Of a stretch of DNA of 64,000 nt, positions 1-64,000 are shown piece by piece (within the stretch, counting starts at the first letter, position 1; every line of letters begins with the position of its first letter). Below the pieces are notes generated by a model. That model searched no databases, was not told where the DNA came from, and was given only the letters and a program-made list of their open reading frames with translations. A program made the position numbers and the translations under genes. This stretch comes from Auanema rhodensis. Taxonomy: Eukaryota > Animalia > Nematoda. The stretch lies in NCBI GenBank assembly GCA_964057225.1, contig OZ059898.1:8556001-8620000 (forward strand), in the 5' to 3' direction.

Positions 1-312
1 GAACCTACTTTTGTTTCCTTTAGGCCTTCGTATATTGCAGCTGCTAGTCTTTGCTACGCTAACATTCTCACAGGTTTGTTCTGAGTGCTAATCTGGGATA
101 CTTATTGTTTTCTAGGACCAATACCCTGGAGTTCGAAACTCGAGGAGACTACCGGTATTATGGCTTGTAATTTGGATAACATTCTTCATCTCTTGCATAA
201 GATGTTTGTTGATGTGCCTAACCGTAGACACCGGTCTGTGTATAATCGATACTGTGAGAGTGACAAAAGCGAAGTAGCTATCATTGAGGCTCCAACTACT
301 TTACGATTTTAG
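1..312 (+). CDS. cya-1: Cyclin A, 3' end (last two exons; gene starts before the window)
   Basis: Spliced translation EPTFVSFRPSYIAAASLCYANILTG-PIPWSSKLEETTG...LHKMFVDVPNRRHRSVYNRY...EVAIIEAPTTLRF resembles the cyclin A C-terminal fold (YLPSVIAGAA...W...TGY...SIREKY...VSLLNPPETL); intron at ~74-115. Confidence 0.75.
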
Positions 313-912
313 AATTTTTCTTTGTCATCATTCTCATCCTTACTAACCAATTTTCTGAATCTCTAAAATTGCTCAAATGGGCAACTGACTCTTGGCTTGG
401 CATACAAAGCTTCTCATCTATGCTCATTTTTATTGTACAAAATTTTTAATTCATTTTTTCTTTCAAGTTCTGAATGAATGAGTAGCTTCTACGCCCAAAA
501 GATTTTTATTTTGTTGCGCTAATTTATTACTGATTATTTTTATTTATATGAATAGGTTTTGCTTGTAGCCTACCATTACCTAATTGTCCAAGTGACATAC
601 TGATTTAGAGCCATATATTTATGTACTCCCCGATCTGCATGTACCATACTTAGTATAATCTAACTTAGGGAAATCTTAATTGTCTTGCATAAATTTGTGC
701 TCTCTTATGTTTAGCTTACTTGATACATATTCCATATTAGCTTTAAATGATAAACCTTAAAAAAATAAGTAGTCCTCCTTTTATTCAAATACATGTACAA
801 ACATAACATTCAATAAACAGATATGGAATGGCGATCACAAAGCAAATATTCGTTCTTACAATGGTTTATCGATAGTTCAGAACAACGAGAAAGAGCTAGC
901 AAAATTCAATTT

Positions 913-2677
913 CTAATAATTATGTGAATAACCAGACTGTTGTGGATATCCTGACTGTGGGTATGGCTGCTGTGGATATGGCTGTTGGGGATATTGCTGT
1001 TGTGGTGGGTATCCCTGCTGTTGTGGTGGGTATCCCTGTTGCTGTGGTGGGTACCCCTGTGGGTAAGATTGTTGTGGATAACCGTTATGATCAGGATATT
1101 GCTGCATTGGATACTCTTGTGGATATTGACCTGAAGAAAAAGTATTTTACGTAGTACGGATCTTTTGTATTACCTTGGCCCTGATAACCTTCTTCATACT
1201 TGTTTTCTTCTCGAGGAAGAATACAATCAAAAACTGAACGGCACATACAATAAGCAACAGCGCAGCAGCAACAACAGCCAATCAGGATAAGGAGTAGAAT
1301 TCTGAAAATGAAAAGAATTACAAATACCTCAAGCTGTAAAATATCAAGCTGTATAAGCATATTAGTAGCATATTAGGGAAACAAGGACACAAATTATGTT
1401 TGAACGGAAAATAAAAAGTTGAGTAGCGCCGAGATGAAGAAACCGATCAAACTCATAGATCCGTGCTTCAACTTACATAAAATAGTGGTTAAGAAGAACA
1501 GTCTGAAGAACTTTTTCTTTGAATTGTAATCGACCATTATCGATGTCGACATTTTTGAAGAATATTTTCACATAAATGAACAAGTCACATACCAACAGTT
1601 GAACATATATAGTTGCACACGTATTAAAAAAAGGTTAGAGCTTACGCGAAGAGGATTCCAGTAAGTGAAAATTTAGAATTCGATGCTTGACTATCACCAC
1701 TTTTAACATTTTGTTGCACTTGAGCTGGACAACAGTCAGATCCACAACATACTTCAACGTCTTTTTTGCATCCCCAAATAATAGTTTTAGGTCTACTTCC
1801 ATCTTGGAATTGAATCTTGAAAAAAAATCTCTTTTTGAACATTTGAGAATTAACTTACGTTTCCGATAGCTTGAGCTGTGGAAGGAGTAGTCGAGGGAGC
1901 AACAGTAGTTGTGGTACTAGCGTCGTCTTGAGCTTGAGTTACTGGGGCAACAGTAGTTGTAGTTGTAGTGGTGGTGTTAGCTTCCAGAGCAGCAACCTGA
2001 ATATTTTCTACCATGTTTCAAAATTAGAGTTTTTGCTTTTTACTTGAGACTGGAGAGTGGATAATGGCATAGAACATTGGAACATATTAGGTTGATTTTG
2101 ATAGTGTCCATCCCAATAGTATGGTCGTCCATTAAGATGAACTGGATCAGAAGCAGACTTAATAATAGCTTTACCCGCTTCAAATACCAAGTGGCCTGGA
2201 GATAGAGATTAGTGATTTTGCCTATTAAAATGCATTTATACCAGCAATTGCACCAACAGCTCCACCAACTAAAGCTTTAGCGAAAGTGTTGCTAGATTTT
2301 GGAGCATGATTGAAGTTGCTGAAGAAAATACAATATAACTCTGATAAGAATATACACTCTCACTTTCCTCCGAAGTTTCTCGGTTGATTAAAGTTACTGT
2401 GTGGGGAAGGATGAAAACCGTTATTAGGCTGTGGATGGAATCCGCCATTCTGCTGAGGATGAAAACCAGAATTTTGTTGTGGGCGGAAACCTAGTAAGTA
2501 TTATATAACAATATAATTAACGTAAAAGTTGTATACTATACCTGGAGGAGGTGGAGGTGGAGCAGCTGGTGCACTGGGCTTTGAATTGCCTCGCGAAAAA
2601 AGACCAGAAAGCTTTTTGGCTTCCAATGGATTTGCTATTAACAATAATAATAGAATTGTAGATATGTGTTTGAACAT
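913..2677 (-). CDS. Nematode CX-module single-pass membrane protein with signal peptide, Thr-rich linker and YPQQ-rich tail (multi-exon)
   Basis: [20 protein letters not shown] signal peptide; ...[10 protein letters not shown]...FQCSMPL...[29 protein letters not shown] (CX Cys pattern); [10 protein letters not shown] followed by CCCCC; C-terminal (G)YPPQQ repeats; canonical GT-AG introns. Confidence 0.8.
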
Positions 2678-5600
2678 CTATAAGTAATATTTTTTAAATA
2701 TTTTAGTTCAAATGCAATAACAAGGTAAAGATAAACAAGCGAAAAAAAACATAACAATAAAAAATGCCCATATTTATATCAATAAAAAGAAAAAACAAAT
2801 AATTGAGAAAACAAGCGTTTCAGCCAAATTAACTTCAATTTAAGTGAAATTGGACAACAATTAGACATGAGATGACGACAAAAGGATAGAGTAATCTATC
2901 AAATCTTCTAAATGAGGAAACAAAGCTTTTGAAATACATAAAACAAGTTTTCCGATTTGTTCTGAACTAAATGTATTAACTGTGAAACAAAAAATAGAAA
3001 AGTACATAAAAAATCGTAGAATTAAAATTCCGTTCTGCAGCCAAGTAATTGAATATCAAAGTATTCTATTATACTAACTGTTAAAAATATAAAATTGGCT
3101 ATAAATTATAATTATCAATTCTCGACATGCTACTTCTCAAGTATTACCAGGGAAACCAGGGAAGAGGCGAAGCAACTAAAATTTTGAATGGAAAATTGAC
3201 TGCACAATAAAAAATCAAAAAAATCCGAATAGCCTAGCAAATTTGAAGCAAAAACACATGAATATTTTGAAAATACTTGTTTTTAGTGTCAAGCATATAT
3301 TAATATAAAATAAAAAAATTAAAACTCTACATGAAAAATATAATTAGTCATGGGTGATGTGGAAATATCGTCAAAACAGGCAGAGATTGTCAGATTTTAA
3401 CGAAATAGAACTATATATATATCTGAACACATAGAAAAGTATAAATCGATCCCAGCAGTGATGATGTGGGGTCACGTCGTCATGGAATCTGGTTTTCCTA
3501 GTGCTATACATAGTGTGTACGTCGGAGTGAGATTAGGCGGAACACCGTTAAGACAATAATGAAACAGGAAGATTTCATTCAGAAGATAAGTATTATTATT
3601 ACTATTAAAACTAATGAAAATAAGCTATAATTTCAACAAACAAAAAGATAAAACTGTTCTTGGATTAATAATGAAAGACAAGAAATGAAGAGGTTCAAGG
3701 TCAAGCACGAACAATTCTTATACGTTAGAACTTTAGTCAATACTTACAAGGCTTCCCGCTCAGTTGCCTACCGAAGAACAAGTTTACGTGAAGTCACAAA
3801 ATATATGATAAAATTCATTTGCTTTGTCTTCTTTAACCGCATGGGTCCATATGATAAAACCAAATTTTATAGTCAAGAAATGCATAAGAGGTTTGCTAAG
3901 TCAATTTGATGGTGCACTACTGCCTCCATAATGCCACCGAAATTTCCGACGATAAGATTATCTGCTAAAACTTACTATAGCGAAAAACTATTGACATATT
4001 TTAACTTTATTTATAATCTGTTTTAATGAGTCATATTATTTCACGGCAACCGTTCTTGAAATTCGGTAATACCAAATAAAAAAGATGACACGTTATGCCT
4101 TCTCATGTAATTGTTTCTTGTTCTTTTCAAGGGCAACCAGGGATTTTTGGCTTCTGTTAAGAACAAAGATGAAACATTAGAAAAAGTATGGACTAACGGC
4201 TTATTTATCTTCAAATAAAAATTTGTCCTCAAATCTAGGGTTACCGACTAACTAACACCTGACCAGCATGACGTCATACACTCGTGTCTGGTAAGGCTCT
4301 CAGGTCAAATGTGTGGACAATAAGGGTTATAATGGCCAACTTTCTCAGGTTAACAGATTGCAGATTTTTATTAGGAAGAGCAGGGATCGAAAAATATATT
4401 TAGTTTTCTTATTGATTTTTATTAAATTAGCTACGGTAAGAAGTAAATAAGGAGTTTAGAAATATAAAATAAAAAAAGGAAATATACATTCTATGAGACT
4501 ATGAAGATAATTCAGTTTTAAATATATTTCCCTATTAATTGTTGTGAGTTGCAGTTATTGATTGTACCTACTGTACGCGGTGAACGATCAGTTCTATTTC
4601 TAACAAATCGACAAGAAAACGTATTTTGACGAAATTGAAATTGCTGTTTCACATTTTTACGATAAGGATTGCGATTTTCGTAGCTTTATTTCTTACCAGA
4701 ATACTTAATTCGAGCCGAATTATAAAAAAAGTATACATGAAATGCAAGATGCTGAGGCATGCAAAAAGAATTGGCGATTTTACATAGGCAAATCATTAAG
4801 AAAGTAATAAATATAATGAAAGTCGGATGGAATTGTCTGGAATCAATCACTGGATAGGGGCAAGGTGAGGTCTAGACACGCAGTACTCAAATCAAAGACA
4901 TATCGCCATTTCTTCTTATTTCTTCAGCAAATCCATTTAATCGATGAATCGATGTTCATGATTTAACACTGTGTGCCTCTTCTAGGTATATCCATGTGAT
5001 GATTCTCTGACAAGCGGCTGCAGTGTGAGTTTATTTATTTTTCATGTTTTTTCTGAATATCTAATATTTAAATTCAATTGTTTTTGACTCATTTACCTTT
5101 TTTTTGTATTTAACCAGATAGAATCTGCTCTATTTCATTTCTGCAAATAAATTTACCTTATATAGACTATAAGTTAACCAAAACAACAAGGAATATATTA
5201 TTAAAAAATAAGTTTAAATCTTATTTTTGTGTTAGAGTTGTTTAACTTATTTCTGAAAAAGATAAGTTTATGGTAAGACTGTAACCTATGCTGTAATCTA
5301 ACAAAAATCTTAACGCTTCAAGTTTGATAGTTATAATACTACCTTTTTCCTAATGTCTCATTAGAAGGTCAATAATTAAACGAAAATGAAGAAGACACAG
5401 AATGAAAAGGTTAGTTTTGGGAAGGTTCAACAAAATGTGACAATTCAAATGAAATTTTAATCTCTATAGGGTGACGAAAATTTTTCAGAAAAAAGGGAAG
5501 TACATAAAATAAACTTGGATGTCTATTCAATGGAAACGAGTTATATTGGTTGAAAGAACTGCTCGCACGGAGCTTCGTCAGTGCTGTCGCTAAACGTAGA

Positions 5601-7842
5601 CCAGGTACAAGGAAGAGACTGTGTCTTATTTGTTTTGTCCGTTTCATTCTCTACCATTACTTACACTCTCATTCTGATAGTATATTCCTTCGTTCATATA
5701 TTTTCCTTACTCTCACTAATTCTTTTCGGCTTCTGAGTTGTCTTATATTCTCTTTCTTTGACTCAATATTAACCACTGCTCTTCTTCTACACCACAATCT
5801 TCTTTTTCACTGTTGACCTCATCCGAAAGTATCAGCAATGTGAGAATCTTACTTTGTTAAAAAGAAAAGAAAAGATAATCAGGAATCGCTTTGATCATTT
5901 TTTTCATCGACTTCGCAGATTTCTCTTCTGTCACTATTTGATAACTGGATAGGGTTTTTATGCCTTACGTGATCTATTTCGTTTTTTTTCTTAATAGTCA
6001 AAGAAAAAAAAGAGCTAGACATTAACTGATAAGCCAGATAATGAAAATTAATAATTATTTTATGAAATTTAAAAACTTTCAAGAACTGTTGAGATAAGAA
6101 CATTTTCTTCAGGATAACACAAAATGTTTTATGGTTAGATTGTGATTCGGAGTAGTTTTTTATCATACATTGCACGTATATCCATACTCGAAGAACAGCT
6201 GAAACTTCGATAACCAACATAGATAGAGAAATGTTTTGACATTTGGTATAGCTATTTTTGCCCTTTATAAACTACCAACTAGTTTTTCATTCTTAGGCAG
6301 AGGACTTTTGAACACCAAATATCTCATGTTATAATCTTTTCCTCTTTAGTCAGTCATAATCATCTTACTAAGATAATCAATATGATTTCTTTCTTTTTCA
6401 AAATAGCTGTGGTTTTACTTTCGGAAGTTTCGCTCATGGTTCTTATCGTCGTTGCAACTGTCACCACACCCTTTCAGATGAGAAGAATTACTCATATATG
6501 TCCTGGGAAAACGAGAACGGAGAACAACAGCAAAACTTGGACTCAATGACGTTATATGACCATGATGATGAGTCATAGCAAGCATAAGAAAATATTATTA
6601 AAAACGGAAAATTTCTGTACTTTCCAAAAAGTGAAATATTTGGTTGTATGTCAGTTGAAAAGTTCCTTCCTGCAAGTTTTGCAAATTGATGCTAAATTTG
6701 GCATGGAGATAACCATCGAAAGGAGAAAATAATATTAGTTTAAAGATGGACCTCATATGTATCGGAAGGAAGATCGATGAGACGAAGTCGTTAGAAGACT
6801 GACTGGCAACAATTCATCACGCCTTATCCACCGACTGATTGTAGTCTTTGAATGCCAAACGCTTTATTCTGAGGTGTAGCCGACGGTCATCCTTGAAGTT
6901 CAAATTACCTTAGATTTTATCTTTGAACGTTTATTAAGTATTTGAAGGTTATCATTTCCTTTTCCGTTGCATTTCATCTTTTCAGCCTTGTATTTTCATT
7001 GCTCTCATAAATATGTCAAACACGCTATCTGAAAGGGACGAACAACATAGCAAATGATAAATATGGATTAGCAGCTTAGAGTAAAAGCATAAATGAAAGT
7101 GATTAAATCTGAAAATATCTTCCTGGATGAGTCCACCAGTTTTCGTCACAAGAAATCGAAAGATTTGTGTATACATACTCTCTTCCAATGGCTTCCTTTA
7201 GATTCATCATACATTGACGAGTTCACAGCTCTCTTTTTGTTCTACGCTTCTTTAATTTTTTTTGCTATTTCATCAAATGTTCATAGTGAAACAAAGATGA
7301 AAGATGATTTTTTCTTTGTGCTTGCACAATCGATGTAGACTAAAATTAGATTATTTGCTGCCGAAAGAATTTAAGACGCTCTATCGATGTTCCGTTTGTT
7401 TCCTCTTACTTTCATAATTAGCTACTTATAAACAACAAACAGAACGAAGATGATTATGTAAATGTAAAAGGAATTGATATCAGAAACGAGTCATCTCCAA
7501 AATTGCGTTCACTATGCAAATAAAAATGTATTTGAGCCGGAGAAAATGGTCCCGTCACGCCCAGTTTTATTGGGCGGCCGTCCTTTGTATGTAGTTTCAG
7601 TGTTGGCAAAATGCCCAATTTTTTATTAGTAGCTTTCCATATTTAGAATTATCTATAAAAACAAATCTGCATATTCTCAAATTTCTACTTAAAATTTATT
7701 TTTCTTAATTTAATGAAACTTACGAACAGTAGAGCCCTAAAATTAAATAAATCCATGCTCATTAATTTTCTTAAATTATTCTTCTAATTCTACATTCAAA
7801 AAATATAGTTTAAATAATCACTTTCAGGGACGGTGAGGTTCG

Positions 7843-9646
7843 ATGTGCAAGTGGCTTAGCCAATTGCTTCCATCAGTTATTGCCTGGTCCCTAATAGTAG
7901 TTTGTACGACATGCTACTATTATTTTCTTGGTCCGGCATTATTTGATAAATGGGGATGGTAATTACTAAATTGGAAATTTTTCACTGTTTTTTAATTGTT
8001 AGGGTGGGATTCTCTTTAGTTGGAACAGATGTCGTAATTTTCTTATTAGTTATATCAAATCTTATTATGGCAATGTGTATGGACCCAGGAATTCATCCTA
8101 TGTGTGAGTTACTTCTCAGAATTTTCCATTTTTGCTAATTTAAATATTGCTTCAGCAACAAAACAAGAGGATTCATGTGCAGATGAATTTCGCTCACCTT
8201 TATATAAAAATGTTGAGATTAATGGAATAACTGTGCGAATGAAGTGGTGCATTCCTTGCAAGTTTTATCGACCACCTCGCTCTAGTCATTGTTCCGTATG
8301 CAATAGGTAACTTGAAAGTTTTAAAGTTCTAAAAAAATGTTATTTTTTTCTTAGATGTATTGAGACGTTTGATCATCATTGTCCTTGGGTACATAATTGT
8401 GTTGGAAGACGAAACTACAGGTTATTAGTATAATTAAATATATATTAAACTTATTCTTTAAGATATTTCTTCTTCTTTCTGGTATTTCTCAGTATTCATA
8501 TGATTTTGGTATTCGGTGTCTGTTTAGCCTATACTATCACTAACAAGTATGTTTTTTACCTTCTTTATTTTAATATTCTTTTACATTTAGCGGAGAAATG
8601 CTAGAAAGACCAAATTTGTGTTCTATTGTCCTATTAGCTTTATGTGCCATTTTATCTGTTCCTGTGATTGGTTTAACAATTTTCCACATAGTTTTAGTGT
8701 CCAGAGGACGCACAACTAATGAGCAGGTATTTTTTATTTTTCACTTTATTTATCTTTACAATGATGATTTAAGGTTACCGGTAAGTTTCAATCCGGTTAC
8801 AACCCGTTTACTATTGGCTGCACTAGAAATATTCAGCGCACGTTATTTGGAAGCCAACTTCCTTCGTAAGTTTTTAAAAATATTTGTAATTTATTTGATT
8901 CTAATTTTTTGTTTATTAGTTTTGTTTACATTTTCTTTTCTTATCCATAAGCATTGGTGATTGTAGATTTGAAAAATATGCAAAAGCTGCTAAAGCCAAA
9001 AGCGAAGGACAGCGGAAGCGTCAAGAGGAATCTGCTGCAAGACGGCACGATGTAGAAGAAGGTGATATTAACGAAACGACAGTTCTGTATGTTCCTGATA
9101 AAGATGGAAAGGAAGGCCATATCCGGGTAATTAGTTTTCAATATTGGAGTTTAGTGAAGAATTATTTTTTTGTAGCTGAAGCAATTGAAACTTGCTGACT
9201 CGCAGTCTGTTGGTACGGCTTTGTCAATCGCAAATGATGATGGCGTATCAGTGAAAGAAAGAAACGGTTCTAGCTGTAATCTCTTTGAATCTACTCAGGG
9301 TATGTATATTAAAATAATTTTTATTATTTTCTTGTTATATTTTGATTGTATTCTACGTGTTTAATTCAGCATCTCCCAGGATGTTAAGTCCTCAGTTAAG
9401 TCCCTCCGATGCTTATAAGGCTAGTGTCGAGGAAGCTACAAGGGGCTCATTGTCACCTGAAAAAGGTATTGCAAATGTTTCAATTTTTTTTAAATTTATG
9501 ATTCTTTGAGTTAACTGTATTAATCTTATTTAGAAAAAGTTGCCAATGCTGTCTTGAATGGCGACAGAAGTAAACCTATGGGATTCACTGATGCTATTCG
9601 GATACATGATCAATTAAATAGCCCCACTCGAGCTGTAGCCTTATAA
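7843..9646 (+). CDS. dhhc-8: DHHC palmitoyltransferase, ZDHHC5/8 type (multi-exon)
   Basis: [61 protein letters not shown] and GRTTNEQ motifs across spliced exons; ATG 7843 follows a TTTCAG acceptor; stop TAA 9644-9646. Confidence 0.93.
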
Positions 9647-12424
9647 GTCCCAGAACTATATTGTACTCTGTTTGAGTATGATCTCTCTAGAAACTGAAGA
9701 TAGATTATTTCTTGTTTTGATATGCCTAGGGCATAAAACTCGGGTAATGTATTTTAAACCTTTGCCTTATTTCAAATAAGCTTATTTATTACCACATACA
9801 TATTATTTCTAAAATCCTATGTAGAGTTTAGTTTGCTATTTCGTTACTCTGAGAAGATGTTTTACCAAAAATCTTATATAATTGGCTTGTTATTGTGACG
9901 CCAAAAGTCACAAGTGATTTTCACGATTTGTTTGGTAATCACCTATTTATTTCTATCCTGATTTAGTACCTATAGCTTAATGGAGCTTTGAAATATGCCG
10001 TATTAGCGCTTTGTGTCTGTTTTTCATTGTTGTCCTAGGAATATAGCTTTTGTTTTTTTTGTGGCGTACTTTGTTTCTGCTACCGGTATATACTGTGTTT
10101 ACTAGGGTGTAACTTTGTGCTAATACTCATTGCTTTTCTGCCTCCATTCGTTTAATATTGGATTAAAAAAAATTAAAATTTTGTATAGTGCTATTTGATT
10201 GTTGTTTTACCAGAAAGAACAGGTCAGTTCTCTGTCTCTGTGATCGTGACTCCCTGACTCTTCAGGAGATCTCTACCAAATCTTACTATAACAAGCCATT
10301 GCTTTGTATTTCTGTCTACTAATCTCTCTTGTTCCTATATTATCTTAACTTTTTTTTAATATAGCTTATGAAATATACAAAACGGAAGAAAAAAGAGAAC
10401 CTGGAAAAAATATATACATGGATCGGGTAATACTAATGTGTGAAATAGAGAAAGCTGCGAAAGCTCAAAAAAATAGAGAGAATGGGAGAGAAGAAAGAGA
10501 AAGTGAAAGAGAAGGTAACTTTTTAGATTTCTACTTTTTGCTACTTTTTTCACTAGACCCGCACGTCAACTAAAGATTCTACTTCACTTGAGAAGGAGTT
10601 AAAAGGAGGAAATCGCCACCATGCAAAGATGTTCATACATGTAGTCATGTAAGTTCTGGAAAACAATAACAGCAACAACACTACAAACCGACTTTTCCGT
10701 CAGTTGTAATTCGAATCGTTTGCCTCTCATTCCTCTCACATTCTACTGTTCTACTCAACACTGAATATTCCAGAAGGGATCTGCCGGCTGTTTTCAACTT
10801 GATATCCTCAACTGAATTCTGTTATTCATATTCATTTTCTTGGCAGTAGTATATAAAAGGTTGACGCGATTAATTATCATAATAAAGACTAGAAGTAGAT
10901 TTTATTTATTTATTGGTTTACTGTTATTTTCTTTAAAAATCAAGGAAATCAAGGAAAGGAAAAAAAATCGAAAAATTAACGCTACTAGCAACTTTCAATC
11001 TATCATATGAGGTCATTTTCGCCAGAAAGAACAGGTCAGTTCTTTCGAAGTCGAAAAGATTTCTGTTGTATTAGGTAGATAACTTGTATTCCACAATGAG
11101 ACGACCTCGTGATTTGTAAAAGCAATCACATTATGCATATAGGTGAGGCGGACAAAAACGTGTAAGAAAGAACAGAAAAAAAAATTTTATTGGATAGTCT
11201 TCTTGCTTTTAACTTTGAGCTTCGGCATTTATTTAACTATTTTGATCAGATACTTCACTGATCTTTTGTCTGCTCTTCAGCTTGCAATCAGCTGAGTCCA
11301 CTGAAATTAATGATGACGGGGGGAGATTTGTGACGGCAACACTAAGCTTGGAACGAAAATCTTTTAGTTCAGTTGACTTTATGAGGGACATCTCATTAAA
11401 TACCGTTAAGGAAGCTAGTTGATATCTTAAGAGTCTCGAATGACTAATTATCATCCTAACCCTTCAAACATATACGTTTCCATAATTCTTAAGAAGAAGA
11501 ATGATATAAAAGTGTTAGTGAGACTCTGGAAATATTTGCTCATTTTTTCTTTGTGAATTAAGATTTAAGTTTGTCAATAATGCTTCTCAGTTGATATATT
11601 TGTTTTTTTTATTATTATGTTGTTTAATTGACTTACTCATTAACTGTTTTCTTATCATAATAAAGACTAGAAGTAGATTTCATTTATTTATTGGTTTACT
11701 GTCATTTTCTTTAAAAATCGAGGAAATCGAAAAATTAACGCTACTAGCAACTTTCAATCTATCATATGAGGTCATTTTCGCTTTTACATCTAATCAATTT
11801 TCTTATGAACTTTTTTCTATAGAAAGTAAATCAAACATTCATTCTGTATTTTAAAGTGAAATGTATTAAGTTGTGTCCTCCTTATATTCATGTATATATG
11901 TACATAGCACTTACTATATATGTAATACGTATAATCAATAAAATTTCCATATAATATATTATTTTCGTAAGCTTTACTAATTTAAATTATCAAAGTTTTA
12001 TATTAATATTTCCTTATCGTTCTACGTGTATATCCGTACTTACCCGGAATATCTTAGGAAGAAATTAAAAATATATTGAAAATTCAGTTGTAAATTTGAA
12101 ATTTCTCACCCAGAATGCTTGATATCATTCATCCCCATATATTTCAAGGAATGTCAAATTTTCCCGCTACTCTATTTGATATTGATAATTGCTTGATATG
12201 TGTAATTAACAGACTTATAATATCCCTTCACACGAGTGTTCTAAAATTACTCTGCTTGATCTTTCCCTATCTCTTCTTCTCTTAGTTGTTTCTTGAAACT
12301 TTGATTTCATTTACTTCGTAGACAGTTCAGACATTACTCGTTTTTCATTTTGCTTTTTTTCTGAGCTATTTACCAGTGAACAATAGATTAGCCTTCTTGT
12401 TCTTAAATTTAAATAAAGGCCAAG

Positions 12425-13603
12425 AGTAGTCTATAAAAGGTTGACGCGAGATGGTCATTTTGCCCAAATGACGCTTTTTATACTTTTCGACCATTTTCAC
12501 GCTTTATTTTTCCGAAAATGTGTTTACATTCAACAAAAACACGTCATTTTTGAAAAAAGTCATTTTTTGACCATATGGTCATTTGCCCATTTTGCCCATT
12601 TCACAATTTTTGATCATTTCAAACAATTTTAAGGTAATAAATGAAATTTCATAGATCCAAAGAATCTGCGTCGCAAACTCCTTCAGGAGTGCCTGAGAAT
12701 CTAAGATTCGATAAAAACCTACCAAGTCTAACAAATGTTGATCTTGAAGAACTTGTGAAAGTACTTGAAATCAAGAATTTCTGAGGTACATTTATGCGAG
12801 ACACTTTGCCGAGTAAAGGAATTAAAGAAGGAGAAGTAGGTATTGTGATCAACAAACTCAACAAACTCCAAATTGTTTGACAACCTGTAAATGTGTAAAG
12901 AAACAATATTCAATTATACAGTATTTATCCAGATTCACATCGATAAAAATAAATTAAAAACAATAGACAAAATATCCGAAATAGATGACGAGGACTTCAG
13001 TCCGATTCCGTAGCTGATCCCTCGATCGATGACGCCTGCAAAATAACATCATCCAATGTACAGAGCGTGTTCTCTATCTCCGTGAGCACAGTCTCTTCTT
13101 CGGCATTCGCGGCAGCTCCTATAAAACAAAACAATTACATATGTGTAATCAAAATAGTTCTAGGAAAAGTTTTAAATTTATCAAATAGGAATTTTGTCTT
13201 TAAAATTGTTATAAAATGAAGCAAAACGTTTGGAGGTTTTGTATACCTGAACGATGTCGCAGACGACTATCAATATGCCCAATTTTCTCTAGAATACTTT
13301 GGCACAAGACTCTCCGCGTCGCTTCATCCATATCCCATGCACTATAAAAGACATGAATTAAATTATAACCCAAATTAAAAATAACAACTAAGATAATTAG
13401 AAATCATATTCTCACTCTTGACGGATCTTGTTGCGAACGTTGAGAAAAAGTGCGGAAAAGAAAAAGTGCTTTTTTCAAAAATGACGTGTTTTTGTTGAAT
13501 GTAAACACATTTTCGGAAAAATAAAGCGTGAAAATGGTCGAAAAGTATAAAAAGCGTCATTTGGGCAAAATGACCATCTCGCGTCAACCTTTTATAGACT
13601 ACT
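12425..13603. mobile_element. Internally deleted Maverick/Polinton relic (AGTAGT...ACTACT termini, 135 bp of paired TIR)
   Basis: Starts AGTAGTCTATAAAAGGTTGACGCG at 12425 and ends CGCGTCAACCTTTTATAGACTACT at 13603. 25-bp terminal stubs lie at 10845-10869 and 15159-15183. Direct 6-bp repeats are GCCAAG (12419-12424 / 15184-15189) and the mirrored CTTGGC (10839-10844 / 13604-13609). A protease-like fragment lies inside. Confidence 0.78.
12728..12853 (+). pseudogene. Fragment of a Maverick adenovirus-type cysteine protease (PRO) N-terminus
   Basis: LTNVDLEELVKVLEIKNF*GTFMRDTLPSKGIKEGEVGIVIN resembles the Polinton protease pattern L[ST]N.D....F[R]G.FMRD.LP....E.GI.N. It has an in-frame TGA at 12782-12784, and no catalytic His motif is visible downstream. 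Confidence 0.7.
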
Positions 13604-16600
13604 CTTGGCCTTTATTTAAATTTAAGAACAAGAAGGCTAATCTATTGTTCACTGGTAAATAGCTCAGAAAAAAAGCAAAATGAAAAACGAGTAATGTCTG
13701 AACTGTCTACGAAGTAAATGAAATCAAAGTTTCAAGAAACAACTAAGAGAAGAAGAGATAGGGAAAGATCAAGCAGAGTAATTTTAGAACACTCGTGTGA
13801 AGGGATATTATAAGTCTGTTAATTACACATATCAAGCAATTATCAATATCAAATAGAGTAGCGGGAAAATTTGACATTCCTTGAAATATATGGGGATGAA
13901 TGATATCAAGCATTCTGGGTGAGAAATTTCAAATTTACAACTGAATTTTCAATATATTTTTAATTTCTTCCTAAGATATTCCGGGTAAGTACGGATATAC
14001 ACGTAGAACGATAAGGAAATATTAATATAAAACTTTGATAATTTAAATTAGTAAAGCTTACGAAAATAATATATTATATGGAAATTTTATTGATTATACG
14101 TATTACATATATAGTAAGTGCTATGTACATATATACATGAATATAAGGAGGACACAACTTAATACATTTCACTTTAAAATACAGAATGAATGTTTGATTT
14201 ACTTTCTATAGAAAAAAGTTCATAAGAAAATTGATTAGATGTAAAAGCGAAAATGACCTCATATGATAGATTGAAAGTTGCTAGTAGCGTTAATTTTTCG
14301 ATTTCCTCGATTTTTAAAGAAAATGACAGTAAACCAATAAATAAATGAAATCTACTTCTAGTCTTTATTATGATAAGAAAACAGTTAATGAGTAAGTCAA
14401 TTAAACAACATAATAATAAAAAAAACAAATATATCAACTGAGAAGCATTATTGACAAACTTAAATCTTAATTCACAAAGAAAAAATGAGCAAATATTTCC
14501 AGAGTCTCACTAACACTTTTATATCATTCTTCTTCTTAAGAATTATGGAAACGTATATGTTTGAAGGGTTAGGATGATAATTAGTCATTCGAGACTCTTA
14601 AGATATCAACTAGCTTCCTTAACGGTATTTAATGAGATGTCCCTCATAAAGTCAACTGAACTAAAAGATTTTCGTTCCAAGCTTAGTGTTGCCGTCACAA
14701 ATCTCCCCCCGTCATCATTAATTTCAGTGGACTCAGCTGATTGCAAGCTGAAGAGCAGACAAAAGATCAGTGAAGTATCTGATCAAAATAGTTAAATAAA
14801 TGCCGAAGCTCAAAGTTAAAAGCAAGAAGACTATCCAATAAAATTTTTTTTTCTGTTCTTTCTTACACGTTTTTGTCCGCCTCACCTATATGCATAATGT
14901 GATTGCTTTTACAAATCACGAGGTCGTCTCATTGTGGAATACAAGTTATCTACCTAATACAACAGAAATCTTTTCGACTTCGAAAGAACTGACCTGTTCT
15001 TTCTGGCGAAAATGACCTCATATGATAGATTGAAAGTTGCTAGTAGCGTTAATTTTTCGATTTTTTTTCCTTTCCTTGATTTCCTTGATTTTTAAAGAAA
15101 ATAACAGTAAACCAATAAATAAATAAAATCTACTTCTAGTCTTTATTATGATAATTAATCGCGTCAACCTTTTATATACTACTGCCAAGAAAATGAATAT
15201 GAATAACAGAATTCAGTTGAGGATATCAAGTTGAAAACAGCCGGCAGATCCCTTCTGGAATATTCAGTGTTGAGTAGAACAGTAGAATGTGAGAGGAATG
15301 AGAGGCAAACGATTCGAATTACAACTGACGGAAAAGTCGGTTTGTAGTGTTGTTGCTGTTATTGTTTTCCAGAACTTACATGACTACATGTATGAACATC
15401 TTTGCATGGTGGCGATTTCCTCCTTTTAACTCCTTCTCAAGTGAAGTAGAATCTTTAGTTGACGTGCGGGTCTAGTGAAAAAAGTAGCAAAAAGTAGAAA
15501 TCTAAAAAGTTACCTTCTCTTTCACTTTCTCTTTCTTCTCTCCCATTCTCTCTATTTTTTTGAGCTTTCGCAGCTTTCTCTATTTCACACATTAGTATTA
15601 CCCGATCCATGTATATATTTTTTCCAGGTTCTCTTTTTTCTTCCGTTTTGTATATTTCATAAGCTATATTAAAAAAAAGTTAAGATAATATAGGAACAAG
15701 AGAGATTAGTAGACAGAAATACAAAGCAATGGCTTGTTATAGTAAGATTTGGTAGAGATCTCCTGAAGAGTCAGGGAGTCACGATCACAGAGAGAGGAGA
15801 GAAAAACAAAAAAAACGAGAGAAAACGATAGAAATGCAGAACGGAAACGAAGGAATTGAGTCGTAGAAAGAAAGAGAGAGATATAGGCACTTTAGCCCAA
15901 ACTTTGAGATGAAGCAGGAAAAGAAGGCAAATCGTGCCGAGTCTAGCCCGACCTTTATTTACTGCCCTCAGCCTTTCTTTTGTGAACATCATTCCGTAGT
16001 AATCATCAAGCTTTTTTCGTCTTCCATCCTGTTATGCCTGAGAGTCGACGTACACGTTGAAGCCAGATAGTTGAAGATTTTAATCTCCTGAAATCATGAA
16101 AGCGAAAACGGCACAATAGGCTCAGGCTCTGTTATAAGCAATTTCGTCTGCAGAAAATGACAGCCACGCAGACAGCATGGATATTTATGCTGATTTTGAG
16201 ATCTTATGACGATATATTGCTGGTTATAAATGAAATACATCAGTCTGAAATTTTTTCATCTTCTAGAACATTCTATCACATCTATCACCTCCGTTGTATG
16301 GTGTATGTCCTACTTATAAAGCAGTGACTTCTTTTTATTATTTTCCTTATCCTAAGAAATATTTTACTACTTTATATTATACTATTATTTCCTGTTTCTT
16401 TTTCTCTCATTTCCAATCCGTTTTTTTCGGTATTTTCAAGATCTATGCATGTTCTGAAGATGCTGCTGCCACGTGGACCTAAATTAGCTCCTATTCTGAA
16501 ACAATTCTATACACTGATTGGCTCCGTTCCTGTTGCACGAAACCGATTACCAGGCTCTGCCAAACCAGATCTTTCACCATCTTCTGCCGTCATCATGACT

Positions 16601-19600
16601 CAGCGATATGTCGGCTAGTTAAACAAAGCTAAAGATATGTTAATGGCATTGATCTCCCTTCAATCTATCAGAGTTATTTGGCAGGATATGTTAGAAGATA
16701 TTTGAAAATGTTAATAAGCATTCTTTCCTTTATTCCTTTTTCATCTCTGTTTCTCTCATTTTAACAAACTTTCTTTGTATGTTACACAGGTACTAAATAT
16801 ATATATTCATTGTTTTGTATCTTTGAATAACTGAGTTTGATCTGATAACATTAAATTTTTTCTATTTCTAATACTACCGAGACCAATGTAGAAGATCTCA
16901 ATATGAAGAACTTAAATGACTTTGTTTATCGATATCTTTATCTGTTATTTACATATATATATACACATACATATCTACTCATATATGAACGTTTACTATA
17001 AATATTTCTGAAGAAAATAGAACGATTTATCAGATGTCAACCATTGTGTCGTTCTGTGTACATCACCATGTTTAGTTCTAACGGCAACATGAAAAAAAGC
17101 TGCACACGGGTACTTCATCTCCTGCTTTATCTTTGTCGTCGTCGTTGTCTTTTCTATCCTCATCATTCTTTTTTGCATCTTTTCTTTCTGTTCTTTTTGG
17201 CTTCTCTCGATTCTTTTAAAAATTCATCAACTTTTATATTTATTTGTATGTTTACACTATATCTAAGAAATCTCCATATTTTTCTTGCACATGAAACCAT
17301 ATACAATATTCTATCAGAACATTATAGTTATGTTATTTCAAAATAATAACAAAAAAAAACAACAAACATGGTTTAACTATATTATTAATTGAAATCTTAC
17401 AGTTTTCTTCCTTTTTTTTTATAATTTGAAAATTGAAAAACTTCAGTTTCTTAGTTTCTGGAAATAACTTCTTTCACTTTTTGTTTTGTTTCATTCTCAT
17501 AGTAGTTCATACATCGAGCTTAATTAGTTCGTTTGGATAACTAGGTAAACCTTCATTCTATCTTACTTCAAGCTTGACGTAGCCGAGAACTACTAACATT
17601 TCATACTTTAACTATTTTGCTATTTGAATTAATATTTATCGTTTCAGGACCTTTTTATATTACCTCCATAGAGTAAGGTTCAAATAAGTATACAGGGTGT
17701 TTCGTTGTAACACATTATTTGTATTATTTGCGATTTTATTTCTTTTCTTTCGTGTATTAATAGAAGTATCTATTGCTACTTTTTAGAATCTAGAATGCTA
17801 CCAACTGTCGACCATTTACCATTACAATTCTATTTGATTTTGCCTTCTTGTTAGCCTTATTTCATCAAAGCATTGTTACCGGAATATTTTCGTTAAACAC
17901 ATATAAAAAGTTATTACAATTTTTTCTTTTGATCCAGCGATTTCTTCTTATTTCTTCTCTTTTTCCTTTTTTTTATTTTCGAAATCAAACATTTCAGCAA
18001 CATGAAGCTATATTGCACTTTCATTATCTATTCCTAATGCTTAATTATCTATGAAATCTGCGACAATTTACGGTTATGTTTGCAAAGTTTTGATCGAAAT
18101 TTCATTCTCGGCATTTCGAATGCCAAATTTCAATCATTACACTATATATATTCGTTTCACTATTTAAATTTTTTATTTAAAAAAAATAATTTTCCCTCTT
18201 TTCTTTTTAAAAAGTGACAAAAATATAAATATATTTGTATTATGTTTATACACAATGTGTTAAATAATCTGTTTGTGATATATTATATATATATATATAT
18301 ATATATAACTTTATTTTAACTATCGGTTAGACCAATAACATGCTAACTAGATGACCAAGTTTGGAAAATTTAAGCCAAATCATATACAAACCTTATTATA
18401 AACATTTTTTCTTCTTCCTTCTCTTTTTTTTGCTCCATTTTTCTATGATGAGGGTAGATGGAAATAGACAATAGACATATGGAAGAGGGTGAACCTCTCG
18501 TCTCTTTATCGTTTATGGATAGTGGTGCTGTAATCGACATGACTTTTATGGCAAAAATATTTGTGTATCACTTGAGTATATACTATCTCTCTCTTTCACA
18601 GCTAAAATTGAAATATCAGTTAAACGAAGACTATTTCATGTTTCGGGCATAATTCCATTGCTTGTATTTCCATTATAGTAGTGTCTACTTATTAGTTTTC
18701 AATAGAACTAACATATTGGAACATATCGATGGTAGAGAGGCAATTTGCACTCCGTATAATTCAGAGAGATAATGTTAGTGGCAATTACTATTAATTGCAT
18801 CTTTACATGCATATGATTTTGAAATTTCATCGGGATCATCTGAAAACTTATCAGGTTTCAGTTTAATATTTGAGGGGATACCTTAATAGGATATAAGCTT
18901 GCTCTAAAATGACACGAAAATAATGGAATAATTATTGAAATAGACAAAAAGAAAAAAAGGGAAGATAAGTCTATGGTTTTCGCATCAGATTGCATCATGA
19001 TATCCAGTAGCAGCAATGAAATTTTGGACTTTCGGAGCAAAAAGAAAATGAGTTTTGAGGTAAGCTGCCTTATTGAAGACATTGAAGCCATTCCGAGATA
19101 ATCGTCTGCAAACAGAGCAAACGAATAAATGAAAGAAATTTAAGATGAATTTTTTTTTTATTTTTCAGTTTTGAAGATTTATAAGTTGAACTTTCAAGAG
19201 TGACGAATGATAGTTTGGCTTCAGTATTTCAGTGTCCAATGCTATCACGCATTATAAGTTTTCAATAATTTGGTCGTCGTCAATCTGTCTGGCGGTCAAA
19301 GTATGTATATGCATTCTTTGTTTTACTTTCATCACATGAATCTTCTCTTTTGCAATAAAATCTAATGAAAACCTTAAGAAAGAAAATGTTTAATTTGAAA
19401 ATTTATTCTAAATATTGCAACAACACGTGTATTCACTTGTTTCGGAATTCTAGATTCATCAGCACTATCCTCCCACATCTTGCAGCGCCCCCTGAGCTTA
19501 ATAATGGAGATCATTACGTTCTTTCATTGTCCGGCTATATTGAGAAGCATATTTGATGCTTAAGATCTTTAAAATAACCTCTCTGATTTCAAATTGATCT

Positions 19601-22600
19601 ATCATCTAATACATACTTCCGAAACTTCTGACCCACTCCTTGACTCTAATAACGAGAACATCCTGAACAACAATGATCTCGTGACGTGACGTTGACTGTT
19701 TTTTTCTGAAATTTTTGAAAGCAATGAGTATGTGTACAAGGCTGTGTATGAATCTGTCTCCCTGGAGGTTATCTGTTCTTTCTTATGAACTGAGGAACCA
19801 AATATCTTCTCTGGTCCACTTCCTCTCTCGTATATCGGTATCATCTGATCATCGTTTCAACCTAGACGGAAGTTTTGATTCCTAAAAAAGACCAAAAAAG
19901 AGTAGGCGCTGACAACGTAGAAATAGAGAGTGAGATTGTTAGATTCTTTCAGAGTTCGAGCTTCTGAGACTCGAGAGCGGAGGGCAACCGGATTACCGGA
20001 AATTGGCCGTCCATACCTCATTGAAAGGCAATAGGAGACTGTTCAAATACATAAATAACTCCCTAGTTTCTATAAGTGGTCCTTTTCATATGATGATAAC
20101 CTTTTCATAATCCAATTTTTAGTAATAATCATCCGTTACTGCTACTCTTGATATATCCACAATAACATATAGACTAGTTTTGAAGCAGCTTCTACTACAC
20201 GTAGTCAACGACGTTCTAGGCTCTTGTGTTGTAGACGACATACATCGTGTGTTCTAGGCTGGCTCAAGCAGAATGTCTTCCCTCTAATCACATCCCCCAT
20301 CCTCTCACATACACATACATACACACTTGCATATACACATACATATATCCCTCATTATTTCAGAAAAAAAAATCCTTACAGCTTTGCTTATCAACATTAC
20401 CACCCAATTTTCATTCAAACTTGAATTTTTTTCAGTGTTAATTATTATCTGAACGATGTTCTCCGCATAGTTTTCACATTTGTTTTTGTTAAGATGGTTT
20501 TCGTTTTGGCTCCCTTGGTTTCAGCAATGAATCATTTGTAGAAAAAATAACTTGAAGTTGTCATGTATCTGAAGTTGGAAAACTTGACATGTACTCAAGC
20601 CTTCAAGTCTTTTGGATATGTTCTGTCTTCAACATTTGCACCAAAATACAGAATCCTTTCTACAACAAACTTTTGGTAACAATTGCCGTCAGAAAATCGT
20701 ATGCAAAGGCATGTAGTTAACATCATCTTCTGTTTTTAGACAAAAGAATAATAAGAATTTAACTTATGCTTATATCTTCACAGGATATCTTATGAGATCT
20801 TATAAGAACCTTTACCTTATCAACTTTATGTTTTTTTATTCTCTCTCTCTCTTTCTCTCTTTCTCTCTCTCTCTCTTTGTCACTCTCTTTCTCTCTCTTA
20901 GTCCAACTAGTCAGTAGATTCTATCATTTCTTTGAGTTTTTCTGTATTCATTTCAACATCAAAGCCGTTGTTTGTCCCCACGTAATGCTTCCTTGACCCT
21001 GAAGCAAACACTAGACAAGCCTATGATGGCAAGCAGATCGGCTTTACACAACCGAAAAGAAACCAGTAAGATAGATGGAGTGCTGGGTATGTCCATATTG
21101 GTCTCAGATGCATGAGAGGAAAGTCCTTCTGTTGCTTTACGTTCTGCCTTCTCTCTCATCTCTTCACGTCATCGGATGTACAATGGAAGGTGAATTAGAA
21201 GACGAAGGGTATACTCATGATTAGGCGATGAGAATACTGCAAAATAATTCTTGCGTTAGAAAAAAAGAAAAAGAAAAGGAAACAGGTAAGTAGTTTTTTC
21301 TTATATACATATCTAACTAATCTTGCAAATATTAATGTATGTAAGTTCAACTCATTAATGATTCTATAGAAAATTTATAGAGAAAACTAACTATGCTCAT
21401 CCATTACATTCACATAATGATTGAAGCTCATTCACTCTTCAAATTGCTTAAAACCTCCTTTCTCTTTTCCCCTCTCTTTTAGTATTAGTCATGTTTCTGC
21501 TAAGGTCAACTTTAAGCATTGACATTAAACACAACTATTCTAGCAAGGAAATTAGTCTGTGAAACTCTAGAAGAATGAACATGAATCAGAATAATTCTTA
21601 CTGGATTGACTTCACATTGCAACGTATTTCAAATGATTCTCATTCAGAATTCAGCTAGTTTTATCTATTTCTGTTATTGGGCTCTACCAAAAAACTCGTT
21701 TATCCACATCAACATGTTTCCTCAAGTTTTGAACTTCGAATTGTTTATTTTTGAAAAACAAACATACAAATACATATTCTTTCTAATATTCCACGCAATA
21801 GTATAATAGATTAAGATCATATATATAAATATATATTACTATATATATGAATATAACACAAACTTACTTTTATATTGTAGCATTGAGATTTTAATTTGAA
21901 TCAGCTGTTACAACATAAAACATCATTAAAACTTGGATTCTAACGTTTAACTTTCAAATTTTTAATTGGTTTTTTTCGAAATTCACATAATATACTATGC
22001 AAATTCATGAAAATATCAATAATCGAGCTAATTAGTGTTTTGGATCTATTTCATCTTATTTTTTGAAGTATTCTTATAATATTTCTTAGTAATCTTTGGT
22101 ATTTATTCCGTTTTTTTACACGAAAACTAGGCTTTTTTCTCACCAAATTACGTAGATGTCTGTCATTGCGGCTATACGTTTTGTATATTCTATATATAAC
22201 AAAGTTATTCATGAATTTTATAAATTATATAATTATATTTATATTTATAAAATATAAATATATTTAATTATTATAAAACTATTTTTATCTTTACTTTAAT
22301 ACTATAAATCATATGATTTTATTCGAAATCTGAAATTTCTTTTTTAAGAACTAAGTTTACTCATAAGTTGAATATATTTCAATTTGCTTTAAATTTATTC
22401 ATATTTTATGTTTTTCTATTGAGATGAACTGTTATAGAGCATGTTCAAACATCATTAAAGAGTAATAGAGAGAAACAGAGAGAGAGAGAGAGAGAGAGAG
22501 GGGGAAAGTGAGAACAATAAAGAGAAAGAGGAAATAACTATATATAGCAAGGTAAAAATGAAGATGGAAAAGCTATTATTGACACTAAATTTTATTTTTT

Positions 22601-25600
22601 TTCGTGTAAATTTGTTCTGAATGAATTTGTGGACAAAAAATAATTGAAACGAGTACAAATAAGCAGTTTACAATCATATTATATTCAAGAAAATCTTTTA
22701 TTTTCTTTTTTTAATTTTAAATTCTCATTATTTTTGTACTTTTTTTACATGAATTTATTATTTATTCAGCTGAACATATAAGTTTAACTCATTCAAGTCT
22801 GTTGATTATAAACAAAGTAAAGCAAAATTCTGCAAAAAAAAAAATAAAAAGATATTTAATGCTCTGAAGCTGTTTAGCTTCTCTGCATTTCATAGCAAAA
22901 CATCTAACTTTAAACTTGAAAAATTTCCGGTCATTTTCCGTTTCGCATAATTACGGAACAATTGAATTTTATATTTTTATAATAACTTTATTATTTTTTT
23001 TGTTAAAATTGAAATAATTATGTTGTTTATTTCTCAATTACATGTACATATCTAGTAGTATGCGTGATTGACAAACCCAGTTCATGACAAGTTTCGAAAC
23101 AAACTTGACTAATCAGCTTCATCTAACTCATAGCAATCATTGTATCTTTTTTTTTTCGAAGCAAGAAAATCTTATTTTTTGAAAAATAATATTTTACCTT
23201 TTTCAATATTTTTTTTTCAAAAAAATAAAACAAAAGTTTGATAATGTGTTCAATCTCTCTTATCCATAAAATATCTTATTATTATTATATTTCCTGATAT
23301 TAAATAAAAAATATTTAATATATTATATATCCTAAACTATTTTCTTCCCATTTTCTCTATTTCTTTTTAATATATTATCTGATATTCATTGAAATGAAAT
23401 GAAATTCTTTCACAGTATTTAATCATCTTTGATTCATTTTAATGACTTTTTCAATCAAAAAAGTGTCATTAACTATACTATTTTCATAGTTTTGTACTTA
23501 TTCTTTATGAAATTCATCATCATCATCACCTTAATTTCCAAAATTATTCTTTTTTTTTGTATTTTGCATCTGAAAATAGCTAGCATTAGCTTCAATACAA
23601 CAAATTTTTTTCTTTCGTGTGAGACTCTACAGCTGAAATAATTTGGCGGAAAAATAGCTAATATGTATATAACAACTGCCTAATAGTGTATGAATTTTTT
23701 GTTCATATTATTTTATATTTAATTTTTCTCTTATTCTTCAAATATTTAAATTTAATCTTTTTTATTTAAAATTATAGTTTGTTTACTAAGTTATATATAT
23801 AGTCTTAACTGATATGTTTCGAATAGAATGTTCAAATTCCGAAAAATACGAATAAGATTACATCATTGACGTGATTTACTTATCTAAACATAGTTGAAAT
23901 CAGAAATAATCTAAAAACTAGTAAGACACAATGTTTCATTTTCAATTGTTACGCAAATCTTCGACCTTTCTTTATTCTCTTTTCAAATTTTAGATTCCAA
24001 AATCTCTTTGATGAACTTTAACTTGGAATTAAAATACTAATGAAATACGAGAAGATTGGATTTTAACTAATTTTATTTTATTTCATTTCAATTCTTTATT
24101 TGATCCACAACTCTAAATTTTTTCATTTCCACACAATGGAAGCACCTGAATTTTGATCTTCTACCTGTTGATTACGTTAACATCATGGACATCTGACGTG
24201 ATGTTTTATTTGATCCAAACCTTGGAACCATGTTTGCGAGAAATACGAGTGCTTGATGCTTTTATGCCTTTAAGAAGATTTTTGATCATAAATTCCTCTC
24301 AAACTTGTTAATACTTTTCTTTTTTTTAAATTTATCTTGCTTAAGTAAACGATTACCGTTATGAACATTATTTATCTGCTCATATGGCCTATGCCAAAGG
24401 TATAGAGGCTTTTGGCTTTCTCTCTCTCTCTTGAAATTTTGAGCTGTTGACGAATCGGTTTGCTTCTCAAAATTTGGTCTCAAGTGGTTTCTGCCTTCTT
24501 TACTATCTTTTTTTCTCCTTCTCTCTCCTACTTTGTTCCCTCTTTTTCCTTTTCTTTCTTATTTTCTCTCAATATCTTCGTTAAGGATACAGAAAAAAAC
24601 GTCATAAGCTGCCAATTTTTCTTTCTTTCTCAATAAAACGTAAACTTTCTAATATCAACTAATCGTTCATTCAATCCACCCTCCTATCAAATTACTCCAT
24701 TTTACACTTTAAAAATTTCCAAAAAAAAAGTTTCAATTGTTTACTTTCCATCGGGGGGGGGGTACCTCAGAGTATAAACTATCGAATTTAAATAGAAAAG
24801 TCTATCAAAATCTTTTTTTTTTACTAAAAGTTATATCTTTTTCTGATTTTTCTCTTACTTTTGTCTTGTAATAGCTTCAATGATCCAGATGAGCAAGAAT
24901 ATTTGTTTGTTTTTTTTTTTGAAAAAGAAAACATAAAACATTTTCAAAGAAACAGTATGAAAGTACTCCATATTTTAACAAAGATTTTTATCAGAAATTA
25001 ATATAAATATATAATATATTTTATTTTTAAAATAGATATGTTATCATTAATTTTATGTTGTTATGTCTATCATCATGTAAATATATATGCTATACACCAT
25101 TAATGATGATTATTCTTAACTAAAAGCCTAACTTTATCAAAAACATTTACATATAGTTTCTTTAAAAGTTTATATATATATATGTATTTATTTATTATAT
25201 TTAATAATATAATTAATATAATTAGTTAATGATGTTATTTTCTCATAAAATTGATAAAATACAAAATAAACAAATATCTTAATTTTTAAATGTTTTTCTT
25301 TGCTCATAAAATGAAATAAAATGATATTACATTTCGAATTTATGAGAAGAGCCTGGCACAAGTTGGTCAATCTGTAGAGTACTAAATGATGAAACCATGA
25401 GAAATATAAAGAGAGAATGTGTGAGAGACTTAGATATAAAGGAAAGAAAAGAAAACGATGAAAGACAAAAAGATTGAATAGAATATGTTGAAACACTGAG
25501 AGACAGACTGAGTCAGACTCATCTATGAAGCAATAAAAACTACATCTATCTGCCTCAGAATTGCTCTACGAGTACCTTTGGTTTCTTCATCCCACCTGTT

Positions 25601-27740
25601 TGCACCTGCTTCACTTACATCTTTTTCTATTTTCTCTGATAATTTTTTTCTTTGTCAGCCTTATTACCTTAACAGCCACCGCCCAATAACCATATGCATT
25701 TTTCATTTTCAAGTTTGCTTTTATTGTTAAAAACTTCAAATTATTATGTAAAATATATTTTTAATTGGTATTTCATGAAAATGAATGACAAAATATGTAT
25801 TGAGATAAGGTGAAAGTAAGTGTTAGAAACTGAGAAAAGATTCCTTCATTTTGTGTTCTCAAGGAAGAACTGAGATAGGCTGTCGACAATCAGATTTTTT
25901 TTGTTTTAATCAGTTTGATGTACTTTTATTCATATTCTGACTGTAAAATCAGTTGTGGATAAAGCAGAAAGATCAAAGTATCAGGGAATAGTTGATTGGA
26001 TGAAGTCATAATCAGAGGAAAACCTCAGTTCGATCGTGGCTGCTGTATTTTCACCGTACGACAGGCTTGATAAGAAAATCATAAAACTAGTTCTCAACCC
26101 GCAATCAACTATAATCACAGATCTTTTGAGCAGTTTAGATATTTTAATATTATAATTTCATTATAAATATTCTATTTTTTTGTTATAAATAGAGAAATTC
26201 ATTTAATGTTTCTTGTTAAATTATTAAATTTTTTATTTTTAAAATAGTCTCATCTCACTAACTCATTAGCATATTTAGAAAACAAACAAATTTGGCTTAT
26301 CATGCTCATTTGTTGTTTTTTTTAATGTGCCAGAACGGTTGCTTAGCCCCTCTTCATATATTTTTTTCTTTTCTTTTTCTTTATTTTCTCTATGTATATA
26401 CTCTCATTTCAATTTTTTTTCTGATAATCTCTCTCTCTCTGTCTCTCTTTCTTGTTACATATATATCTTTGTATTTGTCTTCATTTCTTTTCATTACTTA
26501 TCTCTTTTTTGTTTTTTGATTTCTTTTTAGAAAGCTCAAAAATTACTTTATTGCTGTTCTTAGCAGCTATCATGAGCTCAAAATAAGGACAAAAAAACAC
26601 GAAATCAAGTAGCCTTATGCACTTGTTTGTGGAAATTTTCAAATTCATTGCTCCATCACCGATTTCATAAAAAAATGAAGAAAACGAAATATCGTGTAGG
26701 AAAGTAAAGAAGAAAAATAAAAAAGTAAAAGAAAGCAACAATAGGGAATTAGAGAGAGAGAGGGAGAGAGAGAGAGAAAGAGAAAGAAGAAAACAGAACT
26801 AATCGTAAGAAACATTATATTCCATGTGCTTTTTGCGTCTTCAATCTTATATGAAATCCAGATGTCTTTACTGTTCATCGGAATAGTTTAGCAGTTCCGT
26901 TGGTATTCAATGAGGAAGTTCATATAATTTTCAATTTTCAATTTATTTCTTTATTTATATTTTAAATTAATATAATAAAGGAATATATAAATAATAAAAA
27001 TTATAACTTTGAGTACGTGTATGTTTCAAATAAAAGTATTTTCTCTTCACTACACATTTTAATTTATGGTTTTCTGCAACATATATATGCTGTATATGCT
27101 TGAATTCATTGTACTCATATACATACATATATGAATCTATAACTAACTATAACTAATATTTCTATAAATATATATTTAATCAATTCAATTATTATAATTT
27201 TTTTCCACAGATTATGAAACAATGTTTTTATATTTTTGTTGTCTTATTGTCAAGATTTCATATTTAAAAGTTGAATCAGGCTAGCTCCAACGTCCATTTT
27301 TGAATTTTTGGTCCAGGTGTCACCATTTGATTCATCCTTCAGACAGTTCTTCATACAAAAATCATTGTTCACCAATTAATTTTCTGATATTCCGAAAAGC
27401 TACAATTCAATAACGAGCATATTATATTATTATTTTTATTCTATTTTATAAAATTATTTTCTTTCGATTAACATTCATTGTTTTCACATTTTATGCTCTT
27501 TTGATAACATTTCTCTTTCTATTTCTCTCTCTCTATATATATTTTTCTCTTTATAAGTATGCTCCCTTAGGAAATTTAATCCACACTTATTTTGGCAATT
27601 TTTCATATATATATATATATAAATATACATCTACACAAAGATGGTAAGTATCAGGCATATGTATATACGTCAAAAACTTTTCAACTGACATGGTCAACAA
27701 GAAGACAAACAAAAATCTGATATCTTTTTTGCCTCCAACA

Positions 27741-27785
<45 letters not shown>

Positions 27786-28214
27786 ATATACATCATTATT
27801 CAGTTGATTATTTCACGTAAAAGCTTTCTCTACTACTATGTCCTTTCGTTTTCACATTCTCTGCATTTGGATGGGTCACACGAATCACCGATCATCTGAT
27901 TCCTATTGTCCTGGAAGTCACGATTTCTGCGTTCATGTTCTCATCATTTTCCATGTTCGTCGTAGAAAAGGGGACACTTGGATAAGCAAAGTAATTGAAT
28001 TCTAACTTATATCTCAATCAATTATTCTTAATATATCCAATATTCTTTTAAAATTTTTAAATACTATATAATCTACTCTGATAATTTAATTTTAAACTAC
28101 ATTCTGCTTCATTGATGATTTATTTGGTTTTCTTTTATAATTTTGTATGTTCTTGTCTTTAATTATAATCAAACAATCATTTATAAAGATTTCTAACTTA
28201 TTTTCATTCAGACC

Positions 28215-29782
28215 ATGTCAAATACGTCGTCGCATTGTCTGACGGATCGTCAGATGATGCTGGCCGTCAATGGTCCAGAACGCATATTCATAGGAACAAT
28301 AGTTCCAATTCTCATTATATTTGGAATCAGTGGTAATATATTGAATCTTACAGTACTTGTAGCTCCAAATATGCGTACAAGGTATATCAATAAAACGTTT
28401 TAATCGAATTATAATCTTTATAATATATTTCAGATCAAACCTTTTACTTGCCTCATTAGCTGTTGCTGATATTGTTTTTCTAATATTCATGCTACCTCAC
28501 TCATTAGCTCATTACAAACTTTTTGCCCTTAGGTAAAACTTGAAAAACGTGAAAAAAAAACTTTTGTTTAACTATAATTTACTTTTAGTTATTGGTTTCG
28601 ACGAATATATCTGGAATATAAGATGCATTTACTAGCAGTTCTTAATTGGGCATCAGCTGTCGCTATTTGGTCAGTTATATTATAGAAACAAAACATTGTT
28701 TATCTTTTAATTGCATTTTTTTATATGATTATAATCAATTTTCATAATATATTTGTATAATTGATTAAGTATTACAGGTTGATTCTAGTGATATGTTTAG
28801 AAAGATTAATGGGCATCAAGTACCCATTATCTGTTCGAAAACATAAAAAGGTATACGACATATACTTTCCTTATTTCATTTATATTTTTAATTAAAATAT
28901 TTTTAAAAATATAAATCTTATTTTAAATTTATTTATCAGATTTTAACACCTCCTGTCATTGTATCAACTATTGTTATAACAACTGGAATATTAACATCAT
29001 ATAATCATTTCACATATTATTGTGCAACACGTCATTTCTGTGATGGAACTCAGTTTCATGCTATGTGTATTAAGACAGACTCAGAAAAGTATGTTTTATT
29101 CTATATTTATATATAAATATATTTTATTTCAGATGGTTTCGTAACCAAACTAATCCAAATTCTGCATTAGTTCGAGGTATAGCTCATTGGGGTCCACACG
29201 TTAATGCAATTCTTGGCGTCTTTGTTCCAATTGTACTTGTTCTTATATCAAATGCTATGCTTATATATACATTACGACAAAGGTATGATCAAACTTCAAA
29301 TAATCAAAATATTAATTTTGTTTTGAAGGCAAAAGCTATTTCTAATGCAACAACCATCTATTAAATCTGAATCACATCTGAATGGTGGACAATCACGAAC
29401 AGAACATAAGGTTAAGGAACTATTTAAGGATCTATATATTAATTATATTAATTATAGATAACTATAACAGTTACAGCTATTGTAACATGTTTTATTATAA
29501 CACAAGGACCATCAGCATTAATTACGGTTATGGCTCAATATTATACAAATACAAGTCAATGGATGATTGCAATGGTATATTATATTTATTATAATTATAA
29601 TTATTTTATTTTAATTAAAGACTTCACTAATTACAACAACTGTTGTACTTGGTAAAGCATTAAATTTTGTGCTTTTCTGTTTATCATCTGCTACATTTCG
29701 TGCTCGTCTCATGAAACAAACGAAGAAAAGCTTATTACGAAGAACGACAAGGTATGCCACCGTTGCTGCAAATGCAGACTAA
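28215..29782 (+). CDS. Class A peptide-type GPCR (FMRFamide/sex-peptide receptor-like; resembles C. elegans AH9.1 from memory), short isoform
   Basis: TM1 GISGNILNLTVL, TM2 LASLAVADIVFL, TM3 ICLERLMGIKYPL, TM5 FVPIVLVLISN, TM6 AIVTCFIITQGP, TM7 KALNFVLFCLSSATFR; multi-exon; stop TAA 29780-29782. Confidence 0.9.
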
Positions 29783-30448
29783 GATGACGTCAACGTCTTG
29801 ATCGCATCGCATGCCTTTCCCAAACTATAGTTTTTACTCCTATAATCTATTTTTTCAATTTCAATTAGTTGATATGATGTTTTCCAATACTTGCAGATGG
29901 TTATGTCACTTCTCTCTCTCTCTCTCTCTCACTCTCTCTCTCTCTCTCGCTCTCTTTCTCCTTTTTCTATAGTACCTTTTTTCCTTTTATACATCTACGT
30001 GTTTGGATGTTTTTATTTCAAATCACTTAGCTTTTTATTTTATTTTTCTTGCATTAGAAACATAGATTAATTTAGTTTTACTTAGTACTGTAATCATCAA
30101 AGAAAATACTGGGTCCCTCATACGTTATATGTATGTTTGTATGTCAACATTTGATTATTTGTTTCAATGTTTCCTCAAATCATTCCTTTTTCTGTTTATA
30201 TTCACCACAAAATTATTTTATTCAATTGAATTCAAAACTTACCTCTGTTTTGGCTCAGATGTGATGATGTGCCATGTTATATGTGTCTTCAGTTGTTTGA
30301 GTGTGTATCGTGTTATGTGTGCATATATATGATGATCGGCTTCAAAAATCATATTTTAACCTCTTATTTCATTCTTTATAACCACCTTCTTCTGATTCTA
30401 TTTCACTTTTATTAATAAGAATTAGATGTTTATAACAATCCTAATTCT

Positions 30449-30455
<7 letters not shown>

Positions 30456-30506
<51 letters not shown>
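30456..30506. repeat. (CT)n microsatellite; similar CT/AG tracts near 20840-20900, 22478-22500, 26751-26776, 27740-27781, 29910-29960
   Basis: Dinucleotide runs are directly visible. Confidence 0.95.
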
Positions 30507-30512
<6 letters not shown>

Positions 30513-30760
30513 GCCCCATTCCTCTAGCTTGCTATCGCTTTCTTCTCACCCCTCCAGATTTATAAGTAATAACTTAGCTTCTCCTAACAACGGCTTCTCT
30601 TTGATTTGCCTTGCATATAGTTTGCTGATTTAGTAGTTTCTGGCTGACAGCTTTCAGCTTTTAACGCCCTATTTAACCCTATCCCCTTGTAGTGTAATGC
30701 TCCTTAACCTCACAAGATTGTTGATATTTGGTCAGCATCAGCTTTTTTTAGCTCGTTTAG

Positions 30761-30989
30761 ACATTCGTCTGTACCAACTGCAACTACAACAATCGTCGAG
30801 CTACCACTGGCTGGCGCTTGCGCTCGTGTCGACCGTATTCGTCGGCACCGTAGCCTTAGCCGTGAGACTACTTCAGCGTCCGAGCGTCTGATCAAGAAGC
30901 GCGACTTCTTCATGGGATGGTCACAGGGTACACAAGCTGAAGATGGCATAGCCTTAGAACCTGTACGTCGTGGTACAAGCGTCGTTTGA
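30761..30989 (+). CDS. Alternative terminal exon of the GPCR (long C-tail ending GTSVV)
   Basis: Donor AAG|GTATG at 29751/29752 joins acceptor TTTAG|A at 30760/30761 in frame: R-HSSVPTATTTIVELPLAG...EPVRRGTSVV*. The exon is a GC-richer island in AT-rich DNA. Confidence 0.72.
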
Positions 30990-31847
30990 AATCAAACGAT
31001 AGGCATTCTACCAAAGAACCCTGAATCGTAATCATAAAACAGAAATCTTCTTGTCAATCTCCCATTCATCTCTTTGCAAAAATGGTTTTAAAACTCAATT
31101 CTTAATGAAATTGTGTTGAACTTTGTCCTGTTTGCCTAACCTATGGATGCTTTTATGTGAAGTTTTATATTTACGATTTGCATTGCGTCTAACAAGTCGT
31201 TTGTTAAGAAATACGTTTTTTTGCCATCCAAATGAGTCTAACCGATATCCAGAACGGGCTCGCATACTATTCTCTTCAATATCTAATCTTCCTGTTTTTC
31301 TCTCTCTGTCTCTCTGTTACTCTCTCTTTCTCTGTAAATTTTATTTAATTATCTAATAGTTTCACTAAATTATTCACTCAGACTCACAAGAATCACTATC
31401 CCTGTAATTATCACTCACACACGAGAATCACAATAATTTTGGTTTTTTTAAGTTTTGAACAATATTTCTTTTATATCATTTTCATATATATTTCAATATA
31501 TAAGCCATAACCCTATATTATTCCAAGATCTTGCTGACTTCTTGAAATCTTAAAGTTTTTTAAAATATGAATATCATAAACATTCCAATTTCCACCCAAT
31601 CATGTAGCTTGTCAGCATCTTTGTCCTGATCTCTAATTTTTGAAATTTCTCCTATTGTTTGCATGAAAAATCATTCATAATTCGGGTTCCTTATATGATT
31701 CATTTGTGAGATTAAAGTATCTTTTCTGTTTGTTTTTGTACATTTTGTATTATGTTTGTATTTTTAAAAAAAAATGTTTTTTCTTTTACTTCAACATAAA
31801 GAAAAAATAAATTTTTCTTTTATAACTTTTTTCTATTTTTTATAATA

Positions 31848-34800
31848 TTAATTCATCCATGTTTTAATATATGTTCCACGAAGTTTCCAATGTAATTGTG
31901 GATAATTGGTTCGGATCTTGACCAAACCAAGAGTATTGCCATCTTTGGTTAATACTGGTAAACTCTTAAATTCAGATTTCAATTAATGATAACAACAACA
32001 ATCAGCTTAAAAACCTTAGGATGTTGCTCTGGAACTAACATATCCATCTTGACTGCTCGTATACATATCGAAACATCAGTTTCCCATTCATCTTTCCAAT
32101 GTTCCTATATAATTTATATATAATATAATAAAAATATTTGTCAACAATAATCAATAAAAATGAATTTCATGCTTTTCAGAAATCAAAGAATCCAGACTGA
32201 GTTTTTTTTTAAAATAGGAAATGAAGTTCTCATGTTTGAGATATGGTTATTGTAATTTACCTTAAGTTCCCCATTTTCAATTCTACCACCACACAAACGA
32301 CAATTTGTAAGTTCTAAATGTTTATTAGATGTTCGATTATGTGCATCCATCAATGGCATCCATGTATGTAGTTCAACCTTCATAATAATTTTTATTTTAA
32401 AATAATTTGAAAACAATCATCATACCTCGCTTAAAGGTAATTTCTGTGATACAGCAAATTGTGCTCGAACCTTACCTAATAGAAGATTCGGTTGTCGAAT
32501 ATATTGAACATTAACTGAATCAATAACCGATGATTTAAGAATTGAAGCCAAATAATTAATTCTTAAATAATATCAATTTGTTTAAGAAAACTAAATTCAA
32601 ATCTTACTTATCATGTTCTTGAAACTGAACAGCTTGATGAAGTTCAAGTATTAAAGCATTTCGAACATTGAATTCTGTACAATCTAATGCAAAATCATTA
32701 ATATCTTCCTTAAATAATTCTAAATATTTCAATGGTGTCGGTAGACGTTCAATTGATATTTTAAAATCTTTTTCAATGTTCAGAAGAAACTTGGCTGATA
32801 ACCATATCTGAAAACATTGAACATTAATTCCTTTTATATAAAAATTCTTTAAACATCTGTTTTTTCTTTTCCAGCTTTTACTTCTAAATATTGTGAGCAA
32901 TAACCAGTTAGAAGTTTATCATTTGTTTGTTGTAACTTCAATATGATTGATTCCTAAATTTAAAGAAAAAATATATTTCTATGATTTATCTTCTTTACTG
33001 GAGTCCATTGATTTCCTATAATTCGGGCAAGTGTAGCATCATCTGATTTTCCTATTTTCTTTAATTATATTAATTAATAAATATATTTTAAAAACTAAAA
33101 TATAACCTCAAATATCCAAAGAAAAATTGTTTCAAGAACCATTTGATCATGTTGTTTTGATAATTTTGAAGAATATAGTGGCTTAATAATTCCTTCTAAT
33201 AAACGATCACTTCGAAATTCTTCATCTGTTTCATTGGACGATAGATATTCCTTAAAATATTTCTAAAAAGAAAGTAAATTTCCCGTCAATTACATGAAAT
33301 AGTTTAAGAATTAAATATAAATCCTGAATTTGAAAGATAGTTTGCCATCGTTGATATACCGAATAATGAAATATTATTAATTGAAGAAACCTCTTTTGAT
33401 TTCCATTCTGAATTTTATAATTTTTCAAATTCTATTATCTTTTCAATTTTTAAGAACTTACAGTATATCGTTCAAATGCTTGTTTATAACTGTTTTGCTC
33501 CAAAACTATTTGTATAATTGATTCCAAATTCGGTAAATCAGATAAACACATTCTCTGACCATAACGACATGCTATCTTTGTAGCTTTCTTTATGTCTTGT
33601 ACAACATAAAGTAAACGAAATTCAGGATCAACAGATGTACTGTTTATAAGCTTAAATATTTTAATTTATATTATATTTTAAATTAATTAACCTCCATTTC
33701 AATTTGAGCTATTTCTGCTTTTTCTAACTCAGTCCATGAAGTAAATAAAACTATCCATTCAGATTTTAATGCTGATTTTCGAATAATTCTAGACTTTACT
33801 TATTACTAAAAATATTCTCAAAAACTTACTCTGAAGTTCGTTTCAAAACTGATAAATAGCGAACTTCAAATCCTTTTGATATTTCCGGTATGTGCTTTGT
33901 TAAATCAATTGCTCCCGGTTGAACAACTATAAGAAGAGGTTTTCTATAAAATGCTTTAGAATAAACAAATTTTCATTAAAATTACCAACCTTGAATCAGC
34001 ACGAGCTATAAAGCTAGTAAGATTTGACAAATCATTAAATTTATTTGAAGGATGAAAATCTGTAGCACTTAATGGCACATAACTGAAAATTTTATACAAT
34101 TTTTGTAATATTATTAATAAAATTAAACTATACATTCCCAAAAATAATCGTTTTTCAATAATATAATCTAATATTATTTGATGATCACGATGTAATAGCT
34201 TCTTCAACATATTGTTAAACATATTTGATAATTTATTTATTATATCATCAAAATCAATATTTAATTCATTATAATCAAATAATTCCTATAATTTTTAAGT
34301 TATATTATATAATATAAATAATATTCTCTTACCACATCAGTCATTTCAATTAAATTGTATATGGGAATTGTATAAAATATATTTAAGAATCCTAAACGTT
34401 CTGAGAGTAAAACCAGATTTGTTGCCCAATCCGTAATTTTTGAAAAACGATGTCTGATTGCATCAAGTTGTTCTTTATTCTAAAAAAAACATATTTATCT
34501 TCATATATTTGAAGATTTTACAGTTTGTAGCTCCAGCTTTAACTGATTAAGGTGATTTTGAATTTCATATGTTTTACTTAAAAGTTCCATAGCATTTTCG
34601 TCATCAATATCATCTTTTTTACCCAAAGCATCCATCATATTGATTTCCATTTCTAAATTCGTAGAGTAATTTTGATAAAAAGTATTGTGAGGAATCATAA
34701 ACATACCATCTAGATATTTTTCATTTTTTTTTATTTGTTCTTCAATTGATAGATATTCAGTTTGATAAGCTGACCAATTTCGTCTTCCAATTGCAAATGA

Positions 34801-37800
34801 TACTTTCTGACGAATATCGTTATAACTAAAATTATTTATTTGTTTATTTGTTTATTTGTTTATTATTATTATTAATTATAACCTTAATTTCATATTTATT
34901 GTAGCAATTCTTTTCCTGGTTATACTATCTTTTTCTATATTGTATGGATAACTTATAATAAGACGATAGCCAGTTCCTACAGTAACTACGACATCATTAT
35001 TTAGTATAGCTAACTGTGAAAGTAATACAAATAATTAAATTTTTATAAATTAAATTACTTACTTTATCATTATCTTTTATAAAAAAAGAAATTGAAGGTA
35101 TTTGTGATAAATCATCAACTTCAAGGAATAATGGTACACCTATCATAGCAGCTTTTTGAAAATATTTGTTAAAATCATTGTAGTTTGTACAAGTTATATA
35201 AGTGTAATGTAAATTTTTCAATAATTCTATTCCGCTATCTATAAAGTAAATTTTATTTTTTAAAGAATAAATAGTAAAAATTACTTGAATCATTATATAG
35301 TAGCATTGGCTCAAGATATGAACTCAATAAAGTATAATTATCAATTGGAGTTATATCAGATTTTGTTGGAAATAATTGCTTTTCTAATTCATTCGTTTTT
35401 TCCTTAAAAAATTAAAAAAAATTTAATATAACTATAAAATGTTAAGTTTGTGTCAGAATAACTAGAATAACGAGTTTAGAAGTTGAACTTTTCATTAAAA
35501 AAAGTTTTGAATCTAAATCTAAATTATTTTTCCGGAATGGAATAAGATATTTAATCCTTGAAAAAATTGAGTTGATTCGTTTCATGCTTAAGGTAACCAA
35601 GTGCAATAATGACCTTTCTATTTATTTAATCTTTTAAATTTCTTAGTAACCAAGATTCTATTTTTCATTTAGGTGATGCCACGTATGAAAGGAGCTAAAA
35701 ATCTTTGTTAGGATGTTCAAAAAATAATAGTGAACGGGGTATCCAGCTTCTCTTCGATGGGTTTGACCCATCGTCAACTTTCTCGTCAATTCAACATCAG
35801 TAGAAGAGCTGCAACCAACATGCTGATAAGATGGGAGTAAACGAAATGTTCGTTAACCCAAAACCCTAATTTTTGAGGAAATAGAGGATTTTAACTGTGT
35901 GGCAATCAGTAAAAGATTAAGGTAAGCTGTCTTCCAATTTTTTCAAAGCTATAATATTAGGTGGTTGCATTGTTCCCCTGCCCCCCTTGAGAAAAATTAA
36001 ATATTATGCTAATTTTACAAAATTTAAAAAAAAATAAATACAAAATTTAAAAATTTGAATATTTTTAAATATAATAACAATAAAAAAATTTTAAATTTTA
36101 AAACTTTACATTTGAAAAAACTATTTTTTCTTTGAACGTTTTTTTGTTTCTCATTTTCGTTATGGATTTTGCACTTATGCGCTACACCCTTCTTCATCAT
36201 TTTAATGAAGGAATCTCTGACAAAGAAACCTTCAGAAAAATGAAAGTTGTTTACGGAGATTCTTCTCCATCGTATACAACATGTAAGAAGTGGTTTAGCC
36301 GCTTTAGAGCTGGCCAGTTCGATCTCCAAGATTGTCCAAGACCCGGCGCTGCTGAAAAATTCAGCAACTGTGACCTTCAAAAGGTTCTCGATTGTACTCC
36401 TGGAGCTACACAACTCCAAATCGGGAAACACCCCCCTTACTCTCCAGACCTTGCTCCAACAGATTTCCATCTGTTTAGGTCTATGGAACACAGTTTGAGG
36501 GGTGAAAATTTCAAAAACTTTGAGGAAGGCAGGGGAACAATGCAACCACCTAATATTTTATCAGAAGAAAAAATGTGCTGCACTGAAAATATGAAATTTA
36601 TGATGAGTGAAAGAGCTCGATTTCGTTGTAGAAGATGTAAAAAAGAAAAATCGCTCAAATCCTCAACATTTTTAGAAGGTTATTGTTATAAAAAGACATA
36701 TTATGATAAAAGAAATTAATTTAGGGAGCAAACTAAAATACAGCACTAGAATCTCCATCGGCAGACTTCACGATCTAGGATATCGTGCATGTGATATTTC
36801 AAAGCAGCTAAAGCTCAACCGAAGAACAGTTGAGAAAATAATCAAGCAATATCAAGAAAGAAGAAGTGTTGAACCTCTCAAAAAAATAGGAAGACCGCGG
36901 ACAACCAATGTTCCGAAGATGAGGAAAGTAATCAAGTAGAGGATCCAAAGAAACAATGAACTCAGTCTCAATAAACTGAGTTCGAGCCTAAATATTTCAA
37001 GAAGGAGCCTTCAGAGGATCGTCAAGAAGGAACTGGAGCTTTGTAGTTATCGTATAACTTGCTCACACCAATTGACTGTGAGGGCCATGAAGAATAGACT
37101 GATAAAATCCAAGAAACGGCTTCAGGAGATTACTGAGTGCCGCTTAATGAACGTGCTGTGGACAGATGAAAAGATCTTCACTGTTGAACGGTGTAAAAAT
37201 TCACAAAATCACCGGCAACTTTTAAAGAAAGATCAGAAGAAGAGAGGAGAATTTAAAATAGTTGGAAAAAAACTATTCAGGTCTTCTGTGATAGTTTGGG
37301 CATGTGTGAAGGTCGAATGTGTGCCTCGGATTATCAGGATATCTTGCGAGAATGCTTTCTTCCCTATGCTATTTCCAAGTTTTGGACAAGAAATAGGTTT
37401 ATTCAGCAGCAAGATAATGATCCCAAGCACACGGCACGTTCAACAATTAGCCCAACTTGAACCCCATTGAACATCTATAGTGAGAACTGGGCCGGAAAGC
37501 TGCTGGATTTCAATATTCTACTTATTTTAGAGCATCACGAATACCCTGGAAAGAAATATGGCCGGTTCTTCTTCAGAATCTCATTTTATCTATGCTTCGA
37601 TAGCTCCAAGCTGTTATTGATAACTTCGGTTATCCAACTAAATACTAATAAAGTTTTTTTTAATATTTTAGATGTTCTTATTCATAAGTTTCATAAGTAA
37701 AGAAAAAGTGTTTTTTTATTGTAGTTTGTTTTCATTTACTTACAGGGCTTACAAAATCTTGTCTGAGGTTTTTTGCACATCACTGTATTTATTGACACAC

Positions 37801-40800
37801 CTAATATTAGCGTTTTCACCCAAGAGACGACTCAGATAAGAATCGAATAGACTATCGTTACACAGCAAGTTAACGGATTTTCACAAAAAGCCCATAAGCC
37901 CAGTTGATATGGTTTTCAAAAACAATTAGTCAAAGGTTTGAAAAATGTACAAACTGAAATATTATTGTAAAACTTAAGAACTCACAACTTTCTCTTCGAA
38001 AGTAAGAAATGAAAAGACTTCGATAGCTATTGCTTGCATAAGACATGTCTGGGGCAGTCGGTAACGTTCGGATTCAATTGTTTCTATTTTATTTAGCCAA
38101 ATATTTCGCTCACCATCTATAAATATTGCAATTTTTATATAAAACTTCAAAAAAATCTTTGTAAAAACCTAAAGCAGAAACAAGACGTTCAGCCCGTTCA
38201 ATGCGAACTTCACAATTACTTATTTTTAGTTGTAATTCTTGTTTTTTCTGACTTAATTGACTGAATTGGTCAGAAAGTGATTGCAATTTCTCAGTTACTT
38301 TCTAAATAATTATAGTACCAAGTATATAAAGAAAGATTTAAACATACTTGAAGGGCTTTACGCTTCGATTCTAACTCTTTCATATGCTGTTTCACGAGCA
38401 CTTCAGCTTTTCGCAATTTTTCTTTTTTAGGTTCAACTATTTTTGATATTCGATGATACATCTCAATAGCATTTATCCAGAGACTTAAACCTTCTGCAGC
38501 CAATGAACACTGGAATTACAACTTTGATATTTTCATTTTCAAGTTATACTTACTTGTTTAACCACTTCAGGATCAAATTCTTCTTTTGTTAAATAATTGT
38601 TTCGTAAAATTTTCATTGTTTTATTTGGAATCTATATTATGCAAAATATAAAATTACTTCAAAAGCTTAAACGCTTTGAACCTTATCTCTTGGAAAATTA
38701 CGAATTCTTCGTAAGAAATGTAAATCAGACAGTAATTTTTGTCCTTTAATCCAATAATCATATCTTGTTCCTCCTAACTATATTTTACTAGTTAAGGTAC
38801 AGCTTTCAATATAATCTTACCGGATCTTTTACCTTTACTGGAGCTTCACCAAGTAAAATACAAACAGCTTCCATACAGAGACGAACACCATATGGAGGAA
38901 ATCTTAAATAGAAACTCACTCAAACTCAACAAGATTGATTATGTTATACCTCATGGTCTTTAATGCTGATATATCATTTTGATTCAATGTTTCTAATGAC
39001 TCTATGGCTGCTTCAAGGGCTGGAATAGCATCAGCAAGATCAGCTTCTGATTCTGCCTACAATTAATTAATAGTACTTGAGCAGTGTAATCAAAAATCAA
39101 CTTTTAAGGCTTGAGCTTTTGTAGCAGCCTGATTTGCTTTGCTTTCGTTAGCTGCCACTACTTCACGAGTATTTTCGACTTCTATAGTCTCTCTTTCGAT
39201 TTGGCTCATAAGAGTTCTGAAATGTATAAAATTCGGTATTATGTTTCGCATGTTCTTAATCATAAAACCCTGTTTGATTGGAAGTTCTAACCAACTCAGG
39301 CTGCAAGTGTAGTAACTCAGCTCGAAGAGATGCTGTTTGTGATTCAGCCATTCTCATTTTTTCCAAACCGTTCAAATATCTATATTTCTATTATAAATAG
39401 AAAAACAAATAAATAATTATTTAAACCTAGCCATTGATTTATCTATCATTTCCTTTTTCTTTTGTGATAAACAAATTAAAGTTTTAGTTAATGCTATAAT
39501 ATTTAAATCAGAAAACTTGGATTTCATTTCAATGATCTTTTCTTCCAATAATGCTACCTAAAATTGAAAATTGAAAATATTTAATACATAATATTAGAAC
39601 AGTTTTCTTGACATACCTCATCATCAGCTAAAAATCCTGTACTTTTCATTAAATTCTTGGCTACTATAATTTCAGCTTCAATAGAAAGGGTATCCAGAGA
39701 AGTTACAAAAATATTTTCGATGATCTGTAAAATATTAAAAATATTTTCAAGTTTTAAATTATAAAGTTTTATCACTTCAGAGTATTTATCACGTAATTCG
39801 AGGTATTGTGTTTTGGTTACAATCAAACAAAGTTGCAAACGATGTCTTAAGTTTCTTTCTAATAAATTCCAAGCTATAAGTATATTTTGTTATTAATAAA
39901 AATATAATATAAGAAAGGTTACGGTAATGAAGTTCAGATTTGGGTGAAGAATGAAAATCGGACAAAGCTATATCCATCATATAATGAACTGGACAACCCT
40001 TTTGTATAGACCATGTATATACATCAGCCATAACATCTTCAATCTTTTCTATGTTCATAGGCTTTAGATCAACACAGAAAACACTTTTGTTGTGACTATC
40101 TTCAGATGATTCATCTAACAAAGCTAATTCACGTAATTGCTAAATAAAATAAATTAATTTATAATAAGAATAATTAAATTTGTATACTTGTTGAACAAAA
40201 TCTTGCCAATTATCCAAATATACATTTTCAGATGATTTATAGTCTTCACTATATGCAATAAATCGTTGATGATTCAGATAGCATATCATTGGTAACCAAG
40301 ATGTTATAAGATATTCTAAATTCAGATGCTCCTTTTCATCAAGGACTATCATAACATGTTGAGATGCTGCTAGTCCTTTTTCTATAATACAAAGTAATCG
40401 AGCTATTGGTGGAGATAAAGGTATCCGATTATCAGGAATTTCTCCAATTTCTTCATATAAAACCTCCAAGGTACTAAATCACAATAAATCAGTCAATATA
40501 TTTAGAGTAATAAATCATTTTACTTGTTATAATAAGCAATTAGATGATCATTTGCCATTAGAGTTCCTGAACGAACTGATAAAATTTCATCTTCTTGTTC
40601 ATTTTCACTACCAATCTTCTTCGAAACTCTTAAAATAAAAAATTATTTTTAAAACTTACTTATTCACACCTCTCATCATAATCTAACTTAAATACATTTT
40701 TTCGATTTCGTTTAAATTCCTTTTCAATGATATCATGTAAATCTTGGATATTTAACATATTTTTTGTATAAGCGAGTATTTTTTCTTCACATGATTCATC

Positions 40801-43800
40801 ATTCCATGAAACCTGAAATAGTTACATACACTATTCCATAAATATGATTATATAGTTTTTATATATACAGTCATGTGCGATAAAAGTCTGACACCCCTAT
40901 GTTAGGGGCCCAAAAAAAAATTTCAATTTCAGGTTCAAGTATCTTCATATCGATTAAAATTCAAGATAAAATGATGAAAACTGAATTTTTGTTAAATTAT
41001 TAAAGTTTAAATTTGAATATATTAATTTTTTCGATGTTTTTGCATATATAAATTTTTTAAATTAAGATGGTTAGAGGCAAGAAAACAACCCCTAAAATTT
41101 GTTCAAGCATTTTGATCATGAAAAGCAAAGGAATCAGCATAAGAAAGATAAGGGAACGAAAAACAACCCAGGGACAAGATAATATGATGGTGAGGCTTGT
41201 ACAACGACATCCTGACATGACATTATCCGAGTTAAGCCAGCATATTTTTCGAATGTTCAAGATTCAGCTTCATCCCTCAAACGTAAGAAGAAGATTGGCC
41301 GCAAGAATTCTAAGAGCTCGTGTACCAGCTCGTAAGCCTCTTATATCAGTTACGAACAGGCTGAAAAGAATTCAATTTGCTCGGGAGCATTTGAATTGGA
41401 CGTATCAAGATTGGTCGTCAGTCATATTTACCGACGAAAGCAAATTTTGCATATTTGGTAATGACGAACCAGGATTCATCAGAAGACCTGTGAGCCAGCG
41501 CTACAACCCCAAGTTTATGAGGCCAACTGTGAAGCATGGTGGAGGAAAAGTCATGGTCTGGGGCTGCTTTTGTTCCACCAAAGCCCAATTTCCAATCGCC
41601 AGATCTCAACCCGATCGAACATCTTTGGAGAGAACTTGGTCGACGTGCTGCTAAATTCTCTTGTTCGAACAAGGATGAGAAGTTCAGAGTCCTACGGACC
41701 CTATGGAGAGAAATTTCGCCGAAAATTCTGAAGAAGCTCGTGGAATCAATGCCAAGAAGACTTCAAGCTGTGATCGATAATTTTGGGTACCCTACAAAAT
41801 ATTAATAAACTTGTTCTTTATTTTTTTTAAGTTCATTTTTTGATTCTATAGTGTTTTTCAACACTTCTACTATTTTTTTCGATTTTTTTGTAGTTTGCTT
41901 CAAAAGATACAGGGGTTTCTAGTAGGTGTCCGACTTTCATCGCACATGACTGTATTTATACTATAATTATATAAAGAACAGCTAAAAATACTTATAGACA
42001 TATTATTTATATAAATAAAAGTTTAACAACCGTTTTGTGATATGCAACAATCAGAATAATTGTTTCACGTGAATGTCACGTGAACTTCACGTTAACCTTA
42101 AAAAAATATTCAAATGTACCTCAATGTTGTCATTCAAGACAATTGGAACAATTCTTCGATATAATCTCTCATATTTGGTTATATGTTTTGATAAAATTAT
42201 GATTTTCTATAATTAAAAAGTATTATTCTTTAAATTATTCTTCATATACCTGATTAACAGGAAAACATCTAACAAGTTCAAGAACATCGTTTGAAGCTTG
42301 CTCAAGATGAGTTAGAACAAGTATAAGTTCAGGTTGAATATCTTTTTCATGATCAAACCTTAATTATGTGTTCAATAACATGTACTGTAATATGTTAATT
42401 ACATGTGAATTTGAGCTGCTTCTATATAACTTAATATATCTTCACGTTTTGTTTTATTATTAATATTTATATTTAGAATACATTCTCTTAAAATTTCAAA
42501 TTATTCCTATTTTTAGTTGAAGGCTACTTACGATTTTTCGCGACAAAGTCGTGATATTATTTCTAAAAACTGGAAATATTCGGCTGATTTTTGAATAATA
42601 AGCAAAGGTATAAATTTATTTTCATATACTTTCTAAAATAAAATTTATAATAATAATAAAATAAATTTTTAAATATTACCTGACTTACAAAAAGAAGAAA
42701 TTTCATCCAAGGGCTTATTTCTTCATCCTGAATATTTATATCAGCTATATTAGCAGGTTCAAGACTTCTCATAGCATCAATTGAAACATTCTTTAATATT
42801 AATTTATAAAAATAAAAAATAAATTATTATTTTCTAACCATATAAACATATATATTTTTTAATAATTTCCATTCCATTAAGCTATTTAAACTTATACTCA
42901 AAATCAGCTTATCAAATGATGAATTAGGTAAAACTTTGCGAAATATAGCAATTCTTTGATATATAACTTGACGATAAAATAAAGAAATTTTTGAATTTTC
43001 GAAATGATTTTCTAATGTTGAAACAAACTGTTCAGATGATTCATAATGAACATGACACTGTAATTTAATTTAATTGTGAATTATAACTAGAAAAACAAAC
43101 AAAAAACCTTTTGAACTTCTACAAGAATTGAAGGAAATCGCCGTAATTTCTCTGGTACACTATCTGATTCCACAATAATTCTGATATTATTTTTATATTT
43201 TTGATATATTAAATTTGTTCCAGGAGACAACTTAATAAAACTTTTTTATAAAAAATATTAAAATTTATAGAAATTAACTGTATTATTCATAAGTCCACAT
43301 ATCCAATTTAAAATATTATCATCATAGCTACTATCAAAAATAAGCCAACTTATTTGATTTTCGTTGAAATTTGCTCTCTAAAATATATTATTTAGACAAT
43401 AATAATAATAATTTTAGATTTGAACTTTGTAAAAATCTTCCCAAGATCCAGAAAAATGATGTATTGTTGATGATGGATTCTTTTTACCGTATGCTTCGAC
43501 AGCTTTTTGAATAATATACGATTTTCCAGATAAACATTTACCATAAACGGTTACAATTTTTTCAATTTCAATAAGATTAATAATCTTAATAATTATTATT
43601 TTTAATATATTTAATAATTATATCAATACAAACCTCATCAATTTTTCTTAAACTATATGAAGTTACTTCTGTATTGACTTCTGTACATATTCGCCTGGAA
43701 ACTGGTAGAAGACCTGATCCTAATGCATAAATCTGAATCAATTAGTTGATTTTGAAAAATGAAAACCAATCATTTCCTGAATATTCACTAAATCTTACAG

Positions 43801-46800
43801 AATTTGGAAAATTAGAAAAGCAATATAGCTTAATAGCTGTATCAACGGCTTCACTTTCTAGAAACCCTTTAGAATCACGAAGATATATTGCTTTTAAAAG
43901 TAGTTTTTCAGCTGTATTATCGGTGACAGTCCAAATTACATCAGTATTATGAAATATAAAAAACGCTTCTGTCAAGAAAACCCATACTCTATCTGATAAT
44001 CTAAAAACAAGATTGTAATATCGAAATTAGTGAAAATGAGAAATATTTCAGATCTTACCTTTCAAAATCTTCAAAATTATAAAAACGAAACAATTTTTGA
44101 AAGAATTCTCTAGAATATTTAGATTGTTTCAAGAATCTTTGTGATTGAGATGTATTATAGTGTGATTCTCTTAAGATTATTATATAAAGTTTGTGAATAA
44201 ATTTTGATTACATACATTGTTTTATTTCCAAATAAATGAACTAATAAAGTGGATGAGTTGACCATATGTTCAGATTCCAGAAAATATTTGAAATTTCCTT
44301 TAAAATAATATATAAAATACTTTAAACTATATGTTTATTATACCTGTCTGAGCTGCTATTTCAATATCTGAAGCTATATTTGACCATTCACTTATATCAG
44401 ATGTTGTATTGTTTGTAACAATAAAAGCTACAGCACCCAAAACTAGACATCCTTGCAATTGATTTAAACTATTCCTAATTCAAATAAAGATTATAACAAA
44501 TTAATAATATTAATAGTAATAATATAAGCAAAACTTACTCTGATTTATTGGGTTGAAGTTGAACTAATGGTCTACCCATAACATTACTTATTGAAGTCAT
44601 TAATATAGACGATGATTCCAATTTATTATTATAAATCTCAATTGGTAATCCATAATGATCCCATATTATAAGATTTCTAATAAATAATTAAAACTATAAA
44701 AAAAACTTTTGTTAATAACTTCTTACTTGATTTCTTGTTCACATTCTAAATGTCTTACAGACCAATAAGATGATAATTCATAATCAAATCGTGTAGAAAC
44801 TTCATGAAATCGAACAAATAAATTATCCAAATTCCAATAATATCTTATCTATAATAATAAAATTTAAAAAAAACCTCAAGCCTTCTGAATTCTATTATCA
44901 CCTGACTACTCCAAATTGGATTATCAGAGAATATAACATTATTGGTTAAAAATGTTTCAATTGTATATAAAGCTGAAAAACAAATTTTAAAATTAAATAT
45001 ATTTATATAATAATAATCTTATTAACTTGATATTAAGATATATCCAATATTTCTATATAAATCATTTGAATAATTTTCTTGAGCAGCTATTCGATAAACT
45101 TTCAAAGCATCATCAATTTCTTCTTTTAAAGCCTAAATTTTGAAAGAAAACTTGTTAAAATATGAAAAAATAAATTGAAAACATACTAATAATTGACTTT
45201 TTCTCATAGAACTTTCAACTTTATATGTCATTGTGACACGAAAATATAAAATTATTATTTGAGGAATATATTCTGTAACCTCATGTGGTTTAATAATTTG
45301 ATAATTATATTTCTCAATAATTTCCTTAAAATTATATATATTTAATAATATTAATATATTATATACAAACCTTTAAACGAATTCTAATAGTTCTTTTAAC
45401 CTCAGCATCTAATTCTGAAAGCCATTTCTCAACATGTCTCTGGAAATGCATAACAATGATTTTTGAAAATATGAGGTCTGCGCAAAAGTTTCTGGCTAAC
45501 CAACTTGATAGTCGGAAAAATTGTTTTGTTGGGTAACTCTTCAAATATAAAGAAAAGGTTGAAGCCTTCATCACCTGCTTTTCCAATATAAAGCGTTTTT
45601 TAAAAAAGATATAAGAAAATTGGTTGAGAATTAACAGAAAGCCTTGGATAATGAAGGGGGAATACTTTTAAAAAGTTTCTGCACACAAGTTTCAAAAATA
45701 TGAGGTGAATGTGTGTGAGTGGAAGAAGGGCCAGAAACTACACCTAATATAATATTTATCCATTACCTTAGACCAATTAAGGTTTACAGGCTTATCAAGT
45801 AATAATATATCTTTTCCAATAGTTGTTGAAGCAATTTGACCTCTGAAATCATTTTCAATCATATGGCTTTTAAGAAAAGAAGATACCGTCTACTTATCTC
45901 GAAATTTGTAATATTAGTAAATAATTCAGAAAGAAACGGACGAACGGCAGCTGGACTTTGAGCAATAGAGAGAAGTTCTAACAACTGAGTATCGGACAAT
46001 AGATAAAATCTTTAAAAAAATTTCATAAAACTTAAAATATTTGTGAATTTGTAAAAAACCTCGGAAATATGATTCGTTTCCGTATAATAAATGTTTGAAA
46101 TCCAGCCTCAAGGAGATGAAATTCATTTGCAATTTCTTGAAGTTGTTTTATAGAACTATTAAGAATATGAAGCATTTTCATGAAAGGCTTATCTGTTGTC
46201 TAAAAATAAAAATATATTGTAGGTAAACTAATTGATTCAAACCAAATCTGCTAGAAGTTTCTCCCAACTGACAGCAGTTTCCTTATAAATTTTATATTCA
46301 TCTGGAAGTTGGAATGCCATCTCATCAGTACTGAACACTCCTTCAATTGTTCTCCATCTAGTTGAACACTGTTAATCAAATTATAAAATATAATGGGGAA
46401 AATATAAACTTTATAGAAAAGAGAGATAAGATTTCTTAAACATTTTAAGGTTGAGAGCCATTCTTCTAATTCAGCCATTAAAGCTTTAGCTGCCGGTAAA
46501 CCGATTAGATGATGAGTTTTAGCTGAAACACAAAATAATAAATTATAAATTACTTATTAAAATACTTACAAATTTGAAAGTTAAGAAGATGGCTCTGTTC
46601 AGTTGTAAGTAATAAATTATTTTTCTGAAATGAAAATACTTTTATCATATAAGTTATTGTAACTGTACTTTGGCGAAGCAAACAGATTGCCAGCGAAGCA
46701 TCATTCTCTCAATTTCTTGTTCAATTTCTTGTTCCTAATCAAGTTATAAATAAAATTACTTTTAAACTTATTAAACTTACTTTTAGAGCTAAAGCATTAA

Positions 46801-49800
46801 CTTCTTTTATTATCGCAACTTTTTCAATAAGATGTAAATCTAATAAATCAACCACCATTGGATTAGATGGTAATGCCATTTGAGATCCACCTTCTTGTAA
46901 TATCTGTAATATTTATAAATTAGTTATATACATATAGTATATATAATATTACTTCTTTCCAATGTCTTTCTTTCATTCCTTTATTGCGTAATGCTTTCAA
47001 AATAGGTAATACATTTATAAATTTATCTAAAACTGTTTTCATCTATAATATTAATTATTATATAATATAAATTATTCAATTTATATTAAACCTTATTTAA
47101 TATATCATTATATAGAGTTACTTCATCATCATTTTGAAGACAATTATGTGCTTTAGATATTACAGTATCCTGAGATTGGAATAGTTTTTCAGTTCGTTCG
47201 GATACATCAATATCTTCCAAATCAACCACATGAACTAAATAAAATGTTTAAATAAATAAAAATAATTATAATATGTATACCTCTCATGATTGTATCATCA
47301 TGTAATAATACTTTATAATGTAAAGCTGCTAATTCATACCAAAAGAATAAACGACGATGTAAAAGATCAACATCATATACTAAAGGAACCAATTGTAGAA
47401 TTTGACGTTGATTTGATAAGACTAGTTCAGCTTTTCGTAGATCATCTATTTTCTGTTTAAGAATACGCAAACGATTGCTAGTCTTCAGAACATCAGATAT
47501 ACGGCGAGCTGTACGATATGATTTAAGAATCACTAGTAATTCAGCTAGTAATTCAGATAATTCTTTGTTGTGAGCAGAAGTGACATCAGAAATCTGCATG
47601 TAGTCAGAAATAAATTGAAGTATCATATAGCATCATCGTGCATACCTTTGATGTTATCCATTCTTTTTGGCTTTCAATTCGACTCCAAGTATATTGAAGC
47701 ATGATATGAAGATTATAACCTAACCGAGAAATTTCATAATAGTTTTGGACTTGTTCATCTTAAATCAGCAGTACTCAATAATTCCATAAATAGTTACAAC
47801 TAACTGGTTAAGGAAACAAAACTCCAAACATGTGTATATACTAGATGAGCTTCTTCAATCATTCGGTTTATATTTGGAAGTTCTTTTTGAACTTCCAAAA
47901 CAAATCGTAATTGTGTTAAGACATCATGTTCAACAATCTTCTCCGAACATTCTGAGAATAATTGACGAATTCTAAATAAAAACTGAGATTCTTAAAAAAT
48001 TCCAACTATTTGAGTTAATACTTGTCATTTTCAGTTGATTGTTTAGCCAGTATTTGATCTCGACAAGTGAAAAGTACTGTATTAACATCATTCATTAATG
48101 TATCCTTGAGTTCACGTTGATCTAAAACAATTCGTCCATCTTTTACCCGATCTTTTATACTTTTAACATCATCTTTTAAAGTAATAAAAGTTGTCATCAT
48201 CTGAAATAAATCTTCATCAATATTATAAGTCAATTCAACCAAAAAACCTCAAAATAAGAAGTAATAGGCAATGAATTATGATCTAATGTTTGAAATTTTT
48301 CTTCAAATTCCTTTATATTTCTCAATGTTCTCTCAGTTTCATGTGGTGTTTCTTCGTATTCAAAAAACTAAAAAAAAAACAAAAAAAAATAAATTAATAT
48401 ATTTTTTGTGCCTTGATTCCTTGAATCCATTGAGTTACATCTATCCTAGATTGTGTGGGGAGTTTGGGAAACATTTTAGTTTCTATCCTTGGCACTAAAT
48501 CATGGTTCTATATATAATTATCATAGTTTTACACATACTATTAGCCATTTTCAGAAAAAGTTTAGCAGTATCGAGTAAAGTGCAGGTTGAACTTTTCTTA
48601 GTTCTTACTGGTATAATCAATGTAGTAATAGTATCGAAAGGGGTCTAAAAATAATGTTGTAATGTTCATTGTTTAACAAGAAATAAATACATTTTTTTGG
48701 ATAAAAGTATAGTAATTTCTCAAGTTTGTTTCAATTACTGTTGATAATAGTCCTGCCATTGTCATTGCTACACCTTCAAAATGTTTCCTATAACTAGCCT
48801 AATTGTAGCGGTTATTAATTATTATAAAGTTAGTTATTCACTTAACCCCTTACATATATAATTATCATTTTGGTTCTTTTTTATTATTCCCCCTCAGCTA
48901 GGCTCCGCCCATTCTGCCGATTCACGAAGAACTTTAACCCCAATGGGAAGAAGTAAAAGGTTGTTTTTTAAAAGGGTTGTAAAAGGCTTTCAAGGGGCGG
49001 AGCCTAGCGAGGAGGGGGGAATAATAAAAAAGAGCCATCATTTTTATATAATTTTGATGAAAACTAATTTACCTTGAGCTATCATCTGGTATCCAAGCAT
49101 TAGAGTTACAATCCAATACAATTCGAGCAGCACTAATAGGCCATCTGATATACTCTTACTTATATTAAAATTAAGAAAAAAAAATAAAAAAAAAATATAT
49201 ATATATATATATTCTTACTTATATTCCAATATACTATGAGTATTTTCGACAAATTTAAGTATAGCTTCGTACATATTTTCTAGATATTGTGGTTTCATAT
49301 TACTAAAGAAATTACAAAAATTAAATAATAGCAGATCGTGATAGTTTTTCCAAAAATCAGTTGTGATTAAAATACGAATTTTGTTTAATTGTTCAAATTG
49401 CTGAAAGTTATCTTTCATTCGATTTCAAAAAAAAGTTTGTTACTTGATTATTTTGTTCGGTTACTAAGCCTTTCCACGGTGGATATCCCTTATATTGAGG
49501 ACTAAAAATAAATATGATTCATTATAAAACAATAAATTCAATTACAATTTATCAAATCTTAAAGCACGATAATCTCGTTCAGCTTGTTGTGTCCATTGAA
49601 ACCATAATTTTCTTAATCTACAGAAAATATTGTATTCTTCTTCTTCGGAATAGCATATTCTGCATAAGATTTCTAAATATATTTATACTTCATTCATATT
49701 TGTTATAGTTTTCATGCATACTTTGATGCTGAGATTCCCAAGCAGGGTATTCAGCATATGGCCCCGTCAAATTAAAAAGTGTCAGATCTTCAATACAACT

Positions 49801-50179
49801 CGGAATGGAATGTTCATTTAATAATCTTTTTCTAAATTACCACGAAAGTGCATTTGCTTGATTTCTAACAAACCTTTGGGAGCGAGGTGTTTCAATTGGA
49901 ACCTTTCGTCTTAAGGCTAATCCACGTAACTCTTCAATTTCATTTTTTTGAATTATATAAATGTCATCTATTTTTTTGACAATTTTTCCTTGGTGAGCAT
50001 GCTGAACTGAAAAAAAAACAACTTTTTTTTAAATTGATAAAAATACCTGTTCTCTCAGTTCTAAAAGGGAGATAATTTTTTAATATTCTACAATTAAGCT
50101 GATGAGCTTTCGGATTGTACAATTTGCCGAAGCCATTAGTTGACAAAATGAATGAATATGTATCCATAGCATATAGCAT
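31848..50179 (-). CDS. dhc-3: Highly divergent axonemal-type dynein heavy chain (dhc-3-like), many small exons; start approximate
   Basis: Conserved stalk/MTBD DLADAIPALEAAIESLETLNQNDISALKTMRFPPYGVRLCMEAVCILLG...FDPEVVKQCSLAAEGLSLWINAIEMYHRISKIVEPKKEKL...RAERLVSAL (38100-39370); LKALRNKGMKERHW (linker region); WSSQIRYYW before AAA1; C-terminal HWKLRG; stop 31848-31850. Confidence 0.85.
35935..36690 (+). pseudogene. Merlin/ISXO2-like transposase N-terminal zinc-ribbon fragment interrupted by the mariner
   Basis: Removing the mariner and one TA restores FQSYNILSEEKMCCTENMKFM...RFRCRRCKKEKSLKSSTFLEG, resembling the Merlin C..C...RC..C.K..S....TFFE motif. Confidence 0.5.
35957..36553 (+). mobile_element. 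Internally deleted mariner element (597 bp)
   Basis: Perfect 26-bp TIRs TTAGGTGGTTGCATTGTTCCCCTGCC with TA on both sides; HTH segment VYGDSSPSYTTCKKWFSRFRAGQFDLQDCPRPG joined to HPPYSPDLAPTDFHLF, so most of the catalytic core is deleted. Confidence 0.93.
36720..37785 (+). mobile_element. Degenerate Tc1/mariner element, DD37D (maT)-like; left end lost
   Basis: HTH ...KLNRRTVEKIIKQY...GRPRTT, then stop/frameshifts, then VLWTDEKIFTVE...NSQNHR and SVIVWA; probable right TIR ...TTTTTTGCACATCACTG followed by TA at 37786-37787. Confidence 0.8.
40868..41952 (+). mobile_element. Tc1-like element (1,085 bp) with deleted, frameshifted transposase, in a dynein intron
   Basis: 28-bp TIRs CAGTCATGTGCGATAAAAGTCTGACACC (2 mismatches) with TA flanks; motifs RKPL, FTDESKF, TVKHGGGKVMVWGCF, SPDLNPIEHLW, SMPRR, GYPTKY; the middle-Asp region is missing. 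Confidence 0.95.
45472..45747. mobile_element. Possible degenerate mariner-type MITE in a dynein intron
   Basis: TA-TGAGGTCTGCGCAAAAGTTTCTGGC at left and GCCAGAAACTACACCTAA-TA at right form an imperfect inverted pair with an indel; the element fills most of an otherwise short intron. Confidence 0.4.
48872..49036. mobile_element. MITE with GG...CC ends and 8-bp TSD (Merlin-type)
   Basis: ~40-bp imperfect TIRs GGTTCTTTTTTATTATTCCCC...GCTAGGCTCCGCCC / GGGCGGAGCCTAGC...GGGGAATAATAAAAAAGAGCC; ATCATTTT duplicated at 48864-48871 and 49037-49044. Confidence 0.8.
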
Positions 50180-50468
50180 AAAGCTTGAAATTCGAACGAC
50201 AGCTTGTGGAGCAAGCTTGTGGAGGTCACGCTTTCACCATATCCGGCAACGTTAATTGCTAAATCTAGCAGAAAATTAACTGAATATTGATTCGTTTTAA
50301 TTTTCAAACTTCATTCAGTAACATGTATTATTTACAACAAAATGTACAAAACAATTTTTTGAATTGTGATTCAATCGAATCGAACAAATATCTTTCTAAG
50401 AAAATATAAACATAAGATTTTTAAAATCCAAAATTGTCAATTATCAAATGCATAAAGAGCCTCCAATA

Positions 50469-52784
50469 TTAAGGTAAATTTGGAGGCATTGGAATAACAC
50501 CAACTCCTACACCCCCTTCATGGCACAGCATTTGAGGTCCCAGAGTCCATTCATCAGTTTCTTCGTTATACACTTCCATTGACGATAAGTTTGAAGTTCC
50601 GTCATATCTGGAAAAAAAAACTATTTTAGGTCAAAAATAGATATATCTCCTTACCCGGCAATTGCGTAAAGATTATTTGCATTAGTTACAACTGATACTC
50701 GACTGCGTTTAATTTTCATTGGAGTCACTGGAGTCCATTTATTAGTTACAGGATCAAAGCATTCAACACTGTTCAAAAATTGAGATCCGTCATACCTTCA
50801 AAATTTGTTTTTATTATATAAACACTAGTAAACAACTAACCCCCCGCAAACATAAATTTTTCCTCCCATAACAGATGATCCAAGACGACATCGTCTGGTA
50901 AGCATGGGTACTGCACTTTCCCAAACTCCTTTTTCTACGCAATACCTTTCAACACTATTGAAAATACACATTCCATCATGGCCTCCCAAAACTAAAAAAA
51001 AAAATCATATGAACAACAAAATCATATTAATACCATAAAGATAACCATCCAGAACGACCACACCTGCAGCGCTTCTTTGTTTTGTCATGGGAGGCCCAAG
51101 ACTCCACTCATCTTTCTCAGGATCATAGATCTAGAAAGTACCTAGACGTGAAAAAATCGAACACAACAATTATACCTCAATAGTTGCTAAAGACGTTATC
51201 CCATCATAACCTCCACAAACATATAATTTTCCATGTAGGAAAGCAGCTCCCAGAGCTGAACGTTTATATTCTAATGAAGAACACTGTAATCGCAATTGAA
51301 CAGAAGCAATTTCTACATAAGTACCTTCTTCCACTCATTTTTGTTATAATCATATGCTTCTACAGTTGTAAGTCTATCACTTCCATTGAAACCACCAATA
51401 GCATAAACTTTCTTATCGTAAACTGCTACACCAACGCGGCAGCGTAAATTTGGCATGGCCTTCACAGATGTCCACTTTTTAGTATAAGGATCAAACATTT
51501 CTACAGCAGATGAGCTACCGCCAACAACCAATCCACCTTAAACATTAATATACGTCATAAAAAGCACAAACAAACAAAACCTATAGCAAAAATAAGACCG
51601 GGAACATCCGCACAGCATCTCGACTTAACTCTAAAAGATTTTGATTGAATTCTCCTTTCTGGTATCAAATGATAATCCTTGGCTTCATCAACCTAAGACA
51701 TAAAATCTTATACTGCTTATTTTTAAAAACACACCAAATCGCGGCAAGCCAAATCAGCCTTAATCAAATGATGATTTGCTACTCTATCAGTAAGAAAAGA
51801 AGGTTTCAGTAGATGCAAACGAACACAAGATAACAGTCTGTAAACGAAAAAATATATTGTTTGTTGTCACAAAAACGACCTTGATAAATGTTTTCTTCTA
51901 TTGTTATCAAATTGAATCCATTTCAAAGCTGCTTCAAATATATCTTCTTCAGAATCTACGTATAAATTGTCGCGACATAGAATATTTTCAAGTTCATCAA
52001 CGGATAAATTAACAAAATCATCACTTCTTAAAACCGACAAAAAATATTTTTGAATATAGCTATCGGCTACATTCAATATGAATCTAAACATGATGTTTCT
52101 GGTTTGTAGTTTTGATACAACTTACTTGCTTCCTAAGTAGGAACAAAACGTGCGAATGGATAAAGCATTACTAGGATGTAAACGTGCTAAAAGGAATGAG
52201 GCACAATCTTCAACAACATCTTCTAATTGTAAAAAATTTGCAGCTATCATTAAGTTCTGAACATTTCCAGCAGAAATTTTTAGTTCTCCAGTATAAGCAA
52301 AATCAACCATCTGTTCCATGGTATCCCATGATATTTCTATACATAGTCAACATTGAAACTATTGATATAAGTTTTCAGTTACGTTTTATATTAACTTCTC
52401 TCTGGTTTGCTTCTAGCATATCAGTTGTAAACATTGCACGAAAATAAGGGATAGAAGCTGATAAAACAACCTTAATCAAATACAATAATTTTACAGATAC
52501 AAAAAATCGACAACCTTGTGGGCGCTTATAGCACCACCATCTGATATAATTGATATATCACACAACTCTCCAGATCTACGGATATCATTTAAATTAGCGA
52601 AAGCCTAACAATAATAACTATGTAACAGTTTTAAAGTTATTTCACTTACTTTAGAAAACATTTTATTTTTGTGAGATACAAGAACTATATCATCATCCTC
52701 TGTACATATGGAAATACGAGAAGCTAAATAACATATATTTTTTCAAGAAATAACTTCTTAATTACGTTCACTTGAATAAGCCAT
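50469..52784 (-). CDS. kel-3: BTB-BACK-kelch protein, KLHL18-like (multi-exon)
   Basis: LCDISI...[32 protein letters not shown], kelch repeats ([29 protein letters not shown]), C-terminal [12 protein letters not shown]; stop 50469-50471. Confidence 0.9.
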
Positions 52785-52829
52785 TATATGTAGGAAAAAC
52801 GATTATGAGTGCAATTTTATACCATAACT

Positions 52830-53390
52830 GAAAATATTAGAGAGCATTGAATTTAAAATGATTTGCTTATATATATATATTTATATCAGCAACATTAAAC
52901 GAAAATATTTTTTTCCAACCGTTCAGTGCAAGAAACCATTACGAAATGACCGCATTAAGATGAAAAATGAGACCCACATTAACATGGTAAAACAAAATTC
53001 ATAAAAATTGTCTATTGCAATATACTAATTACAATATGATTGGGCAATATTCCTAATAGCTTACAGATATGGACTGAGCAGCTCATGAGCTTCTGTTCCT
53101 CTTGCACTGAGTTTAAGCCAAGCGGTCCTTGACGCGTGTTCTACGTGCTTACTATGCCCCCTAGCATTTTATGCTAATTAGCATTGTTCAATTAGCATGT
53201 GTGTTTCAAAGTTGTTGATTGCGAAATTCGAAATTTTGAATTATTTTTTATTGTTATAATTTCCGTACGCGTTTATGTTTCTACAAATTTTTATTCCAAA
53301 AAAATATTGATTTGATTTTCATGGACGCCTTTTCCATGTTTTTTTTTTGTTTTAGGCATAATTTGTTGAAGTATTTAATTTTTAAGTTGC
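52830..53390. promoter_or_regulatory. Probable bidirectional promoter between the kelch gene and syntaxin-16
   Basis: Head-to-head start codons ~615 bp apart, each preceded by an AG acceptor; central GC-richer patch with palindrome ATGCTAATTAGCAT (53171-53184). Confidence 0.55.
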
Positions 53391-53400
53391 AGAACACGTC

Positions 53401-54661
53401 ATGACTGTAAAACAATGTGATTCTGCACCCATTGGTGTTACTCGAAATATAACCGAAGTATTTAGCCTTCTCCGTTCAAATGCTCAACAAACTAAATTTT
53501 ATTCTCAAAATAGGTCAAGAGGAAGAAATGTTCCAGGTAATATCGTTCATATTTTTCTAACACTTTTCCTGTACATATCAATAATTATATACAACATATA
53601 TACAGAAGAACGAATGAGCTTAGTTAGTCTTGAAGACGGTGAAGACAATTCTGCTAGCACAGCAGAAATAATGTGGATTCATACTTGTGATGAAATAGAG
53701 TTTGATTTTGGCAGGTACGAACAAGCACGAAAGTGAATTTTTTAGTTGTTTTACAATTCAGAATACGTACGAGAATTGAAGAGTTAGCTACTGCTCAACA
53801 AAAGCATATTTCTCGACCTAATTTTGGGGACGAAGCTTTTGAAGCAGAAGAGAGAAGAATGGAAGGTTTAACCGAACAAATCACTACTATGATGTCACAT
53901 TGCCAACGTCTAATTAGGTGGGGTGCATTGAGTAAATGATTTTTAATGTTTTTTTTTTCAGCATGATGTCTTCCCAAGTATCGAGACATGAGTCTCATAC
54001 TGAGAAACAATTGAGGGAGAATGCTGTTAATTCTTTGGTATTCACTTTAAGCGAACTTACAAATGAGTTCAGATCACGGCAGTCAAAGTATTTGAACGAT
54101 ATTAAGGTTATATTTAGGATTATATTAAGGATTATATTAAATTTATATTTTTTTAAAGAAAAGGCGAAATGAAGTGGATAATTTTCTAATAACAATGGGT
54201 CATGAAGATTCATCTTGGGAAGGACTTTTGGATACGGCCCCAAATCAAGAATATACCATGGATCAAATTCAGACAATGATGATGAATGATCAAGAAGTTA
54301 AAGAGAGAGAAGCCGAGGTATTTTTATCTTCAGTTATTTTAAGTCTTGAATTCATGCTTCAGGTTCTTGCTGTTAATTCATCAATTCGGGAGTTGAATAC
54401 ATTGTTTAAGGATCTCTCTTCTATGGTAATTGATCAAGGGACTATTTTAGATAGGTATCAATATATTACCAAACTGTTAAATACTTTTGCTTCAGAATTG
54501 ATTACAACGTTGAGCAAGTTTGTATTCGAGTTGGCAATGCAGTAACTAGTGTTAGAAAGGCTGAAAGCTCACAAAGGCGTGATAAAAAAATGCACTGCAT
54601 ATGCATGTTGGCAATCGCTATACTTTTCATACTTTTGCTTCTGATTTTTACTAAGTTTTAA
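53401..54661 (+). CDS. syx-16: Syntaxin-16 (multi-exon)
   Basis: N-peptide TRNITEVFSLLR, KHISRPNF, SNARE motif [31 protein letters not shown], C-terminal TM; stop 54659-54661. Confidence 0.92.
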
Positions 54662-54842
54662 TTTATTATACTCTGGGCATTCTTGCGTATTCCACTAATA
54701 ATTACGGGTATTTGTATAATTTATGGACGATTTTATGTATAAATATTATATCTATGTATAACAAATATAGTGATAATATGTTTGGTTCATTTTTCTTCTA
54801 TCTTCTAAGAATTGCTTCATATTTGTATACTGATACGTTAAG

Positions 54843-57800
54843 ATGGAAGGAGAAAGGCTAAGTACCAAAACTGCCCATCTCCTCCGGACTGCTGCTGTGA
54901 CACCGGATCATTTCAAAAATTTAGGGTCAGTAAAAGGCAAAAATAGCTTAAAAAGGAAATAGTTTATTCAGAAATCAACACACTTATGAATTCGGAGCAA
55001 TTGCCGAGTTCTTAGACAATGCTGTTGACGCATCAGCGACTTCCGTTCATATAAATATAGGTTTTAAAAGGTATTGGTATTCGTGGACTGTCAATGTTTT
55101 TAGAGCCACATGAGTTATCTTATGCAATGACATTTCTTGACGATGGCGTAGGCATGAGTAGAGAGGAGGTAACTTTAATATGACAATAGTTAAAAAAATT
55201 GTGTTTGAGTGTACAAATATAGCTGTATTAGGAGAATCCAAAAAAGCTGCAAGTAATAAAATTGGTAGATTTGGAACAGGATTGAAGTCGTGAGTCTTTA
55301 AAAAATATTTCTCGCAACTGATGTTTTCAATCAGAGGTGCTATGAAATTGGGAGAAGATTTTGTGTTGTTCACAAAAAAGAATGGATGTTTAAGTTGCAT
55401 TTATATGGGAACATCAGCTTCAAGAATAACGGGCATCCAGCAGGTAATTTTTACTCTATTTTTTATTGACAGATGTTTCACTTCAGATTGCTGTCGCCGT
55501 ACCATCTTTTGATGAGAAAACTCTACAACCTGTCGAAGAGAATATAGCGAGGGTGTGCATTAAGTTTATATAATAAGATTCAAAGTTTTTTACAGCATAA
55601 GTTGGAAATGAGAACAATTCTAGATTACTCTCCTTTTCGTACATCGGTAATTTAACCTAGTGAATTTCAAAACTGGTTTAATATTTTAAGGAATCTTTTT
55701 TCCGTCAGTTTTCCCGTATTCCTGGCTCCTCTGGAACTCTTTTAGTCGTTTATAACTTCCACTTAAATCCATCAGGAAGCATTAATTTCGATTTTGAGAG
55801 TTTTAGAGATGATATTTGTGTTAAGGACCAGTATGTTATATAGAAAATTACCAACTTAAAGCATTGTTTCAGTTTCCCTATCAGAGAATATGAAAGTTTA
55901 AGAGAATATCTTAGTATTCTTTACCTGAGACCCACTATGAAGGTAGTAGATCACTATAATTAATCTTAAATCTAATTTTTTTCAGATTTATCTTCGAAAC
56001 AAAAAAGTTATTACTGAACGATTGATGACCAGACTGTATAATACTAGACAATATAAAATTGAAACCAAACTGTTTCGTGGAAGTGCTGCTTCATCATTAC
56101 AGAAAAGAGAATTTGCGCTCGATAGAAGTATGTTATTTCTAATTTTACACTACCAATGTTTTGGTTTAGTTCGTCAGGAAAGTAATCGCGTGAAAGGTGA
56201 AATGTCTGCTTTGTGTATATCTGACAGAAGTCTAAGTCAAGCTGAAAGACAAAGACTAAGTTCAGAGAGACTTCGAAAGGAACAGTTGAGTTTTTCTTTT
56301 TTGGTCCCTGATACAATATAGTTTAAGACGATTGGAAGAGCTAAATCAAATAGTAAGGGATTCGGAAATTGAATTAAAAGAATTAAAGGTTAATTTTGTT
56401 TTTTTTCCTCATTCATGTTATAATTTCAGGAGAAACGAAAGTTTGACCTCACTCCTATATTTGGATTCAATGCTCACAACCGGTAAAAAAATACAATCAA
56501 AATATTATTTTAAACTGTAAACATTTTTCGAGCTAAGTATGGTATGATGTTATACTCCAACGGTCGCCTAATTAAAATGTACGAAAAAATGCCGTCACAA
56601 GATGGTAAAACATCTGCATCTCGCAAAAAAGATGAATGGTAGGATCAATCTCTTATCAGTAGAAATCATTTGTGTAGGCAATACCTAGGAGTTCTTTGTC
56701 TTCTTGACATTCCCTACACTGTAGTTGAACCTTCTGTGAACAAAGAATCGCTCGCGACCGAAAGGTAGTTTTCATCGCGATTGGAATCAACGTCATTGTT
56801 TATATTTAGAGAATTCAAAGGTGTACTCCGACTAATGAACGATTATCTTCAATATTTCTGGGAGGAGCAAATGCAAGTTTTCCGTAAAGAGAAAATAGCT
56901 AGTTCCATTGAGTTTTGGTATGATTAGAGTATTCATTTACGAATTATCTCACTTGTTTGAGGACCTCTATGGGATACTCCGGAACAGAATGGTTAGTTAT
57001 GCGTGGGCCCATGAAGAAGGAAGCTTATAAGAAAACTGGATTTGATGTTCAATGTGGTAAAATTACTAATGTGTAATGTTTTTTTATTTATTTTCTCAAG
57101 AAAATTGTGGAAAATGGAGAATTCTACCTTATACACAGAAGTTATTTGAGAGCAAACTACCAGATGATTGGCGATGTGAAGATAATCCAAATCCTTCTCT
57201 CAAGTCATGTAATAAACCTGAAACGATTATCAAGGTTTGTTCTTTTTTTTATAATGTTGTTCTTACTATATAGACGATAGATAAAAGAAGGAAAGAAGCT
57301 TCCCATTGAATCAACTTCAGCTCCACCACCTTCAAAGTCTGATCGTGGTTCGCGAGTAGTAAAAATTAAAGAAGAATTGGGAAGGCAAACACTAAATAGT
57401 GTTTCATCTGAAATTAGAGAAAATGTAAGAACTACTGTTGAACCGCAATATCGGCAACATGCTTCTACAAATCGTGCATTTGTGAGAATGTCTCTTATTA
57501 ATCCGGATGATTATTTGGAAGATTCGGATGATATGCCTGAAGAAGATATCCAAGTTGTAGAAGGAAATCGAATATCTCAGGATGCATTGGTAATAAGCTA
57601 GATTACGGGTTAAGCTATCATTTGCTCTTCAGAAATCACGCAGTTTAAAACGATCTTCTAGCAATTCTAACATGGATTTACCAACAAAAAAAATATCATC
57701 TGCTGTAAGAATACGAATTTTGTTTTCCTTCAGTGAGATAATTCAGGATAAAATCCAATCAAAGAAATCAAATTCGTCCACGTCATCTGATGTTATTACT

Positions 57801-58260
57801 TTGGATGAAGATGTCATTTTTCGTATTCCAAAGGTTAAGCGAGAATTCTCCTCATCTCAAGATTCCGATAATTATTCTTTACTCTTGTCATCTAATGATT
57901 TTCTTAAACAGGTATTTTCTAAAAAACATCCGCTTAATGATGAATACTATCTCTTTTATACTTCAACAACTAAAATTTAGAATGTTGACAATAATTGCTC
58001 CATGCCTTGTGAACTCAGTCAATTACTTGAATTTTTTGCTGAAAAGGTTAGGAAATTGACTTTCCACTGCGGAACATAATTTACCTTTAGGGTTCTTCTA
58101 CTGCGCGAGACACCCTTCTTGGCGCTGGAACTGAAAACAGTTATCGTGAAATTGCTGCGAAAATCTATAAAGAACTTGCAGTGATCGTGCTGGTAGGTTA
58201 TATTTAGAGTATTAACTATTAATATCATATTTGCAGCAAAACCATGCCATAGACTCATAA
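54843..58260 (+). CDS. morc-1: MORC-family GHKL ATPase with CW zinc finger (multi-exon; 3' end tentative)
   Basis: HTYEFGAIAEFLDNAVDA, FLDDGVGM, IGRFGTGLKSGAMKLG, SLREYLSILYL, CW finger VQC..CGKWR...WRCEDNPNP...C..PE. Confidence 0.9.
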
Positions 58261-60176
58261 TATCGGAGGCGTATGGATGAATGGTGTTCTTGAAAAAGAA
58301 GCGAACCTACTATATTTCCCCAGATATTTTCTAATCATAAATATGTTTTTTCCTTGATATCAAAAAACCATAGGTAAGTTGTTTGATTTAATCGTTCTTT
58401 GTGTATTTTTAGTGTATCAAAGATAACAAATTTGTGCTCTGTACCTTACGAATATAAACTCCTCGTTTTTCTTGCGTATCACACATTCGCCTATAATTGA
58501 TCTACTACAAATAAACGTGGTTGTTTCTTTTTGCCGATTCAATTAATCTTTTGTTTCTTAGTCTTTCAGATTTCGCTTATATAATAATTCATGATTAACA
58601 TACTTGTAGTTTTTGTTTCTCGTTGTACTTATTGTAATATATTCTTTGTTCACTAACAAAGCTGTATAAACAGTTTTAAAACAAATATTAATAACATCTT
58701 GAAAGCGTTGAGCGGTACAATATTTTTTTGCTTGCAAACATTTCCATTCTCTTTTATTATCTTCCACTATCCTTTCCTTACTATCTTGGTTTCTCGTACT
58801 CAACGAAAAAACGGCACTATTGACGTTCATCGAACGAGCGATCTGTCTACGAACCAGCCAGTCGCCTAATGCTTCCAAGCGATCTTTCAATATTCTCATT
58901 TATTTCAATCGTTGTCACTTACCTCTGGTTCATTGAACGAGAGCGTCGTCACGCTGACTCATCTGTTTTTCTACCCCCGTTTAGTTTTTAATTTCAATGC
59001 CTTAATTGGGTACACCAGTTATGAAATTTTGTGTCAAATATGTTCTTCATTCTTGTAGTTTCTTACTATATGATAACGTGATGTCGCTTTTATTTTATAA
59101 AAGAAAAAATTTCCTTTGCTATCGCCAACGTACCAACAAATCGATCTTGCTACCCTCTCACAGCAATTACCTTGTTAGAAGACTGCGAAATAACTGTGTG
59201 ATTCTGCAAGGCTAAAATTTATTTTCCTTAATTATTGCATATTCTCCCACTTTATTGAATCATTAGATATTACGACGTATAAAGAACTTACATAGTTATT
59301 ATTTTTTTAGCAGATTATGATTTTTTGAAAGTAAGCGTTATAGCTTTCGCTACGGTTCAACGTTTACTTATCGGAATCAACACGTTGTTTAACTTATTTT
59401 CATGATGTACATACAATCATTTTTTCTAAATCATATTACAAACTAACGTTTTTATGTTTACTTCGTCAGTTACTATTAGGCATTCAGCATAGAATTAACT
59501 TTTTTGTTATTTTCATTAATTTTTTTTTAAATTAGACAATTACCTTATAATTGTCAAGTTATTAGTTGATAACTTTCCTGCCATAAAACCTGTATCTTAA
59601 ATGAAACATGCTTTTTTAAGGAACTAGACTTGAATATAAATAGATTTTTACCTAGTCAGCATTTGCTCTTCATTCTGAATTATCTTCTTCTCGACCTGTG
59701 ATTCCAAATACGTGGTAATTATAAATTCTCATTATACTTTCATCAATATGAAAAATGTAGAGATTATTATTTTTCTAAACCTTCAACCTATACTAAAATA
59801 CATCATTCTCGCAGTTCGCTATGAGATTTAATCATAATTGATAAGCATAACAAGAAATCTCTTAATTTCCCATCTTTACACCGCAAAGGGTGCATGGTTT
59901 TGAGAAGGCGTGGCCTGTAATTTTTCGCGCGCTGGAGGCATAAGTATATGATTGAGAAGGCCCATACCACCTAGAGTATTAGAGTTTCGATATCTGGTTC
60001 TCCAGCTTTCAGTTGAAACTTCGATTCTGATCTATTTTAGTCTATAACTCTTTTTTTTAGTTTTCATTGAAACTTCCGAACATTGAAAGTTCCGGAGTTT
60101 ATTGTTTCTATTTTTTATGTCTTTCTCTACTGTAAACTTCCTGAATAAATATGTAATCTTGTAATCTATTTAGGTC

Positions 60177-63013
60177 ATGATGGACTGGATATTATCTCAA
60201 ATAGATGCATTTGATGTATTTATATTATTAATATGTTGTGCCGTGGCAGCATACTTTATGTTTTTAAAAAAGGGAACAAATGATAGGTAATATAAAGTTT
60301 GAAACATTTTCCAATATCAATTACTTAGATATTCCCCCAATGTTGTTTCCGTCCAACCAACTTCTAGGTCATCTAAGGATAAACCAGTTATTGACCGCAT
60401 GAAGGATGAAAAGAGACCCGTTAGTTTATCAAATATTATTTTTGCAAAATATTAGCAATATTTGACTAAGAAGTTTATTTCAAGGTTCTGATTATGTATG
60501 GATCTCAAACAGGAACTGCTGAAGAATTGTCCGGTCGCTTGTCCAAAGATTTCGCTCGTTACTCTCAGAAAGCTATTGTGCTAGATCCCGAACTTTTCGA
60601 CACTGACGATTTCGGGAGACTCACAGGTTGAAGATTCTAATCTTCAAGAAAACAAGAAAATGTTTTAGAAATTGAAAATTGTTTGCTTGTTCTTTGTATG
60701 GCCACTTATGGTGAGGGAGATCCAACGGATAATTCTCAGGGTTTGGTTGAATATATCAATTCAACTGATATAGATCTTAGTGGTGTCAGTTATGCGGTAA
60801 TTCACTGTAGTTATTGTTTCTGTTCATTAGTTTAAATCAGGTGTTCGGATTAGGAAACAAAACTTATGAACATTTCAATGCTGTAGGAAAGAATCTGGAC
60901 AGACGTCTTGAAGAATTAGGAGCTACTAGGGTTTTCGAACTCGGACAAGGAGATGATGATGCTAACTTGGAAGAAGACTTCATGAGGTTTTTGCTTGTTT
61001 TTCTTATGTTTTTTAATTGTCGTAATCTAATTAGATGGCGTGAGGGCTTCCTTCCAAAAGTTGCCGATCTTTTCAACTGGGAACTGAATACAAATATGGA
61101 AACAATGCGTCAGTACAGACTTGAATTGGTTCCTAAAGAAAAAAATTTACCGATTTTCCATGTATAACTTTGTTCAAATCAATGCTTCTATTTTTTAAAT
61201 TTTAAGGGTGAAATGGGAAGATTACATGGCTTTGAAAGAAAGAGGCCACCTTTTGATATGAAAAATCCTTACTACGCAACTGTTATGGTTAACGAGGAAC
61301 TTCACACAGAGCTTAGTGATCGTAGTTGTCGTCATATTGAATTTGACACATACGAAGGTATTTCTCTTTGTCTCATTTGTGTCATTTGTTTTCAAATCTC
61401 TGCGATTTTGTATTTTGTTTTACATCATTTTTCAGGTTTCCGTTATGAGGCTGGTGATCATTTAGCTGTTTTCCCTAATAACGATGAACGATTAATCAAC
61501 GAAATTATCGAACTGCTGAACTTTGATCCTGATCAGGTTTATAATATTCATGTGATATCATTATTAATGAACTTTCTTATAGGTTTTCCGTCTAATTAAT
61601 GTTGATGAAGATTCCTCCAAGAGAAATCCATTCCCATGTCCAACAACCTATAAGGAAGCATTAAAATATTATGTAGACATTTGCCAGCCAATCAAGAGTC
61701 ATGTACTAAAAGTAATACTTGTAATTTCGTTAAAAAATTATTTTCATAACTGTTTTAAGGCTATTAGTGAATATTGCTCTGATGACAATGAAAAGAATAA
61801 CCTTGTACTCCTTTCTACCGCCAGCGAAGAAGGAATGGTTTGTTTCTTTATTACTCTTAGTTGTGGAAACAAACTTTTCAGAAAAAGTATAATACTTACG
61901 TATGCAAAGAGCGTAGATCAATCGTGGATATTCTGAAGGAGCATCCTTCTTGTAAACCACCAATTGATTACTTATTGGAATTGCTTCCACGTCTTCAAGC
62001 CAGATACTACAGTATTGCATCCTCACCAAAACACAATAATAAGAGAGTATGTTTTCTTTTAGTTATTTATTGATAATATTAAAATGGAAATTTCAGGTTG
62101 CTGTTTGCGCTGTTGTTACAAGATATAACATCGGAGATCGCCAGCTGAAAGGAGTCTGTACAAATTATCTTGTTGATAAGGTTTGCTTTTTTTAAAATTA
62201 TTGTTATAAAATAATATATTTTTTAGCCTGCTGGTCAAAATGTTGCTATTTATGCCAGAAAATCGACTATGAGATTACCTCACCGCCAGACCAATCCAGT
62301 AATTATGATTGGTCCTGGTACAGGATATGCTCCATTCAGATCTTTCATTCAAGAAAGAGCTTTCCATAAGAAGAATGGTATAGACGTTTGCATTTGTTTA
62401 ACTTCATCCATAATTCTTCAGGGCGTGAAACTGGAGATATGTTCCTTTATTACGGTTGTCGTCATCCTGATCAAGACTTTATTTATCGTGAAGAACTTGA
62501 AGAAGCTGTCAAAGAAAATGTGGTTACCAAATTGTTCTGTGCTTTCAGTCGAGCTCAAGATAAAAAAGTCTACGTTCAGGTTTGTTTATATACTTTATTT
62601 TTTATTACTGTTTTGTTTTTAGGATAAACTTTGGGAATCTCGCGATATTGTGTACAAGGCTATTACTGATGGAGGATACATTTACGTTTGCGGGTAAATT
62701 TATTTCGATTTCTCCAATTGATTTTCAAACCCAATATATGAACATTTCTTGCAAAAGGAAAATGACGTTATTTGTTCACGTGTAATTACGTCAAGACGTG
62801 CTTCAGCATGCTAGAAATCGACTTACATGTCATATAATATTACAAAAAAACGAAAATCGGTTTTTCAGTGACGCTCGCTGCATGGCCCGTGATGTTCAAG
62901 CCACCCTTCTTCGGATATTTAGAGAGGAAGGTGGTAAAACAGAGCAGGAGGCTGCCGCTATGTTTAAAGATCTTGAGAAACAGCGTAGATATCAAGCCGA
63001 TGTTTGGTCTTAA
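60177..63013 (+). CDS. emb-8: NADPH-cytochrome P450 reductase (multi-exon)
   Basis: N-terminal [76 protein letters not shown]-terminus. Confidence 0.97.
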
Positions 63014-63341
63014 ATTTTATAATTTGCTAATATTTTTCATACATTTCATAAGCTAAACTTTCAATTTTCATTTCTGTCTAGCATTAATCAGGCATATTCT
63101 GGAAAGTTTTCTATCTTCTTTGTACTGCTTTTAATATCCTTACTAGAAATAATCAAATTCTACTGATTTATCAAAATTTTTTTCAAAGTAACTTACTAAT
63201 CATTTAAAGAGCTTTTTTCATAAATTTTTAATTTTTTTCATCAATCATCGCTATTTCTTAATTTTTCCCAGCTTGCGGGTATTTTTTTAAAATAATTTAA
63301 TTCAAATAAAGAAGTTATTATGCTTTATCATTGTACATTTA

Positions 63342-63603
63342 TCACCAGAGGGAGCCCCAGACATGTGATAAACTGAACCACTCATTGGTACTGAGACGTT
63401 TCGTGCTGTTGCTGTTTGAAGCATCACTGCAACAGGAAAAAATAGGAAAATTATAATTTTTCTAACTAAATAAGGTTTTTTTCTACTTGTTCAAATTTCT
63501 ATTATAAAATAACTATTTACCTGATTGAGCAGGATGACAGAGATACAAGACAGACAAGAAGAAGAATAAAGGAAAGCAGAAAAATCCGGGAAACAAAAGC
63601 CAT
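63342..63603 (-). CDS. Two-exon 55-aa secreted neuropeptide-precursor-like protein
   Basis: Exon 1 63603-63521 and exon 2 63426-63342 (donor AG|GTAAAT, acceptor TTGCAG): MAFVSRIFLLSFILLLVCLVSLSSCSISDASNSNSTKRLSTNEWFSLSHVWGSLW followed by TGA TAA; signal peptide plus KR site. Confidence 0.72.
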
Positions 63604-64000
63604 CTCGGTGAAGCGAATAGTCAAGAATGATCAAAATTATAGTTATAATAGGCGGTTTAATAGATTAACAGCGTCGTCCGTTGGGTAGGTTCTCAGGTTC
63701 TGAAGAAGAACTGTGAATGTTTTTCTTGAACGAAACCAGAACCTAAAAGCGAAACTGAAGGACAATGGGTTGATGAATGATGATGATATAACTATACATG
63801 GAATTAATAGGAACGCCTGTATGTACATGCCATGATGAAAACAACTGTATAGATACTATACAGAAAGCGGCAAATTGAATCATTTCATTATAGTCTTTCA
63901 AGATTTTATTGAGACCATTCGAATATTCTAGCTTTTATTTTTACCGATTTATTTGAAATATCAAATAATGCAAGATATTGAAATGTGTGCTAATTTCGAG

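What the first reader, a model, noticed from the sequence alone, without database searches (positions are those of the whole stretch)
10235..15793. 5.6-kb palindrome centred on a Maverick/Polinton relic
Seen: two 2,325-bp arms with no difference I could detect, around a 909-bp spacer. The innermost 135 bp of each arm begin with AGTAGT, and the spacer holds a protease fragment. The inverted symmetry therefore extends ~2.2 kb beyond the element's TIRs into host-like DNA. Known: Mavericks have AGT-repeat termini, long TIRs, 6-bp TSDs and an adenovirus-type protease, and nematode Mavericks carry cargo genes. Inference: fold-back or template switching at the TIRs copied flanking DNA in inverted orientation, possibly a snapshot of how Mavericks capture host sequence.
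Basis: partly seen in the sequence, partly recalled or inferred. Interest (0 to 1): 0.85.

Follow-up and report, generated by a model that had tools for sequence, protein, structure and literature searches.

The report
Perfect palindrome built on Maverick remnant
A 5.6-kb perfect inverted duplication surrounds the gene-less remnant of a virus-like Maverick/Polinton transposon, and its internal landmarks show it formed by DNA copying that folded back on itself, a known kind of rearrangement seen here at a new kind of site.

Summary
The arms are 10235-12559 and 13469-15793 (2,325 bp, no mismatch) around a 909-bp single-copy spacer. The Maverick label is supported. Each arm's inner 135 bp starts with (AGT)2. 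A plus-strand reading in the spacer is the N-terminal part of an adenain-type protease. No other Maverick gene is in the window.

- A second 25-bp copy of the same terminus lies 1.58 kb further out in each arm.
- GCCAAG forms an exact 6-bp direct repeat that pairs the inner terminus of the left arm (12425) with the outer terminus of the right arm (15183). Chance is about 1e-3.
- A 22-bp sequence just outside the left arm recurs inside both arms.

So the arms are not simply host DNA beyond the TIRs. They combine both original flanks of one insertion plus a Maverick end.

My best reading is an in-situ fold-back or template-switch inverted duplication with at least three switches. This is a known mechanism at a new kind of site. 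An assembly artefact cannot be excluded without reads. Cargo capture is not shown. The source organism was not identified. Fetching related Mavericks was barred and left out.

The parts
10235..12559 (.). Left arm of the palindrome (2,325 bp). It consists of segment W (10235-11021), segment H (11022-12424) and T (12425-12559).
   Evidence: an exact reverse complement of 13469-15793.
13469..15793 (.). Right arm of the palindrome. It consists of T' (13469-13603), H' (13604-15006) and W' (15007-15793).
12560..13468 (.). Single-copy 909-bp spacer, the fold-back loop. The left part is Maverick-derived; the right part is unidentified.
   Evidence: One search shows no residual inverted similarity between its two edges. 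One search shows that a single strand of 12425-13603 folds into a 135-bp stem with this loop.
12425..12559 (+). T: a Maverick-type left terminus starting with (AGT)2. It carries a GGTCATTT-type subterminal motif array that continues about 25 bp into the spacer. Its mirror T' is 13469-13603.
   Evidence: The end motif matches the published Maverick hallmark (PMC8097293).
10845..10869 (+). T25b: a second, solo 25-bp copy of the same terminus (24/25 identical to the start of T), in the same orientation. Its mirror is 15159-15183 on the minus strand.
12419..12424 (+). GCCAAG, the left copy of the candidate 6-bp target-site duplication. The right copy is 15184-15189, immediately after the outer terminus of the right arm. 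The mirrored CTTGGC copies are at 10839-10844 and 13604-13609.
   Evidence: exactly 6 bp. The chance of this relation for a random pair of hexamers of this window is about 7e-4.
10874..11022 (+). R1, a 149-bp repeat abutting the solo terminus and ending in the GGTCATTT motif. Its mirror is 15006-15154.
11652..11781 (+). R2, a second copy of R (127/130 identical to R1, with one 19-bp indel). Its mirror is 14247-14376.
10210..10231 (+). X, a 22-bp sequence lying 3 bp outside the left arm. It is repeated exactly at 11022-11043 inside the arm and inverted at 14985-15006.
   Evidence: no other X-like site in the window at up to 3 mismatches.
12641..12877 (+). Remnant of an adenain-type (Peptidase_C5) protease gene, N-terminal part only. 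It is broken by 1 in-frame stop and 1 truncation, with no frameshift seen. It lacks the conserved His-Trp and Cys-Gly motif regions of its relatives.
13000..13373 (-). Unidentified minus-strand ORF pieces in the right half of the spacer, possibly two exons. Their origin, element or other, is unknown.
   Evidence: There is no Pfam hit and no homologue of 30-94 aa. A blank there says nothing about longer kin.
8400..9646 (+). Neighbouring host gene: the 3' exons of a DHHC palmitoyltransferase. Its coding end lies about 590 bp left of the palindrome.

Best explanation
This is a real, recent, in-situ inverted duplication made by repair or replication synthesis that switched templates at the remnant of one Maverick/Polinton insertion.

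Inferred history. One element integrated at GCCAAG. Its left end was at 12425 and its right end at 15183. The left host flank ran from the DHHC 3' region through the single 22-bp sequence X straight into 11044-12424. The right host flank was 15190-15793, continuous with what now follows the right arm.

The element lost its interior. DNA synthesis then folded back at the loop (12560-13468) and copied T plus the left flank in inverted orientation, giving 13469-15006. The right end of the element plus the right flank (15007-15793) was likewise copied in inverted orientation to the left of X, giving 10235-11021 and duplicating X.

This takes either two successive break, fold-back and extension events, or one multi-switch replicative event in which the nascent strand copies itself and re-anneals to the native right flank.

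Shown: the perfect palindrome, the four termini, the 6-bp direct repeat, the X duplication and the protease remnant. Inferred: the order of events, which arm segment is the original, and whether the 135-bp inner repeat pre-existed as a true TIR (TIR-primed fold-back) or was created by the fold-back.
For: - Arms and spacer are exact.
- (AGT)2 termini and 6-bp TSDs are published Maverick hallmarks (PMC8097293; PMC10748475).
- GCCAAG flanks the 12425 terminus on the left and the 15183 terminus on the right. The chance is about 7e-4 per comparison. The inner pair and the outer pair of termini have reverse-complement flanks, not direct ones.
- X (22/22) lies 3 bp outside the left arm and exactly at the R1 junction inside both arms. 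This is what a switch that returns 22 bp upstream, or a break just right of X, would produce.
- Junctions carry 0-3 bp of filler or microhomology.
- AT skew is of like sign across the inferred original joins: left flank -0.25 to H -0.11, and W' -0.04 to right flank -0.03. This is weak support.
- The subterminal motif array continues past 12559 on the left side only.
- Fold-back inverted duplications with single-copy spacers of 766 bp and more, some bounded by inverted transposon copies, are documented (PMC3907307; PMC10622511; PMC10164571).
- The protease remnant lies 81 bp inside T.
Against: - No reads, no second assembly and no other strain could be examined, so the structure rests on one assembly.
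- The TSD-paired ends share only 25 bp, which is short for Maverick TIRs (46-1,447 bp in vertebrates).
- The inner junction at 13468/13469 has no microhomology. That is unusual for a microhomology-primed fold-back.
- The origin of R1 and R2 is unexplained.
- The direction of copying is argued from parsimony and a weak compositional trend only.
- Three or four switches is a complex history for a single locus.
Confidence: 0.55

Rival explanations
1. A small Maverick relic (12425-13603) with genuine 135-bp TIRs sat in the left-arm sequence as it stands. A break to its right let the right TIR pair with the left TIR. Synthesis then copied 2.19 kb of the left flank, and the end joined to the present right flank at 15793/15794.
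For: - The 135-bp inverted repeat is perfect and ends abruptly, as a natural TIR boundary would.
- A single strand folds into that stem.
- No microhomology is then needed at 13468/13469.
- GA/CT-rich microhomology is possible at the right outer boundary.
- TE-primed fold-backs are known (PMC3907307).
Against: - It leaves the 6-bp relation between the flanks of the inner and outer termini to chance (about 1e-3).
- It needs a pre-existing 22-bp direct repeat that happens to lie 3 bp from where copying stopped.
- The relic would have no TSD of its own.
- The outer terminus next to GCCAAG and the right flank is unexplained.
Confidence: 0.15
2. Assembly artefact. Palindromic chimeric long reads (fold-back reads, or whole-genome-amplification chimeras), or a wrong walk through an inverted repeat, duplicated one real arm in silico.
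For: - 100% arm identity is what an artefact gives.
- Fold-back read artefacts and amplification palindromes are documented (PMC12870357 and PMC6218980, listed).
- The organism is poorly represented in public data, so the assembly may be a single draft.
Against: - Read artefacts fold at a molecule end without a 909-bp asymmetric loop.
- After the second arm they would continue as the reverse complement of the first flank, not into 48 kb of unique sequence.
- The TSD pairing across the two arms and the X duplication give a coherent biological history, which an artefact has no reason to mimic.
- At least one arm's composite order, including the R1/X junction, must be real in any case.
Confidence: 0.15
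3. The whole unit, or 10845-15183, is a copy of a mobile long-TIR (foldback-type or non-autonomous Maverick) element family. It arrived here already palindromic.
For: - The outer termini at 10845 and 15183 are in correct inverted orientation and begin with (AGT)2. This gives a formal element of 4,339 bp with 1,715-bp perfect TIRs.
- The arms carry internal direct repeats (R1/R2), as foldback elements do.
Against: - No direct repeat flanks either 10235-15793 or 10845-15183. The flanks are reverse complements because they lie inside the palindrome.
- The 6-mer next to the inner terminus is mirrored inside the unit, which means copying happened after integration.
- There is no second copy in the window.
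- The X duplication ties the unit to this locus.
Confidence: 0.05
4. Two or more independent Maverick insertions in opposite orientation at this locus, followed by ectopic recombination or gene conversion between them. This is the process proposed for Polinton-driven inversions at C. elegans eri-6/7.
For: - There are four termini of two sequence types and a diverged extra repeat (R2), which suggests more than one insertion over time.
- Polinton copies are reported to drive inversions and reshuffling (PMC11414722).
Against: - Recombination between inverted copies inverts DNA but does not duplicate 2.2 kb of unique flank on both sides.
- Perfect identity over unique, non-element DNA needs copying, not exchange.
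Confidence: 0.1

Closest known systems
Fold-back (foldback-priming) inverted duplications with a single-copy spacer (human constitutional inv-dups, PMC3907307; yeast, PMC10622511 and PMC10164571)
   Same: Two inverted copies flank a non-duplicated spacer of about a kilobase. Human spacers range from 766 bp to 70 kb. In some cases inverted transposon copies sit at the spacer edge. The distal junctions show little or no homology and small insertions.
   Different: The known cases are mostly terminal. They pass through a dicentric chromosome and span kilobases to megabases. This one is interstitial and only 2.3 kb per arm. It is rejoined on both sides and needs at least one further switch, because both original flanks are duplicated.
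Polinton/Maverick remnants that reshuffle a host locus (C. elegans eri-6/7, PMC11414722)
   Same: Gene-poor Polinton remnants and their terminal repeats sit at the breakpoints of a structural rearrangement next to a host gene. Terminal sequences persist after the interior is lost.
   Different: At eri-6/7 the outcome is inversion, with TIR copies left as direct repeats (744-bp TIR). Here it is a perfect inverted duplication of flanking DNA. The terminal sequence here was not compared with the C. elegans one, because fetching was barred.
Intact Mavericks/Polintons (PMC8097293; PMC10748475)
   Same: The (AGT)2/(ACT)2 end motif, a 6-bp TSD, and an adenain-type protease gene reading inward from an end.
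   Different: No pPolB, integrase, ATPase or capsid gene is present. The element-derived DNA totals about 1.2 kb, against 13-25 kb for intact elements. The TSD-paired ends share only 25 bp.
Foldback-type transposons with long, internally repetitive TIRs (from my own knowledge, not tested against a named member)
   Same: Long inverted arms with internal direct repeats around a short unique middle.
   Different: There is no TSD at the outer ends and no other copy in the window. The arms consist mostly of unique sequence.
Palindromic artefacts of long reads and of whole-genome amplification (PMC12870357; PMC6218980)
   Same: Perfect inverted duplication.
   Different: Such artefacts usually lack a long asymmetric loop and do not rejoin unique sequence on the far side.

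Membership tests
Maverick/Polinton element | Conserved 6-bp end motif 5'-(AGT)2 ... (ACT)2-3' | tested here: met
   AGTAGT occurs at 12425 and 10845, with mirrors ending at 13603 and 15183. The motif is as published.
Maverick/Polinton element | 6-bp target-site duplication | tested here: met
   GCCAAG occurs at 12419-12424 and 15184-15189 and is exactly 6 bp. Chance is about 7e-4. It pairs the inner left terminus with the outer right terminus, not the 135-bp pair.
Maverick/Polinton element | Terminal inverted repeats of about 50-1,500 bp | tested here: inconclusive
   A perfect 135-bp inverted repeat exists but is part of the palindrome. The TSD-paired ends share only 24/25 bp.
Maverick/Polinton element | Adenovirus-type (Peptidase_C5) maturation protease | tested here: met
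   Only a fragment is present. The window pieces align colinearly to residues 14-52 of P0019. P0019 scores 26.5 bits on PF00770, against a cutoff of 21.3. A family profile has adenovirus proteinase 1avp_A as its best PDB hit, E=8e-4. The window pieces alone give no Pfam or PDB hit. The catalytic motif regions are absent.
Maverick/Polinton element | Protein-primed DNA polymerase B and retroviral-type integrase | tested here: not met
   No such domain appears in any window ORF of 90 aa or more, or in the ORFs of the arms and spacer. It is therefore a remnant, not an element.
Fold-back inverted duplication | Inverted copies separated by a single-copy spacer | tested here: met
   2,325-bp arms and a 909-bp spacer with no internal symmetry.
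Fold-back inverted duplication | Inverted homology or microhomology at the spacer/duplication boundary | tested here: inconclusive
   If the right-hand 135-bp copy pre-existed, this is met with 135 bp. If it did not, the junction at 13468/13469 has none.
Fold-back inverted duplication | A novel distal junction with short microhomology or an inserted filler | tested here: met
   There is a 3-nt filler between X and the left arm (10232-10234), 1 bp is shared at 11021/11022, and the 22-bp X is duplicated.
Fold-back inverted duplication | Doubled copy number of the arms in the genome, with reads spanning the junctions | not testable with these tools
   No reads or other assemblies are available. 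Look-ups of host ORFs at both outer junctions found nothing on record.
Mobile long-TIR / foldback transposon | Direct target-site duplication at the outer ends, and multiple copies | tested here: not met
   The flanks of 10235-15793 and of 10845-15183 are not direct repeats. There is no other copy in the window. A genome-wide census was not possible.

The most novel reading that the evidence does not exclude
The unit 10845-15183 is a newly made non-autonomous Maverick derivative. Fold-back synthesis at an integrated remnant gave it 1,715-bp perfect TIRs that begin with the family's own (AGT)2 termini and now enclose about 2.8 kb of formerly flanking DNA. This would be a natural intermediate showing how these virus-like elements lengthen their TIRs and take up host sequence.
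Probability: 0.1. Interest if true: 0.75.

Novelty: new member of a known kind. Interest (0 to 1): 0.45.

Why it matters
It gives a base-pair-resolved example of a virus-like transposon remnant seeding a structural rearrangement next to a host gene. The internal landmarks (TSD, solo terminus, 22-bp duplication) let the history be read from one sequence.

It is also a caution for annotation. A 'perfect 135-bp TIR' can be a by-product of a palindrome, and only the TSD shows which ends belong together.

If the same genome or its relatives held moved copies of the composite, the locus would bear on how Mavericks acquire long TIRs and cargo. In the library I searched, no paper that mentions Polintons or Mavericks deals with fold-back duplication or palindromes.

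Tried and rejected
- Pfam and PDB searches of the window's own spacer ORF pieces gave nothing. A profile of short relatives against PDB also gave nothing. The link to adenain came only after reaching 126-154-aa relatives.
- The arm ORFs have no Pfam family.
- I tested whether arm segments of similar length (10235-10838 and 11044-11651) are diverged copies. They are not, and no arm or spacer segment resembles another or the rest of the window.
- I tested whether the 135-bp repeat decays gradually into the spacer. It does not.
- The right half of the spacer has no homologue among proteins of 30-94 aa. This blank says nothing about longer proteins.
- The organism was not identified. There is no tRNA or Rfam hit. 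The Tc3-like ORF has a best relative at only 50% identity and unnamed. Exact look-ups of three host-side ORFs, two of them spanning the outer junctions, were blank. For those look-ups I kept the flanks to 1-1.5 kb so that the central relic itself would not be fetched. With 1,000 bp, would still have taken in the outer 25-bp terminus and R1 had they found anything.
- Kapitonov and Jurka 2006 is not held.
- I rejected a TSD at the outer ends of the palindrome and a TSD for the 135-bp pair, from the readings.
Full report
OBSERVATION. The inverted repeat is real and exactly as described. The perfect arms are 10235-12559 and 13469-15793 (2,325 bp, no mismatch). The spacer is 12560-13468 (909 bp). 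The repeat finder's longer arms (10232-12567) add 4 mismatches at the edges. Nothing else in the 64-kb window resembles the arms or the spacer.

IS THE CENTRE A MAVERICK REMNANT? Three lines of evidence say yes.
- The inner 135 bp of each arm (T, 12425-12559; mirror 13469-13603) begin with (AGT)2. This is the end motif published for Mavericks, together with perfect 6-bp TSDs (PMC8097293; TSD and TIR ranges also in PMC10748475).
- 81 bp inside T a plus-strand reading starts (part 12641-12877). Its two pieces gave no Pfam or PDB hit alone.
- An exhaustive search with the first piece found short relatives at 74% identity. These read continuously where the window copy is interrupted. One of them led to 126-154-aa relatives.
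- Among those relatives, P0019 passes Pfam's cutoff for Peptidase_C5, the adenovirus endoprotease family (26.5 against 21.3 bits). Three others score just below it.
- The window pieces align side by side to P0019 residues 14-31 and 33-52.
- A profile of the family has adenovirus proteinase 1avp_A as its best PDB hit, E=8e-4.
- The window copy is a remnant. It has one in-frame stop, one truncation and no frameshift seen. It ends before the His-Trp and Cys-Gly motif regions that the relatives share.
- No polymerase, integrase, ATPase or capsid domain was found in any window ORF of 90 aa or more, or in the arm and spacer ORFs.

(a) The 25-bp start of T recurs once more in each arm, 1.58 kb further out and in the same orientation (T25b, 10845-10869; mirror 15159-15183; 24/25 identical). 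The core, taken from the window by coordinates, occurs only at these four places.
(b) The six bases left of T are GCCAAG (12419-12424). The six bases left of T25b are CTTGGC, its reverse complement. On the top strand GCCAAG therefore precedes the terminus at 12425 and follows the terminus at 15183. This is an exact 6-bp direct repeat around 12425-15183, and by symmetry CTTGGC surrounds 10845-13603. Random hexamer pairs of this window show that relation at about 7e-4. Neither the inner pair of termini nor the outer pair has direct flanks.
(c) A 22-bp sequence X (10210-10231) lies 3 bp outside the left arm. It is repeated exactly at 11022-11043, where repeat R1 ends, and inverted at 14985-15006. 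There is no other X-like site.
(d) R1 (10874-11022) follows T25b. A second copy, R2 (11652-11781), is 127/130 identical with a 19-bp indel. Both end in the GGTCATTT motif that also recurs in T and, on the left side only, about 25 bp into the spacer.

READING OF THE ANATOMY. Name the segments as follows:
- W = 10235-11021: the inverted right flank, then CTTGGC, T25b and R1.
- H = 11022-12424: X, unique DNA containing R2, then GCCAAG.
- T = 12425-12559 and S = the spacer.
The present order is: left flank, X, 3 nt, W, H, T, S, T', H', W', right flank.

The TSD says that one integration had its ends at 12425 and 15183. The host DNA was then left flank - X - (11044-12424) on one side and (15190-15793) - right flank on the other. 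Under that reading X was single-copy. Both H' (inside the element's remains) and W (left of H) are inverted copies made after integration.

The novel joins are X/filler/W (10231-10235), R1/X (11021/11022, with its mirror copied from it) and possibly S/T' (13468/13469). They show 0-3 nt of filler or microhomology.

Two routes give this product.
- Two successive breaks, each followed by intrastrand fold-back, extension and end joining. A break just right of X in an already existing shorter palindrome would duplicate X and extend the left arm by W.
- One replicative event in which the nascent strand switches to the inverted right flank, returns 22 bp upstream of where it left, folds back onto itself after S, and finally re-anneals to the native W'.
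AT skew is of like sign across the inferred original joins, which is weak support. I did not build any pre-rearrangement sequence. The argument uses coordinates only.

OPEN POINT. The TSD-paired ends share only 25 bp. One possibility is that this family has very short TIRs with unlike subterminal regions. The 135-bp 'TIR' would then be created by the fold-back. The one-sided motif array fits this, but the blunt join at 13468/13469 does not. The other possibility is that a genuine 135-bp right TIR existed, the initiating break fell inside it, and R1 is a junction insert. The window alone cannot decide.

COMPARISON WITH WHAT IS KNOWN.
- Fold-back inverted duplications with a single-copy spacer (766 bp to 70 kb) are established. 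In 3 of 21 sequenced cases inverted LINE/SINE copies lie at the spacer edge (PMC3907307).
- Breaks near natural inverted repeats drive them in yeast (PMC10622511). [quoted passage not shown]
- Polinton remnants and their TIRs are reported to reshuffle the C. elegans eri-6/7 locus (PMC11414722).
- Among papers in the held library that mention Polintons or Mavericks, none deals with fold-back duplication or palindromes.
I therefore file this as a new member of a known kind of rearrangement, at a Maverick remnant. It is a remnant, not a member of the element family in the functional sense, because polymerase and integrase were tested and not met. A resemblance to panhandle or terminal-repeat repair in protein-primed linear genomes comes from my own memory only and was not tested.

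RIVALS. An assembly artefact cannot be excluded without reads. Fold-back read artefacts exist (PMC12870357 and PMC6218980). However, the long asymmetric loop, the return to 48 kb of unique sequence, and the coherent TSD and X logic argue against it. A mobile long-TIR element fails the TSD test at its outer ends. Recombination between inverted insertions would invert DNA, not duplicate it.

CONTEXT.
- The source organism was not identified.
- GC is about 33%, and the DHHC gene has GT-AG introns of about 45-75 bp. Mariner- and Tc3-type ORFs point to a small invertebrate or similar eukaryote. This is inference only.
- The window is not human-like.

SLIPS, DECLARED.
- That should not have been written.

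Noticed in passing
window 8400-9646 (+): 3' exons of a DHHC palmitoyltransferase gene with short GT-AG introns (about 45-75 bp). Its coding end lies about 590 bp left of the palindrome, so the left arm may lie in or just beyond its 3' UTR.
   Followed up: partly
window 36132-36716 (+) and 36027-36545 (-): A mariner-type ORF (HTH_48, E=1.6e-13) overlapped by a 173-aa antisense ORF with no family.
   Followed up: no
window 41067-41651 (+): A Tc1/Tc3-type transposase ORF (HTH_Tnp_Tc3_2). The best public relative is only 50% identical and unnamed, so the source organism is poorly sampled.
   Followed up: partly
window 60814-62619 (+): Exons of a diflavin reductase (Flavodoxin_1, FAD_binding_1 and a weak NAD_binding_1 match).
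   Followed up: no
window 20824-31350: Many (CT)n/(GA)n tracts of 50-80 bp on both strands. The outer ends of the palindrome also fall in short CT/GA-rich runs.
   Followed up: no
window 13000-13373 (-): Two ORF pieces in the right half of the spacer, separated by a GT..AG-bounded gap, that could be a small two-exon gene. No family, structure or homologue was found.
   Followed up: partly
window 12454-12590 and 11011, 11770: The motif GGTCATTT, with its GTCATTT core, is concentrated in T, the left edge of the spacer and the ends of R1 and R2. Seven of the window's 9 GGTCATTT sites lie in the palindrome. It looks like a subterminal binding-site array.
   Followed up: partly
window 937-1059: Two adjacent tandem repeats (periods 30 and 21).
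   Followed up: no
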